A DNA stretch of 64,000 bases from a virus. Under the pieces are notes generated by a model. That model made no database searches. It worked only from the letters and a program-made list of their open reading frames with translations, and had not been told where the DNA came from. Shown piece by piece: positions 1 to 64,000 of the stretch; the stretch's first letter is position 1, and the number at the start of each line of letters is the position of its first letter. Both the position numbers and the translations under genes were made by a program. Location: the IMG/VR virus record IMGVR_UViG_3300040959_000809. One strand, given 5' to 3'.

Positions 1-379
1 GTGTTACCGCATCCTCTGCTGTAGACCATGGGAAAGAACCTTGGTTTATTTCAGTGACGACTCCTGATTTATCCTCAATCTGTTTTTGGATCTGTTCGTC
101 AATATGTACTTTATATGTTCTGTCCCCATTTACTCTATTTTGAATCCATGCCAAAACATCAGCTTCAGTCAGATCTGCAAATGCCTTAAATGAACCAGCT
201 GGAACATTCTCAGCAGTAAATGGTGTAGCACCAGAGAAAGTACCATCGACACCATCAGCATTAGCACCAGTACATTCCCAATATGTTTGAACCACAGCAC
301 TAGGTAATGTCTCACCATCTGCGTTCACTTGATCACGAACTTTAAGTCCACGAACCTTCCAAGTATATGTAAAATCCAT
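1..379 (-). CDS. Small tail-fibre-associated protein, 3' end truncated by the window edge (not in the supplied ORF track)
   Basis: Hand translation from ATG at 379: MDFTYTWKVRGLKVRDQVNADGETLPSAVVQTYWECTG...FSGATPF...FKAFADLTEADVLAWIQ..., open to position 1. GGAG lies at 387-390 and AATAAATA at 411-418. Resembles small proteins often encoded next to S74-bearing fibres. Confidence 0.8.
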   Translation of the reverse strand, partial: MDFTYTWKVRGLKVRDQVNADGETLPSAVVQTYWECTGANADGVDGTFSGATPFTAENVPAGSFKAFADLTEADVLAWIQNRVNGDRTYKVHIDEQIQKQIEDKSGVVTEINQGSFPWSTAEDAVT

Positions 380-410
380 TATTATTCTCCGATTTTAGTT
401 TAATATAAGT

Positions 411-418
411 TATTTATT
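411..418 (-). promoter_or_regulatory. T4-type late promoter, near consensus (AATAAATA)
   Basis: Plus strand tatttatt at 411-418, in the gap upstream of the 1-379 gene. Confidence 0.55.
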
Positions 419-854
419 AATCTTCCACTGCGTCTGCAAAGTACGTTGTGGTCTTTAAGAAATTGTATGCCTGGGTAAGTTCACTCGGTGCGCCTTCTGA
501 TGTATCTAACATAAAGCATGGCTCATACCCTTTCCACATTTGCCCGAAATCTGAATCCATAGGAGCATCTGTAGGTGCAGAACCAATCATCCCAAGCGGC
601 TCAGATCCATTTTCTCTTGCATCTTTTGAAACATAAACAGTTATGGTTACCTTGGCAAGATATCCCGCCTTCCATTCACGTTCATTATCTGGTCTCTGCT
701 CGCCACCATTTGTCAAGCCATCTTGTCTTCCGGCATCACGTGGATCTTTAATATCAGCAACCCTTTTTTCCACATCAACTTTGGTTATAATGTGATATGC
801 ATTAGGTACCGTAAGTCCGGTATTTTTTATTACGAAATCTTGAATTAAAGCCAT
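417..854 (-). CDS. Hypothetical 145-aa protein, probably tail-fibre assembly/accessory
   Basis: ATG overlaps the fibre stop (TAATG) and has an upstream GGAG. Lies directly downstream of the S74-containing fibre. Confidence 0.8.
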   Translation of the reverse strand: MALIQDFVIKNTGLTVPNAYHIITKVDVEKRVADIKDPRDAGRQDGLTNGGEQRPDNEREWKAGYLAKVTITVYVSKDARENGSEPLGMIGSAPTDAPMDSDFGQMWKGYEPCFMLDTSEGAPSELTQAYNFLKTTTYFADAVED

Positions 855-3800
855 TATTTACTCTCCATTAATTTATATACCATTTCTTTCAATTTGTCAA
901 TCTCTTTTTGTTGATTATCAAGTTTTTGTTCCTGTTTATTTATCAAATCTTGTTGGTCTTTTGTAGCTTCAATAAGCACACCGACAAGTTTATCATAAGC
1001 TACACCGTAACGATCATTTTCATCATCATAGGTAATAACCTCTGGAACGACCTTTGCTGTTTCCTGAGCAATGACACCCATATGGCGTCTATGCTCTTTA
1101 TCTTCAGGCTGCCATTTCCAATTATAATAAACACCACGCAAATTCAATACCTTGTCTAAGGCATTATCAATTGTTACAATATTTTCTTTGTGTCTTTCAT
1201 CTGAGAAAGCAACAATATCACCCGTTGCATAAATGTCACCAGAAACATAAAGTTCATATGTGGACGATGTAGTAGAAGAACCGATACCCAAACAGGTATT
1301 ATTTGGATTATAGAACCAAGCCCAACGACCCAAGCCTTGATAATAAAGACCGCCATAACCACCGTCTGTACTTCTAAACATCCAGTGAATGTCATTGGAT
1401 ACCTGCGACATTGCAAATCCATAATAGTTATTACGATTTCCAAGTAGGTTCATTGAACCGTATGAGGTAGATGAGTTCGGATAAATGTGCCAGCCATTAG
1501 TACTAGAATAATAGCCAGATGTATTGGTTAACTGCCAAGCAGCTTTATATGTATAACCAGATGTGTTATTATTGAACGTCCAATTTAATGTATTGTTATT
1601 ATAATCTCTTTCAATACGGATACCACCATAACCACCATAGGCCGCCATGGTAATACCAGTATGATATTGAAGTACTAGATCTGGGTACGGGCTAGACCAA
1701 GCTCCATTTTCTTGGAAGCCCCAACCATATGGCCAATCACTACGATCATAACTACCTCCACTGTTAGATCCATTATACGGTGAATCATATACATTAGCCT
1801 CGATGACATTCATCCGTGAGGTTGATGCAAAATTACCGTAGTAGCCATCATTATTATGATCATAAAAGATGGGTGAGCGGAAGCTACCGTCAGCGTAACC
1901 ATTACCTACAACATGAAGATCATATGAAGCAGTACCTGTATCACCTGTGCCACCACCAACTTTAAATGTATCCGCAACAACAAGTCTACCTTGTGTTGTC
2001 AGTGACATAGCACCTTGTGCAGTGTTGTGACCCGTGTCACCCCACCAGAAGCCGCGATCATCCTCATCATTGAATTGGAATGTCATAGCCCAGTCATTCA
2101 GACCACCATATGTAATCCCTGACTGCATACCGATAGCAAAGTCTGAACTATCATATACACGAATCTTATCACGAGTACTGTTTGAAGGACCGTCTAGTCT
2201 GTTGAAATCCATTGTATTAATATTGGAATTTCCAGCCATATTCATGTAATAGGTGTCGTCATCCGTATCATAGAATAGTGGCGCACGGAATGATTGAGAT
2301 GCATAAACATTACCATTTGCTCGAGCCTGGAATCTCCATTGATTGGCAATATCACTAGAACCCGCACCATGTTGTCCTAGATACAGCCCGGAATTTTCAT
2401 CATTATTATTATTTGAATCAATGTTTATGAATACATTATTATATGAGTTAATCCTGATATCATCTGAAGCGTCACCCGCCGCATTTCTTGATGTAATACT
2501 GTGGTTGGTATTGTCATTACCGTAGAATGTAATATAATCACCTTGGTCCTTCATATTAAACCGATCAGCTGTAATCGTATTCATAATTGATGTAGAAGCT
2601 GGATCTGCATAGAAAGCAGGATCATTAGTATCATAATAACGGCCAGCATACATCGAGCCGCCGTTTGAACTATTTTCATCAAGAACAGGAATTGTTCTCC
2701 AAGCTCTAAACGTATTACCCCAAGTTGAGCGGAACCGAAGGTTTGTAATTGGTCCACCAACCATTTGCCAACCATAGCGGTTAGTTCCGTTTGAATAGTG
2801 ATATGCCTGAACACCGACCCAGTGTGATGTACCTGAAGGCTGGTTACCCGGGTTAGACCAAGAATCAATAAAGCCAGATCCCCAGTCAGCAACCACCGTT
2901 GTCATATCTTGCTTGCCCCAGCCCATTGCACCTGACCAATAGTTGGTATCAGAGGTAATCCGAGGTCTTGCTCTATAGTACTCACCAGAATCTCTTGTGT
3001 GCCCTGGCAAAGCCATATAAGCCATGGTTACATTATTCACACCTTTAAAACGTGTAGAGTTAATAGATACCGGATTGAAATACCAATTACTATCATCTGT
3101 ATCTCTAAAGATAGGAGCACGCATATCATTATTGGCTTCAAAATAACCATTTTGTGTACGAGCCTGCTGACCACCGTTATAGTAAAGAATGGTACGAGCA
3201 TTTCTTTCTAAGTAAATCTGCCAATCATCGTCAGGTGATTTAAAGCCCCAGTGACTATCTTCATCAAAGTAAATACGACCACAGTTAGTTGAGTTACTAT
3301 CGCGGAAAATAATTTCACCGTGGTCAGAGTCATTTGAACGAATTGACATTGTGTCTGCATCGTCATCGTAAATATCCCAGCCGTTATCCAAGCTGTACAC
3401 ATTAGCAATGATTGTATTCATTCTAGATGTGCTAGCAAAATCACCGTAGTAAGCCGGATTGTTATAATCATAGTAAATGGTAGCATACATTGATGTATTG
3501 TAGTTACTAGCATTATTAGTTGTAAGAGCCATAGACGCTGTGCGAGTCTGTCGAACGGTACCATAATCGCCATTGCCGCGGAACCCTACGGTCCATCCAT
3601 TGCCCCAGTCGGTAGAAAAACTACTATAACCTGTGTGTACATTTGTAACAGAAACCTGTGGATATTGCCAACCTTTATATTCACCGATACAAACAATATG
3701 ACGAGAGCCATCAGTACCAAATCTAAAGTTTACACGGCCATAATCACTGTCTGTAAGTTGAGTAACAGAAACGTTGGTCCACCGGCCACTAGAATATGCA

Positions 3801-6800
3801 TATCCACCAACTCTAAATGTTGACATTCTACCGAAATTATATTCGTAAACATTAACATCAAAGTGAAGCATTGTATTGCCGCTATAACGGCTGGTTGGAA
3901 GATAAATTGTCAAAACACCATTTACTGTAGATGCAGACGTTGTATAAGTACCACCATTAGGCATTGCAAACCGACGAGTTTGGCCATCATATACATTGTT
4001 TATTCTAGCATAATTCATCAACGTTGTCGAAGCAAAATCACCATAGTATGCAGGATTATTGCGGTCATAATATCTATCAGCATATGCATTACCATAGATT
4101 TCAGTAGTACCGCCATTTGTTCTTAGCGCCCATTGGCTATCGGCTGAGTTGCGGAATCCGATATTATTACTGTTATCAGCACGGATATAACCTCGAGCAC
4201 TATTACCTGTAGTAGTAAACAATATCTGTGAGGTTGCCTGAGTAGAATACAATCTAAACCGCTGGTTAGTATCAGAATACCAATGCATTGCTGTTGCTTG
4301 GTTATATAGACCTTCACCACTATTATCATTTCTGAACCAGTTACGAGCATAGAATTCAGTTGCGCGTATACCAGTACCCATATTTGAGAATCCAGCAGGA
4401 TCAGCATAATATGCAGGATCATTGCGGTCATAAAAAATTGGAGAATCAATTCTGTCATTGATTAATGTTTGGCCGTTTCCACGGACAATCATATTCCATT
4501 GGCCACCTACACCGCCATCACGGAATGAGATATCCTCACCACCTGATGTTGCAATAATTAAGTGAGCATCATTAGTTTCTGTTGCTTGGATGTAACCACG
4601 GGTACTTCCAGATGACGTTTGGAAGTTTGCAATTCCACCTGCAACATGAGTGGTAGTATTTACATTAATTGCGTTCATCCGTGAAGTTGATGCAAAATTA
4701 CCGTAGTAGTTAGGATCATTACTGTCGTAGAAAATAGGTGCCCGTACACTATTATGTGCATCGTAACGATTAGCAATATTTGGACTATCATAATCGTGTG
4801 TTATGCTAGCCGCATTATTAAATGTCATACGTTGTGATTTGCCAGGTATGATTAGGCGACTGTTTGCCGGAGCAGAAGTGCTACCTTGATCATTCTGAAT
4901 TGTCTGGCCATTTCTATAAATCCAGCGCCATCTTGCAAATGAGTTCCAGGCAGCACCTGAGAATCTAAGATACACGTTCCGAGCATTATCAATATAAACC
5001 TCTGGGCTAATTTGCCCATTTGAGCTTTCTAGATCATGCTGAATGGACATACCTGAACTTGCGTATGTTGCCATATGCACAGTACCTTTAACGGCACCAG
5101 GGTAATTAGAATCACGTTTACAATAATATTCAATTGCGCCAATTGAGGTAGCGCTAGATAATGTTGCGACACGGATATAATAATATGAAAGGACGGATCC
5201 GTTCCAGTTATATGGCGTTCTTGAATACCACTGACCTTGTTGTGGATTGTTCTGATCAAACCCACCTAATGTCAATGTATTCAGATAGGATCTATCACCT
5301 GGTTCAGTCCAATAAGATGTAGAGGATCTATCTGTAAATCTATTTGCATATATTGTATTTTCTGCATATACGTGTCTGTCGTTTTGCAGCCAGAACATTG
5401 CTTCGTTATTACCAGAGGACCAACCTCGGCCAATCCCATAGTGTGGGTTAGTGTTGTTAGGTGAGTAACCAAAACTTAGTCTTGTTGAATTTGTGCCAGA
5501 GGTGCCAATTACCCAATGCTTAAAGTTACCTGTAGAGGCGTTAGCACTATCATACCCCATAAATCGTAGAGTAGGTCCATGTGTAGAATTATTAATTCGA
5601 GATGATACAAGATTTATTTGAGGATATTGTCCTCTTAATGTAAGGTCTGGTCGTCTACTTTCGGATAATAGACCATTGGTTTTATTTGTTTCATCACCTA
5701 ATTGAATCCGCGCAGGTTGACCACCAGAACTATTATAACCGGCTGTGGGCACCAATTGAATTCTTTGCATACGTGATTCAGAAGCAAAATTACCGTAGTA
5801 GTTAGGATCATCATTATCGTAGAAAATAGGAGAATATATATTCCCTGGTGTCGTTACTCTAGTAGTACTCCAACCAATATTACGACCAATGTAAAGATCA
5901 TCAGTTCCATCGTAGAATAGGAATGATTTAACAGCATCACCAGAATCGTGGCCCACAAATTCCCATGTCTCTGAGAAGTTTGCCATAAGTCCAGCGCGAA
6001 TATCTGATGCCCAAGTGCCAGCACTGAAGTCATAATTGGTATCGGTACGACCAATATTTAATGCACCAGGTTGCATATTTCCAACTGAATAATTGGAGTT
6101 AGCAATTTCACCGTAAACTCTCATAGAGAGATCGGCATTACCATCCCAAATATATGCATTATTATCTCTATCTACAATTTTACTTACGTTGACCTGGTTC
6201 ATTACCGAGGTGCCAGCAAAATCACCATAGAAACCTGTGTTATCTCTATCTCTAAATACAGGTGCGTCTGCATTACCTGATACATCAAGATCACCAGTTA
6301 CAAAAATATCATCCGAGCGAATACGACCTTGTACATTTGATCTTTTTAGAATTGGTGGGCCGAACTCACGAAGAGCACCGGCACTGTTGTAGTTCATTAA
6401 GATACGAATACGTACAAATCTACAGCCACCGCCATCTGAACCATTATAAGGTGTGTGCGTTGTCGGAATTGTTGTAAAGCCACGATATGTATTCCAACCA
6501 GTACTTGTATAGTTTACAGCACTTGCAACAAAGTATGTAGTACCAGTATTACCAGCAATCGGCTTTTTATCTTTATCAAATCGTTCAATACCATAGTAAA
6601 ATAATCCACCAGAACCAGAAACATATCTGATTGCCATTTCACCATAAATTTCTTCACCAGGTTCAACAGCAATATAATCTGAATAGAATTGACGATATGC
6701 AGATGTCCTTACGACATAACTCGATGCAGTTGGTGAATCGCTGCTCTTAGAATAATCACCAGTTTGAATATTATTGGTTTCTGAACCTTGTAGAACATTA

Positions 6801-9800
6801 ACAACACGGCGATCCCAATATTCCGATCCATCAAAGAGTGTATCATCAGCAAGACCTGTTCCGTAGTGCTTAAGTAGACCAAGATCCTCATTGCCACCAT
6901 TGATAGCAAAACTACCAGCGGATAGTGTGCCTTGGAAATATGCATTGCCGTTATCAAGATCAATAGAAGCTCTTAAGTTTCCGCTACCGACAAATACAAG
7001 CTCATTTGGATTACTTGTAGAAAAGTGTGAATATGCAGGATTATCATTACCGGCCCAGAAAATACCCCAGTTAGTAGCAGTTCTCCAAACCCAGTGTGAA
7101 TAATCCTGAGCATCAAGGAAGATATTATTACTTCCGTCACCAGATGTAGCAAAACCAGCGCGTTGGATATAACCAGGAACTCTTAAAGCTCTATCTGCAT
7201 TGGCTACATCAAGATCTAACCAATAGGATGTCGAAGATGGTGCATAATAAATTGGAGCCCGCATTTGGTTAGTGGCAAGGAAATAACCGTTTTCAGTTTC
7301 TGCCTGTTTTGTACCATTAAAATATAAATCGGTTCCGGCATTTCTAGTAAGGTACATCGCCCATTTATTGTCAGTATCATTATAGATACCAGCTTCAGAT
7401 GGACCAGATGACATGAATACCCAGTCATCATTAATTGCGTAACCAGCCCAACTGTTTGTAGTACCGCCAACTCTAATAGAACCATAATCACCAGTAATAC
7501 CATCAATAAAATATGTGGAACTATCTACTTCAAATTTTTGAGCTCTCATAATATTCGTAAGAGAGGTTCCAGCAAAATCACCGTAATAATTTACGTCGTT
7601 GGAATCTACAAATTTTGGTGCTCTAAATTCAGTAGGTGTGTAAACGTGATCAACATAAGCAATTAAATTATCACGGGTATTATAAGGAGATGTGGTCTTT
7701 TTAAACCTCATTCTAATTGATTCATTGCCATCAAAATCATCTTCTGATTGAAGAATCAATGCACCCGTGTCTGTCCCAGATGGGCTTTCACCATAGATTT
7801 TCCAACCGTCATTATCACCGGTCTGTTGGCCGATATAATAAGTTGGCTGAGTAGATGTTGTGGTATATGATGTACCCACTGGGTTCTGAGGCATCGTAAT
7901 CCGAGCCATAACAGATGTGCCAGAGAAATTACCATAGAAATTATTATCATCATAATCGTAATAGATTGGAAAATATGCATAATCATTTGCACTATATGCA
8001 CCAATACCACCACCGTCGAATTCTGTAAATCTATTAAAATAAAACTTAGCTCTATCTGTTTGGAAATGAGAATAATTTGTATTCATCGGGCCAATATCTA
8101 CATAACCCGATGGTGTTGTTAATCTCCATGCATTACTTGTTTCTGGTGTCCAGGAATAATCATTATTACTAATATCAATAAATGAATTACCGTAAATATT
8201 ATTCGCACCAAAATGTTCATATGCATTACCTGGATTGTTTCTTGCAACAATACGGCCTGTGGACTCAATACTGAGCTGAGAAGCAACTACACCACCCCAA
8301 TGAAAGGCTAGATGTGGAGGTGTTGCTGCGGCGGTTCCAGTATAATTGGATTCACGAAGTTCAATAGCAGCAGTTGAATATGACGTACCTGTAGACGTGG
8401 CTGCAACCTCAAAATTACCTTTTAATTTACCACCTGCGGTAAAGTCCATGTAGAAGGTTTGATCATCACTGTCTTTAAATATATCAAAAATCGCATCACC
8501 AGTAGAATAAACATCAACGTTATTCCGTACGCGTAAATAGTTGGCATCTTCCATATACCAACCAGAACCCCAACCAAATGCAAGTTCCTCATCTTTTAAG
8601 AATGATGCAGTTCCACGGCCAAAGATAATACCGTCATCATTACCATTCAGATAAATCGAGCCACTCACATGAAGTTTTGGATTACTTGGAGTAGTCGTTA
8701 GTGCTGTATTGTCACCACCATCTGTATATGTTACAGAGTCACCATTAACAATAACATCGCCACCGTTTAGAATTGCGGCTCTAGCGGATCCACCGCCACT
8801 ATACCAATAAACATCACCGTCTGTATCAGATACATTATATACGTTTCCATTAGCGGCGCCTCTGACGGTGAACGTCTGAGTACCATCAGTATACAACGAT
8901 ATGTATCTGTTACTATCGTTGAAAGGGTTTTGTCCTAGGTCTATGCGGTTTAAATACATCAATGAGTAGCCGCCGTTTGAGCCACTCATAGCGAATGTTG
9001 TGTTCTGTCCTGCGCCAATAGATCCATGAGGAGCAATTGCCAGACCACCATTGCCCGTAGTATCAGCCCATCTTGACGCGTCCGTAATAGTGCCAAATAG
9101 CCCTTTACCTGCGGCCGTCAATGATGTGGTTGTATCTGCCGGATTTAAATAATATGAATTATTATCATAATCTGTAAACTTTGGTGCTCTCAGTTCATTT
9201 GTAAATTCACTGAAGCCGTTTGTGACTCTAAACCGTTTATTGTTATTAGTAAATACCTCAAATTCATCCGTAGCAGGGAAATGAATATATGTGTCAATAT
9301 TACTATCTCGTCTAATTTTATCAACAAGATTAATTCTTCTCATTCTTGAGGACGATGCAAAGTCACCATAGTAGGTAGCATCGTCGTTGTCATAATAGAC
9401 ACCCGCATACATATTTAATGCGCTTACATCGCCACTAAAAGTTCCACCAACGGCTGTGATATCACCAGTGAAGGTTCCATCATCAGCAGAAATATCACCA
9501 TTAAAAATACCATTGTTTGCGGTGATATCATCTGAAAGTGTAATATCAACACCAGTAACAGTGCCGGCAAAATTAGCCGCATTTAATTCGGAGGTCCCAG
9601 CTGGGTCAAGAAAATATGTGTCATCGTCCGAATCATAGAATTTTGGTGCATATACATCTACAGAAAAATCTGCAGAATCAGTATCAATACTTAAGCGTTC
9701 AGTATTATCTGTAAATAACTTATATGTATTATCGGCAGAAAATCCAAAATATGTAGTTTGATTGTTATTGTGTAAAATCCAATCATCAATAACAATACTT

Positions 9801-11692
9801 GACATTACAGATGTACTTGAAAAATCGCCATAATAATTTAAATTATCACTGTCAACAAACGCCGGAGCCCGCATATTTGTTACAGATTCAGAATATGTAT
9901 TTGTTACATTAAATCTATTTGTCCCACCAGTCGTGATGGTAAATGTATCCGCTGCACTGAATCCAATATATGTATCTGTATCACCGTCATGAAAGATTTC
10001 ACCGACCAATGAAATATCATTTATTCTAGAAGTTGTTGCAAAATCACCATAGAAGTTTAAATTGTCACTGTCATAATAGACAGGAGACCGCATTTCAGTA
10101 TTAGCGGTTACAATATTTCCAGTTGCAGTTCCTGTTACATCAAGATTACCAAAGACATCAACTCCAGTATTGTTGACTGTCATTCTTGTTGAGCCGCCGG
10201 TATCAATATTAACTATATTACCCGCAGCATCAAATGTAATTTTTGTATCAACATCGCCGTTATGAATTATTGAATCATCAACATAAAGATTTGGTGCGTA
10301 TACGTCTACAGTAAAGTCTGCAGAATTATTGTCTATGCCAAAACGCTCGACGCTGTTTGTTTGAAAACTAATGTCATCATTTGTAAATGATATCTTTGTA
10401 CCTTCATCACCATTGTGTGATAAATCAGCATCAATTCCTATGTTATTAAACACAGAACTGCTAGCAGGGTCTACGATATATGTATTATCGTCAAAGTCAA
10501 TAAATCTCTTACCAATTACATCAGCTTGGGATGAAATATTTCCTACTGCACCTATCTCACCACCGGCAGAAATATCATCTCCCGCAATAACATCATCACC
10601 TGCAATTACATCAGAAGTAGCATTTACATTTCTCCCGGCAATTACATCCTGGCCTGCTTCTACGTCTGTACCAGCAATAACTTTATTTGTAGCATTTACA
10701 CCATCGGTATTTGTATTTGCACCTACGATCCAGTTATCATACTGATCCGAATAAGCAGCATAATTAAGACCCGAATTGAGGAAACCAACATCTCCATTAT
10801 TGGAGTAAATAATTCTATTTGAACCAGCACCGTCTAAATAAATTTGAGCAGGACCACCATTATCACCTATGGTCAGATCCCCCAGGATGGTAATGTTACC
10901 ATTTGCAGTATCGTCTACATCTGAACGTAAGAATTGTGCCGCTTCTAAGCCATCAACACTATCTGCATCAAAACCATTACCGGAACCTTCGTCTGCAGTT
11001 GTAATGATACGACCAAGATCTGTTTCTGTGCCACTGATTAGTTTCCAATAATCACTACCCTCGTCCCATAAAATTTGTGGAGTTCCAAGGGTACCGCGCT
11101 CGATTTCAATACCAGCATTTTCTGTTGGTGAACTGCCTGTATAATCTGCATTAAGAGTGATAATATTATCTGAAAGGAGAATAGTTTCTGTATCGACATA
11201 TGTGGTAGTACCTGATACAGTCAGGTTACCAGTAATGATAAGGTTACCGTCGAATGTGTCATCTTCATCACTGCGAAGGAATTGGAGTGAATCAATCCCA
11301 TCGAGTAAATCCGCATCAAGACCAGAACCGGTCCCATCATTATCTGCGTACCAAATTACGCTTCCGTTGACTGTGGGTCCTATTTTAAAATCGGGACCGG
11401 TGGACGTAATTTCAAATTGTGTGGCATTATTATATTGGAATTCTAACCCATCTGAACTAGGGTGAAAAATAATTCCATTATTCTGTTGTGAATTGTAGAC
11501 ACTAAAAATATCAGCACTTAAATTTTGAATATTTAATGTTGTGGCTGAACCTTCAATGGAAAGAGTTCCATCAATATTTGTATTTCCAGTTACTTGAAGT
11601 ATATCTGATGTGTTGTATGTGGTCGAGCCAATAACAACACTTTCTTGCGTCAGAAGACCATTTTTTACTATGAATTTCTTATCATTAGCCAT
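854..11692 (-). CDS. Giant modular tail fibre (3612 aa) with C-terminal peptidase S74 intramolecular chaperone
   Basis: Start is probably ATG 11692 (MANDKKF; GGAGAG 8 nt upstream), not the GTG at 11701. Fibre motifs GSGLDADLLDG..FLRSD; about 23 copies of APxFYDxxxxxYYG[DN]FASTSRMN; C-terminal AFSDERHKENI...GVIAQE...VAYDKLVGVLIEA plus a coiled coil. Confidence 0.92.
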   Translation of the reverse strand: MANDKKFIVKNGLLTQESVVIGSTTYNTSDILQVTGNTNIDGTLSIEGSATTLNIQNLSADIFSVYNSQQNNGIIFHPSSDGLEFQYNNATQFEITSTGPDFKIGPTVNGSVIWYADNDGTGSGLDADLLDGIDSLQFLRSDEDDTFDGNLIITGNLTVSGTTTYVDTETILLSDNIITLNADYTGSSPTENAGIEIERGTLGTPQILWDEGSDYWKLISGTETDLGRIITTADEGSGNGFDADSVDGLEAAQFLRSDVDDTANGNITILGDLTIGDNGGPAQIYLDGAGSNRIIYSNNGDVGFLNSGLNYAAYSDQYDNWIVGANTNTDGVNATNKVIAGTDVEAGQDVIAGRNVNATSDVIAGDDVIAGDDISAGGEIGAVGNISSQADVIGKRFIDFDDNTYIVDPASSSVFNNIGIDADLSHNGDEGTKISFTNDDISFQTNSVERFGIDNNSADFTVDVYAPNLYVDDSIIHNGDVDTKITFDAAGNIVNIDTGGSTRMTVNNTGVDVFGNLDVTGTATGNIVTANTEMRSPVYYDSDNLNFYGDFATTSRINDISLVGEIFHDGDTDTYIGFSAADTFTITTGGTNRFNVTNTYSESVTNMRAPAFVDSDNLNYYGDFSSTSVMSSIVIDDWILHNNNQTTYFGFSADNTYKLFTDNTERLSIDTDSADFSVDVYAPKFYDSDDDTYFLDPAGTSELNAANFAGTVTGVDITLSDDITANNGIFNGDISADDGTFTGDITAVGGTFSGDVSALNMYAGVYYDNDDATYYGDFASSSRMRRINLVDKIRRDSNIDTYIHFPATDEFEVFTNNNKRFRVTNGFSEFTNELRAPKFTDYDNNSYYLNPADTTTSLTAAGKGLFGTITDASRWADTTGNGGLAIAPHGSIGAGQNTTFAMSGSNGGYSLMYLNRIDLGQNPFNDSNRYISLYTDGTQTFTVRGAANGNVYNVSDTDGDVYWYSGGGSARAAILNGGDVIVNGDSVTYTDGGDNTALTTTPSNPKLHVSGSIYLNGNDDGIIFGRGTASFLKDEELAFGWGSGWYMEDANYLRVRNNVDVYSTGDAIFDIFKDSDDQTFYMDFTAGGKLKGNFEVAATSTGTSYSTAAIELRESNYTGTAAATPPHLAFHWGGVVASQLSIESTGRIVARNNPGNAYEHFGANNIYGNSFIDISNNDYSWTPETSNAWRLTTPSGYVDIGPMNTNYSHFQTDRAKFYFNRFTEFDGGGIGAYSANDYAYFPIYYDYDDNNFYGNFSGTSVMARITMPQNPVGTSYTTTSTQPTYYIGQQTGDNDGWKIYGESPSGTDTGALILQSEDDFDGNESIRMRFKKTTSPYNTRDNLIAYVDHVYTPTEFRAPKFVDSNDVNYYGDFAGTSLTNIMRAQKFEVDSSTYFIDGITGDYGSIRVGGTTNSWAGYAINDDWVFMSSGPSEAGIYNDTDNKWAMYLTRNAGTDLYFNGTKQAETENGYFLATNQMRAPIYYAPSSTSYWLDLDVANADRALRVPGYIQRAGFATSGDGSNNIFLDAQDYSHWVWRTATNWGIFWAGNDNPAYSHFSTSNPNELVFVGSGNLRASIDLDNGNAYFQGTLSAGSFAINGGNEDLGLLKHYGTGLADDTLFDGSEYWDRRVVNVLQGSETNNIQTGDYSKSSDSPTASSYVVRTSAYRQFYSDYIAVEPGEEIYGEMAIRYVSGSGGLFYYGIERFDKDKKPIAGNTGTTYFVASAVNYTSTGWNTYRGFTTIPTTHTPYNGSDGGGCRFVRIRILMNYNSAGALREFGPPILKRSNVQGRIRSDDIFVTGDLDVSGNADAPVFRDRDNTGFYGDFAGTSVMNQVNVSKIVDRDNNAYIWDGNADLSMRVYGEIANSNYSVGNMQPGALNIGRTDTNYDFSAGTWASDIRAGLMANFSETWEFVGHDSGDAVKSFLFYDGTDDLYIGRNIGWSTTRVTTPGNIYSPIFYDNDDPNYYGNFASESRMQRIQLVPTAGYNSSGGQPARIQLGDETNKTNGLLSESRRPDLTLRGQYPQINLVSSRINNSTHGPTLRFMGYDSANASTGNFKHWVIGTSGTNSTRLSFGYSPNNTNPHYGIGRGWSSGNNEAMFWLQNDRHVYAENTIYANRFTDRSSTSYWTEPGDRSYLNTLTLGGFDQNNPQQGQWYSRTPYNWNGSVLSYYYIRVATLSSATSIGAIEYYCKRDSNYPGAVKGTVHMATYASSGMSIQHDLESSNGQISPEVYIDNARNVYLRFSGAAWNSFARWRWIYRNGQTIQNDQGSTSAPANSRLIIPGKSQRMTFNNAASITHDYDSPNIANRYDAHNSVRAPIFYDSNDPNYYGNFASTSRMNAINVNTTTHVAGGIANFQTSSGSTRGYIQATETNDAHLIIATSGGEDISFRDGGVGGQWNMIVRGNGQTLINDRIDSPIFYDRNDPAYYADPAGFSNMGTGIRATEFYARNWFRNDNSGEGLYNQATAMHWYSDTNQRFRLYSTQATSQILFTTTGNSARGYIRADNSNNIGFRNSADSQWALRTNGGTTEIYGNAYADRYYDRNNPAYYGDFASTTLMNYARINNVYDGQTRRFAMPNGGTYTTSASTVNGVLTIYLPTSRYSGNTMLHFDVNVYEYNFGRMSTFRVGGYAYSSGRWTNVSVTQLTDSDYGRVNFRFGTDGSRHIVCIGEYKGWQYPQVSVTNVHTGYSSFSTDWGNGWTVGFRGNGDYGTVRQTRTASMALTTNNASNYNTSMYATIYYDYNNPAYYGDFASTSRMNTIIANVYSLDNGWDIYDDDADTMSIRSNDSDHGEIIFRDSNSTNCGRIYFDEDSHWGFKSPDDDWQIYLERNARTILYYNGGQQARTQNGYFEANNDMRAPIFRDTDDSNWYFNPVSINSTRFKGVNNVTMAYMALPGHTRDSGEYYRARPRITSDTNYWSGAMGWGKQDMTTVVADWGSGFIDSWSNPGNQPSGTSHWVGVQAYHYSNGTNRYGWQMVGGPITNLRFRSTWGNTFRAWRTIPVLDENSSNGGSMYAGRYYDTNDPAFYADPASTSIMNTITADRFNMKDQGDYITFYGNDNTNHSITSRNAAGDASDDIRINSYNNVFINIDSNNNNDENSGLYLGQHGAGSSDIANQWRFQARANGNVYASQSFRAPLFYDTDDDTYYMNMAGNSNINTMDFNRLDGPSNSTRDKIRVYDSSDFAIGMQSGITYGGLNDWAMTFQFNDEDDRGFWWGDTGHNTAQGAMSLTTQGRLVVADTFKVGGGTGDTGTASYDLHVVGNGYADGSFRSPIFYDHNNDGYYGNFASTSRMNVIEANVYDSPYNGSNSGGSYDRSDWPYGWGFQENGAWSSPYPDLVLQYHTGITMAAYGGYGGIRIERDYNNNTLNWTFNNNTSGYTYKAAWQLTNTSGYYSSTNGWHIYPNSSTSYGSMNLLGNRNNYYGFAMSQVSNDIHWMFRSTDGGYGGLYYQGLGRWAWFYNPNNTCLGIGSSTTSSTYELYVSGDIYATGDIVAFSDERHKENIVTIDNALDKVLNLRGVYYNWKWQPEDKEHRRHMGVIAQETAKVVPEVITYDDENDRYGVAYDKLVGVLIEATKDQQDLINKQEQKLDNQQKEIDKLKEMVYKLMESK
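1809..1844. repeat. Direct repeat copy (35/36 identical to 4674-4709) encoding the fibre junction motif
   Basis: ttcatccgtga[g/a]gttgatgcaaaattaccgtagtag at 1809-1844 and 4674-4709. Confidence 0.9.
4047..4433. repeat. 24-bp direct repeat pair with 1 mismatch (4047-4070 and 4410-4433)
   Basis: tatgcaggat[t/c]attgcggtcataa, encoding YDRN[N/D]PAY. Confidence 0.85.
4692..5811. repeat. 28-bp exact direct repeat pair (4692-4719 and 5784-5811)
   Basis: gcaaaattaccgtagtagttaggatcat at both sites, each followed shortly by tcgtagaaaatagg. Confidence 0.9.
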
Positions 11693-11740
11693 TCGGTTCA
11701 CTCTCCCCAGTTAGGCTTTAATTAACCAATTATTTTAGTT

Positions 11741-11748
11741 TATTTATT
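11741..11748 (-). promoter_or_regulatory. T4-type late promoter, near consensus (AATAAATA), upstream of the giant fibre
   Basis: Plus strand tatttatt in the intergenic gap. Confidence 0.6.
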
Positions 11749-11749
11749 A

Positions 11750-14332
11750 TTATTCAACAAGGCGAGCAAAAATCTTATATGTCGTGGGCGTTGCAGATGC
11801 ATTTACTGCTACTACATTTACATTGCCAGAACCCAATCCAACATCGAACGACGCCAGATCATTTGCGGTGGTTGAAATATTACCAAATTCCGTTGCGTAT
11901 GCTGTAGTCCCATCATGAACTATAAGCATTTTAGATATCTGAGTACCTAAACTTGTTGTGGCGGTGATGGTCAATTCTCCGGATGAATAATCCGAGCCGG
12001 TCCATTGTAAAATTAGAGCAGGAAAGACGGATGATGAACTTGCAGTTAATGTAATAAGTCTTGCATAGTCCTGAATAATATCTGCCTGGACTTCAAGATC
12101 ACCAGTCATTGTATCGCCGGTTACATTTACATATCTGGCATCTGCGGTTGCTTGATCTAAATAATTTCTAATACCTTTGGTGACAGAAACGACATGCCCG
12201 AAGTCATCAAAGGATACTGATTCAATAAATTCTGGTGCCAAGGAAGTATTTGCAAACACAACATTTGCTTGTGATGAAGTATCAGCATGACTTATGGTTC
12301 TGCTTGCACTTAAATCACCACCACCAGTGAGACCATTTGCCCCAGTAATGGTAATTGTTTGGAAGGCAAACCGACCATCACTTTCCGTTTCTGTATAATA
12401 CCTATTGTCTAATTGACCATTGTCAAGTTCTGTTTCCGTGTAATAACGAGTATCAAGATCAATAGACGACACACCGACAACGTGGCCAAATGTATCAAAA
12501 TTAATATCCTGTAAAACACTACCATCTGCATTATCAACATTTGCTTGAGCAGAAACATCTTCATGGTTAATGGTAATTACTTGATTTGTAAACTGGTTGG
12601 TAGTAAATGTGCCGCCACCAATGAGTGCGTCACCTGCGACAATTTGAATGCTGCCGTCACCAATTTGAGATGCAGCGCTATTTGCTGCCTGTGATAAAAT
12701 TTCTGATGCATGTAGGCCATCCAACAAATCAGCATCAAGTCCTGACCCAGTACCGTCTACAGTTTTAATTTGATTTAAAACAAAAGTAGCATCTGGAACA
12801 TTCGTGAAATTTGAATATTCAAGATAATAGTCACCGTTGGCACCATCCAACAAATCAGCATTCAATCCAGAACCTGGACCATCTACCGTTTTAAGTGCAT
12901 TTAAAATTTCAGTAGCAGTTTGATCCGCAGTTGCGCCATCTTCAATTAAATCAAGTTTGGCACCATCAACCGAAATGTCTCTACCGTCTACATCGCCGGT
13001 GACTATAATATCACCATTAACTGTTAGGTTTGTAAAATTATCTACATTTACAAATCGTACTGTTCCATCACCAGTTTCAAGTCGTAATGTATTATTTGCA
13101 GTTTCCCATGTAAAACTTTCCACACCGGCAACAGCAGTATTTGATAATAGCGTTACACGACCATCTTCATCAACTGTTATAATAGGAATCTGTGATGCAG
13201 AACCATATGTCCCGGCGATTACACCAGTATTTGCAAGCTCAGTGGTGATATCAATAACACCATTATTTGAAACCGCAGATCCTGTAACTTTACCAGAAAG
13301 ATTAACAGTGGTTGTTGCCGATGCAAGCCCATCAAGTATAATACCGTCAGCAGCAATATCTCTACCATCAACTGTTCCAGTGACTGTAATATCACCATTT
13401 ACAGTGAGGTTTGTGAACTCATCTATTGGTGTTTTAAATACACCACCATCTGCTGTCTGAATTACAAAAGTATTATTAGCGACATACCAATTTGTAGCTG
13501 ATACCCCAGCAACCGATGTAGTATTTGCAACTGTAATTCTACCATCTTCATCAATCGTAAGAATAGGAACAAGAGATGCAGATCCATAGGTCCCAGCAGT
13601 CACGCCAGTATTTGCAAGCTCAGTGGTTAATGTCATTACGCCTGTATTAGAGAATGCATTACCAGTGACCTTACCATTAAGTGTAAGATCTAAAGTGGCC
13701 GGTGGTACGTTTGTAAAATTATTATAATCTAAATAATATTCACCAGATTGACCGTCTAAAAGATCTGAATCCAATCCTGAATTAGCACCATCAACAGTCT
13801 TAATTAAATTTAAAATGTCTTGTGGGTCAGCAGAAAATTCTACGATTGATTCTGTTACAGTCCCTGATGAAACAGTAATAGTTCCAACCATACCAGAATG
13901 AACGGAACATTGATAATAATAGGTCCCTACCTGATCTGGATTTGGAATCCATACAACATCTGATCCACCTTGAGCACCCTGTCCAATGGCATTAAAAATC
14001 TGATCATCAGTTCCTGTGCCAGCGACAGTTTTTAAATATAAAGGATGGCCAGATGCGTTATTAGTAATAGTGAGAGTATCACCAGCCTGAATGGAAATAT
14101 TCCCATCAAGGCTTACAATAGGGCCTGTTCTATCAGTACCCTGTACGATCCAATCTGAACCACCTGAATTTAAAAATGAAACCGCAAAACTAGATGTGTT
14201 TGCAAATTCTGCTTTTTTAATGAAAAGTTTGCCGTCAGCAGTATTAAGAGCGGCTTCACCAAACTCTAATTGCCCAGTCGTGGGGACACGGCCGGGTGTA
14301 TTAGTCTGTCTGAGTTTGATAAGCGTTGTCAT
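11750..14332 (-). CDS. Fibre-like virion protein (860 aa) with a cupredoxin-like domain and a 127-aa internal duplication
   Basis: N-terminal IKLRQT...PTTGQLEFGEAALNTADGKLFIK (fibre N-terminal motif); HPLYL...YYYQCSVHSGMVGTITV; three GxGLDADLLDG-type motifs; duplicated TELANTGVxAGTYGSA. Confidence 0.85.
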   Translation of the reverse strand: MTTLIKLRQTNTPGRVPTTGQLEFGEAALNTADGKLFIKKAEFANTSSFAVSFLNSGGSDWIVQGTDRTGPIVSLDGNISIQAGDTLTITNNASGHPLYLKTVAGTGTDDQIFNAIGQGAQGGSDVVWIPNPDQVGTYYYQCSVHSGMVGTITVSSGTVTESIVEFSADPQDILNLIKTVDGANSGLDSDLLDGQSGEYYLDYNNFTNVPPATLDLTLNGKVTGNAFSNTGVMTLTTELANTGVTAGTYGSASLVPILTIDEDGRITVANTTSVAGVSATNWYVANNTFVIQTADGGVFKTPIDEFTNLTVNGDITVTGTVDGRDIAADGIILDGLASATTTVNLSGKVTGSAVSNNGVIDITTELANTGVIAGTYGSASQIPIITVDEDGRVTLLSNTAVAGVESFTWETANNTLRLETGDGTVRFVNVDNFTNLTVNGDIIVTGDVDGRDISVDGAKLDLIEDGATADQTATEILNALKTVDGPGSGLNADLLDGANGDYYLEYSNFTNVPDATFVLNQIKTVDGTGSGLDADLLDGLHASEILSQAANSAASQIGDGSIQIVAGDALIGGGTFTTNQFTNQVITINHEDVSAQANVDNADGSVLQDINFDTFGHVVGVSSIDLDTRYYTETELDNGQLDNRYYTETESDGRFAFQTITITGANGLTGGGDLSASRTISHADTSSQANVVFANTSLAPEFIESVSFDDFGHVVSVTKGIRNYLDQATADARYVNVTGDTMTGDLEVQADIIQDYARLITLTASSSSVFPALILQWTGSDYSSGELTITATTSLGTQISKMLIVHDGTTAYATEFGNISTTANDLASFDVGLGSGNVNVVAVNASATPTTYKIFARLVE
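13224..13627. repeat. 23-bp exact repeat (13224-13246 and 13605-13627) marking a 381-bp tandem duplication
   Basis: ccagtatttgcaagctcagtggt at both sites; offset 381 bp = 127 codons. Confidence 0.85.
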
Positions 14333-14363
14333 ATGTTTTTATTCTTTCTATTAAACCACATAT

Positions 14364-14370
14364 TATTTAG
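14364..14370 (-). promoter_or_regulatory. Possible late promoter variant (CTAAATA)
   Basis: Plus strand tatttag in the short gap upstream of the 860-aa gene; same relative position as the other late boxes. Confidence 0.4.
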
Positions 14371-14372
14371 GT

Positions 14373-17300
14373 TTAAAAAGCACCACCGTTAATTTGAGAA
14401 ACTGTCACCACACCTGCGCTCACATTAAAGTTAGCGGCAGAAAATGCGGCGGCACCAATATTTGTTGTACTTGCTAATTCTGCAGAAATTGTTATTTCAT
14501 TATTAGCATGACTTGTGTCAATCCCTTCACCACCAACGAGTGTTAGAGTTTCACCTAATCTAACTTCATCAGCAACTCCAGCATCAGATCCAAAGTTAAT
14601 AAAAGGATTTGTTACTCTAAATTCGGTTCCGGTAATGCTTAAACCATAACCTGCAGTATATGTTCCGGCACCTGAGAACTGATACCAATTAATATCATCA
14701 CTATTAAGTGTAAAGAGTTCAGCATCGTCTACCTGTGCTACCCAACCTGTTCCATTATTAACCGTGCCGTCAGTTACAAATACAAACGATCCAGGAATTT
14801 CATCACTCTCGTTGAAGTACTCACCTCTGGTTAATATCCAAGGCCTTGCAGGATCTACTGCATTACCGTCCTGAGTAAGAACATATGCACCATTTTGAAT
14901 CGGATCTGTTTGATCCTTTACAAGTACCCGGTCACCAATTTCCCAATTAGTTACACCGTCCAATGCAAAAGGTGTATTGGTTGGGCCAGTTATTGTTCTT
15001 AAATCACCATCAAAAGTACCACCTAAATCAGTAGTCGTTGCCGCCAGAGCAGATGGTATTACGCGTAAACCTTGAGCAGTAGCATCAACATAGGCCTTGT
15101 TTGCAGCATCAGTACCTGCTACAGGTGATAAAAGATTTGAAATAAGACTTGAATTAACATCCACTACATTGGAAGCTGGATTTAAACTTAAATCGCTTTC
15201 ACCAACCGTGGCAATTTCATTAGTCGTAAGTGTTAAATTACTATTAACTTGCACACTAGTGCCAGCATCAATAGTTGTTCCTACAGTTAAACTATTATCT
15301 ATTTCTAGTTCATTTAGAAGTGAATCAGTTCCAGCAGGGTGTAGGAAATATGAAATATTATCAATGTCAACAAAACGTTTTGCTTCCACATCACCATCCG
15401 GAACAACCCAATTACTGGTTGCACGTTCTGCATATGCTGTGTAGTTAAACGAGTTATTAAGGAACCCAACCCTACCGCCGGCAGCATACATTGTTGATAC
15501 AGTACCTGAGCCATCTGTAAACGATAGCTGAGTGGTTGACCCACCGTAACCGAAATGCATTCTATTAACTCTGGATTCACTATGCGGATCCATGTAATAG
15601 TTTGGATTATTTGAATCAATGAATCTAGGTGCTGAAATATTACCTGTTAAAACACCACCAGCTAATGAAAGATATCTTGCATCTAGGTTTATTGCTGCTG
15701 CGGTCTGAACATGGCCGTAATCATCAAATGTTAAATTTTGGATCACGGTCCCATTTACAAAACCCGTATCACCCATTACAGATGTATCACCGTGCATAAT
15801 CGTGGCGGTAGAGCCTACACCTTGACTATGAAATACCACAATTGAACCGTTAGCTTCACCCTGTACATCATTTACAAAGTTAAAATTAGCGGTTAATGGA
15901 ATTGTTACGTCGGAAACACTGAGTACGGTATTTGATCCTACCATATCTCCAGTTACATTAATTACAAAATCATCAATAGTTGAATTGATAACACCGTTGG
16001 CGGATGCATCTTCATATGTATATGAAATACCCTGATGAGTACCAAATCTGAACTGAGAGGCTGTAATATCTTGTGAAGCTTCTTCAAATTCCACAATCGC
16101 ATTTGATTGTAATACAAATGGGACCTCAGTAGCATCAATGATTCTACCAAAACCATCTACTGTAAATCTAGGTGTATAGCCATCATTACCATATCTACCG
16201 GAGGAAACACCAGACGGTGCCAGTTGGATTAGGAGTGCGTTATTTACAAATTCTGCATTAAGCCCAAGACCAATCTGAAATGTTGGATCATTTTCCAATA
16301 GGGTCATATTATAAGTATTGGATCCTTCCAGAATATCTAATGTTCTGGTAAAGTCACCATTTTCCAAATAGTCAAATGTTACAACATCGGTATTAGATGT
16401 AGGATTAGCAACATTGGTGATCTTTGTTCCTGATGCATTAACCGCACCATTTGCTTCCAAAAATAAATCTGCATTAGACGTTATTTTTGTGTTGACATTT
16501 AGCTCACCGGTGTTATAATTAATTATGACCTTATTTAAACCATTACCAAATCGTACATCACCTGATGAATCAATCCGTGCTCTTTGTACACCAGCGGTAA
16601 AGAAATCCAATTGATCGTTGTCGGCATTGGGACTTGATTCTGCAACAATCTTTGTATCTTGATCTACATCAATGACGGACCCTGCAAGGCCGGCCCAAAT
16701 ATTTCCATCATACCCTTCAAATCTACTGTCAGTAGTATTATATCGGATCATGCCTGTTTCGGCTGAAGGTCTATCACCAACTGCACCAACAGGAAGTTTT
16801 AATGCACCAATAGTACCAATGGAAACAACTTCGGAATCACTCTTAATCTCAGGTGTAAAGATTCTATTCCATTGTTTACCGATTGCACCAAGATTATAAG
16901 TTAAATCAGCATTAGGAACTAGATTACTTGTAAAGTCGGCAACGACTTCGATTGTATCAACATTGGCATCACCAATTGTAATATTTCCACCGAGGGTAAG
17001 ATTACCAGTAATGTCGGTGTCGCCGTCAACTGTAAGTGTAGATCCATCAAACCGCAATGTGTTGCTATCTATAAGTGATCCACCAGAACCAACAAAGATA
17101 ACTCTATTTTCTGTTAGGTTTCCAGCTGAAAGTCCTGAGCCTCCAATGCCTCCACCGATTGAAAGAGTACCACCAATATTTGTATCACCGGTAGCCCAAT
17201 CAATTGTAAACTTATTTAAGCCATCACCAAATTTAAAATCACCGTCTGCATCTAATCTTAATGTTTGATTTCCAGAGTTGAAAAAATCTAATTGGTCGTT

Positions 17301-18788
17301 ATCAGTACCAGCACCACTTTCAGCAATAATTTTTGTATCTTGGTCAACATCAATAACACCACCAAGACCTGCCCATGCAGTACCTTTATAACCTTCAAAT
17401 TGATTATCAGTGGTATTATATCGGATCATACCTTGTTCAGCAGTTGGCCTATCATTAGTAGTACCAACAGGCAAAATTAATCCACCTGCACTGTTGACAT
17501 CAACGACATTTGATGTTATAATAAGACTATCGTCTTTACCAATAATATTATCAAATGTTTGAGTGTAGTCTACCTCAAATTCGGTTCCTAATGAACCAGT
17601 TAAGGTAAGACCTCTACCGGCCGTAAATGTACCGGTACCTTGGAATTGTGAGTAAATAATACCATCAGAATCTAATTCAAATGTCTCTGCATCTGCAACG
17701 GTGGCAACCCAACCGGTTTGTCCATATGTACTACCATCAGTTACGAATACAGGGAATCCAGCAATTTCTTTTGTTTCATCTGTATAAATTGGTCTTTGGA
17801 AAATCCAATCAGAAATACCATCACCAACCTGAATTAATTCATAACGGCCGTTTTCTATTGGATTGGTTTGATTTTTTACAAGAAGACCATCACCAAGACT
17901 CCAATTAGTTACCCCATCGATATCTAAAATAAGAGATCTTGGAATTGTAAGAGTTGATGAAACATTTGTATTTGCTACCGCATCAAATGGATTTTCAGCA
18001 TATGTTGCGCCCAGATCACCAGTCGTGGCAGCTATAACAACAATTTTTTCAAATATATCTTCTTGAACTAAGTCTACATATCTTTTGTTAGCTGGATCTG
18101 TTGGATCGACCGGATCATCTAGTACTCTGAAACTGATTGTTAGATCATCAATCGTATTATCTAAATACCGTCTATTTACTGCATCCTGTGCATTTTCCGG
18201 ATCATAGATATTGGATATTCTGTGGTTGTTTACATCTACCACACCACCAATTCTTGGGCTTAATGAGATATCTTGTGAACTTGTAATACGATTTTGAGTA
18301 AATGTAAGTTTGCCAACTTCAAAAGTATCTAGTCCTAAAAGAACATTTGATGATTCACCTGCGGCAATGGATGTATTACCAATAGTAAAATCTTTTGATC
18401 TGATTATGTTGCCGTTGGGTCCTGACTGGACCTCGAAGTGATATGACCAAAAGGTGCTATTATCAAATTGAGTAATATGACCAAATTGATCTATATCAAT
18501 ATTTGTAATAAAATCAAGTGGGTCATTAACTGTGCTAACGGCTGTAGTAGTATTGGCGTGGTGGATTACTACGTTTGCAGACTCAATACCGGTATTACCA
18601 GATACTGTGATACCTCGACCAGCTTCGAGATCTCTAATATAGCTTCCTACAGTATCGACACCAAGGGTAACTGAATCAGGTGTGATTACAGGTTTTGATT
18701 GACCCTGTGCAACAATAGATCTTGTAGTATCCTGTTTTGGTGTAGCCCGTATAGATCTCGAGCCGCCAACTTTAACCTTAATACTCAT
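14373..18788 (-). CDS. Fibre-like virion structural protein (1471 aa) with two pairs of duplicated domains
   Basis: DA(V/A)NxxY(V/L)D stalk motifs; two copies of LPVG...RP...GMIRYNTTD..FEGY...VIDVDQDTKI.AES..DNDQLDFF; two copies of AATT.DLG...DGVTNW..GD..LVK.QT.PI.NG.Y...VFVTDG...TGWVA.V.DAE.F.L.SD. Confidence 0.85.
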   Translation of the reverse strand: MSIKVKVGGSRSIRATPKQDTTRSIVAQGQSKPVITPDSVTLGVDTVGSYIRDLEAGRGITVSGNTGIESANVVIHHANTTTAVSTVNDPLDFITNIDIDQFGHITQFDNSTFWSYHFEVQSGPNGNIIRSKDFTIGNTSIAAGESSNVLLGLDTFEVGKLTFTQNRITSSQDISLSPRIGGVVDVNNHRISNIYDPENAQDAVNRRYLDNTIDDLTISFRVLDDPVDPTDPANKRYVDLVQEDIFEKIVVIAATTGDLGATYAENPFDAVANTNVSSTLTIPRSLILDIDGVTNWSLGDGLLVKNQTNPIENGRYELIQVGDGISDWIFQRPIYTDETKEIAGFPVFVTDGSTYGQTGWVATVADAETFELDSDGIIYSQFQGTGTFTAGRGLTLTGSLGTEFEVDYTQTFDNIIGKDDSLIITSNVVDVNSAGGLILPVGTTNDRPTAEQGMIRYNTTDNQFEGYKGTAWAGLGGVIDVDQDTKIIAESGAGTDNDQLDFFNSGNQTLRLDADGDFKFGDGLNKFTIDWATGDTNIGGTLSIGGGIGGSGLSAGNLTENRVIFVGSGGSLIDSNTLRFDGSTLTVDGDTDITGNLTLGGNITIGDANVDTIEVVADFTSNLVPNADLTYNLGAIGKQWNRIFTPEIKSDSEVVSIGTIGALKLPVGAVGDRPSAETGMIRYNTTDSRFEGYDGNIWAGLAGSVIDVDQDTKIVAESSPNADNDQLDFFTAGVQRARIDSSGDVRFGNGLNKVIINYNTGELNVNTKITSNADLFLEANGAVNASGTKITNVANPTSNTDVVTFDYLENGDFTRTLDILEGSNTYNMTLLENDPTFQIGLGLNAEFVNNALLIQLAPSGVSSGRYGNDGYTPRFTVDGFGRIIDATEVPFVLQSNAIVEFEEASQDITASQFRFGTHQGISYTYEDASANGVINSTIDDFVINVTGDMVGSNTVLSVSDVTIPLTANFNFVNDVQGEANGSIVVFHSQGVGSTATIMHGDTSVMGDTGFVNGTVIQNLTFDDYGHVQTAAAINLDARYLSLAGGVLTGNISAPRFIDSNNPNYYMDPHSESRVNRMHFGYGGSTTQLSFTDGSGTVSTMYAAGGRVGFLNNSFNYTAYAERATSNWVVPDGDVEAKRFVDIDNISYFLHPAGTDSLLNELEIDNSLTVGTTIDAGTSVQVNSNLTLTTNEIATVGESDLSLNPASNVVDVNSSLISNLLSPVAGTDAANKAYVDATAQGLRVIPSALAATTTDLGGTFDGDLRTITGPTNTPFALDGVTNWEIGDRVLVKDQTDPIQNGAYVLTQDGNAVDPARPWILTRGEYFNESDEIPGSFVFVTDGTVNNGTGWVAQVDDAELFTLNSDDINWYQFSGAGTYTAGYGLSITGTEFRVTNPFINFGSDAGVADEVRLGETLTLVGGEGIDTSHANNEITISAELASTTNIGAAAFSAANFNVSAGVVTVSQINGGAF

Positions 18789-18825
18789 TTGATGATCCGT
18801 CTCTAAAAATTGTGTTTAATTAAAT

Positions 18826-18833
18826 TATTTATA
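18826..18833 (-). promoter_or_regulatory. T4 late promoter consensus TATAAATA
   Basis: Plus strand tatttata, 38 nt upstream of the ATG at 18788. Confidence 0.75.
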
Positions 18834-18844
18834 CACCTGATCTA

Positions 18845-20488
18845 TTATGCCATCTCCTTAATGTACATTGTATCGCCACAAATTCCAAATTGCATCCGAG
18901 CGGATTCGTTGCTATAAGCACTCATATCTACCCTAAGTTTATATGCAACAATATCTCCGGCATTACCGCCGTGTGTATCAACAAACAAAAAGTGTTGAGA
19001 ACCATAATATGTGCTAGATGGTGGGAACACAAACTGTTTTAAATCAGTAGGATTTTGCCCGTTAATATTTCGTTCCAAAACAACAACTATTTCAGACGCG
19101 TTGTTTGTCACGTTTGCGATTGATGCATCCAATTCAACTTTAATCCGAGTAAACCCTTCTGAAACTGTTAAACTAGTTTGTATATTAGGTCCGAGTCCAT
19201 TATCGCCCGCGACAGCCTCACCTCTTAGATAACTACCAGATGTTGTAGTGATACCAGTAGAAAAGGTTGTACTCTTTCCGAAAATTCTGGAATCCTCATT
19301 GAATCTTTTTTGAAGTGGTAACCAACTACCACCATTGGAGAAAAATACCTCCTGGTCCGCATCACTTATTGCTACAGCACCATTATAGGTATTTGCACTA
19401 GGGAAAGCAAGTTGCGACCCATATTCAAACGGAATAACAGCGGTTGTGGTTGTGGTATTTCCTCTGGATATAACATTATCTAATGTGCTTGTTTCTGTAT
19501 AGCTTGTGAGATAGCTAGATAAATCTGCAGGAGTAAATGTAAACACCCCATTGGCAGAATCATATGTAAGTGATGATGTACCAGCAGCGGCATTGGATAC
19601 TGTGATTGACTTAATACCATTCACAAATGAATATGTTCCAGCACCGTTGGTCCCAAGAACTTGATCAGCACTACCTTCAGAAATTTGTATATCTGTAAGA
19701 GTAGTAGTTCCTGCTGGTAATGCATCTGTAATACCATAGCCTGCAAGTGTCGTTGGTGTGTTATTGGCATTTGCCCAATCCACATAGTAAGCACCATGTT
19801 GACCATCTAATGTATCCGCGTTTGTGTCACCAGTATCAACACCTGGCCCCCAGCTAGATCCACTCCATTTTAAAACCTCACCGACCTGTGGCGCGGTATT
19901 TGCTACATTTGATATATCACTTAATGCTACAGGTATAAAAGGTGTGTCCGTTAGGTCATTATATGATCCACTGAATGGAACCAAAATACCAGATGTGTCA
20001 GTTAAATCTGTAAGATCAACAGGAATAAATGGAGTATTAGCAAGATCACTATAATCTCCACTGAATGCATCAGTAATTCCATACCCTGCAATAGTGGTCG
20101 GTAAACCTATAAGACTAGTAAATTGACCGTCAAATAAATTTGGTGCATTATAAAGATTATTATAATCACCATTGAATGCATTTTCGATTAGCTGATATAA
20201 TGTTAAATCTGGTTTATCAGTAAGATTATCATAATCGCCGTCAAATGCATCTGTGATTCCATAACCAGCTATTGTTGTAGGTTTGTTTAAAACATCAATA
20301 AAATCTGTCTGTGCTCCGGAAAGAGAAGATAATAATTTGACTACTGATTCAACACCATCAACATCTTTTTTCATATAAAGCTCACCGTCTCTTGTATTAA
20401 GAGCGATTTCACCTAATTCAAGTTGAGCGGTAGTTGGTGCTTTGCCAGCCTGAGCACTTCTTTTATGTTGGATTGTTATATCAACCAT
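18845..20488 (-). CDS. Fibre-like virion protein (547 aa)
   Basis: N-terminus paralogous to the 860-aa protein (PTTAQLELGEIALNTRDGELYMKK); three PTT(I/L)AGYGITDA tail-fibre repeats and repeated F.G.Y.(D/N)L..xP. Confidence 0.85.
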   Translation of the reverse strand: MVDITIQHKRSAQAGKAPTTAQLELGEIALNTRDGELYMKKDVDGVESVVKLLSSLSGAQTDFIDVLNKPTTIAGYGITDAFDGDYDNLTDKPDLTLYQLIENAFNGDYNNLYNAPNLFDGQFTSLIGLPTTIAGYGITDAFSGDYSDLANTPFIPVDLTDLTDTSGILVPFSGSYNDLTDTPFIPVALSDISNVANTAPQVGEVLKWSGSSWGPGVDTGDTNADTLDGQHGAYYVDWANANNTPTTLAGYGITDALPAGTTTLTDIQISEGSADQVLGTNGAGTYSFVNGIKSITVSNAAAGTSSLTYDSANGVFTFTPADLSSYLTSYTETSTLDNVISRGNTTTTTAVIPFEYGSQLAFPSANTYNGAVAISDADQEVFFSNGGSWLPLQKRFNEDSRIFGKSTTFSTGITTTSGSYLRGEAVAGDNGLGPNIQTSLTVSEGFTRIKVELDASIANVTNNASEIVVVLERNINGQNPTDLKQFVFPPSSTYYGSQHFLFVDTHGGNAGDIVAYKLRVDMSAYSNESARMQFGICGDTMYIKEMA

Positions 20489-20503
20489 GTTTTTATCCTT
20501 ATA

Positions 20504-20917
20504 TTAATACTGCCCACCATCCAAATTATCTCCATCGGTGATGCCGTTAGCATCGCCACCGATAATTGACCCAGATGATAAGTCGTTTGGATTTGTTATT
20601 GTTTCAATCACAAACGCAAGTCCCTCAACCACTTTAACCATTTCACCAGAAGTCTTTTTCATTAATACATCATACTGATATTTGCCTGGTTTCATAGAGC
20701 CAGTTACTTCATCGGATAAAATTAAGGTAATCGTAGCGTTAACAGTATCTTTTTCGATTGTAAAATCTGCGACCTTTGTGGACGAATACATTTTTCTTAT
20801 TGTCGAATAAAATGTATAAGAGGCAATCGGCAGGTTATCTCCGTCTTCGTCATCCAATTCAATAACGATACGGAAATCCGAACTCTGATCTATATAAACA
20901 TTTGCTCTCGATGCCAT
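20504..20917 (-). CDS. Small beta-sandwich protein (137 aa), probable fibre connector/adaptor
   Basis: ANVYIDQSSDF...YDVLM...KVVEGLA pattern, typical of the small conserved protein preceding fibre genes in marine T4-like phages. Confidence 0.7.
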   Translation of the reverse strand: MASRANVYIDQSSDFRIVIELDDEDGDNLPIASYTFYSTIRKMYSSTKVADFTIEKDTVNATITLILSDEVTGSMKPGKYQYDVLMKKTSGEMVKVVEGLAFVIETITNPNDLSSGSIIGGDANGITDGDNLDGGQY

Positions 20918-20940
20918 TTTTTAAATCTCTTTTTTTCTTA

Positions 20941-20948
20941 TATTTATA
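20941..20948 (-). promoter_or_regulatory. T4 late promoter consensus TATAAATA
   Basis: Plus strand tatttata, 24 nt upstream of the ATG at 20917. Confidence 0.75.
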
Positions 20949-20976
20949 AACAAAAGGGCATCAAAAAGATGCCCTT
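20946..20976 (-). terminator. Rho-independent terminator after the collagen-like gene
   Basis: On the minus strand: AAGGGCATC-TTTTT-GATGCCCTT (9-bp stem, 20954-20976) followed by TTGTTT. Confidence 0.8.
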
Positions 20977-21008
20977 CCATGTACTATATTATAGGATGAA
21001 CATTTGAA

Positions 21009-24000
21009 TTATTCTGATTTCAAATCCTCAACTTCCCCTTTGAGTTCCTTAATAGCTTCAATCAGAAGTCCTACCATATTACCATAGGCAACTGATTTCA
21101 TTCCATCATCTTTTTCGGAGACAACCTCTGGTAAAACCGCTTCAACCTCTTGAGCAATTACACCGGCATGAGTTCTTCCGTCATCACTGTTAATCTTGGT
21201 AAATGTTACACCTCTCATTGCGTTAACCTTGTCAAGCGCATTTTCGATGGTTTGTACATTTTCCTTAACTCTAGCATCAGATTCAGAAATAATGTCACCA
21301 GTTGCGGTAAAGTCACCATTACCCATATTCATGGTAAACTTGGCAGAACCAGCGACACCGAATTTAATATCGTAGCTATCGATTGCTGTGTCAAAGTTAA
21401 GATGTGAACCATCAAAGAATAAGTCATAATCTGAACCAGTACCTAGTTCTAAATTAACATTATCATTAAGTTGAATTGCCGTTGCAGGATCAAGACCACC
21501 ACCGCCTCCAGCAGGAGCAACAGTGAAGCTTGTAAATGCCCAATTATCAAAATTATCACCTGAAGCGTTATCCTGTTGAATTTTAATTTCAACACCAGCT
21601 GGTGAATCAAAAATGACAGCAGTACTTGCAATCGTTTGCAACGTTGCTATTTCAAGTTCTTTCTTATACCATACGTTTGAAACATCAGCAACGCCAGAAA
21701 TAACACCAAGATCAATCCAGCTTGCATCTCCTGTATTTTTTGCATAAAGCTTAAGATCTTCACCTGCTTCAGGGGAGTCGCCCCATCCACCACCACCTTT
21801 ATTACTCCAGAATACAAGCTTATCAGAACCGACAAAATTAACTGGAATAGTATATTCAAGGGATCTTGCACCAGTACCGGAGCCATTCATGGTGACAATA
21901 GGAGTTCCTGTCGGAACCGTGTCAGTAGGAGCCAGGCCGCTGACAGCGGATACAGTTGTAAAGGTCATCGATCCAGCTGAAATTGTCCAGTAATTTTCAT
22001 CCTCAACAGATATATCAAACCCACCAGATGGGCCGGAATCAATACCAGTTACCGTACCATTTACTGTAATATCATTAACTACAAGATTACCTTCACCGCT
22101 TAGAGATGCAGTAACAGTATCTGCTGTATTTCTAAAGTTCATTGTGAAGTTTGAGTTATTAAAGGCAGCATTCATATCGGTGCCGTCAAAATACATTTCA
22201 AAGTCGTCACCGGTTCCAAAGAACAATTTAGCATTATCAACTAAATTTATGGTTGCGGTAGAACTATCAATATCGACACTACCATCAACTGTAATCTTAT
22301 CATAAGTATGTATGTTCTCAACATTTAATTCATCAACCGAGGATTGATAATAGAAGTTTGAATCACTACCTGGGTTTGGACCAATGGTTGCATACAAGTC
22401 TCTCGGATTTGCCGCTGTTCCATCAAAGAATGGAATAAACATGTTGGTTGACTGAACGGCAACTGTCTGATCATGGATATTAGTAACAAAGATTGCGTTA
22501 GCAGATCCATCAGCACCCTGCACACCTTGGAAACCGTCATAACCTTGTAGACCAGCCTCACCTTGTAGACCTTGAAGGCCTTCACCATCAACACCAACAG
22601 TACCTTGAATACCTTGTGCACCTTGTATACCGGTAATACCTTGCACACCTTGTATGCCAGTAAGACCTTGAATACCTTGGAAACCAGTAAGACCTTGAGC
22701 ACCATCCTCAGATACAAGAGCATTTTCACCTGCTTCACCTTGCATACCTTGCATACCCTGGAAGCCATCAATGCCTCCACCGGTATAACCTTGAATACCC
22801 TGAATACCGTCATTACCTTGGACACCTTGAACGCCACTGCCAACAGTACCCTCTTCACCTTGGACACCTTGCCAACCTTGCATCCCTTGGATACCTTGGG
22901 TTCCGCCACCGTCATTACCGGTAAGACCTTGGACACCCATTCGACCCTGGACACCTTGTGGTCCTTGAGTACCTTGAATTGCCTGGTCACCTTCGATACC
23001 TTGAACACCTTGAACACCTTGAACACCTTGAATACCTTGAGTCCCTGGATCACCGGCACCGTTCCCACCCTGGAAACCAGTAATACCTTGGAAACCTTGG
23101 AAACCCTGAACACCAGGATCACCAAATCCAGGAACACCTTGAGTACCTTGGAAACCTTGGAGACCTTGAGTACCATTGCCTTCAGGACCTTCCTCACCGA
23201 TCAAGCCTTGGAAACCTTGTGTACCTTGAGTACCTTGGAAACCATCCGAACCAGTACCAAAGCCACCTTGTACACCCTGTATACCTTGGTTACCGTCATT
23301 ACCTTGGAAGCCTTCATTACCTTGAGCACCATCAGATCCTTGGAAACCTTGAGCACCCTGGACACCTTGAGCGCCTAACCCAGCACCACCGTCATTACCT
23401 TGGAAACCTTGGATACCAAGATCACCTTGAACACCTTGGATGCCTTGTGGACCTTGGATACCAGGTTGACCCTCGCTACCTTGGAGACCTTGGAGACCTG
23501 TAACACCGTCACCAGCCTCACCTTGGAGACCTTGAGTTCCTTGCACACCTTGTATGCCTTGAAGGCCTTCGCCGACAATACCTTGAACACCTTGAACACC
23601 CTGGACACCTTGTACACCTTGTACTCCTGGATCCCCAACAAAACCTTGGACACCCTGAACACCACCGCCGCCTTGAATACCTTGCGGGCCTTGGATACCT
23701 TGAGTACCTTCACCAGGAGGTCCTTGTAAACCCTGTACTGATTGTGTACCTTGTGGGCCTTGAACACCTCGGTCACCAATATCACCAGTTCTAGCAAATG
23801 TAATTCTTACATCTGTTCCATCTGGTAGTGATGTGATTGAGCCACTTAAATATGTAATATCAATTACGTGGTATGAACCAACCTCAGTTGAAGCGGAAAT
23901 TGTACCAAGTGCAAAGTTTTGTGGGTTTGCACCTTCAGTTAGTTTCCAGTGACCTTTAATAGTAGAGGTAGAATCATCAATTGTTCTAAGATAAGATTCA

Positions 24001-27000
24001 ATAGAGGTAAAGTTATCATCTCTTTCGTTCATTACCAACAATGAAGCTGAGGACCATGTAGAGTTATTAAATCTTAATTTACCAACACCCGGATCGCCTA
24101 CAGCAGTACTTGAAGAGAATGTATAGTCAAATGATACACCACCAAAGCTACCTGAAGGTCCTTGAGGACCTAAGTCACCTTGAACACCCTGAACACCCTG
24201 AACACCTTGAGGACCAAGATCAGAAATATCCATTTGGCCAACCATTGTGCCATGGAACTGACATTGATAATATAATGTGTCAGGTGCGTCACCAGGAACT
24301 TTAAAGAATATTTGTCCTACCTGCGCACCGTTATTGGTAACACCATTGTTGTACTGGTCACCTGTACCTGTACCTGGATCTGTTTTAATGTAGAATGGGT
24401 GGCCCGAAGCATTTACATTAAAGACATATGTAAAGCCTCTTAAAAGCCGTAATGTTGGATTGTTGGTTACACCATCAATTTCCCATGCAGAACTTCCATC
24501 ATTAACAACCTGATATGTTCTGTTGCCTTCAAGACCTTGGAACCCCTGGAAGCCTTGTGTTCCTTGTGTTCCTTGGAAACCTTGTGGGCCAAAGTCACCT
24601 TGGACCCCTTGGTTACCCTGCACACCAGTATTACCTTGAACACCCTGTGCTGATTGGACACCTTGAACACCTTGTAAACCTTGGAAACCAAGATCACCTT
24701 GAGCACCCTGTATACCTTGTACAGATTGAGGTCCTTGAGCACCCTGGAATCCCTGAGTACCTTGTATGCCTTGTGTTGCCTGTACGCCTTGTACGCCTTG
24801 TGTTCCTTGGTCACCAGTTCTTGTAAATGTAACTACTACTTCAGGATTGGTTGTAAAGTATGCCGATGTTCCGTTACCAGCAATAAATGTACATCCAACA
24901 GTAAAATATGTTGGTACTTCTGACAAGCTATCAATTTGGTAAATCACAAAGATTGAAGGATCTACTACCGAAATAACTTTAAAGTAACCTTTGACTCCAC
25001 TTGTGGAATCATCAATGGTTCTTAAAAATGCATCCAAATCATTTCCGGTTGCATCCTCATCTGATATCCGCATATTTGCCGCAGTGGCAAGTACTGCATT
25101 ATCAAATTTAAGATTACCAGCTAATGGATCTGAAACCGCAGTATCAGATAGGAAGTTATATTCAAAGGTCATCCCACCGTAGGCGCCAGTATAGCCTCTA
25201 AGGCCTTGTGTACCTTGGATACCTTGAACACCCTGGACACCAGTATCACCCTGGATACCTTGAACACCTTGGATGCCTCGGTTACCTTGGAAACCCTGAG
25301 TACCCTGAGAACCTTGAAAGCCTTGGACACCCTGGTTACCAGTGAAACCTTGGACACCTGTATCACCTTGAACCCCTTGCGGACCTAATGTACCAGCAGG
25401 GATAAAGTTAATAATAGTGCTATTACCATATACATTAGCAGCACCAGTGTTCCAGTTAGTTCCTGGAGAAGCGTCTGTTCCACCTAATAGCGAACTTGCA
25501 ACCCATTGAACATCAAAATGACCCCAGTCCTTACCAGTTCCGGTTGGACTCCATGTCCAGTCAAGAATGTTATAGATTACAAATTCGTAATCATCAGTAG
25601 ATTGATCTTTTAATGTTCTTACAAAAATTTGACCTTTTGCAGGATTACCAGCAATTGAATCAAGATAATCAAATAGACCATCGACTCTTCTACCAGTTTC
25701 TGTAAGATCATCAATGTAGAGTTTATCAGCTGTTGTAACATTAGTATTGTTAAGTAACCAACTATTTAATCCTGGGAAACCTTCACTAGTTGAAGAATTC
25801 CAAATCCAAGTAAATGTTAGACCACCGTTATAACCTGTATGTCCCTGGATACCTTGGAAACCATCAAAGCCCTGAATACCAGTATTGCCTTGAACACCTT
25901 GAACACCTTGTGGTCCTTGAATACCATCGAAACCTTGAATACCAGTATCACCTTGGACACCTTGAATACCTTGGTCGCCAGTTCTGATAAACGAAATTCG
26001 TACGTCAGTACCATTGGCAAGTGATGCGGCTGCGCCGATGTTTGTTGTAACATTAAGTACGTGATAACCTGCTGAGGAAGTACCTGTAAGAGAACCACTT
26101 ACTATTTCGTATACAAAATAATTATATACGTTTGTTGCATCAGCAATCTTTAAATAGCCTTTACTATTTGGATTGGATGACTCGTAAAATTCTTGTAGCA
26201 GTCCGTGTACGTTAACACCATCTGCATCTTCAACATCAATATAGAGTTGTGTTGAATCGCCAAATACACCGTCGCTACCTTTAATGATTCCAGCGCCTGG
26301 GTCTGTATTTGTAATATCTGTCTGATTATATGTATATCTTAAGCTTACGCCACCGTATTGACCGACGACTCCTTGAATTCCTTGAGTGCCATCATAGCCT
26401 TGAATACCAGTATCACCTTGGACACCTTGTACTCCCTGAACTCCTTGGACACCTTGAAAACCTAATGAACCTTGAATACCCTGTGTTGATTGAACACCTT
26501 GGATACCTTGCACACCTTGGTTACCTCTGACACCTTGGTTGCCTTGTACTCCCTGGAGACCTTGCACACCTTGGTTACCACGATAACCTCGTGAGCCTTG
26601 GATACCTTCTTCACCAATTGTACCTTGATTGCCTTGAACACCTTGTACACCTTGGAAACCTTGAACACCTCTAAAGCTACCAATGTTAACCCAAGTACTT
26701 CCGTCATAAATCCAAAGTTCATCATCTGCTTGGTCAATAACACCTTCGCCAAGATTAGCAGATGGGAAAGCAGTATTTAAAGTCGCTTGTGGATCACCAC
26801 CAGCATCAACATCAGGAACAGACCCTATAATAGTAAAACCAGGGCCATAATCGCCCTGAACACCTTGGTTGCCGTCATTACCTTGTATACCTGTGGTACC
26901 TTGCGGCCCTGCCCCAAGATCCACCCATGCAGTTCCGTTGGAGTATTTTAAATCTCCATTTTCTGCATAAACGATAGCACCTTCAAAGGGTACCGGATCT

Positions 27001-27080
27001 AAATTGATAGGAAACGCCTGGGGTATTCCATGCCCAAGCGTTTGTGATCTTCCTCGTAGTGACTTAAATCTGCTTGCCAT
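21009..27080 (-). CDS. Collagen-like (Gly-X-Gln) fibre (2023 aa) with interspersed globular domains, a cupredoxin-like domain and a C-terminal S74 chaperone
   Basis: Long QG(V/I/F/T/L)QG tracts; four homologous GG(V/L/M)(S/T)(F/L).(Y/W) domains; HPFY...YYQCQFHGTMVG; C-terminal SESDARVKENV...GVIAQEVE...VAYGNMVGLLIEAIKEL. Confidence 0.92.
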   Translation of the reverse strand: MASRFKSLRGRSQTLGHGIPQAFPINLDPVPFEGAIVYAENGDLKYSNGTAWVDLGAGPQGTTGIQGNDGNQGVQGDYGPGFTIIGSVPDVDAGGDPQATLNTAFPSANLGEGVIDQADDELWIYDGSTWVNIGSFRGVQGFQGVQGVQGNQGTIGEEGIQGSRGYRGNQGVQGLQGVQGNQGVRGNQGVQGIQGVQSTQGIQGSLGFQGVQGVQGVQGVQGDTGIQGYDGTQGIQGVVGQYGGVSLRYTYNQTDITNTDPGAGIIKGSDGVFGDSTQLYIDVEDADGVNVHGLLQEFYESSNPNSKGYLKIADATNVYNYFVYEIVSGSLTGTSSAGYHVLNVTTNIGAAASLANGTDVRISFIRTGDQGIQGVQGDTGIQGFDGIQGPQGVQGVQGNTGIQGFDGFQGIQGHTGYNGGLTFTWIWNSSTSEGFPGLNSWLLNNTNVTTADKLYIDDLTETGRRVDGLFDYLDSIAGNPAKGQIFVRTLKDQSTDDYEFVIYNILDWTWSPTGTGKDWGHFDVQWVASSLLGGTDASPGTNWNTGAANVYGNSTIINFIPAGTLGPQGVQGDTGVQGFTGNQGVQGFQGSQGTQGFQGNRGIQGVQGIQGDTGVQGVQGIQGTQGLRGYTGAYGGMTFEYNFLSDTAVSDPLAGNLKFDNAVLATAANMRISDEDATGNDLDAFLRTIDDSTSGVKGYFKVISVVDPSIFVIYQIDSLSEVPTYFTVGCTFIAGNGTSAYFTTNPEVVVTFTRTGDQGTQGVQGVQATQGIQGTQGFQGAQGPQSVQGIQGAQGDLGFQGLQGVQGVQSAQGVQGNTGVQGNQGVQGDFGPQGFQGTQGTQGFQGFQGLEGNRTYQVVNDGSSAWEIDGVTNNPTLRLLRGFTYVFNVNASGHPFYIKTDPGTGTGDQYNNGVTNNGAQVGQIFFKVPGDAPDTLYYQCQFHGTMVGQMDISDLGPQGVQGVQGVQGDLGPQGPSGSFGGVSFDYTFSSSTAVGDPGVGKLRFNNSTWSSASLLVMNERDDNFTSIESYLRTIDDSTSTIKGHWKLTEGANPQNFALGTISASTEVGSYHVIDITYLSGSITSLPDGTDVRITFARTGDIGDRGVQGPQGTQSVQGLQGPPGEGTQGIQGPQGIQGGGGVQGVQGFVGDPGVQGVQGVQGVQGVQGIVGEGLQGIQGVQGTQGLQGEAGDGVTGLQGLQGSEGQPGIQGPQGIQGVQGDLGIQGFQGNDGGAGLGAQGVQGAQGFQGSDGAQGNEGFQGNDGNQGIQGVQGGFGTGSDGFQGTQGTQGFQGLIGEEGPEGNGTQGLQGFQGTQGVPGFGDPGVQGFQGFQGITGFQGGNGAGDPGTQGIQGVQGVQGVQGIEGDQAIQGTQGPQGVQGRMGVQGLTGNDGGGTQGIQGMQGWQGVQGEEGTVGSGVQGVQGNDGIQGIQGYTGGGIDGFQGMQGMQGEAGENALVSEDGAQGLTGFQGIQGLTGIQGVQGITGIQGAQGIQGTVGVDGEGLQGLQGEAGLQGYDGFQGVQGADGSANAIFVTNIHDQTVAVQSTNMFIPFFDGTAANPRDLYATIGPNPGSDSNFYYQSSVDELNVENIHTYDKITVDGSVDIDSSTATINLVDNAKLFFGTGDDFEMYFDGTDMNAAFNNSNFTMNFRNTADTVTASLSGEGNLVVNDITVNGTVTGIDSGPSGGFDISVEDENYWTISAGSMTFTTVSAVSGLAPTDTVPTGTPIVTMNGSGTGARSLEYTIPVNFVGSDKLVFWSNKGGGGWGDSPEAGEDLKLYAKNTGDASWIDLGVISGVADVSNVWYKKELEIATLQTIASTAVIFDSPAGVEIKIQQDNASGDNFDNWAFTSFTVAPAGGGGGLDPATAIQLNDNVNLELGTGSDYDLFFDGSHLNFDTAIDSYDIKFGVAGSAKFTMNMGNGDFTATGDIISESDARVKENVQTIENALDKVNAMRGVTFTKINSDDGRTHAGVIAQEVEAVLPEVVSEKDDGMKSVAYGNMVGLLIEAIKELKGEVEDLKSE

Positions 27081-27502
27081 CAGACATCATCCTCTTCCGA
27101 TTGGCCAAGGGTGAATGATAGAGTACAATCTACGTGTAGGTTTTTATCTGCTTTTATCTCCAATGTATCACCGGATTTAAAGAATTGTCCGTTGATAGGA
27201 ATAGGAATTGTATCATATGAAGGAACTGGTAAATTTCTTAAAATGTACCATGAATCGTTTTCGACATATCTATATGCCTTAAGATCAACATATGCAGTAT
27301 TTGCAGTTGTGTTGCAGAGAATGAGTGGTGAGATAACTTCACCAACTCCAGGCTCGACAGTCGTAGATCCACCAAACACAAGTTCTGGAACCTCGTAGTT
27401 AGGAACATCGATAAGTATTTGCCAGTTTGTGGTCAACGTTTTGTTCACATATACCGGTTTGGCGTCCGGTGCCTGTGTTGTTGTAATAGTTGTAATAGTC
27501 AT
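27080..27502 (-). CDS. Conserved hypothetical 140-aa virion-module protein
   Basis: Translationally coupled on both sides (TAATG at 27502, TGATG at 27080); predicted beta-rich. Confidence 0.8.
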   Translation of the reverse strand: MTITTITTTQAPDAKPVYVNKTLTTNWQILIDVPNYEVPELVFGGSTTVEPGVGEVISPLILCNTTANTAYVDLKAYRYVENDSWYILRNLPVPSYDTIPIPINGQFFKSGDTLEIKADKNLHVDCTLSFTLGQSEEDDV

Positions 27503-30500
27503 TATACGATCGCCCTACTGTTGGATGCTCTTCTTGCGAGTTTTCTTACTGATGATGTAAACGGCCTACCTTCAATTCGCCCTGTTCTACCATTAATCCT
27601 CAATCCTCTAGCGAAGTATTGGTTGTTCAATTCGTCAGCACCTGACCAACGAACTCTACCACCATCTTCAGAGAGAACAGAAGCCAAGGCCGAAATCGGA
27701 AGACCAATGTTTCTAAAGTTTAGAGGCAATGCCGTTCTATTTACACCAGCGGATGCACCGTTAAACTGGTGGGCAATAGATTCAACCAACGAACCGAATT
27801 GCAATGTGTTAGGTCTTAAAACATTTCCAAGTATAATATCATTAAACAGGCCATTAATCATTGTGTTTTCGTCCGCTCCCCCATTCAAATTAGTTGTAAT
27901 ATAATCTCTCATTTTTTCCCATGATTTATAAAATGCATATAAGAGTTGATCATTGTTAGCACCATCATTAACCCAGATTGTTCCGTTCCAATAATATACT
28001 GTTCCTGAATATCTGTTTGTGTTGTTATCTGTTGGTACTATGTAAGCATCATTCCTCTTAGTTTCATTAGTATCAACATTATTTATATCAGTAGTGGTGC
28101 CCTTAAAGTTCAATCCTCTCGTTGTTGGATTAAATACAGGGAATACATGAGTACCGTCATAATTAAAGAATGAAGCAACAAATGTTCTTGTAGCTTTAGA
28201 CGAACCTTTACCTTCAATTCCACCATAGCCTGGTGCACTAGTAATTGCTGTATTAATGAATCTGAAATCATTAGCAATAGTATATAACAAGTTTAGAGAA
28301 TCACGTCTTGTTAGATTTATATCTATGAAATTATATTCTGAATTTACAAATCTTACAATCTCTGACTGCAATACTCTTCTCTTTGCAACCAAAATGTCTC
28401 TTGAGAACTTATGAACACCATCGGCTGCATAATCAAAATCAGGTAAATCAAGTGCCGGTAATCTCTTAGTATCATTATTTAGGAGTGTTTCATACAAGAT
28501 ATTAGCAAGATATTTGACCTTAGTTCCTTCGACTGAACTTGCAACTTCTTCAACCACCACCGCTTCTGGGTCTTTACCTAAAACAATGGCTTCACAAATT
28601 TCACCAAGCTGACGATATGCTTTTGCAGTTGGAATTCTTTGATTCTCAGGAAGTCTTAAAATGTTATTCCAGTAGTAGAAATCTGCATTCCATCTTGTAG
28701 CTGCATTACCGCCATAGTTAAGGTCAAAGCTGAATGCAGGGATGATGTACTGTTGAACATCTCTGCGACACTTAGCTTTATTATAATCAAGAACCGTAAA
28801 CTCTTCTCTGAGCCATTCTTGAACATCATCAGCCAACATATCTTTATTATTGTCAATAGCGTCTGCTGCCCATATTTTACTTGCCTCGACCCATGAAAGA
28901 TCAGGTTCAACAAGTTCAGGAATTACCGCAGTACTGTCTGCTCTAATTACGTCCTCAACTATTCCGATAAGATTTTTAACTTCAAGTGCAGTAGCACCAT
29001 CTGATGGTTCATAAGTAAAGTCTTGGCCTGCGCCAGTATTAGCCTCAAGAACAATATCAGACATAAGATTACCCATTTCAAGATAAACATCTGCTGTTTG
29101 TATTCTTGTATCAACAGGTAAAACACTAATTCCGTTTTCAAAGTAAATTTGAGCAGATATTCTTGAAGCATGGTTTGTCTGATAGTTAATATCATGTGAA
29201 ACCGCATCAACAAGATAACCCATATCTCTGCGACATTTATCTCTTGGGAAACTCAAGCCATTGTATTCAGTTGAGATATATGAAATCATATTTTCTACAA
29301 GAGTGACTGTATTGTCCTCAATAAGATCTTTTGAAGCAACAAAGTGATCATCAACCCAAGTAATAATAGGATCAATTCTTTGTGGGATATTAGATGGATC
29401 TTCATCATCAGCGATTGAGGAAATAATCCAAGCCAAATCTCTAGCTTCGGTTGCAATCTCAGGTTTTGCAGGGTTTGCACCAGGCAGACCCATAAGATCA
29501 GGAACCAATGTATTTTTACCAGATGGAGTAACTGTTTCACGTTTAATCAGTTTTTCAATTACCTCACCGAGATGAGCAAATGCTCTTCTTGTAGGTTCTC
29601 TTTGATCTCTATCCAAAACATTAACTGCATTTTTAAAGTAAATTTCAGCACAGCCATGAATTGCCGCATTACCACCATATTGAATATCGTGTGAGATAGC
29701 ATCAACAATGTAACCAGTGTCTCTCCGACATTTATCTTCATCATACTCTAGGAAGTTATATTTTTCATTTAGGAATGGAACAATGTCAGCTTGAATTTTA
29801 GACTTAAGATCATTATTGATTGTGTTATATGCATTTTGGAATTCCAAATCGTAGCCTGTAGCATTTACACCTGCAGCATCAATATTTGTTACCGCTGGTA
29901 ATTCTCTCAAGCTATCCGCTGTAATCACATCCGAAACAATTTCAAACAGAGCCTGTACATTATCACCAACGGCCGCAGTGGTTGCACCGAATGAAACTGT
30001 ATCTTGAGTTTCAGCATTACCTGCACTTTTGGTTACTGGTTGTTTAAGTACCAATTGTTCTGCCACTTCAGCAAGCCGTACAAAGGCAGCCGCAGTTGGA
30101 GCTTTTTGATCATCTGGAAGAACACTTACTGCATTTTCAAAATACAGTCTAGCAACATCACGGATACCTGTATTGGTATTATGTCTGATATCATATGTTA
30201 CAGCATCCACCATATAACCTACATCACGGTAACATTTATTTTGGTCATATGTCAATCCTGCAAAGTTAATTCCAAGCCAGGCAAGTACCTCAGCCTGCAT
30301 GAATGTTCTGTTTGCAATTAAGCCTTGAGCAGCATTAAGGTTCGATGTACTTGCGTTTGCAGATCCAAAGACATATGCAGGAGCAGCATCAACACCGTCA
30401 GTAAGGACATCAAATAGAGCAGTGAATGAAGCTTTTGATCTATCTAGTGCGTTACCAGTAATCCCGTCCTCAATCTTTCTTTGAACAAACTTAAAGCCTT

Positions 30501-33500
30501 CGATTGTTTCTGATAATTGATCGTCAATAACCTTATCAGCACCTAAAGTACCAATACGATATGCCCGACCTGCATAAACAGAATTATAATTACTACCAGT
30601 AAGAATATCTCTAGCAATAGCATCTACAATGTAACCAGCATCTCTGGCACATTTGCCTTCCTCGAAGGTAAAGAATACATCGTTGATATATGAAACTATT
30701 TCTTCTTGTAGGAAAGGTTTATTTCTCTGAATAATGTTTCTAGCAAATGTTCTCTTCGGCTCATATGTTGGAGCACCAGAGATTGCAGGAAGATCGGAAG
30801 GTTCTTTATATTCATCAATTGCATTAGCAATAATGAGTACCAAATCCTTGGCTGCCTGTGCGGTTGTTGCATCAGCGGCAATTCCATCTACATTTTGATA
30901 TGGACCTTCACTGATTGCATTAGCAACAGCAGAGATAAATGTGTGTGCATATTGCCCTGTACCACCAGTCCCTACATTCATTGTAATGGAGGTTCCTGTT
31001 ACACCAGTAATTGTAACCGGTTTTCTCCAGAAAGGATGGTGAGCTTGAGGTGCAGTTGATTGCTGTGGGCCACTTCCTGCATCACATTCGAATGTAAAGC
31101 CTTCGTCCTTAAGATAAACTGTTTCACCAACTCTAAGTGAGTGTGATCCGATGGTTGCAGTAAATACACCTGTTGCAGGATCATAAGTGGCGCCTGTTGG
31201 AGTGTATTGAGTATATGATGGGGTGACAGCAATTTCTTGAGCAATATCAGAAATAACATCTGCCATATGGAGGTAAGCTTGTTTTGTAGGCTCACGTTGA
31301 TCCTTAGGCAGTGTATTGATAGACTTGATATAATCAATATAATTTGTTTCGTTACTGTTTGTATCCAATGTAGAAGCAGGTCTTGTCTGCTTTTCTGGAT
31401 AAGCTTCACTCAGTTCAAGTGCTGCCTCAAAGTATTCTTTAACTGCAGTAATTGTAGCTTCATTACCACCGTATTCCATATCTTGAGCAATGGCATCAAC
31501 AATATAACCCACATCACGTGAGCATTTTTCTTGATTATATGATAGTCCGTTATATGTTTCTGAAATAAAGTTCAGAATTTCAAACCCATATTTTTCTCTA
31601 ACACCATTAATATATTCATATGCTTCCTGTTCAGCAACAGCAGCAGTAACAGTTGGTTCCTCATATGCAGGAAGATCTGCAAATTCATCACCACGGATCA
31701 TGTCAGATACAATGGCAAATAGATCCTGTGTCCGTTGAGAAATACTCAGAGCAGAATCCTTAATTGCATCAGTAGTTGCCGAGATAAATGTATGAGCACC
31801 AGTGTAACCATTTGCATCACCGACATCAAGTGTGATAGATGTTGAGGTAACAGATCTAATTGGAACTGCCTGGTCATAAATTGGATCGGTTGCTCTTGGA
31901 TGCGAAATCTGTTGAGCAGGTGAACCACATTCCCAAGTAATACTTTCCAAACCAAAGGTAACTCTATCACCAGCCACAAAGTTATGAGCACCAATGGTGA
32001 CTTCCATAATTCCAGTAACTGGATCATATGTTCCGCCAGTTGGAGTAAATCCTCCTGGAACAGTCACATCAGCATTCTCTGGGTTGGTATTTGTTTTTAC
32101 AACTGGTTGACCTCTGACAATTCTTCCAGCAAGTGCAGCAATTCTTTCAAACACTTCAGCTGTAATTATCTTTTGTGCTTCCGGTAATACACTTACTGCA
32201 TTGTCAAAGTAAAGTCTTGCATTATTTACAGCCGCAGTATTTGAACCGTGTTGAATGTCGAATGAAATTGAGTCAACAAGATATCCTACATCTCTTTCAC
32301 ATTTGGCAACATCATATGAGAAGGCAGGGTAATTGGCCGCAAGCCAGGCTGTTGCCTCTGCTTGAAGGAATGCCTTATTGGTTTGCAATGCAATTCTAGC
32401 ATTTGTGTGACCAGTACTTACGGTAGGTGTTCCAAATGTAATTGCGTCGGCATTACCTTGACCAGCATTCATAATGTCAATGATTTCATCAAATGCAGTA
32501 TTTGATCTTGTGAGTGCAGTACCAGTAAGATTGGCACCAATTTCACCTTTTAACCAGGTAATAGCACCAACTGTTTCTGTAAGTTGGTCAGTTATTACAA
32601 GATCACCGCTTGATGTTCCAGCACGGTAAGCCAGTCCAGCAAACACTGAGCTGAAATTAGACCCTGTCAGTACATCTCTTTTGACTGCATCAAGAATAAG
32701 CGCCGTATCACGTGAGCATTTTGCGCCGTCATATGTGAAATAATTATTGTTTAAATACCCAACAACTTCATCTTTGATGAGCTGTTTATTTGCCAACAAT
32801 TGTCTTCCTGTAAGTACACCGCCTTTTGTCGCTTGGGTGTGTATAACACTACCAGCAGAAGCACTTTCAAATGTATGTGCACCTGAGTAACCAGCGGCAC
32901 CAGAGTTAAATGTAATTCCAGTAGCTGTAGTCGAGGTAATTTCAATAGGCACACCATAGTTTGGCTCACCTATCCGTGGATTTGAAATATATTCTGTTGG
33001 CGATCCACAAGACCAAGTAAGGCCATAAGGTGCAATTTCAACAAAATCACCGGTTTCAATAGCATGTGTTCCGATTTCAAGAGTTGTGACACCAGTGACT
33101 GGATCATATGTACCATTGGTTGGTGTATGAGTTTCAATTACCTTAGCAGGATCACTCCAGTAAATTGCATCAACATTAACAGCACCTGTTTCAGCACTTA
33201 CAAATGTGTGAGTACCAGTGTAACCATTAGCATTTCCAACATATACTTTAATTGTTGAGCCATCCACATCATGAATTCTTACTGGAGTCTGATATGGGCC
33301 ATCAGTAGGTCTTGGGTGTGTAATTGTTACTGGGTTTGAGTTGGCATCAAGACATGAGAATGTAATGCTGCCAGGTTTAAATTGAATCCAGTCACCTTGC
33401 TTAAGGTTGTGTTGGCCAATTGTAACAACCATTTCACCATTTACAGGATCATATGTTGATGTTATAGGAGTATAGGAACCTGTATATGTTGCCAATTTAA

Positions 33501-36500
33501 ATGAATCAGCATCGGCACTCACCAGAGTGTGCGCACCAGTGTATCCACCCGCGTCACCAACGTTCATTGTAATAGTTGTGTTGGTAACCTCAACAATTGT
33601 TTGTGGTGTTCTATACGCTGGATCTGACGGTCTTGGATGTGTAATTTGCACCGCAGGTGAGCCACATTCCCATGTCATGCTTTCATCGGCAATCAATATT
33701 TGTTGACCAACCTGAAGATCATGTGTACCAATAGTAACTTCCATGACTCCAGTTGTTGGGTCGTATACGGCACCTAGTGGTGTATATACTCTGCCGGCAT
33801 TTTCCATAATGCTGACAACTTCATTAAATGCATTATTTACTCTTTGAATAGATTCTGCGTCAGTTAAAACCGTATTTGCAACTTGATCTTTAAGATGTCT
33901 AATTGCTCCGGCAGTCTGTGTTAATTGGCTTCCGACAACTTCACTAGCAGTTGCTGTATAATAAGCAACACCAGATTGAATTGAGTTGAAGTTTGTGCCG
34001 AGGAGCATATCACGCTCTACAGCAGGTAAGATATATTCAATTGTGTCACGGCGACACTTATCACTATCGTATAGGAAATAGTTATCATCAATCCAGTTTA
34101 ACATATAATCCTGTATATAGGTTCTGTTAGCCTGAAGTTGTTTTCTGGCATTTCTATTTACAGCTGGGATTGAAGCATCATTGCTATAAGTAATTTCCGA
34201 ACCTACAACCGAGATACATTTTTTGGTTGATCTTTCAAACTTATGTCTAAAGTTAGTAGAAGTACCTACGAACACTGTAAACCCAGTCACAGTTACTGCT
34301 GTAATAGGCAATGGTCGTTGGTAAGCAACTTTATCAGTAGGTCTTGGATGTGCAAGTTCTGTTACAAAATCATCATCCTCACATGTAAAGATCATGCTAC
34401 CTGGATCAATAACTATTCTTGTTCCTACAGTCAAGTCATGGAAACCAATTGTTACTGTCATGGAACCAGTGACTGGATTATAAGTTGCATCTACTGGAGT
34501 ATATTTACGTCCAGCATTATTTAAAATGTCAACAATCTCATTGATTGAATCCGAGGCACCAACTTCACCAGCAGATGAGTTGGCCGATAGTAGATCCGCG
34601 GTTTGAGTTCTTAATCTTTGATAAGCAGAAACCGTTTCATTTCTTTGTTCACCAATAACTTTTCTGGCAGTATTCATATAGTATGCATTGCCAGCAGTTA
34701 CCGCATTGTAGTTTGTGTCCAACAGCATATCATATTTTGCTGCAGGTAAGATATAGTCCTGAATATCTCTGCGACACTTGTTGCTATCGTAAGCATAGAA
34801 CTGATCGTTATCTTCAATCCAATCAATAAACTTTTCAGTAATATGATCTGTATTGTTCATCAGAAGCTTACGTGCTGCGGTTCTGGAAACAACACCAGTA
34901 TCTTCAAATACCAGTGGAGCCGCATAGTCTTCGCCGTTTTCAAGAATATCCAGTGTTGCATTGAACGAAGTATTTGCTCTTTCCAGAACTGATACATCTG
35001 AATTTCTAAACAGGTAGTCAACTTCATCTTTCAGATGTCTAATTGAACCTGCAGTCTCATTTAACTGTTCACCATATACACGTTGTGAAATTGGGCTACG
35101 ATATGTAAGGCCGTTTAAGCGACCCCAGTAGTTTGTGTTTAATGCAACATCATAACCTACACTATCAATGATAATGCCCGTGTCACGCTTACATTTATCT
35201 GAATCATATTCCTGTAGACCTAACCCACCGTTTGCAGTGTTTGCCGTGAGATAGTCAACCATATCCTCAATGATATCTGTTGCTCTATTTTCAATCGAAT
35301 CCGCAAAGTCAGTATTGCCAACCAGATTTGCAGTTGTATCTTGTGGAGCAAAGATTGTAGTACTACCTTTTGCTCTCATTGAAATATCACCAAACTGAGT
35401 ACCTGAGTTGTTCAGTGTCATTTGACCACCGTTCAGAGCATAGAATGCTACACGAACAAAGATTGACAATGAACCAATACCGTTTACACCAGCACCATCA
35501 CGTGCAACGTAACCGATACCGTTTTGGGTACGAGGTGTAGCACCAAATGCAAGGAAGTAAGTATAAAGTGAGTCAGTATCTAGCTGTCGTCTATCCGCAA
35601 GAATTACACCGCCACCGCGGCCAACCAATGGGTTAGGGAAATCATCAATACCCAATGCATTGACTTGACCAGTACCACCGGATTGCGCATAGACATAATC
35701 ACCAACTTCTACTGTGCCTTTTAAGTTCCGAACAAAGATTTTATTGTTGGTTGCAAGATCAGGATCTATGCCCTTGGCAGTATCTAGTGAATCATCCCAT
35801 GAAAGGAATCCATAAGCGCCATTTGAGAATGTAACCTCATCGCCTTCATTAAACTCACCAGAATGGCCAACCTCCAAGATAACTTCTTGACCTAGATCGG
35901 CAACAGTACCTTTTGAGTTAAATGGCTGCAATGGTGGCTCGACATCTAGTCGATTAAAGTTTGAAAGCTGAGATGAGTCACGCACATATGGTGAACGTAA
36001 GATTTTTGCACCAGGGCGATATGCATAAGCAAATCCGCCTTCAGGGTAATCAAAGTTATCTACTTTCCAGTTGAAGAATGAGAAACCTTGAGCATAACAA
36101 CCAGAACCTAGTAGGAAACAGTTCTCAGATTCATAACCAGGTAATGCTTGGATAACAGTTGCGTATTGACCAGATGTTGATGTAATCGAACAATCGTCAG
36201 GTAATTTAATATTACCTTTTGTATAGTGGGTACCTGGCCCAACCGAGATATGAACTGCATCATTTAAACCGTTTCTGTTAAATGAACCCCCCGCTTTTTC
36301 AAGTGCCAGTTCCGCAGCTCTTTCCAAAGTACCAACTGGTTGTAAAATGGTACCTGGTGCGTCATCATCACCATCAATGGCAACATGGACCTTGAGTGCT
36401 TTTTCTGTTTTTCTAGCAATCTCGTCAAAGAATTGTCTATATGAAATCTTTTCAGTTTCATCAGTTTTGACATTTTTAATGGCGAAGTAACTGTCTTCGT

Positions 36501-37650
36501 CCATATTTGGTTCCCACTGTTTGGTGAGTTCCATATCAAAGTCTTTGATTTCACTATCAAGAATTTTTGAATTTCTTATTACAACATTATCAAGATCAAG
36601 ATCTTCAATAACTGAATTCGCAATTGTTGAATCCTCAATCCGACCTTGGAAAGTTGATTCAGTAATACCTGTATTCGATGCAGAGGAGCTTGTAATTACA
36701 GCATCATTAATTGTTACGTCATTCAGACCACCTTGGAAATCTGTATTAGCAATTACAGAATTCTGAATTAAACTATTATCGATGGTTGAGTTTGTAAGTG
36801 TTACATTATTACCCGTGCCGTCATTAAATTCAGAGCTTGTGATAACAATGTTATTTGCATTTGAATTTGTAATAGTACCTGCAGTAAATGTTGACTCACC
36901 AATCTGTGCGTTGGTAATTGCACCATTTGCAAAATTTGTATCAACAATTTCACTGTTTGAAATAATTACATCTTCAAGTGTTAATCCGTCAATCTGTACG
37001 TTTGTAAGAATAGTACCGTTCGCAACACCACCTTCAATGGTAGGGTTGTTAAAGAATGAATCATCAATACGAGAATTTGTAAATACATCATTATTACCAG
37101 TACCGTTACTAAAATCAGAACTAGTAATTAAAATATTATTTGCATTTGAATTAATTACATCACCAGCATCGAATACTGAATCTGTAATATAACTCGATGT
37201 TACATTAGATTGGTCAAGGACCGAAGCTGTGATGTCGAGGTTGTTACCCGATGAGTTGGTGAGTTCACCAGCATCGAATACTGAATCTGTGATCTGAAGA
37301 TTGGCGCCAGTTGAATCTGTTAACTGACCGTCATCAAATGTGGATCTAGCGATGTCACCATCATTGAAGTCTGATCTTGCAATAACTGATCTATCAATGT
37401 CACCAGCAATAAAATCGGATGTATTGATAGTCACATTATTCAAGGTAGAGTTAGACATTACAACATTAGCAATTGTCCCACCCGTGATTCGGATACGAGA
37501 AAATTGCTCGTATTGAATAGCCTCTACAAGTTCTCTTCTGGTGATGTTTTTAGTACCGTCATCACCTTGTACTAGATTTACAATAACAAAAAGATCTTCA
37601 GTTCTAGTATTAGCACCGGTAATAGGACCTAATTCTGAAATCTTTGACAT
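27502..37650 (-). CDS. Giant repeat-rich virion structural protein (3382 aa)
   Basis: N-terminal pentapeptide-like solenoid; pectin-lyase-like entry motif (VHVAIDGDD...VGPGTHY); 11 (Y/F)xxxKCxRD helical repeats; 6 TPxxxxY(D/N)PxxG..IGxH..C..HxF beta repeats. Confidence 0.88.
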   Translation of the reverse strand: MSKISELGPITGANTRTEDLFVIVNLVQGDDGTKNITRRELVEAIQYEQFSRIRITGGTIANVVMSNSTLNNVTINTSDFIAGDIDRSVIARSDFNDGDIARSTFDDGQLTDSTGANLQITDSVFDAGELTNSSGNNLDITASVLDQSNVTSSYITDSVFDAGDVINSNANNILITSSDFSNGTGNNDVFTNSRIDDSFFNNPTIEGGVANGTILTNVQIDGLTLEDVIISNSEIVDTNFANGAITNAQIGESTFTAGTITNSNANNIVITSSEFNDGTGNNVTLTNSTIDNSLIQNSVIANTDFQGGLNDVTINDAVITSSSASNTGITESTFQGRIEDSTIANSVIEDLDLDNVVIRNSKILDSEIKDFDMELTKQWEPNMDEDSYFAIKNVKTDETEKISYRQFFDEIARKTEKALKVHVAIDGDDDAPGTILQPVGTLERAAELALEKAGGSFNRNGLNDAVHISVGPGTHYTKGNIKLPDDCSITSTSGQYATVIQALPGYESENCFLLGSGCYAQGFSFFNWKVDNFDYPEGGFAYAYRPGAKILRSPYVRDSSQLSNFNRLDVEPPLQPFNSKGTVADLGQEVILEVGHSGEFNEGDEVTFSNGAYGFLSWDDSLDTAKGIDPDLATNNKIFVRNLKGTVEVGDYVYAQSGGTGQVNALGIDDFPNPLVGRGGGVILADRRQLDTDSLYTYFLAFGATPRTQNGIGYVARDGAGVNGIGSLSIFVRVAFYALNGGQMTLNNSGTQFGDISMRAKGSTTIFAPQDTTANLVGNTDFADSIENRATDIIEDMVDYLTANTANGGLGLQEYDSDKCKRDTGIIIDSVGYDVALNTNYWGRLNGLTYRSPISQRVYGEQLNETAGSIRHLKDEVDYLFRNSDVSVLERANTSFNATLDILENGEDYAAPLVFEDTGVVSRTAARKLLMNNTDHITEKFIDWIEDNDQFYAYDSNKCRRDIQDYILPAAKYDMLLDTNYNAVTAGNAYYMNTARKVIGEQRNETVSAYQRLRTQTADLLSANSSAGEVGASDSINEIVDILNNAGRKYTPVDATYNPVTGSMTVTIGFHDLTVGTRIVIDPGSMIFTCEDDDFVTELAHPRPTDKVAYQRPLPITAVTVTGFTVFVGTSTNFRHKFERSTKKCISVVGSEITYSNDASIPAVNRNARKQLQANRTYIQDYMLNWIDDNYFLYDSDKCRRDTIEYILPAVERDMLLGTNFNSIQSGVAYYTATASEVVGSQLTQTAGAIRHLKDQVANTVLTDAESIQRVNNAFNEVVSIMENAGRVYTPLGAVYDPTTGVMEVTIGTHDLQVGQQILIADESMTWECGSPAVQITHPRPSDPAYRTPQTIVEVTNTTITMNVGDAGGYTGAHTLVSADADSFKLATYTGSYTPITSTYDPVNGEMVVTIGQHNLKQGDWIQFKPGSITFSCLDANSNPVTITHPRPTDGPYQTPVRIHDVDGSTIKVYVGNANGYTGTHTFVSAETGAVNVDAIYWSDPAKVIETHTPTNGTYDPVTGVTTLEIGTHAIETGDFVEIAPYGLTWSCGSPTEYISNPRIGEPNYGVPIEITSTTATGITFNSGAAGYSGAHTFESASAGSVIHTQATKGGVLTGRQLLANKQLIKDEVVGYLNNNYFTYDGAKCSRDTALILDAVKRDVLTGSNFSSVFAGLAYRAGTSSGDLVITDQLTETVGAITWLKGEIGANLTGTALTRSNTAFDEIIDIMNAGQGNADAITFGTPTVSTGHTNARIALQTNKAFLQAEATAWLAANYPAFSYDVAKCERDVGYLVDSISFDIQHGSNTAAVNNARLYFDNAVSVLPEAQKIITAEVFERIAALAGRIVRGQPVVKTNTNPENADVTVPGGFTPTGGTYDPVTGIMEVTIGAHNFVAGDRVTFGLESITWECGSPAQQISHPRATDPIYDQAVPIRSVTSTSITLDVGDANGYTGAHTFISATTDAIKDSALSISQRTQDLFAIVSDMIRGDEFADLPAYEEPTVTAAVAEQEAYEYINGVREKYGFEILNFISETYNGLSYNQEKCSRDVGYIVDAIAQDMEYGGNEATITAVKEYFEAALELSEAYPEKQTRPASTLDTNSNETNYIDYIKSINTLPKDQREPTKQAYLHMADVISDIAQEIAVTPSYTQYTPTGATYDPATGVFTATIGSHSLRVGETVYLKDEGFTFECDAGSGPQQSTAPQAHHPFWRKPVTITGVTGTSITMNVGTGGTGQYAHTFISAVANAISEGPYQNVDGIAADATTAQAAKDLVLIIANAIDEYKEPSDLPAISGAPTYEPKRTFARNIIQRNKPFLQEEIVSYINDVFFTFEEGKCARDAGYIVDAIARDILTGSNYNSVYAGRAYRIGTLGADKVIDDQLSETIEGFKFVQRKIEDGITGNALDRSKASFTALFDVLTDGVDAAPAYVFGSANASTSNLNAAQGLIANRTFMQAEVLAWLGINFAGLTYDQNKCYRDVGYMVDAVTYDIRHNTNTGIRDVARLYFENAVSVLPDDQKAPTAAAFVRLAEVAEQLVLKQPVTKSAGNAETQDTVSFGATTAAVGDNVQALFEIVSDVITADSLRELPAVTNIDAAGVNATGYDLEFQNAYNTINNDLKSKIQADIVPFLNEKYNFLEYDEDKCRRDTGYIVDAISHDIQYGGNAAIHGCAEIYFKNAVNVLDRDQREPTRRAFAHLGEVIEKLIKRETVTPSGKNTLVPDLMGLPGANPAKPEIATEARDLAWIISSIADDEDPSNIPQRIDPIITWVDDHFVASKDLIEDNTVTLVENMISYISTEYNGLSFPRDKCRRDMGYLVDAVSHDINYQTNHASRISAQIYFENGISVLPVDTRIQTADVYLEMGNLMSDIVLEANTGAGQDFTYEPSDGATALEVKNLIGIVEDVIRADSTAVIPELVEPDLSWVEASKIWAADAIDNNKDMLADDVQEWLREEFTVLDYNKAKCRRDVQQYIIPAFSFDLNYGGNAATRWNADFYYWNNILRLPENQRIPTAKAYRQLGEICEAIVLGKDPEAVVVEEVASSVEGTKVKYLANILYETLLNNDTKRLPALDLPDFDYAADGVHKFSRDILVAKRRVLQSEIVRFVNSEYNFIDINLTRRDSLNLLYTIANDFRFINTAITSAPGYGGIEGKGSSKATRTFVASFFNYDGTHVFPVFNPTTRGLNFKGTTTDINNVDTNETKRNDAYIVPTDNNTNRYSGTVYYWNGTIWVNDGANNDQLLYAFYKSWEKMRDYITTNLNGGADENTMINGLFNDIILGNVLRPNTLQFGSLVESIAHQFNGASAGVNRTALPLNFRNIGLPISALASVLSEDGGRVRWSGADELNNQYFARGLRINGRTGRIEGRPFTSSVRKLARRASNSRAIV
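37161..37290. repeat. 25-bp exact direct repeat (37161-37185 and 37266-37290)
   Basis: caccagcatcgaatactgaatctgt twice, offset 105 bp (35 codons), encoding TDSVFDAG. Confidence 0.85.
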
Positions 37651-37672
37651 ATAAAGTCTACCTTTTTTCTTT

Positions 37673-37680
37673 TATTTATG
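37673..37680 (-). promoter_or_regulatory. Late promoter, near consensus (CATAAATA)
   Basis: Plus strand tatttatg in the gap upstream of the 3382-aa gene. Confidence 0.6.
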
Positions 37681-37696
37681 AATATCAATTCAAGAA

Positions 37697-39097
37697 TTAT
37701 TTATCACAAGCGCACTTACATGAATTTTTTTCTAATTTTTCAATTTTAGTACTTAACTCTTTTATCGCTTCGACCAGCACAGGAACAATATTACCATATG
37801 CAACATTCTTATATTTATCGCTATCTTCTGTAATCACCTGAGGTAAAATGGCTTCTAATTCTTGAGCAATAAAACCAATTTTTTCCTCTGTGTCTCCAAT
37901 TTTATTATAGGAGACACCTCTCATTCGATTAACTTTATCTAATGAATCCGAAAGATCCTTAATATTTTCCTTGACACGTTTATCAGAAAGTGTTATAAGG
38001 TCACCACCGGCCTGTATATTGCCGGTCGCCGTTACAGAACTAGCATTAAAAGTGCCGTCAATATCAATGTTACCAGTATTGCCTTCAAGTGTGATTTTAA
38101 CATTATCACTGGTGTTTTCCAATTCAATATTGGCTCCATTCCGAACCCGTAATTTATTTCCAATAGTGCCATCTTCATTGACAGTAGTATTAAGACCTGA
38201 AGTAATAGTACCCTCTACGTTGAAGGATGTTTTACCACTGTCTGTCCCTAAACCATTTGTTGCCTGGTAAAAAGAAGCACCAGCTACTGTAGGTGTGCCA
38301 GACAGATCATCTTTTAGAATAAAATCAACACGGCGATCTGTAGATCTTTCCTCACCGTGGATATACATCATTACATGACCATTATTTTCAAAAATTGTCT
38401 GGCCGTTTCTTGCACCAGACTCCGACATGTGATCAAAACGTATTCTTGTATCTGCATCACCTTGGTGAGAAACTTGTCGAGGCACCACAATATCCAAACC
38501 AGTGCCGTCATATGACTGTCCAGCAGATATTTCAATTTGATTATTCGCATCTGGTCCAGTGAAAACAATATTATCACCAGCCTTAAATGCACCATGTGCA
38601 ATATCTACTACAGAACCACTAGCACCCAATGTTGTGTTGCCAGTGACCTCAAGATCAGTTAAGGTAAGTTTACCATTTGGAGAAAGTTTAAACGGTGTGG
38701 TTGTAGATGTTTTAATAACAAAATTAGCATCAGTATTATTATCTAGGCCGATGTCCCAGTTAAAAACATTATTTGTAAATCTTGCCTGACCACCACTTGC
38801 TCCATATGCAAAAATAGCGGTAACCTTTTGGCCCGAGCTAAATTCACCAGGTTGTGAAAATGTAATATTTGCAGCAGTATTTGCAGCCGCAAAAGTATCT
38901 GATGATATGGTGCCGGTTGCCTCAAAATTGGTTGCGGTAAAATCCCCAATAAGGATGGCGTCACCCGTGGTGGTATCACCAGCCGGGGTTGCAGTCACAA
39001 TTTCCGTTTTCAGGATATCAATAACATCGTTGGTTTTATCAAACCAATTCTGAAACGTTTGTGACGTTTGTAAATTTGTAATTCCAGGTTTAGCCAT
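37697..39097 (-). CDS. Short fibre/spike protein (466 aa) with C-terminal S74 chaperone
   Basis: TLSDKRVKENI...GFIAQELE...VAYGNIVPVLVEAIKEL; beta-rich body. Confidence 0.85.
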   Translation of the reverse strand: MAKPGITNLQTSQTFQNWFDKTNDVIDILKTEIVTATPAGDTTTGDAILIGDFTATNFEATGTISSDTFAAANTAANITFSQPGEFSSGQKVTAIFAYGASGGQARFTNNVFNWDIGLDNNTDANFVIKTSTTTPFKLSPNGKLTLTDLEVTGNTTLGASGSVVDIAHGAFKAGDNIVFTGPDANNQIEISAGQSYDGTGLDIVVPRQVSHQGDADTRIRFDHMSESGARNGQTIFENNGHVMMYIHGEERSTDRRVDFILKDDLSGTPTVAGASFYQATNGLGTDSGKTSFNVEGTITSGLNTTVNEDGTIGNKLRVRNGANIELENTSDNVKITLEGNTGNIDIDGTFNASSVTATGNIQAGGDLITLSDKRVKENIKDLSDSLDKVNRMRGVSYNKIGDTEEKIGFIAQELEAILPQVITEDSDKYKNVAYGNIVPVLVEAIKELSTKIEKLEKNSCKCACDK

Positions 39098-39281
39098 GTT
39101 TATGCTTCTTTTCCAGTGCGTCTATTCTTTCGCAGATCCTAAGTAGAGTCGATTTAATTTCAGAAACATCATCCTGAAGTCTATCAACACGCTTGTAATA
39201 AAGCCTTTCCGTTTTATATTTATTCAAAGCTTCAAGGTCGGTGCTGATAATCGCTCTACTATTCGGATCTCTTTGTATCAT
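39090..39281 (-). CDS. Small hypothetical coiled-coil protein (63 aa)
   Basis: Overlaps both neighbours (ATGA at 39278-39281); RDPNSRAIISTD motif followed by a helical C-terminus. Confidence 0.7.
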   Translation of the reverse strand: MIQRDPNSRAIISTDLEALNKYKTERLYYKRVDRLQDDVSEIKSTLLRICERIDALEKKHKHG

Positions 39282-42200
39282 GTTAATGCTATTCCTCTAT
39301 AATCTCTCAACGATGGTGCATTATAAGCAGTCGAGGAAAGCATTTCAATTTTTACTGCAAATCTTCTATATCCTGTAAAGGTTCCAGCATCACTAGTATA
39401 TTCCAAAGCCCCATCGGCATTTTTAGCTGAGTCAGGAACTGCAAATTTAAATTCCTTATAATCTTCTATATTTACCTTAGATGAGAATATATTCTTACCT
39501 TCGATAATTTCAAGTTCGATCCAATCAATATTCTCAAAACCTTCACTGTCATAAACATTCTGAGGTTTGATATAACATTTAATATCAGTACCTTGAGGTC
39601 TATATCCAGTAATAATAAGTTGGAAATCCTCAGCATCAAAGCTTTCAGCAAGTTCAACTCTCTTTGAGATATACTTAGCTGTAGTACTTGAGCTGTTTGT
39701 AATTTTCCATTGATATGCAATGAGTTTTGATAACTCAACATCAACAAGCGGCGATGATGTATTTGAGCCAGCCTGTTTTTTCATATCAACAATAATTTCA
39801 AATTTCTTAGTATCCGTCAAGTCATTTGATTTACTGTAAATCACTGCTCCGGATTTGGAGAAGTAATTGTTACTATTAAATTTTAATTGTTGTTCGTAGT
39901 AAGTATTAACATCATTGGGTGAAGTGAAACGACCCGTCAACGATGTAGAGGTCGTACCATCATTGGTTCTATTAATGAATGGTTGTATATAGCTTATGTT
40001 AATATCATCGATGGAAGCCGTATTAGCTTGCGACCCAGACGAAAGTCCGTATAAGAATACACCTTGGTCAAACTTTCTACCTTCTCTTGCAGAACTGCCT
40101 TCGAGGTACATTTCACCTGGGTTTCTTTTATCATAGTGCGATAATTTACCAGAAACAACAGGCAGACCAGAGCTTGATACAAAATCATATGGTGTCTGTT
40201 TGTGGGCGACCATTCTTGTAGCCGACGTAATGTCTGTAATTCTGAAAATGTCCTTATTAGTTGAATCGTTAATAAGAATCTCATCATTAATTGCATATGT
40301 CGTATCAAGTCCGGACCCTGTAATTACATTATTGCCGACTTCCATTGATACCACATTACTTGTTCCAACAGCAGGATCTTTTAATTGGTAAACATCTTCG
40401 TTAAAGTTAAATCTTCCTGAGATATCATTTACAGATAGGAATTCATGATCATTATTCTTAAGACGGATGAAACCTTGATTCTCGTCAAAGCTGTGTCGTC
40501 TCAGTTCAAATTTAACATCTTCGTCCTGATATGATTTCCATGCACGGTTATTGGTAGACGTAAAGAGAACACCGTCTCCCCAGTCCTGCACAATTGTTTG
40601 GCCTTGAGTATCACCAGGTGATAAATCAAGTCCACCTACCTTTGATGTATAGATTAAATAATCTGGATCATTCCCATCTGGCATTACAACAAATGCATAT
40701 TCTCTTTCTGAATAGAGTCTTATTGGAGCCTCAAATTGGAATGTAGTAGCTGCAGAAGCATCATCAGAAACATTTACTTGATCTTTTGTATAGTGAACTT
40801 TCGAGAAAGGAATAATATTACCAGAAGGGTATCCATTATCTGTTTCACTCAAGTATAGAGTAATACCATTCACCTCTGATTTACGCTTGAAGTACACATC
40901 AAGTTCGGATACAAGCAATGATTCACCGCCCTCGACCATACCTTTCTTAATATAGAAGGTTTGTGCAAGAGGGTCGCCTTGCCGTGGGAAGGTAACTGAC
41001 CTAGCCACAACTGTCTCGTTTAAATTAAACTCTGGTTCCCTTGTAGAAAGTTCAGTTTTCTCTATTGAGAAATTATATGCTCTATATGTAAGAGAAGTAG
41101 AGGATGTTGCAGCCGAATCAATAGAATTATATTGATCTACATCTACGACCTTAAGAATTCTATCACCCACAAAGAATGTTGCTTCTGGTATATTAAATAC
41201 TGCTCTCAGAACACCTCTGGAATCTGTTTTAAGCCCGGCAGTACCAATCGGATCACCGAATGTTTCAATCTCACCTGGACTATCTGCTGCGGTGCCTGGA
41301 ACAATATGAGCATTCACATCTACACCATCAAAGAAGAAATAATGATTTGTATCTGGTCTTAGACCGCCAACCCAAACCTTAAGTTCTCTTGCAGCAATGA
41401 ATGGATTGAATTCCACATTGGTAACAAAATCTCCAACTTGTTCTGCAGCACTTCCGACTTCAAGTGTAGAAAATGTATCGTCAACGATTACAGTACCACC
41501 GGCTCTGCCAAATGTGTTTACTGCAATACCTTCTTCTGTGAGAACATCCGTAAGAGGTAAGAATTCTTGTAGGTTGTCTACAAAGTCTTCAAACATTGAT
41601 GCAGTATCAATTGTTAATGGATCTGGGTTTTGAGTAAAATCGTATGCAATATCATATTCTGGTGATAGTCCTCCCAGTCCATTATAGGCATAATAGTTAC
41701 TCACACAATTTCTAAATTCAGTAGCATACGGCTGATTAAGAACCGTAAGGTTTGAATCCCTTCCTAGTGTCATTACATTAGGATTATTCGTCGGTGGAAA
41801 TAATTGTGCTCCAGTAGCAGATGAATATTTAAGATCCAATGCAAACTGTTTAACAGCTGGAGTCAATATTTTTTGGTTGTGCAAGATTGCAGCATTATAT
41901 TCGGGGTCAGCTATTTCAGCAAATGTAAGATCATTAAATGGATCTACAACAAAACCATTTTTAAATCTGGTTCTACCATTTTCGTCAAGTATCGAAAGAT
42001 TCTGAGTTGAGCTTTCAAGTTGACTTAATGATATGTAATAGTTTAAAGAGTTAACCTTATCATCAATTCGTTTGATGTCCTGCATTTTATAACCCTTGTG
42101 GGATTTTTTAATAACAGAGACACCATATGGCCGCATTCCTTTTGCAAGTGCTTCCGCCGGTGTTAAGGCCGGAGAACCTGGAATTTTGACTTCTGCCAAA

Positions 42201-44647
42201 ACCATTTGATCTGGAGATAATGACGGGGGTGTAGGTTTTCTTTCCTCGCGACCTTTAATAATATTAAAAGTACCGTATGAATCAACCGTTACTGCATCTA
42301 CCCTAGCAAGGAAGTGTTCAATGTCAAGATTTGCCACACCGCCACCTACTGGTGTAATAGGAACCAATGTTGTAAATGTAGGGCTAGCGCCAACCGCACC
42401 ACTGACATTAGGTGCTGTTGCTGGATTTGTTGCATTATAATCTGCAGCTGCCTCTTTATCAGCATATGGTCTAAAATCAAAGCATTCTCTTAAATAATAC
42501 TTCCGACCACTAGATGATGTATATACAGGAATATCATCATAATCCAAAGTTGCTGGATAACTATTTACTGCAAAATAATAACTTCTTCCAGCAATAGGAT
42601 TTATTTCAAACACCTTTAGCTCTACTGTAAGAGTACTATTCGGTGGAATAGGTCTACCTTGAATATATTCAATATATGAAATATCATAATAGGTGTCTTT
42701 TTGGTTTCTGATTAATCGGAAACTATTTGTATAATCATCTCCATTACTATCGACAATGTCTATAATTTCATATACATCAGGGAAGCCCAGACTCCATCTG
42801 TTATTCTGAGTATCAAATACATGTGCAATTTTAACATGAGTTTCTTTTGCCAATTTTTCAAATGGCTTTGGTGCTGTATTACCTGTTCTATTTCTATTAT
42901 AATAGACATGTACAGCTGAACCACCAGCACCTTCTGCTGGATCAATTTGAATTCTTAATTGTGTTCCAAGATTTTCAACTACAGAAGACTGAATAGTTAG
43001 CTTTGTACCAGTATCCTCAATTACAAGAAGGTCATCCTGATCAAGATAAAAATCTCCGTCTGACCCCGACGAGATAATAATCTGATCTGTCCCACTGTCA
43101 ACCGAAGCAGCCGCCACTTCTCTGATAGGAAGTTTAGTACAGATAGTATTTTTTAGACTTGTCAGCCCGGTTTCAAAAATAAATGCCTGATTATCGGTGC
43201 CTTTTAATCTTGCTGGTTCCACTGCGGTATTTGCAATTTCAATATAACCAGTAGGAACATCAACGCGTTCAACCGTAGCAAAATTTTCACCTGGATTCAT
43301 TCTTACACCACTGAGATGAATTCTGGTATCAACAATGTTATTAACAAACGCTTCACCAATTTTTGTACTAGAGCTGTTTTTGAGATCAACGGCTGAAGAT
43401 CTATCAAGATCAATATAGCCGTTCCAATCCAACACATCTACATATTGGCCATATTTAAAACTTACAGTTTGATCTTCTATAATTTCACTATTTGAAATAG
43501 GATCGACGGTAAAAAATTGTTCACCTAGATTCTCAATTCTGTAACCTTTAATGTACGCGGTACCTGGACCAATACCTATTTTTAAATCATCTCCTCGTCT
43601 TGAGGGGGTGGTCTTAAAATTCTTTACAATGTAGTTTCCAGATTCCTCAAATGTTCTTCGAGCCATTTCATCCCCAAGAACATTATACTCTGCAATATCA
43701 CGTACTGTAACCTGATTACCATTATTAAATCTAATTAAGCTAAAGAATGACGCATCTGCATCCGCAGTCTCTTGTGATAATACGGTAAGAGATGGAACTA
43801 ATTTAAGTCTATCTGCACCAGGTGCATTAAAGTTACTTGAACCATTAGCATTATCGTAAAGAGTAGGATCTTCAAAGGCGTTTACCAAATTTTCGGTAAC
43901 CCGATATCCTACAGCTAATTGGTCTGGAAATCTTGTATATTTACTAACAATAAGAGTCTGTGATTCCGCAAATAGGAAATGTCCTTTTTGGAATATGACA
44001 CCGGATTCTGCTCTAAGACCATATGATTGTCCTACATGATTAGATAAATCACTGACATCAATTTCTGCTTTAACTGCGGTGGTCTGAATTGGATTTGTTT
44101 CGCCGACATCCAAGCCACCTACCTTAAATTTCTTTTCAGAAACTGTAAGCTTTTCACCAGCAATGAATCTGTTATATAGATTTAATGAGGTATCGGTATT
44201 AGTGTACCCAATAAAGAATGTATTTAAATTTGGCGGAGCGGATGAAAAGCCTCTTACACCAGAGATCACAATAGCCTTAAGGCCACTTGTCTCGCCGATA
44301 ATTTCATATACATAATCAATTTCAGTATCAACACCATTGATGTTTTCTACCCCACGTCTACTAACATATGCAGTAGGATCAAAGTTTGTTACTAAATCAT
44401 TTCCATCTTTTAATTTTACGAATTCCAAACCATTAATGGTTGTAAAGTTACAACCCTTAATAATGCTACCTTCTTTATAGATATTATCACCGAACTGTTC
44501 AATTTGGTTTTGTAAAACCGTTTGAAGTTGGGTAAGTTCTCTGGCTTGAACTGCATAACCAGGTTTGAACAATACTCTATAGTACTGAGCTTCCTGACTG
44601 TAATCATCAAAATATGGAGCAGTGCTTAAATTTGTGTTAATTGGCAT
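39278..44647 (-). CDS. Large virion structural protein, DUF4815/VrlC-like (1789 aa)
   Basis: N-terminal PYFDDY...YYRVLFKPGYAVQARELTQLQTVLQNQIEQFG and internal RFKNGFVVDPF, characteristic of this protein in T4-like phages. Confidence 0.85.
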   Translation of the reverse strand: MPINTNLSTAPYFDDYSQEAQYYRVLFKPGYAVQARELTQLQTVLQNQIEQFGDNIYKEGSIIKGCNFTTINGLEFVKLKDGNDLVTNFDPTAYVSRRGVENINGVDTEIDYVYEIIGETSGLKAIVISGVRGFSSAPPNLNTFFIGYTNTDTSLNLYNRFIAGEKLTVSEKKFKVGGLDVGETNPIQTTAVKAEIDVSDLSNHVGQSYGLRAESGVIFQKGHFLFAESQTLIVSKYTRFPDQLAVGYRVTENLVNAFEDPTLYDNANGSSNFNAPGADRLKLVPSLTVLSQETADADASFFSLIRFNNGNQVTVRDIAEYNVLGDEMARRTFEESGNYIVKNFKTTPSRRGDDLKIGIGPGTAYIKGYRIENLGEQFFTVDPISNSEIIEDQTVSFKYGQYVDVLDWNGYIDLDRSSAVDLKNSSSTKIGEAFVNNIVDTRIHLSGVRMNPGENFATVERVDVPTGYIEIANTAVEPARLKGTDNQAFIFETGLTSLKNTICTKLPIREVAAASVDSGTDQIIISSGSDGDFYLDQDDLLVIEDTGTKLTIQSSVVENLGTQLRIQIDPAEGAGGSAVHVYYNRNRTGNTAPKPFEKLAKETHVKIAHVFDTQNNRWSLGFPDVYEIIDIVDSNGDDYTNSFRLIRNQKDTYYDISYIEYIQGRPIPPNSTLTVELKVFEINPIAGRSYYFAVNSYPATLDYDDIPVYTSSSGRKYYLRECFDFRPYADKEAAADYNATNPATAPNVSGAVGASPTFTTLVPITPVGGGVANLDIEHFLARVDAVTVDSYGTFNIIKGREERKPTPPSLSPDQMVLAEVKIPGSPALTPAEALAKGMRPYGVSVIKKSHKGYKMQDIKRIDDKVNSLNYYISLSQLESSTQNLSILDENGRTRFKNGFVVDPFNDLTFAEIADPEYNAAILHNQKILTPAVKQFALDLKYSSATGAQLFPPTNNPNVMTLGRDSNLTVLNQPYATEFRNCVSNYYAYNGLGGLSPEYDIAYDFTQNPDPLTIDTASMFEDFVDNLQEFLPLTDVLTEEGIAVNTFGRAGGTVIVDDTFSTLEVGSAAEQVGDFVTNVEFNPFIAARELKVWVGGLRPDTNHYFFFDGVDVNAHIVPGTAADSPGEIETFGDPIGTAGLKTDSRGVLRAVFNIPEATFFVGDRILKVVDVDQYNSIDSAATSSTSLTYRAYNFSIEKTELSTREPEFNLNETVVARSVTFPRQGDPLAQTFYIKKGMVEGGESLLVSELDVYFKRKSEVNGITLYLSETDNGYPSGNIIPFSKVHYTKDQVNVSDDASAATTFQFEAPIRLYSEREYAFVVMPDGNDPDYLIYTSKVGGLDLSPGDTQGQTIVQDWGDGVLFTSTNNRAWKSYQDEDVKFELRRHSFDENQGFIRLKNNDHEFLSVNDISGRFNFNEDVYQLKDPAVGTSNVVSMEVGNNVITGSGLDTTYAINDEILINDSTNKDIFRITDITSATRMVAHKQTPYDFVSSSGLPVVSGKLSHYDKRNPGEMYLEGSSAREGRKFDQGVFLYGLSSGSQANTASIDDINISYIQPFINRTNDGTTSTSLTGRFTSPNDVNTYYEQQLKFNSNNYFSKSGAVIYSKSNDLTDTKKFEIIVDMKKQAGSNTSSPLVDVELSKLIAYQWKITNSSSTTAKYISKRVELAESFDAEDFQLIITGYRPQGTDIKCYIKPQNVYDSEGFENIDWIELEIIEGKNIFSSKVNIEDYKEFKFAVPDSAKNADGALEYTSDAGTFTGYRRFAVKIEMLSSTAYNAPSLRDYRGIALT

Positions 44648-44661
44648 CTGTTATCTATCCC

Positions 44662-46323
44662 TTAAAATTCCATAACGAATTTAAATTCTTCTCTCGAGTT
44701 TTCGGTTCTTTCCAGAGGGAAAAAGTCTTCCATATAATATACCTTCCCGGATCTCTGTACGTATAGTGGTTCTGTGATATTATCAACCACAGGAGTATTT
44801 ATTCGGATTATTTGACCATTTGATCTTCTAAAATCTAAAGTTGGATCAAAGGAAATATCTGAATTTGCTTGATTATTTGATGGTCCTGAGTATTCAACCA
44901 AAGCAACAGTATTGCTTGTATAGTTGACATTATATACTTTACCCTGGAATACGGTTGCATTTGAACCATTAATTTGATAAAGTATTTCATTCTTTTCTAC
45001 ACCAGCTACATCATCTGTGGTAAAGATAAATCTGTTGTCGAATATACCAGGTGTATTTGCACCAGTAATAGGATCATTATTGGCATCCTGAAAAAGTGGA
45101 TTTTTAACAACACCAACTCTTGAATATGTGTTATTAAAACCAATTTCAGTATTATCAGAACCTGTGATATAGCCATATAGTAATGTGTGTCGACATTTTA
45201 ATTCATCAACCAAATTTGTTCCATGACCATCAACTGGAGCAAGTACTGGTCTTATAAGTGCTTTTACGTCGATGGTGTTTGTATCGCCAGGATTAAAATC
45301 ATATACTGGATTTACAACCTCGGCGACCGCATTATTATAATTTTGGCCTTTATTGAGTACTACAACATCGGTTATTGAGCCACCAGTAACAACAGGATAT
45401 GCTATGGCATTTTGGCCATCACCATTTATTTTAATTCTTGGAAGTATTTTAAATCTGGCATTACTTGTAAACCCAGGATAACCTGAGTACTGTGAATTTG
45501 CCTTTGCAGTATTTTGTACAATTACTCTTGCTCTACCATTTTGCTCATCGTATGTATAAACAAGAATAGAAAATAAATCCGTAAAATTATTAATAGGATT
45601 TGTTAAGAGAATTGTCTGACCAACATAATATCCAACTGATTGGCCGAAATCACTATTAAAATTGATATAAAAAGATGAAAGATTAGTATTATTGTTATCT
45701 ACTGGATTACCTTCTAACGTACCGAAAACACTTTTATAGCCATTATTAGAAATTGGATTATCAACTACTATATCTGAAAACGGAGACCCTGCTGTATTTG
45801 CAGTTGGATTAGAATCAAATGTTCCTACGATAGGCACATAACCTAATGCATTATATGCATCAAATTCTACCCTTGTCATTGAATACATGAACTTCCAAAT
45901 ATACCCATCTTGAGTATCATATATTTGTTCTTCGTTATCCTCATCCCATTGCGGAGCATTAATTGATTCTGTGCCATCGCCATTGTCTAGGCATTTATAT
46001 ACTCGATAATCCCCTGTACTATGATTTGTAGGTCCAACAACTGAATAGAAGTTAGTCCCTTCCAAATCTACAGTATCATCATATCTTGTATAAACGGTAC
46101 CTCGTTGCCAAGGAAAATATTTAATCATAAACTTGACATCACTATCAGCTATCTTTTTACCAAAAAGAGTTTCTTCAAGAAATGTTGTTTTGGCTCTAAT
46201 GGAATTTTCGGACACCGATAGTTCCGTACCAGAAACAAATACGTAGTAGTCGTTCGTCAGAACATCGTCAACGAACCTTCTCGTATTGTCTGTTTTAAAG
46301 TTTGTCGTCAAAATTTCTGGCAT
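44662..46323 (-). CDS. gp8: Baseplate wedge subunit gp8
   Basis: WQRGTVYTRYDD...YRVYKCLDN...DGYIWKFMY and C-terminal GKVYYME...RTENSREEFKFVMEF; located in the wedge cluster. Confidence 0.85.
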   Translation of the reverse strand: MPEILTTNFKTDNTRRFVDDVLTNDYYVFVSGTELSVSENSIRAKTTFLEETLFGKKIADSDVKFMIKYFPWQRGTVYTRYDDTVDLEGTNFYSVVGPTNHSTGDYRVYKCLDNGDGTESINAPQWDEDNEEQIYDTQDGYIWKFMYSMTRVEFDAYNALGYVPIVGTFDSNPTANTAGSPFSDIVVDNPISNNGYKSVFGTLEGNPVDNNNTNLSSFYINFNSDFGQSVGYYVGQTILLTNPINNFTDLFSILVYTYDEQNGRARVIVQNTAKANSQYSGYPGFTSNARFKILPRIKINGDGQNAIAYPVVTGGSITDVVVLNKGQNYNNAVAEVVNPVYDFNPGDTNTIDVKALIRPVLAPVDGHGTNLVDELKCRHTLLYGYITGSDNTEIGFNNTYSRVGVVKNPLFQDANNDPITGANTPGIFDNRFIFTTDDVAGVEKNEILYQINGSNATVFQGKVYNVNYTSNTVALVEYSGPSNNQANSDISFDPTLDFRRSNGQIIRINTPVVDNITEPLYVQRSGKVYYMEDFFPLERTENSREEFKFVMEF

Positions 46324-46353
46324 GTTAATTCCACTACAATAGATGTTATTTTT

Positions 46354-46361
46354 TATTTATA
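46354..46361 (-). promoter_or_regulatory. T4 late promoter consensus TATAAATA
   Basis: Plus strand tatttata upstream of gp8. Confidence 0.75.
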
Positions 46362-46369
46362 CCAAAGCT

Positions 46370-49093
46370 TTAACCGCGGCGACGTATTCTAGGCCGAGGA
46401 TACTTTATTGAACTTTTTTCTCTTCTTCCCGCAGTTTTTAACGGATATACATTACCCGTTTCTTTTCGTTGGTTTTTCCAAAAGAGCATTAAATTGTCAC
46501 CAGAACCTAAGTTATAAGATTGAGTTGGATCAATGGTTCCTGATTCGTATAATAGATCCACCAATGCATTTTCTCTTACCCAGTTCTGAGCCTCTGCCTG
46601 AGTCATTCCCGGCCATGATTCTGCTAGTAATGTTAATACCCCACAAACCTGTGGAGATGCCATACTGGTGCCCGGATATTTACTTTGGCCATATGTAAAG
46701 CCTCTAGGATCTGTTCCGCCTCTAGCATCATTAACGGTAGCTAGAGAAGTTTTATCTGTATTATCCACCGCACTCTGAATCCAATCACCTGCTGCATATA
46801 TGTCGACAGCACTACCCCAATTACTATAACTTGTTTTTCTGTGCTCTCCAGATGGGAGCATGTAATTATCAACACAGCCTACTACAATTGTATTATCAAC
46901 CCCCTGGCCAGAAGAACCACCACGATGATATGGTAAATCATAATTTATAAGCCCAAGATACATAAATTGATGGCGATTGTTATAGTCTACGTCACCCGCT
47001 TTTGTAATTAAATTATTTTCATTACCTGCTGCATAACATATAATAATTCCTTCATTGATAGCATCCTCAATATCTGCAAACCTGTCTGTAAAATATGCTG
47101 GTGTTTCACATACATCTACTACTGTATCAGGAACACCATTGCCCGTTGTATCAATAGTTTTCTGAGAACAATTAATGCCTCGGGCTTCCAATTGCGCTGG
47201 GGTTAATTCATTAGAAGAACCTACACCCAGATTTACACCTCTATATGTTATATCATATGGAAATGGAATAGAGCCATAACCGTCCCTGACATGTTCAAGT
47301 GTCGATCCATAGCTATGATTTGAAACTGTTGGGTTTCGTCTCCCTGTTTTTGGATTAATTGGCTTATTCTTGTGCCAATTTCTAATATAATCCCACATCG
47401 TAGAGCTAATGCTACCATTTGGATTTGAACCATAAGGACTTATATTATAGATATTCGAATCACGAGCCCAACCTTGAGTATTTCCTGCTACTGTTCCTCC
47501 GCAATGGGCACCGTGGTTATTATCACCGCTCAGCCCCTGCCCTGCAATATCACTTGCTTGAGAGTATGGTGTATATGTATAGGTACCTCCAGCTCTAGGA
47601 TCACCCGATTCTGCATAATCAAACCAATTGATTTGATTTATTCTTGGAGCACCGTTTGCTGCTGGTGTATAATATGAAGGACCGAGATCATTATCCCTAA
47701 AAATATCTCTTAAAACAGCAAAGTCTGGTTTACTTAACACTGGTTCAAAGTATTTTTTAAACATAGCATGACCCAACGGGTTATTTGCTAACATACCTGC
47801 TGGTGTTTTTAACGTATCAGACCATTCCGGTGACAGTGATCCGCCATCCCAAAAAGTACTCATATCCCACATTGACCAATTAACTAAATAAGTATATTCT
47901 TTATATGCAACCATAGCTGCATCAGAATCTGTCGCCCAATCTGTAGAATAACCAGAGGGATCGTATAGGTTGGCGTCAATTGCTTCTTTCATTGCAAGAT
48001 GTAATTCTGTATTTTGCCAATCAAAACTAGGATTGCCTTCGAGTATCGGTCCTAAAGATTGCATAGGAACTTCTGTAGCACTTCCAGGAACTGCACCTGG
48101 AATACCAAAGTTATGAATTGTATGGAACAAGTGTTCTGCCAACTCTTCGATATCTCTATTACTTGTCGGAGGATTTGGCCCTGATGTATTTCTATACCAT
48201 ACCATATCATCCATAGCGTTATTATCTAAAAAATCTTGATATCCTGCGTATTGTGCCGCACCTGTGTCTGTTAAAAAGTTTGGTGTATATGAAGCACCAC
48301 CACCCCAAGCAACTCTTTGTGCTGTAGGTAAGCCTGCATGTGTAGTTCCTGAATCACCTTTTAATGTTTTAATTAAATTGGCTTGGAGTTCTAAATTAAT
48401 TAAAGGATCTTGTGGATTAATAAGTAATGTAATAAATTTTGCAGTTTTATATGCCCAAGCGTCTGGTACTGCAGTTTGTCCACCTACTGCGCCAGCAATA
48501 ACACATTTAACTCCACGAACTGTAATTGATCTATCAAATACTGCTCCGTTAGATGAGTCACTTACAAGTGCACCATCTGAATAATCTGTCTCAGTTCCAA
48601 TTGTTGCAAACTCTGGATGCGCAGGATCAATATGACCGTCTACAATAAGTACATCTACGTTTTTGCCGGATGCTGTTATTGTAAGTTCTGTGACTGATGT
48701 TAATGATGATTGGTTGGTGGACGACCAATTTGGCCTAGGTGTATCATCAGAATGTGTTACAAAGCCCCACTGTGTATGAGCAACATTTGGCGCGGTGTCT
48801 TTACTAAAGTTTGCATTTTCAATTTTATAACCGTATGGTTTGATTTGTTGAAGATCAATCAGTGATTGTGGTACTATATCCCAAACTCTGTCATCTTCTT
48901 TTATTAACTCAGCTTCTTCATAGCTAAGCATATAATTAGTATTCCGACTTATAGGTCTTTTATTTGCTACCTCTACTGATCTATTTGGAATGAATAGATT
49001 TCCACCGGGTGTCTCCATATCATCATAAAAGGACTCGAGATCCTCGTGCCTATGAAGAGTAATAACCCATTCTACTATATCAGTAGTATTCAT
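46370..49093 (-). CDS. Subtilisin-like serine protease (S8 family, 907 aa) with an ~310-aa insertion
   Basis: Triad motifs VDVLIVDGHID..HPEF (Asp codon 48638-48640), HGAHCGGTVAG (His 47513-47515), GTSMASPQVCG (Ser 46664-46666); oxyanion-hole AAGNEN. Confidence 0.9.
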   Translation of the reverse strand: MNTTDIVEWVITLHRHEDLESFYDDMETPGGNLFIPNRSVEVANKRPISRNTNYMLSYEEAELIKEDDRVWDIVPQSLIDLQQIKPYGYKIENANFSKDTAPNVAHTQWGFVTHSDDTPRPNWSSTNQSSLTSVTELTITASGKNVDVLIVDGHIDPAHPEFATIGTETDYSDGALVSDSSNGAVFDRSITVRGVKCVIAGAVGGQTAVPDAWAYKTAKFITLLINPQDPLINLELQANLIKTLKGDSGTTHAGLPTAQRVAWGGGASYTPNFLTDTGAAQYAGYQDFLDNNAMDDMVWYRNTSGPNPPTSNRDIEELAEHLFHTIHNFGIPGAVPGSATEVPMQSLGPILEGNPSFDWQNTELHLAMKEAIDANLYDPSGYSTDWATDSDAAMVAYKEYTYLVNWSMWDMSTFWDGGSLSPEWSDTLKTPAGMLANNPLGHAMFKKYFEPVLSKPDFAVLRDIFRDNDLGPSYYTPAANGAPRINQINWFDYAESGDPRAGGTYTYTPYSQASDIAGQGLSGDNNHGAHCGGTVAGNTQGWARDSNIYNISPYGSNPNGSISSTMWDYIRNWHKNKPINPKTGRRNPTVSNHSYGSTLEHVRDGYGSIPFPYDITYRGVNLGVGSSNELTPAQLEARGINCSQKTIDTTGNGVPDTVVDVCETPAYFTDRFADIEDAINEGIIICYAAGNENNLITKAGDVDYNNRHQFMYLGLINYDLPYHRGGSSGQGVDNTIVVGCVDNYMLPSGEHRKTSYSNWGSAVDIYAAGDWIQSAVDNTDKTSLATVNDARGGTDPRGFTYGQSKYPGTSMASPQVCGVLTLLAESWPGMTQAEAQNWVRENALVDLLYESGTIDPTQSYNLGSGDNLMLFWKNQRKETGNVYPLKTAGRREKSSIKYPRPRIRRRG

Positions 49094-49096
49094 TTA

Positions 49097-50206
49097 TTAG
49101 GACTCCAATTGGATTAGAGTTAACGTAACCGTAATACTAGCAAGACCACCTGTATTATTTGTAATTGCAAGAGGAATATTTGTAGATGGCGTTGATTCAT
49201 TACTAAATCCAAACACACCAGGAGACAACACTACAGTTTCATTTCCTGCTGTTATTACTTCAGCAATTACACCTGAATCTGGTGCTGGATCTTGTAATTG
49301 AGTTCTACTTGCATCTGCTGTTCTTGAGGCAATGTCTGTGTAAAGTCTTACCCAAGCAGCCTGTGATACTGCAATTTTGAGAAGAGCATAGCCTTTAAAA
49401 CCATTAATAACTTGATATGATGTAGTACCGGCCGCAATATTCGCAGCCGTTACATTTCTTTCCATTCTGGTTGGTATGCCACCACCGCCGCCGCCAGTTG
49501 CGGTGATTATCAATGTATCGTTGCTAGCATTTGTACTAATTTCAATACCTGCACCGTTGGCGACATTTAAAATATCACCTGTCGTATCAGCGACCACATC
49601 AGTTTGACCTGATACTCGAACGGTTCCAAATGCATTATTTGCGTTGCCACCACCGCCGCCAGCGGCAGCGATTGTGATTGTATCTGTTGCAGCATTTGCA
49701 GTAAGAGTAATATTGTTACCAGCAGCAAATGTAATTGTATCAGTTACTGTGTCTGCAATAATTGGATCTTGGCCTGAAATGGCAAATGTTGAGAACGTAT
49801 TAGATGTTCCACCGCCACCGCCTCCACCGACATTAGGATATGTTGGGAGGCTGTCAGTATAACCTATAATATCATTATTTGAATTGTCTGATAATAATTT
49901 TCTCCAACCTTGTGAGCCCAGTGAATAATATACCGCAGCATTGTTCTCTACATAAGCTAATGCACCTTGGTTAAGGACTGCATTGGGAAGGTCCGCATAA
50001 TTTTCATACCAAAAGGAGATTTTATTTGCTTCACCCAGAGCTTCAATCTCACCGGCAGCATTGATTAGCGTTGTAAGATCAGTACCGTCACCTACAGCGC
50101 TATAAATTTCATTAACGTTATCATTGATTTTGTCCATCGCTTGGCGCAATGGGTCACCTGTACCGTCATTAGGTGCTGAACCAATGTTGACTAATTGCTT
50201 TGCCAT
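49097..50206 (-). CDS. gp9/gp10-like baseplate fibre connector (369 aa) with Gly linkers
   Basis: N-terminal KQLVNIGSAPNDGTGDPLRQAMDKINDNVNEIY matches the T4 gp9/gp10 N-terminal motif; two ADT..D.....AG..I repeats between poly-Gly linkers. Confidence 0.75.
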   Translation of the reverse strand: MAKQLVNIGSAPNDGTGDPLRQAMDKINDNVNEIYSAVGDGTDLTTLINAAGEIEALGEANKISFWYENYADLPNAVLNQGALAYVENNAAVYYSLGSQGWRKLLSDNSNNDIIGYTDSLPTYPNVGGGGGGGTSNTFSTFAISGQDPIIADTVTDTITFAAGNNITLTANAATDTITIAAAGGGGGNANNAFGTVRVSGQTDVVADTTGDILNVANGAGIEISTNASNDTLIITATGGGGGGIPTRMERNVTAANIAAGTTSYQVINGFKGYALLKIAVSQAAWVRLYTDIASRTADASRTQLQDPAPDSGVIAEVITAGNETVVLSPGVFGFSNESTPSTNIPLAITNNTGGLASITVTLTLIQLES

Positions 50207-50234
50207 GTTGTGTTGTCTCCTACAACTTTTAAAT

Positions 50235-50242
50235 TATTTATA
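50235..50242 (-). promoter_or_regulatory. T4 late promoter consensus TATAAATA
   Basis: Plus strand tatttata upstream of the gp9-like gene. Confidence 0.75.
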
Positions 50243-50273
50243 CTATATTATATAACCGTAATGGTACCATACA

Positions 50274-52892
50274 TCATGTACTTGTGTCATTAATTGTGAT
50301 AGGACCTACTGATCCCACAATAGGGCCAGCAGATGAGCCAGTATGTAAATTTACAATAATTTGTTCTGGGCCTTCAGTAGTATTATCTGCTAGTGGTGTT
50401 ATTTGGAATGCACCACTACCATTGGTGATAATTACATTGCCGCCTGTGAATTGAAAATCACCAGTATTAGGAACAGAATAATATAATGAGCTATTTGGGA
50501 CGTTGGTTGTTGTAACAATGAACGTTAATGTAGAACCCTCGTTCACATCAGTTGCCCCACCTTGTACCACAATCTGATATGTTGCTGCATTGCCAAATGC
50601 AGATGCATCGTTGTCCGATTTAATCTCTTCTGAGTCGACATATAGGTTGGTGATGTCGGATGTAATTGCCTGCAAATCTGGTTGGTCTAATGGTGTGCCT
50701 TTGCCGTTATCATTAAAGATTCGACTGAGGTTGACACCTAATGTACTGTCCTGCTTATATCGGAAATAAAAATCACTGAACAGTTTTGTACCAGCAAGAT
50801 GAACATTTTCTTTTAGGCTCTTCTCATAATTTTCTCTAGGCAATGTTGATTTAATCTGATATGAGAATTCCTGGTAAAAATTACTATCCTGGACCTTCAT
50901 ATTACTATCATAATAGACATCTGTACCGTCAGTGGCTAATGTCTGCGTAAAGCCGTTGAGATGAGATGAGAAGTCAGCCCAATAACCTGAGGTAACACCT
51001 TGTGAATCTACATTAATTTGCCCACGGATTACAGGCTGCCCATTGGTATCCTGAAGATAAGCATCGGCGCCATCGATATATCCATAGCCAGAATTATAGA
51101 TGGCAGCGGTTTCAACTCTACCTTCAGCAAAATCTGTAACTGATTTAATCGTAGCATTATCACCGTATTGATTTGAATTATAATCTGTAGCAATATCAAA
51201 GACTGAAAACTGCCCAGCGATTGAGCCAATAATATCATTTCCTGTAAAGCCATAGTAACTGTATGGCAGAACATTAATGGTACCAATTTCACGGTTAATG
51301 TCTAAAACCTTACCAACAATCCCAGTGACATCCTCTGTAATTGTCTCACCAACCGAAAATGCGCTAGCAGATTCTGGTGGGTCAAATGATATGATTTGGT
51401 TGTATCTGTCAAAGTTTTGCATTACCTCATCTCTGGCAATAGCAAATACATCATTTCTATAATTTTCACCTGGGTTTACATTGAGGAAATCATCAATCGT
51501 GCCAATGTTAAATGGTGTAAGATCAAATGCGTCAGTCAACACAGTAAAGAAATTTGGTGAAGTCTCAGAACCTGACATTGTATTGGCACCGGCATTATAA
51601 TCAATTAAATTTGAACTTGTTCCACCGGTTGCAATATTCTCACCTAGTAATTGCACATTTAAAAAATCAGCAATAGGATCTGTGATTAGACTTACCACCT
51701 CTGGATTTAAAAGAGGCGCTATTTTTACATCTGTATCAAGACCAGAGGTAGCAAACATATTACCAGGAGACGTATCATTCCGTTCTGTAATATCATTAAT
51801 TGCAACTGCCTGAGATCCAAGATTTGTAATAATTAAATTAGGATTTCTGTCGTTAGTTGATATGTTTGGTCCCACCACAAATTCATCAGTACCGTCCATA
51901 AGAACACCTACTGAGAAATCATTTTGGCCTATTACAATACCTTGGTTGCCATTTGTGTCTTTTAAACGCTCACCGAGAACAAATACTCTTTCAAAGTTTT
52001 CCATAATAATTGATTGGTTCGAAACAATTAATTTTGTGTTTTCAACTGTATATCCGAAGCCACCATTTTCTACGGTGTATTCGACCTGCCCAGTCGGGTT
52101 TGTGGAAACACTAGTAACAATAGCTCGACCGCTTCTTCCTGAGTCACTTACGACATCAAAAATACTACCTTTTTTGATGTTTGTCTGTCCGCCAGTATCA
52201 TTTACTAGGAAATTACTTAATGAACCGTTTACCCTACCAAATGTAACTAATTTGTTATTAATAATTGTATTAACGTCATCATACTTTGTAAAGTTACCTT
52301 GCAAAGAATCAATGAACAAAACCGGTGTTGGTGTTTGATTAATTGTGATTAGGTTAATACTATTTACAGCAGCCTTGGCACCAGATAATGACCCAATAAT
52401 ATTTCTGCTGTTTAAATCAGCATAAGTATATTGCCCGCCATCAACATCAGTAAATAAATTATCATTTGGGAATAGCTGAAGATAAACACCGGTCTGCCAT
52501 TTGGACGAAGACGGCTTTAATATTTGTTCAGCAGGGTAGTAGACTTCGGCATCTTCTTGATAAAAGATTCTAAAGAATAAAATAATACCTTCTCTGGTTC
52601 CTTTTCTATTATAAAGATCCAAAATGTTCCGAACTAGAAAACTTACGTTTTCCTCGTCCAGTGGAAGGTCTGCCAAATATTTATTTTTAAAATATATAAG
52701 CATACTATTAAGTGTCGTGCTTATATCTCTATATTGAAAAATTCGCCTGTTGTTATAATGTGACTGCCGAGTATCTTCCTCTAGGAACCTATAATACTCT
52801 TCTACAAGTTTTACTAGCTCAGGACCGTATTCCCTGTATATGGCAGGGAATTGCTTTTCAATAAAAAATGCAATTTTCTTCTGTACGTCCAT
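50274..52892 (-). CDS. gp7: Baseplate wedge initiator gp7-like protein (872 aa) with a C-terminal Calx-beta-like domain
   Basis: QFPAIYRE...DLYNRKGTREGIILFFRIFY..E...YP...LKPS; QDSNFYQEFSYQIKS...VHLAG; follows gp6. Confidence 0.75.
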   Translation of the reverse strand: MDVQKKIAFFIEKQFPAIYREYGPELVKLVEEYYRFLEEDTRQSHYNNRRIFQYRDISTTLNSMLIYFKNKYLADLPLDEENVSFLVRNILDLYNRKGTREGIILFFRIFYQEDAEVYYPAEQILKPSSSKWQTGVYLQLFPNDNLFTDVDGGQYTYADLNSRNIIGSLSGAKAAVNSINLITINQTPTPVLFIDSLQGNFTKYDDVNTIINNKLVTFGRVNGSLSNFLVNDTGGQTNIKKGSIFDVVSDSGRSGRAIVTSVSTNPTGQVEYTVENGGFGYTVENTKLIVSNQSIIMENFERVFVLGERLKDTNGNQGIVIGQNDFSVGVLMDGTDEFVVGPNISTNDRNPNLIITNLGSQAVAINDITERNDTSPGNMFATSGLDTDVKIAPLLNPEVVSLITDPIADFLNVQLLGENIATGGTSSNLIDYNAGANTMSGSETSPNFFTVLTDAFDLTPFNIGTIDDFLNVNPGENYRNDVFAIARDEVMQNFDRYNQIISFDPPESASAFSVGETITEDVTGIVGKVLDINREIGTINVLPYSYYGFTGNDIIGSIAGQFSVFDIATDYNSNQYGDNATIKSVTDFAEGRVETAAIYNSGYGYIDGADAYLQDTNGQPVIRGQINVDSQGVTSGYWADFSSHLNGFTQTLATDGTDVYYDSNMKVQDSNFYQEFSYQIKSTLPRENYEKSLKENVHLAGTKLFSDFYFRYKQDSTLGVNLSRIFNDNGKGTPLDQPDLQAITSDITNLYVDSEEIKSDNDASAFGNAATYQIVVQGGATDVNEGSTLTFIVTTTNVPNSSLYYSVPNTGDFQFTGGNVIITNGSGAFQITPLADNTTEGPEQIIVNLHTGSSAGPIVGSVGPITINDTST

Positions 52893-52905
52893 TGCCTATA
52901 ACCTT

Positions 52906-54795
52906 TTAATAATTTGAAATCACAGTGCCACCAGCGGTGCCGACTGTTCTATTTCCAGCAGATGTTTGTCTCTCCAAATCCTCTTCTGAAATAATTTCAA
53001 CTTTGATATCGTCATCTCTGAGTAAAAATACTCTACTTTTCGGAACGATAACATCACGGCGCTTTGTGTTTACCATAATATCTATGGCATTTCCCGTATA
53101 TGCCTCAACTGTAAAGTCTACAAGTTTAATTTCGCCTCGGGTATAATCAATGGTACCGATATTAATAAAGATAACTTGTGGTTGAGTAGCACTGTCCGTT
53201 ACTACCTGAATGTTACCAAGACCATCATCTTGCATAAACACCGGAACACCTTCTGGTCCACTACCTTTAATTTTAAATACGGATGATCTAAATGCCGGTT
53301 TGTATTCTGTAAACCCATTTGACTGTTTATATGGATATGGCTTAACCAATTCAGCCTGGAATCTAAACACTGGGCTAGACGAAACCTTAACCGTTGGAGA
53401 CCACTCAATGATAGGAGACACATCCAGGAATGTACTCTGAATGGAGGTATCCAATGCATCAATATCACCGGTCAGTTTTGAAAGCCTTAATGTAGTGTCA
53501 AAATCATTTAAATTTGTATTAGAGTAATTCAAAATTGTTTCTCTAACTTTTGTTTCAATCTCATCAGGAGACATAGAGGTTTGCTTTTTGGTATAATATA
53601 GCTTAGCAGTAATACACGCATACATAAATTCTGTCTGTACAAAAATTGGCTCGATGCCAAGTGGTGTTTTATCTTTTAAATATTCCAGATATTGGTTTGC
53701 AACCGAGGACGAAAGCAATTCAGCACCATCTCTAAGATATACTGCCAGCGCAACCTTTCCGAATTGAGGAGGTTCCAACTCTTCACCACCATAGGCTGAA
53801 ACTGCAGTGATCTCAGGAAACTTTTGTCTTAATAAAACCTCATAATCACTTTGAGTGATTGCTCTTTCCTGTATTTGTAGAGCTTTAGGAGCAAATGTCC
53901 TAATACTTTCCAATGATTCTCTCTCAGCACCACCTACCGCAGCCGAAACTGTATCTACAGCGATTGTAACGGTTTCAAGGAAGGTCGATGTAAACTTTGA
54001 AGCGCCGTTTGGCTCAGCACCTGAGCAAATTCTATATCGTACTCTGACATCTTCGAACGCCGATGGCTGTTCCCCGTAAACGTTTCCGCCAAAATAAACT
54101 GAATATCTGTCATCCAAATAGGGCTCTAGGTAAAAGACCTTATCAGAAGGACCCACCCCAAAAATATCTTTTTGGAACAAGTATACATTTTCATTATCTG
54201 TTGCTTCTGCATCAACAAACACTTCGATTGAATCTGTATCAGCATTATCGTTGGTAAGAGCAACCCTTAGGATTCCATCATCGTCAACAATAAAGCCTTC
54301 TCTTTCAAAACTGGTGAGTATTTCACCTTCAAAGATTTCAATATTATCTGCACGATAAACACCAGGAGATATTTTTCTTGCAATATATTGTTGCATGGTT
54401 ACAAAGTTATAATTTGTACCCTGGAATGCAGTTCTGAAATCACTAAATGCAGGTATTGCAACCGTTTGTCCTTGCAGTACACCATCTGTGTCGGTAATAG
54501 TTACAGAGACCGTTGCTTTTGCGGATCGTCTTGACCGTGGAAGATAATTCAATTCCTTCGCATGGGACACAACCGAATTGCGTAATATAGCTGAATCAAG
54601 GAACATTTCATTGATTGCCATATTGGTATAAAAATTATTATGATATGTGTTATAAGCGAGCACATCCATAAGGACATTCATGTTGGACCCTTCAAAGTTA
54701 TAGTCTTTGAATTGGGTTTGCTGCCTCAAGTAGGTTTTAAGTTGAGATTTAATCAGCTCAAAATCTAGTTCGGTGATGGGCGTTTGAGTAGCCAT
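52906..54795 (-). CDS. gp6: Baseplate wedge subunit gp6
   Basis: ELDFELIKSQLKTYL...FKDYNFEGSNMNVLMDVLAYNT...EMFLDSA; ERESLESIRTFAP...RAITQSDY. Confidence 0.95.
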   Translation of the reverse strand: MATQTPITELDFELIKSQLKTYLRQQTQFKDYNFEGSNMNVLMDVLAYNTYHNNFYTNMAINEMFLDSAILRNSVVSHAKELNYLPRSRRSAKATVSVTITDTDGVLQGQTVAIPAFSDFRTAFQGTNYNFVTMQQYIARKISPGVYRADNIEIFEGEILTSFEREGFIVDDDGILRVALTNDNADTDSIEVFVDAEATDNENVYLFQKDIFGVGPSDKVFYLEPYLDDRYSVYFGGNVYGEQPSAFEDVRVRYRICSGAEPNGASKFTSTFLETVTIAVDTVSAAVGGAERESLESIRTFAPKALQIQERAITQSDYEVLLRQKFPEITAVSAYGGEELEPPQFGKVALAVYLRDGAELLSSSVANQYLEYLKDKTPLGIEPIFVQTEFMYACITAKLYYTKKQTSMSPDEIETKVRETILNYSNTNLNDFDTTLRLSKLTGDIDALDTSIQSTFLDVSPIIEWSPTVKVSSSPVFRFQAELVKPYPYKQSNGFTEYKPAFRSSVFKIKGSGPEGVPVFMQDDGLGNIQVVTDSATQPQVIFINIGTIDYTRGEIKLVDFTVEAYTGNAIDIMVNTKRRDVIVPKSRVFLLRDDDIKVEIISEEDLERQTSAGNRTVGTAGGTVISNY

Positions 54796-54798
54796 ATC

Positions 54799-55215
54799 TT
54801 ATCTCGTCCTTTCTAGAATAACATCTAGTGTAATAGGTTGTTCTTGATTCCTCACATAAAAAGTTATGTTAGCCGATACATTATCACTGTCCATGTCTGC
54901 CGCAACTGTAACATCAATTAATTCTGCTCGCGGTTCATATAATTTAACTGTTTCCTCAATCTGTGTTTTAATCATTGTTAAAATAGCTGGAGTTAGGTTT
55001 TCAAAAAGCATTGCTCTTATATTGCCGCCAAGGTTTGGCTGCATTAATCTCTCTCCACGATCAGTCAATAATAAATTTTTCAATGCATCTTTTACTGCAT
55101 CATCATTTTTTAAAACTGTTAAATCATTAGATATAGGGCTTATTGCAAGATCTTTTCTCAGATCGGCATAAAGATCTACCTTTTTAGTTCTTGGTGTAAA
55201 TGTTGTAATAGGCAT
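54799..55215 (-). CDS. gp25: Baseplate wedge subunit gp25
   Basis: AVKDALKNLLLTDRGERLMQPNLG...LFE...YEPR. Confidence 0.95.
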   Translation of the reverse strand: MPITTFTPRTKKVDLYADLRKDLAISPISNDLTVLKNDDAVKDALKNLLLTDRGERLMQPNLGGNIRAMLFENLTPAILTMIKTQIEETVKLYEPRAELIDVTVAADMDSDNVSANITFYVRNQEQPITLDVILERTR

Positions 55216-55218
55216 CTG

Positions 55219-56832
55219 CTATTCGTTCCCCGAGCCTGCTGGTTCTATGTGTATATGAGATGAATAAGCAATCAATTCTAAATTATATAGGGCTAAAAGT
55301 CTTCTCATTAAAATGATATCATCACTATTTAGGTTATTAGTACTAATGTCAAATGCCTTCTTAGCCATATGCCAAGAACCTTCTACACCCCCAACATTCT
55401 TATTGCATTGACTGCTTCTCCAAGCACTCGTAATATTAAAAGTCTTGCCGATCACAGCCTGAACTCTCATTATCTTAACAACAAAATTGCAATCCATTTC
55501 CTTCCAGGCACTTTCGCCATCACAGAAACCTTTTTTACCATTAGGAAACGCAAATATATTAGACCCACCGGACTCTATTACTTTAAAGGTTGGTATATTA
55601 TTAATTTCTTTACAGGTAGCCGCTGGTGGTGTTTTTGGTTTCTTGCCACTTGGTGTTGGATAACTGTTTTCAGATTCATCACCTGTTTCAGCCGCGTTAA
55701 CACCGGCACTCCATTTTTCTTTTAAAATCTCTGCATTTTGTTTTCGTACAGCTGTGGGGTATCTTTTAGCACCTCTTTTTACAAATAAAGCAGAAGCGGA
55801 ATTTGATGCTCTGCCAAGGCGATTTACTATTTGTTCATATTTTAATGCAAAATTTTGTGATGGTCTTTTGACTTCATTGATTAATGCTTCTATGTTTGAT
55901 ATAAATGAACAGAATCTTAAAACAAGATACTGAATTTCAGCCAAACCTTTTCTATCAAATAGACTTACAGCATAATCAAATAATTTTTCTATACGTTCTT
56001 TTAGTGTTTTCTTATTATCATCGTTCATAATTGCTTCTGCGTCATCTTGAATTTGTCTGCCACGTTTTGCAATATTCTCGTTGATAAAATTCTCATCACA
56101 GTTTACATAATTCAAAAGATTAAAATTGCGGATCGTCTCTGCCACTTTTCGCCATGTCTGTTCAATTACATCAATAATTTTCTTTTTAATTACTTTAATT
56201 AGAGCCTCGGCAAGCCCTTTTTCCGCAACATCTTTGAAGAAGGAATTATTTTTAATACGTGTTATAAAACTCAATGCATCTGAGATAAAACCTTGGATCG
56301 TATCAACAATATCAAAGAATGCATCAATCGCACCAAATACACCTTCTATTTGTTTACAGAACCCGCCTAAAATACTATTTGAAAATGTATTTTTATAATA
56401 CCCATCTAATTGGAATAATAAATTATCAGTACCTAATGTAAGCTGTCCGTCAATAACAGGTGGCGTATAGTTTGTTTCCTCCATAAAATCGACAAATTCC
56501 AGAGCACCAACGTTTCCTCTATTAATTCTTTCCGATAGATCAGGATATTTTACCAGGTTAGCATTACTAAGTAATTGATTAACAGAATTTAAAGTAATAT
56601 ATAAACTAGGCCCAAACCTAGATTCTGCTCTAACTAATGGATTTTCTGTAGCTTCACTCGAATAAGATTGAATAAAATCTTCTGCCCATGCATCTATCTG
56701 ATTTAATGTATATGATCCATCATCATGCACAAGAGGTAAATTTATTGATACTCGTTCTCTGTTCCTGATGGTTTGATCCACCAGACATTGACCGTTTATA
56801 GACGGTGAGTATGAAAAGCACTTATCAGACAT
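55219..56832 (-). CDS. 537-aa protein with a C-terminal peptidase M15 (Zn peptidoglycan peptidase) domain
   Basis: ITSAWRS..CN..VGG...SWHM..AFDI...HIH (His/Asp/His ligands); helical N-terminal region of unknown function. Confidence 0.8.
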   Translation of the reverse strand: MSDKCFSYSPSINGQCLVDQTIRNRERVSINLPLVHDDGSYTLNQIDAWAEDFIQSYSSEATENPLVRAESRFGPSLYITLNSVNQLLSNANLVKYPDLSERINRGNVGALEFVDFMEETNYTPPVIDGQLTLGTDNLLFQLDGYYKNTFSNSILGGFCKQIEGVFGAIDAFFDIVDTIQGFISDALSFITRIKNNSFFKDVAEKGLAEALIKVIKKKIIDVIEQTWRKVAETIRNFNLLNYVNCDENFINENIAKRGRQIQDDAEAIMNDDNKKTLKERIEKLFDYAVSLFDRKGLAEIQYLVLRFCSFISNIEALINEVKRPSQNFALKYEQIVNRLGRASNSASALFVKRGAKRYPTAVRKQNAEILKEKWSAGVNAAETGDESENSYPTPSGKKPKTPPAATCKEINNIPTFKVIESGGSNIFAFPNGKKGFCDGESAWKEMDCNFVVKIMRVQAVIGKTFNITSAWRSSQCNKNVGGVEGSWHMAKKAFDISTNNLNSDDIILMRRLLALYNLELIAYSSHIHIEPAGSGNE

Positions 56833-56849
56833 ATATTCTCCTAATAAAA

Positions 56850-56857
56850 TATTTATC
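56850..56857 (-). promoter_or_regulatory. Possible late promoter (GATAAATA) overlapping the gp5 stop
   Basis: Plus strand tatttatc; GGAG RBS follows before the ATG at 56832. Confidence 0.45.
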
Positions 56858-58952
56858 CAAGTCCATCAAAGACATCTGGTAAATTAACAGCTATATGCTT
56901 GTCAACATTGTCTAATGCAGCCTGTTGCGAGGTTAGTAGTGCATTATATCGTGTTCTTGCATCACTTATTGCAAATTGAACTGGGCCTGATGTAATAGTA
57001 GACTTATTGCTTCCCACACCACCATATCTACTCGCGCCAGTATTTGGATCTGGAATACCTGCCCAGATTCCAGCAAGTGTATATTGGAATTTATCATCAC
57101 TTATTTCACCATCTAGCCAACGATTGAGACTTCCATCCATTTCCAAAAGACCAACCGCCGCTCTATCCTGTGTTGCGGAATCAAATATTTCGTCTCTTGA
57201 AATATAACCTTTATCAACTACACGCTTTAGTGTTGAACTAATAAATTGATATCTACCAATAGCAGTACTTTCGCTTTCACACTGCGGTGGGCCTGCCTTA
57301 CAAGCAATACCTCGGTCAATAAGATCCTGTTGATAATCCAAAACCTCACCAACAGTCATTTGTGAAACTGGTTTTCCTGGCTTATTTGAATCACTAATTT
57401 GGTAGAATAAAGCATCGTAACCATCTGCTCTTGATTCAGCAGATGAGATCATATCCAAAATAGGTTTCATTGAGTCACTTTTGTTGGATACTATATCTGC
57501 TGGAGTGTTATTTCTTGTAGAGTCGGTAGCAGTACCGGATCCATGCCCAGCACCTGAGGTGACACCAGCAGAACTTGAAGATCCTTGTCTATAAACAAAT
57601 GCGGTATTTTTAGAAGGAGGTTCTGGCATTTTTGGAACCTGACTTAATTCCGCAAAATCCAATGTTTCGACGAATGTACCAACGGCTCCGGCAGCAAATG
57701 ATGGGCCACGGAGACGACCAGCAAGGTTTACAAGGTTATCAACCTCAACCAAAACACCACCATAGATTGATGTATATGTTGACGATTGGAATTTAGCAGG
57801 ACCGACTAAACTGTTTATTTCTACACCCAAACCACCAAATTTTGTCGGAACGGTACCGGCAGCATCTATAAACAAATTATTTATAGCTGCATTAAAATCA
57901 CCAACCCCAAATAGGTTATAGCCGTCTGGTCCAAATTGTACATTATGACTGATTAAGCTTGTTTGTTTTGTATAAGGAGCGAGTTGATGCCACGATTCTC
58001 CAGCCTGCAATTTCATGCTTCGTTTGGCATAAAGTGACATATTACTTACATTAGCAGCTATTCTTACCTCAGCAGCACGTGCGGCTAATTGATCACTAGC
58101 ATTAAGTGCCATTTGACCACCAACACCGAACTCTGCATTGCCATGCACAAGTAATTTATAATCGCCTAGAACCTCGGTTGTTTGATTACCTTTTACATAT
58201 GTTGTAGCATCACCCGCAACATGAATATGGCTTTGACCACCGACATAAACATGACTATTTTTTATAGATAGGTCAAATTTATCTTGGTTTGATTTATAGG
58301 TAACATTTCCACTAGAGTCCATTTGAATATATGAACCTTCTTTATGCCAAATCATAATCCGTTCGGCATCATCGGTGTCATCTAGTTCAATAACGTGTTT
58401 GGATGTTTCCCATATTTTATTGTGTGGCCATTTAGCATTATAAGCTGGTGGTGGCTCATCCCAGTCATCAGCACTATTTGCTATCTTGACATTTTCCACT
58501 CGGCTCATTTCCTGTGCAAGAATATATGTCTCGTCCAGGTTTTCACCACGAAGTAATCTTGATGAAGGCGGTTGCCCCCAGCTTTCAGGATCAGAACCTT
58601 TCGCCGTTAGATGTCCGTCCTTATCTGGATACACACCTATACCATCTGCCTCTGGGTGGTCTGGTCTTATATCAAAACTTGTAGGAATAAGACCTAAAAC
58701 CATAGGCTGTTGCGAATCTCTACCGTCCAAAAATATTCCCCACACAAGTGAGTTTAAAGGTGGTAAAGGATTATTGTTACTATAGTTCCCCGCAACACAT
58801 TTTGCCCAAGGTAAGAATCTTGTTGGAATATCTGTTTGAGTACCGTGAACACCGAATGCTCTTACTCTTACTCTATGCTCTCCAGTATTGTCATGATCTT
58901 CTACCATGCCTATAAAAAATAATGGATTTTTGATTCCGCCTGCTTCAAACAT
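56853..58952 (-). CDS. gp5: Baseplate central spike gp5 (699 aa): OB fold, beta-helix and C-terminal lysozyme-like domain
   Basis: Start is probably ATG 58952 (GGAG 6 nt upstream, TAATG overlap). FFIGMVED...RVRVRAFGVH...VWGIFLDG..QQPMVLG; VxG 8-mer repeats; ILDMISSAES...AIGRYQFISSTLK...QDRAA...WAGIP. Confidence 0.9.
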   Translation of the reverse strand: MFEAGGIKNPLFFIGMVEDHDNTGEHRVRVRAFGVHGTQTDIPTRFLPWAKCVAGNYSNNNPLPPLNSLVWGIFLDGRDSQQPMVLGLIPTSFDIRPDHPEADGIGVYPDKDGHLTAKGSDPESWGQPPSSRLLRGENLDETYILAQEMSRVENVKIANSADDWDEPPPAYNAKWPHNKIWETSKHVIELDDTDDAERIMIWHKEGSYIQMDSSGNVTYKSNQDKFDLSIKNSHVYVGGQSHIHVAGDATTYVKGNQTTEVLGDYKLLVHGNAEFGVGGQMALNASDQLAARAAEVRIAANVSNMSLYAKRSMKLQAGESWHQLAPYTKQTSLISHNVQFGPDGYNLFGVGDFNAAINNLFIDAAGTVPTKFGGLGVEINSLVGPAKFQSSTYTSIYGGVLVEVDNLVNLAGRLRGPSFAAGAVGTFVETLDFAELSQVPKMPEPPSKNTAFVYRQGSSSSAGVTSGAGHGSGTATDSTRNNTPADIVSNKSDSMKPILDMISSAESRADGYDALFYQISDSNKPGKPVSQMTVGEVLDYQQDLIDRGIACKAGPPQCESESTAIGRYQFISSTLKRVVDKGYISRDEIFDSATQDRAAVGLLEMDGSLNRWLDGEISDDKFQYTLAGIWAGIPDPNTGASRYGGVGSNKSTITSGPVQFAISDARTRYNALLTSQQAALDNVDKHIAVNLPDVFDGLG

Positions 58953-60430
58953 TATGTACTCCAATCAAATTTAGTAACGGAAAGTCTTGTGCTTAGCACA
59001 TTATCTTCCAATGCATGGATAGATTCTTTTACCAAATATCTGCCAGATAATTGTTGGTGAGGATCTTTTCTACCAGTAGATAGCCCTGATTGTTCTTTAA
59101 TTGAAAGATCAATAACCTTACCCGGTTTAATATCCAACCGACCTTTTAATTCTAAAGTAAGTGGTGTTCTATTTATGTGATGATTATATGCAATTCTATT
59201 TGAAACAATTTCGGAAAAATATTGTTCATTTTTAACTATAGGACTAGCATTAGGCTGAGTGCCATAGTCTCGTACCACCATAAAAGTTCTTTCACTATCC
59301 TGGAGAAACCAATCTTTTAGAAATGGCTCGGAATGAACATCATCCTCGGCTCTATTGTTTCTTTGAATTTTTTTGTTATTAATATCTAGGAAATTGGCAT
59401 CTTCTAAATAATTAAAACGATTATTTATTACTCGTCTTCGATTGATGTCAATTTCAATAACATTGTTTCTATAACCACCAGAAAAGAAATCTGCAGAGGT
59501 GTCAACCCGAAGAGGATAACTTAATCCTTCTACCTGGCGAATATGCGTCTCTGTCTCTCTAGGATCCATGGATCCATAAGGATCATAGGTTAAAGGAATG
59601 ATTTCATCCTCATTAACATCAGCATATTTAATTAACCATTCATCCGTGACAAAGTAATAGCCATCGACTGTTTCAAAGAACCTATATGTACACGATGCAG
59701 ATTTTGTGCTAAATGATTCTCTTGACAAAAAGTTCATTGTTTCCGCAGGGTTTAAATTGGGGATGAGTAATCTTTTTGTACCTTCAGTTCGTTGGATAAA
59801 AAAGGTTCTGGAAGGTTCTGATTTAAGAGTATAGGCGTCAGTAATAAAAATTCGTTCATCATTTTTTCTTTTTGTTTGATTTCCGTCAGATTTAACACCT
59901 AAAAAATAATTATCTGTCCTAGTAAGTTTATCATAATAATTATCAAAAACCTTTTTAGCCGCAGTAGACGCAAATATATCATACATAGGCTCACAAACTC
60001 TTTTGCCTATAGTATTAAACGACACAGTAGAAGTAAAATGCATGGTAAATATTTTACCATCACCGTTTGATGTTGGGCTGATGCCGTCGATCTTATAGAC
60101 TCTTACATCCATATTTACTATTGTATTTAAATCATAACCTTTAATGGTTAAATGTAATCTTTCCTCACCGCGCAATGGTGTTAGATTTCTATCCGTATAG
60201 CCGGTGGATTTTGCTTCGGATTTTGTTGTCGGTAAAGCATTTTCAAGCAATCCTACTCTATCCTCTACAAGAATTGAGCCCAAATAGCTATTCTGTGTAA
60301 TGGACTGTTGCAGACTAAACCCAGTAATCATTGCAGTAATATTAACACCTTCTCCACCAGGAGGTGTGCCATACGTGAACAGTACAGCTCTATCAATTGT
60401 AGCCATGGATGCGTTATAATCTTGCGACAC
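58952..60430 (-). CDS. Baseplate hub protein, gp27-like (492 aa)
   Basis: Position between gp53 and gp5; YRFFETVDGYYFVT, LELKGRLDIKPGKVIDL and LSGRYLVKESIH hub-type motifs. Confidence 0.7.
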   Translation of the reverse strand: MSQDYNASMATIDRAVLFTYGTPPGGEGVNITAMITGFSLQQSITQNSYLGSILVEDRVGLLENALPTTKSEAKSTGYTDRNLTPLRGEERLHLTIKGYDLNTIVNMDVRVYKIDGISPTSNGDGKIFTMHFTSTVSFNTIGKRVCEPMYDIFASTAAKKVFDNYYDKLTRTDNYFLGVKSDGNQTKRKNDERIFITDAYTLKSEPSRTFFIQRTEGTKRLLIPNLNPAETMNFLSRESFSTKSASCTYRFFETVDGYYFVTDEWLIKYADVNEDEIIPLTYDPYGSMDPRETETHIRQVEGLSYPLRVDTSADFFSGGYRNNVIEIDINRRRVINNRFNYLEDANFLDINNKKIQRNNRAEDDVHSEPFLKDWFLQDSERTFMVVRDYGTQPNASPIVKNEQYFSEIVSNRIAYNHHINRTPLTLELKGRLDIKPGKVIDLSIKEQSGLSTGRKDPHQQLSGRYLVKESIHALEDNVLSTRLSVTKFDWST

Positions 60431-60431
60431 T

Positions 60432-60692
60432 TTAGCTTCCGACTCTCATTTTGGCAATAAATTCATCTTCCAATTGGCCAATAAAATCACTATCGAACAG
60501 AAAGATCTCTTTTTTATTTGAATTTAAATCATTTTCAAAATCAATAATTCTATATGCAATCCATTCATCTGGAATAATACGCTTAATAATAATCTTTCGA
60601 CCTGCTTCTGTACGAAGAATAATCCTATTTTCCGCACGGAGATAGATTGTTCTAAAAGATTCCGGAGCTAGTTTTACAATATCAACTGCCAT
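60432..60692 (-). CDS. 86-aa ORF resembling the C-terminal part of gp53
   Basis: In frame with, and starting immediately after, the gp53 TAA; DFENDLNSNKKEIFL...QLEDEF..M resembles the gp53 C-terminal YE...NE.KR.I.L motif; GAGG 5 nt upstream of its ATG. Confidence 0.7.
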   Translation of the reverse strand: MAVDIVKLAPESFRTIYLRAENRIILRTEAGRKIIIKRIIPDEWIAYRIIDFENDLNSNKKEIFLFDSDFIGQLEDEFIAKMRVGS

Positions 60693-61070
60693 TTAGACCT
60701 CTTTATAGTAATATAAAATGTTTTCTTCACTATTCTGATCCTTTACCCAGTCAACGACATCTTGTCCTGTCAACCCAGATTGCTCTGAATATTTTTCGAT
60801 CAAATAATTATTAAAAGTTAATTCATCCATAGGCCATTCGTGATAAGGATCGACAATATTATTTGCCAAATAAACAAGCCAGACATAATCCACAGATCCG
60901 TAATAGAATAATGCAACGTCCTCAGCTCTTTCATCATCAGATACTGTATATGGTAAAAACAGCATAGGGTTTGTGGATATTGATTTTAAAAATTGATTTC
61001 TTCTTGTAATGTCTCGTACCTGTTTGCCTTGGTATTCGATAACAGGAAAATTTTGAAAATAACTAGCCAT
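60693..61070 (-). CDS. gp53: Baseplate wedge subunit gp53, N-terminal/LysM-like part (125 aa)
   Basis: YFQNFPVIEY...ERAEDVALFYYGSVDYVWLVYLANNIVDPYHEWPM. Confidence 0.88.
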   Translation of the reverse strand: MASYFQNFPVIEYQGKQVRDITRRNQFLKSISTNPMLFLPYTVSDDERAEDVALFYYGSVDYVWLVYLANNIVDPYHEWPMDELTFNNYLIEKYSEQSGLTGQDVVDWVKDQNSEENILYYYKEV

Positions 61071-61073
61071 AAC

Positions 61074-62105
61074 TTATCCTCCGTTACCGATGGCAGAAGT
61101 CGTTATACCTTCAGTTGCGCCCGTGTAATCATTTGCTGTATGTATTTCAAGCTCTTGTAATTGCATACTTAATGTTATAGCACCTGGTTTACCATCGGTC
61201 ATAATAGGAATTGTACCCGTAGCGCCATAATCAATATTAACAGATTGAATCATACAAGGTTTAAAACGTGGGAAGTGAGTCTGATCAACACCTAAAAGAT
61301 GGATTTCAACTACACTTGGATATCTTAAAAATGCCCTGGAGATAACTTCGCTACCTGCAATATTAACACCTTGCGACTCAGGTAAAGATTTTGTTTTTAA
61401 ATAATTAATCATGCTTTTAATTGTTTCTGAATCTGTTCTATCAAATGGATATAATTCCCATGTAAATTGATACGATTTTAAATTTACACCTTCAAATGCA
61501 AGTGTTTCTTTTGGGTTCACAACATTGCCTGAATATACACCGACACTACGACCTAAATCACCCGGCAGAAAAGTACGTAACAAATATGCCGCACCTGCTG
61601 CAGCATCCTTCATACCGACATCTTGTAATGTTTTAACTATGCTACCTAAAGACTCTTGAAAGCCGTTACTAGCAACACTGGCGCCAGCGCTTTTGAATAG
61701 GCTTGCGATATCACCGGTGATGCTTGAGGCCGCAGATGTCAGATTAGACAAAGAAGCTTCTGAACCGGTTTGTTTTGTTAGATAAGATGCAATTCTTTCT
61801 GTAATAAGACTTCTTTCAAATCCATTCAAACGAAGATCAACCTGATCCTGTAGTTGTTTTGGAAAGGGCAATTCAATGCCAGATGAACTGTTCAATGCTT
61901 TATTAATTTGGCCTTGTGTTTGAAATACTCTGGACGCACCTAAAAGAGGAGTCAACCCCTCATAGGTTTTTCTGTCCTGATATGCATAATCTTTAAATAC
62001 AAAAAGGATACTGTGAGCCTCGGTTCGATTTGGGAAAGACATAAATTTTCCATCAGTAGTGGATCTTTTATATTGTTCCTTCTTCACCTGTGGTTTTGAT
62101 GACAT
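61074..62105 (-). CDS. gp48: Baseplate tail-tube cap gp48 (343 aa)
   Basis: Start is probably ATG 62105 (MSSKPQ; GAGG RBS). IELPFP...NPKETLAFEGVNLKSYQFTWELYP...FLRYP...FKPCMIQSVNIDY...LQELEIHTANDY. Confidence 0.9.
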   Translation of the reverse strand: MSSKPQVKKEQYKRSTTDGKFMSFPNRTEAHSILFVFKDYAYQDRKTYEGLTPLLGASRVFQTQGQINKALNSSSGIELPFPKQLQDQVDLRLNGFERSLITERIASYLTKQTGSEASLSNLTSAASSITGDIASLFKSAGASVASNGFQESLGSIVKTLQDVGMKDAAAGAAYLLRTFLPGDLGRSVGVYSGNVVNPKETLAFEGVNLKSYQFTWELYPFDRTDSETIKSMINYLKTKSLPESQGVNIAGSEVISRAFLRYPSVVEIHLLGVDQTHFPRFKPCMIQSVNIDYGATGTIPIMTDGKPGAITLSMQLQELEIHTANDYTGATEGITTSAIGNGG

Positions 62106-62122
62106 ATTATCCTCGTTTTCTA

Positions 62123-62130
62123 TATAAATA
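62123..62130 (+). promoter_or_regulatory. T4 late promoter TATAAATA driving gp4-gp2-gp54
   Basis: Exact consensus on the plus strand, 41 nt upstream of the ATG at 62171. Confidence 0.8.
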
Positions 62131-62142
62131 GCTTTACAGAGA

Positions 62143-62150
62143 TATTTATA
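62143..62150 (-). promoter_or_regulatory. T4 late promoter TATAAATA driving gp48 and the downstream baseplate genes
   Basis: Plus strand tatttata, 38 nt upstream of the ATG at 62105. Confidence 0.8.
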
Positions 62151-62170
62151 CAAAAAAATGTGATTAAAAA

Positions 62171-62629
62171 ATGGCTTATAGTGGAAGGTTTCGACCGAAG
62201 AACCCACAGAAATATAAAGGTGACCCGACAAAGATTATTTATAGATCTTTGTGGGAGTTTAAGTTTTTTCGTTATGTAGATTTGCACTCTTCGATTATAT
62301 GGTGGCAGTCGGAAGAAGTCGTGGTACCGTATGTTTCCCCAGTGGATGGCAAACGGCACAGGTATTTTCCTGATGTAATTGTAAATAAAAGAATGCCGAA
62401 TGGCTCAGTTAAAACTGTGATGATTGAAATTAAACCATATAAACAAACATTGCCGCCTGATATAAAGAATAAGAATAAGACAAAGACCGGCAGAATATCA
62501 AGAAGATATTTGAACGAGGTAAAAACATATGGTGTCAATACGGCAAAATGGAAAGCGGCAAGAAATTATTGTGCCGATAGGGGTTGGGACTTTGAGATTA
62601 TGACAGAAAAAGAATTAGGAATTAAGTAA
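62171..62629 (+). CDS. gp4: Head completion nuclease gp4 (TnsA-like fold)
   Basis: AYSGRFRPKNPQKYKGDP..IIYRSLWE...W.SEE...PY...HRYFPD...EIKP. Confidence 0.95.
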   Translation: MAYSGRFRPKNPQKYKGDPTKIIYRSLWEFKFFRYVDLHSSIIWWQSEEVVVPYVSPVDGKRHRYFPDVIVNKRMPNGSVKTVMIEIKPYKQTLPPDIKNKNKTKTGRISRRYLNEVKTYGVNTAKWKAARNYCADRGWDFEIMTEKELGIK

Positions 62630-63243
62630 TGGTAGCAAAGGTATTCGACGATATCCTTTTGAAGGGCATACGCTCTGGTCAGGCTCCAGCACGTACTGGT
62701 GAAGCTCGTAAATGGTACCGCAATCAAGCGGCTGATGTTGCTAAATCTGCAGCAAAGGGTGACAGACTTGTAAGAGAAACAAGTTCGGATAGATTAAAAG
62801 CCAAATCAAGATTTAGGATAGGCAGTATGTATATGTTTGCATATGATCCAAAGCATAAAGCAACATTACCATATTACGATAGATTCCCATTGGTGATTCC
62901 TATAGGCCCAGCCAAAGATGGCTTTATCGGCATCAACTTTCACTACCTCCCACCGAGGCTTCGAGCAAAATTATTTGATGCATTGTATGATACAGCAACA
63001 AACGAACGTTTTGATGAATCCACTCGACTAAGAGTTAATTATGGGATATTGTCAAACGCAGCAAAGTTTAAGGAATTTAAGCCTTGTATAAAACATTATC
63101 TTACACCACACATTAGGACCAGACTGATTTATGTAAATCCTTCAGAATGGGATATTGCATTATTTCTACCAAGCGCTAACTTTTATGGTGCCAATAGGTC
63201 CAAAGTTTATGCTGAATCACGTCAAAAGATTAGAGGATCATAA
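62629..63243 (+). CDS. gp2: DNA end protector gp2
   Basis: MYMFAYDPKHKATLPYYDRFPLVI...GINFHYLPPRLR...CIKHYL. Confidence 0.93.
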   Translation: MVAKVFDDILLKGIRSGQAPARTGEARKWYRNQAADVAKSAAKGDRLVRETSSDRLKAKSRFRIGSMYMFAYDPKHKATLPYYDRFPLVIPIGPAKDGFIGINFHYLPPRLRAKLFDALYDTATNERFDESTRLRVNYGILSNAAKFKEFKPCIKHYLTPHIRTRLIYVNPSEWDIALFLPSANFYGANRSKVYAESRQKIRGS

Positions 63244-63245
63244 GA

Positions 63246-64000
63246 ATGTCATTTAACATTTCTCAATTTAAATCAGCTCTCAACAATTTTGGTGGCCCAT
63301 CACGGGCTTCATTGTTTGAGGTAAGTGTGATTAACCCACCGACAAGAGGCACAGGTGTTAATGCCACAAACTTTCAGTTCTTTTGTCAATCAGCGGTTGT
63401 TCCCGGGATTCAAATTGAAACACAACTGTACGCACCTGTTGCTGGAAGACCTGTACAGTTTCCAACCGGTATAACACCATCACCATTTAATGCAATTTTT
63501 CTTATGGATTCAGAACACCAATTACTTGAATTTTTCCATAAGTGGATTCAAAATGTAGTAAACTACGGAGTTGGCGGTGGTAAATTTTCGTCAATTACTT
63601 CGAGATCAGGTGGAACAATGCTACCATTTGAAATAGGCTACATGGCGGACTATTCAGCAGATATTATTATTAAACATTATACCGTTAATTCTGACGGCGC
63701 ATCATATTATGAAACAAAATTACAAAATGCATATCCAGTCGCCGTTGGTGACATTGATCTTGCATGGAGTGATAACGATTCATATCTAACACTTCCGGTT
63801 TCATTTGCATATGAGCAGATTGTATATTCTGGAGAGGAAACAGGTAATCCTTTGGACGGTTTGGGTAGAGGTGCTGGAATCTTAGATGCACTAGGGGCAA
63901 TCGCTGGATTTGTAGGCACAGTACAACAAACCGTTAAGCAAGGAACAAAATTTGATTCCGTACAAGATGCAGTGAATAGAATATATAGAGTTAGAAACTC
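63246..64000 (+). CDS. gp54: Tail tube initiator / tube-like protein gp54, 3' end truncated (not in the supplied ORF track)
   Basis: Hand translation: MSFNISQFKSALNNFGGPSRASLFEV...FFCQSAVVPG...FFHKWIQ...LQNAYPVAVGDIDLAWSDND...VSFAY, open to the window end. Confidence 0.78.
   Translation, partial: MSFNISQFKSALNNFGGPSRASLFEVSVINPPTRGTGVNATNFQFFCQSAVVPGIQIETQLYAPVAGRPVQFPTGITPSPFNAIFLMDSEHQLLEFFHKWIQNVVNYGVGGGKFSSITSRSGGTMLPFEIGYMADYSADIIIKHYTVNSDGASYYETKLQNAYPVAVGDIDLAWSDNDSYLTLPVSFAYEQIVYSGEETGNPLDGLGRGAGILDALGAIAGFVGTVQQTVKQGTKFDSVQDAVNRIYRVRN

Follow-up and report, generated by a model that had tools for sequence, protein, structure and literature searches.

Motif-mediated shuffling of adhesins is known from the T-even phages, where it involves the His boxes of gp37 and the glycine-rich motifs of gp38 (Tetart et al. 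1996, 1998; Trojet et al. 2011, PMC3157838). The long tail fibre locus of these phages encodes, like the gene described here (P0001), a receptor-recognition fibre of the T4 superfamily in which short conserved motifs part variable segments, and in both cases the junctions fall within the motif. However, the P0001 motif is unrelated in sequence to the T-even motifs, and no His box was seen in P0001; it has ~20 joints as opposed to the few of the T-even fibre locus, and exchange involves entire beta-rich domains (73–450 aa) rather than short hypervariable loops. T-even recombinants were obtained from crosses, whereas the evidence for the P0001 family is comparative throughout. The gp37 of the KVP40 type (Schizotequatrovirus) aligns at ~37% identity with the C-terminal ~430 aa of P0001, including the chaperone domain, the rest of P0001 lying outside the alignment, and the joint motif was not found when gp37 of KVP40 and D479 (~1,100 aa) was scanned. 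Peptidase_S74-bearing fibres and tailspikes such as K1F endosialidase and T5 pb1 have only the last ~120 aa in common with P0001. Rhs/YD-repeat proteins carry a YD dipeptide in a beta-hairpin repeat, as the joint motif is predicted to, and Rhs shells were the weakest-level Foldseek matches to a two-module model of P0001 (best E 8e-3, TM 0.12, not significant); however, the Rhs period is ~20 residues against 73–450 aa in P0001, the consensus differs, and Pfam RHS gave no match in P0001. Short repeated sequences of T4-type genomes, the mobile promoter-stem-loop cassettes, also reportedly mediate modular shuffling; those repeats are intergenic, regulatory and conserved as nucleotides, whereas the repeat of P0001 lies within a coding sequence and its conservation is at protein level only. 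The principle of shuffling is known from T-even phages; new here are the motif, the scale of the system and the protein family.

P0001 is a single ORF of 3,615 aa on the minus strand (positions 854–11701) of a 64,000-nt viral window, that is, the whole stretch of DNA analysed; its features are collected in Table 1. A family search of the neighbouring ORFs placed the gene in the late cluster of baseplate and tail-fibre genes of a T4-like myovirus, with matches to a gp6-type wedge (phrog_219, E 5e-143), a gp5-type hub lysozyme and further wedge and fibre families, and the gp6 homologue has 41% identity to that of Sinorhizobium phage phiM12/phiN3. The C-terminal Peptidase_S74 domain (PF13884) scored 63.6 bits against a curated cut-off of 22. 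For the ~3,100 aa outside the C-terminal stretch that aligns with KVP40-type gp37, 50,697 phage records yielded no homologue; megablast of the gene against these records also gave zero matches, and phmmer against PDB sequences found no sequence relative of the fibre body. On these gene assignments, P0001 is best read as the distal tail fibre, of very great length, of a T4-like myovirus that is uncultured and estuarine. The protein is a chain of ~20 beta-rich modules of 73–452 aa, joined by a conserved motif of 34 residues.

Table 1. Features of the giant fibre gene and its neighbour, with window positions (residue numbers refer to P0001)
Feature	Position	Strand	Remarks
Giant tail-fibre gene P0001	854..11701	-	GTG start at 11701; MNRMANDKKF start common to homologues
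Conserved N-terminal attachment region, aa 1-391	10529..11701	-	49-61% identity across family; no motif copy
Moderate motif copy, aa 392-425	10427..10528	-	E 2e-4; opens run of 73-aa repeats
Joint motif copy, aa 534-567	10001..10102	-	motif search and alignment
Joint motif copy, aa 607-640	9782..9883	-	motif search and alignment
Joint motif copy, aa 680-713, DP variant	9563..9664	-	motif search and alignment
Joint motif copy, aa 761-794	9320..9421	-	motif search and alignment
Joint motif copy, aa 834-867, NP variant	9101..9202	-	motif search and alignment
Joint motif copy, aa 1067-1100	8402..8503	-	strong copy with the greatest divergence
Joint motif copy, aa 1239-1272	7886..7987	-	motif search and alignment
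Joint motif copy, aa 1356-1389	7535..7636	-	motif search and alignment
Jelly-roll beta-sandwich, ~aa 1625-1787, within module aa 1356-1807	6341..6829	-	predicted model, pLDDT ~90
Joint motif copy, aa 1808-1841	6179..6280	-	motif search and alignment
Joint motif copy, aa 1952-1985	5747..5848	-	28-nt exact run in common with copy 4655-4756
Joint motif copy, aa 2316-2349	4655..4756	-	35/36 nt match to copy 1790-1891
Single module body m2316	4421..4708	-	81% nt identity with L001; from +48 nt of motif to +38 nt of next
Joint motif copy, aa 2415-2448, DP variant	4358..4459	-	motif search and alignment
Joint motif copy, aa 2536-2569	3995..4096	-	motif search and alignment
Joint motif copy, aa 2735-2768	3398..3499	-	X14 strain patch begins within copy
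Joint motif copy, aa 2857-2890, NP variant	3032..3133	-	motif search and alignment
Single module body m2857	2582..3061	-	81-82% nt identity with L001 and L063; from +72 nt of motif to +80 nt of next
Joint motif copy, aa 3014-3047, DP variant	2561..2662	-	motif search and alignment
Joint motif copy, aa 3135-3168	2198..2299	-	motif search and alignment
Final joint motif copy, aa 3271-3304	1790..1891	-	motif search and alignment
Peptidase_S74 intramolecular chaperone domain, aa 3500-3555	1037..1204	-	E 2e-17
Motif copy in neighbouring 1,471-aa structural protein	15549..15647	-	E 1e-11
Weaker second copy of the motif in the 1,471-aa neighbour	15297..15398	-	E 4e-3

The joint motif (consensus xxxxxAPxFYDxDDxxYYGDFASTSxMN) opens each module and is a new repeat motif, for which there is no Pfam model, PDB relative or homologue in cultured phages. 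The original prediction, made from the window alone, had seen it recur about 23 times; the motif is real, and our count is ~21–22, comprising 18 strong copies that align without gaps over all 34 columns, one moderate copy and two to three degenerate ones (near aa 1477 and 2114), the weaker copies being recovered with a profile built from the 18 clear ones. A recount of copies with the YG[DN]F core gave exactly the 11 expected, and all copies are in-frame direct repeats, again as expected.

The segments between copies had been taken to be unrelated to one another, but many of the bodies are paralogous. For this comparison the protein was cut into modules; blastp of the whole protein against itself returned only the trivial self-hit. 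The bodies at aa 534–606, 607–679 and 761–833 are 73-aa repeats with 37–49% identity, those opening at aa 1356 and 2735 have 36% identity over 122 aa, and the two-module unit at aa 2316–2570 aligns end to end with dozens of units in relatives. In a monomer model of two modules, the joint is predicted to form a beta-hairpin followed by an extended segment (pLDDT 77.8); the fibre itself is probably a trimer. Structure searches with this model gave no significant PDB match (Foldseek as above, VIA Z ≤5.7), which does not imply a novel fold. The predicted jelly roll at ~aa 1625–1787 has a fold like that of CBM16, CBM22, CBM4 and phage tailspike domains. Because at least one module has such a carbohydrate-binding-like fold, shuffling of modules probably changes the binding of the fibre.

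The family to which P0001 and its relatives belong spans more than 3,500 protein clusters, and its members have 4–29 motif copies each; the motif profile matched 3,597 cluster representatives at E≤1e-3, in up to 25 stretches each, and copy number correlates with protein length (r=0.71). Variability is far greater in the module bodies than in the motif, and the nearest relative of each P0001 body is found in a different fibre, in many cases at another position. Two single bodies are common to P0001 and one relative (L001) at 81–82% nt identity, with limits running from mid-motif to mid-motif. Motif pairs were linked to the neighbouring body on the downstream side only in 2,711 cases, on the upstream side only in 2,729 and on both sides in 1,700, counts that are not phylogenetically independent.

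Comparing breakpoints in relatives with the motif, a check proposed together with the original prediction, placed the junctions of module exchange inside the motif. In close protein pairs, 11 block replacements had left breakpoints 16–54 aa past a motif anchor, and right breakpoints within -4 to +9 aa of such an anchor in 7 of the 11. When the ends of protein HSPs were taken as breakpoints, block starts were sharp at the motif and block ends spread 10–120 aa after it, because gapped HSPs extend into diverged bodies; the DNA-level and both-flank analyses were cleaner. Six replacements of non-homologous bodies were resolved at DNA level, for which IMG/VR loci were taken, with 23–33% aa identity inside flanks that are 83–93% identical: similarity stops at +48 to +65 nt of the motif in four (five with the partner gene's offset) and resumes at +10 to +36 nt in all six. 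When 2,557 instances of the motif were profiled residue by residue, the switch fell at positions 8–16, in the core FYDxxDxxYY, and a P0001-like strain in run X14 (97–99% identical) has a 76-nt divergent patch at 3380–3455, starting from ~+44 nt of the motif copy at aa 2735–2768. Cassette exchange of modules, with junctions in the motif, is strongly supported by these alignments.

The similarity among copies at DNA level is a different matter. All base counts on which it had been argued were reproduced, namely 35/36 (1809 vs 4674), 28/28 (4692 vs 5784) and 23/24 (4047 vs 4410), and the core gcaaaat[c/t]acc[a/g]ta is present at all eight sites proposed. As a general property, however, near-identity of the motif DNA did not hold: across 153 copy pairs, sites with identical residues used the same codon 873 times, against 884 expected from P0001 codon usage. 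The corresponding observed and expected numbers in orthologue genes were 424 vs 430, 572 vs 540 and 549 vs 513, and third-position identity between genes equalled the null at all 34 motif positions (mean 46.6% vs 45.8%). Exact runs above the null were limited to three to five P0001 copies; the longest exact run (28 nt, P=0.0075) and the longest one-mismatch stretch (36 nt, P=0.0025), tail statistics that were selected once those pairs had been flagged, both come from the copies at aa 1960, 2324 and 3279, beyond which the only DNA self-match was 2423/2544. L001 has seven copy pairs with exact runs of at least 20 nt, and the local excess of long runs, seen in the P0001 gene and L001, was significant within two of the four genes tested. 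Between genes, in unrelated contexts, 0.21% of copy pairs have at least 20 nt of exact identity against 0.09% under the null (2–3 times); a few pairs reach 20–38 nt, 99.8% stay below 20 nt, and in 91% every exact run is shorter than 11 nt. The apparent special identity is almost entirely explained by codon bias, and the claim that it marks built-in crossover sites is not supported, with synonymous sites at the codon-usage null and 0.2% of pairs at 20 nt or more. Judged by codon choice, the joint is conserved as protein and not as DNA, because the protein requires it and not because the DNA is selected.

Combining the above, we cautiously favour a reading in which the joint is a structural element that also hosts new module junctions, via rare short-homology recombination and selection. 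Module bodies have been exchanged and reordered family-wide with junctions in the ~10-residue core; the first half of the joint, up to the core, moves with the upstream module, and the second half, beyond the core, accompanies the downstream one. In a mixed infection, general UvsX-type or short-homology recombination would rarely create a new junction, the core being the sole stretch common to unrelated modules, and selection would retain in-register products still able to fold. The new module alleles could then spread by ordinary homologous recombination in flanking modules of 80–95% identity. Variation had been proposed to be recombinase-free: a site-specific enzyme is indeed not needed, but the genomes of relatives carry a RecA/UvsX-like gene. 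None of the ten larger ORFs neighbouring P0001 matched a recombinase or reverse transcriptase family, and no inverted repeats occur among the motif copies; P0001 does not have the attributes of a programmed diversity system (DGR, shufflon or invertible cassette).

Selection by itself would be expected to leave junctions at domain borders too, and the joint could be purely structural, an element of folding or trimer register, with illegitimate junctions arising anywhere, those at domain borders surviving and DNA similarity being irrelevant. This is possible but somewhat doubtful. It would account for the absence of synonymous conservation throughout the motif, for exact identity that is typically below 11 nt between unrelated copies, for the motif copies in a different structural protein next to P0001, and for the hairpin predicted at every module start in the model. 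On the other hand, the junctions lie at the most conserved ten residues rather than at the variable edges of the joint, the strong copies keep their gapless alignment over the full motif, long exact runs exceed the codon null as described above, and the patch of the X14 strain resembles a conversion tract from the core, all of which speak against a purely structural joint.

In its strong form, the original prediction would have the direct repeats of a single genome recombine often, switching host range quickly and depending on near-identical junction DNA; this appears improbable. The near-identical stretches of 28–36 nt connecting the copies at aa 1960, 2324 and 3279, the seven L001 pairs, the range of copy number in the family and the tandem 73-aa repeats, which show past duplication, are in its favour. 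Against it, synonymous identity is overall at the null, and the 24 events listed in close relatives (11 at protein and 13 at DNA level, some sharing a breakpoint and not phylogenetically independent) are all replacements of unequal length, with no precise motif-to-motif deletion or duplication among them; of the deletion, duplication and swapping of modules that the junctions were proposed to allow, only exchange is supported. A 73-aa length gap between two fibres (P0086 and P0088) was considered as gain of one repeat and ruled out, as it is a body replacement after a motif common to both. Neither a deletion nor a duplication from motif to motif appeared in near-identical strains: two fibres that have 99% of their 6-mers in common are equal in length. 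More than nine estuary runs (2020–2025) contain 97–99% of the words of the P0001 gene. No clean motif-to-motif deletion of the P0001 genotype was found in contigs of four metagenome runs (Logan, 85% likeness), most apparent contig joints there being split matches, 22–42 nt long, to cores of the motif in other fibres. X16 contigs have two candidate in-register joints (4693 to 2634 and 4693 to 2268, lengths of the sides unlisted). Contig depth was uneven across bins and is not interpretable for contigs.

That no exchange takes place, with bodies diverging fast under diversifying selection around a fixed motif, agrees with the greater variability of the bodies, but it is scarcely credible and already contradicted by alignments in which the replaced bodies are unequal in length and dissimilar inside highly similar flanks, and the same body families recur at other positions with other neighbours.

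More tentatively, and going beyond the rare-junction reading favoured here, the joint might be a universal connector for thousands of marine and estuarine phage lineages sharing a pool of binding domains, with any-to-any splicing at FYDxxDxxYY, ~20 different ligand-binding units per fibre, and a core that itself raises the rate of productive recombination. If true, this would be a natural combinatorial assembly of host recognition, far larger than the T-even case of His boxes and glycine-rich motifs. Which hosts the uncultured phages of seas and estuaries infect is set by proteins of the P0001 kind, most of them unannotated. In more than 3,500 protein clusters the borders of modules are marked by the motif. 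The sites at which evolution has re-joined modules are mapped to the residue, and the motif provides a means of parsing giant fibres into exchangeable units, as well as a nature-derived rule for where such fibre domains can be joined. The family is also a natural system in which to ask whether a conserved protein joint steers recombination or just survives selection.

The whole motif array of the giant tail fibre (P0001) lies in a single ORF. Over its C-terminal 120 residues, the product of this ORF hits tail-fibre PHROGs and the intramolecular chaperone Peptidase_S74 (PF13884, E 2e-17). Upstream of it lie genes for homologues of T4-type wedge and hub proteins of the baseplate, among them a gp6 homologue with 41% identity to Sinorhizobium phage phiM12/phiN3 and ~33% identity to Methylophilales phage Melnitz and Caulobacter phage Cr30. 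Because of these S74, tail-fibre and baseplate matches, the window is identified by homology as a region of late structural genes in an uncultured T4-like myovirus. At least nine metagenome runs from estuaries (2020-2025) contain 97-99% of the fibre gene's 31-mers, and marine runs contain part of them. In the Logan contigs of all four runs compared, the fibre gene (window 500-12000) is broken into pieces of 0.4-1.5 kb and the neighbouring DNA lies in contigs of 16-157 kb, which fits strain-level variation or words shared within the gene; contig ends near window 4304-4310 recur in three of the four runs. The GC content rises to 0.46 near window 22000-24000.

Each fibre module opens with a 34-residue joint motif (FYDxxDxxYY core). 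A pattern search found 18 clear copies, and a profile built from them raised the total to ~21-22 by adding a moderate copy (aa 392-425) and two or three that are degenerate; the motif thus recurs as first described, at a number slightly below the 23 or so first counted, and exactly 11 copies carry YG[DN]F. The clear copies align over 34 residues with no gap, with D11 invariant and Y18 nearly so. After YY, the joint takes one of two forms, G[DN]FA(S/G)TS or x[DN]P(A/V)xxS, and these may mark module classes, given that the latter half of the joint moves together with the body downstream of it. The joint is not restricted to the giant fibre, since two copies occur in a neighbouring structural protein; it is absent from all three other very large ORFs of the same late cluster (see the table). 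The segments between copies had been called unrelated to one another, which is not right: three module bodies are 73-aa repeats with 37-49% identity (aa 400-516 continues the same repeat), the bodies starting at residues 1356 and 2735 are 36% identical across 122 aa, and the two-module unit at aa 2316-2570 has dozens of counterparts in relatives that align along its entire length.

Coordinates of the fibre, its joints and modules, neighbouring ORFs and relatives' recombinase-like genes
Feature	Coordinates	Strand	Remarks
Giant fibre ORF (P0001)	window 854-11701	minus	3,615 aa
Joint copies of the x[DN]P(A/V)xxS form	aa 680, 834, 2415, 2857, 3014 of P0001		
Module body in common with relative's locus L001	window 4421-4708		
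Module body in common with relative's locus L001	window 2582-3061		
Jelly-roll domain	window 6341-6829		~aa 1625-1787 of P0001
Joint copy in neighbouring structural protein	window 15297-15398		protein of 1,471 aa, 14373-18788, minus strand
Joint copy in neighbouring structural protein	window 15549-15647		same protein
Other large ORF	window 21009-27080	minus	2,023 aa
Other large ORF	window 27502-37650	minus	3,382 aa
Other large ORF	window 39278-44647	minus	1,789 aa
RecA/UvsX-like gene	G001 C1:148960-149586		relative's genome with fibre locus L063
RecA/UvsX-like gene	G002 C1:33675-34310		relative's genome with fibre locus L018

AlphaFold2 modelling of aa 2316-2570 with 35 homologous segments as input (pLDDT 77.8) predicts a beta-hairpin at residues 9-11 and 14-19 of each motif, followed by a lower-confidence extended stretch, and all-beta module bodies; the model had no significant match in the PDB. 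The model of aa 1356-1850 contains a confident jelly-roll domain (pLDDT ~90) in the largest module. It has no Pfam family match and resembles CBM16, CBM22 and CBM4 modules (target TM 0.55-0.63, E ~3e-5), as well as chains of phage tailspike, fibre and baseplate proteins, K2-2 TSP, CBA120 TSP4 and Kp7 gp52 among them. At the level of fold, at least one fibre module could therefore be capable of glycan binding.

Relatives were searched for in IMG/VR and protein collections, and ~90 viral loci were retrieved along with their DNA sequences. At E<=1e-10, 157 proteins of ~2,000-6,300 aa match the fibre (2,792-5,069 aa among the 120 of 157 matches listed), and the 34-residue profile hits 3,597 cluster representatives among 1.84 billion at E<=1e-3 and 876 at E<=1e-30, with up to 25 motif stretches per protein. 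Copy number within the family ranges from 4 to 29 (median 18) and follows protein length. The motif-bearing part of the fibre had no match in any cultured phage; the likeness of KVP40-type gp37 is confined to the C-terminal 430 aa of the fibre, and that protein itself lacks the joint motif. Both relatives' genomes carrying such fibres (221 kb and 170 kb) encode a RecA/UvsX-like protein of ~360 aa.

The prediction that module swaps in relatives break at the motif was borne out by block boundaries in both protein and DNA. Close protein pairs yielded 11 block replacements between flanks at least 75% identical, which come from ~3 clades and so amount to ~7 independent breakpoints per side. Their left breakpoints lie 16-54 aa past a motif anchor; on the right, seven of 11 lie between -4 and +9 aa from one. 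Identity ends mid-motif and returns at a motif start. Among 45 non-redundant genes, 43% of the starts and 47% of the ends of DNA homology blocks fall in the 102-nt motif (24% at random), and ends cluster at +24 to +77 nt (42% versus 13%). In six clean DNA replacements, where a body of 23-33% protein identity sits between flanks of 83-93% DNA identity, homology returns at +10 to +36 nt in all six and stops at +48 to +65 nt in four (five by the partner gene's offset). The fibre gene and L001 have two single module bodies in common at 81-82% nucleotide identity, from mid-motif to mid-motif, the remainder being 35-45% identical in protein. The best relative of each P0001 module body is a different family member, often at another position; for example, the body at residue 2735 is 90% identical to the relative's protein P0082 at position 2150, and that at 3135 is 77% identical to locus L004 at position 913. 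A per-position profile was drawn from 138 non-redundant fibres and 2,557 motif instances, in which motif pairs had a body in common downstream only (2,711), upstream only (2,729) or on both sides (1,700); since pairs are not independent, it serves as a map rather than a test. Linkage to the upstream body raises identity at positions 1-13 and linkage to the downstream body from ~14 to 34, the curves crossing at positions 8-16, the FYDxxDxxYY core. As sequence comparisons, these results demonstrate that modules are re-assorted across the family and place the junctions in the joint core.

The original prediction also held that the motif is near-identical in DNA, and proposed codon bias as the null to check this against. 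Its base counts are exact (35/36, 28/28 and 23/24, and the 14-nt core at 8/8 sites), but synonymous identity is at the null: against codon usage in the rest of the gene, and leaving out M and W sites, 873 of 1,747 same-residue sites in 153 copy pairs had the same codon versus 884.1 expected. In 2,000 synonymous-codon re-draws, only the tail was unusual, with a longest exact run of 28 nt (P=0.0075), a longest one-mismatch stretch of 36 nt (P=0.0025) and two pairs with exact runs of at least 20 nt (P=0.017), P values that are generous because these statistics were picked after the same pairs had been flagged. This excess stems from the copies at aa 1960, 2324 and 3279; the sole further DNA self-match seen was between copies 2423 and 2544, and self-comparison of the fibre DNA found no similarity past ~65 nt around motif copies. 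L001 has a like local excess (longest run 34 nt, seven pairs of at least 20 nt, P<=0.002), and the same test found no excess of long identical runs in relatives' loci L003 and L006. Across 281,046 inter-gene copy pairs with unrelated flanking bodies, mean identity was 46.6% (null 45.8%), third-position identity equalled the null at 34 of 34 motif positions, and exact runs of at least 20 nt occurred in 0.21% of pairs (null 0.09%). Because synonymous and third-position identity stay at the codon null within and between genes, the motif is, by these comparisons, conserved as protein only; the slightly raised number of long identical tracts suggests that exchange or conversion has happened now and then in the recent past.

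The proposed deletion and duplication of modules between direct repeats was not seen: close relatives showed no exact motif-to-motif event, fibre pairs with 99% common 6-mers no length difference, and the contigs of the four runs no clean deletion of the window genotype. Run X14 yielded a single contig from a strain with 97-99% identity to the window, in which a divergent patch of 76 nt (window 3380-3455) starts in the core of the motif at 3398-3499, ~44 nt past the motif's beginning. Over ~42 nt the patch is closer to the copy at 1790-1891 (1803-1844) than to the local copy, so on this one contig it resembles a short conversion tract, and it fits exchange at the joint.

New junctions would arise by rare recombination inside the short common core during mixed infection, selection would then filter for in-register products able to fold, and established module alleles would spread via flanking modules 80-95% identical. 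Recombination in T4 reportedly declines below ~50 bp of homology, as Singer et al. are said to have found in 1982, which would make most copy pairs very poor substrates. Crossover might instead be unguided by homology, with selection retaining only junctions at module borders; either course would fit the present data. Some role of homology in placing crossovers is nevertheless favoured, because the junctions lie in the core, the fibre's copies show no indels and the identical-tract tail is enriched.

Shuffling at conserved motifs is an established principle in T-even phages, as Trojet et al. (2011; PMC3157838) describe with reference to Tetart et al. The present family, all of whose members are uncultured, differs from the T-even system in motif, joints per gene, size of the exchanged unit and family size.
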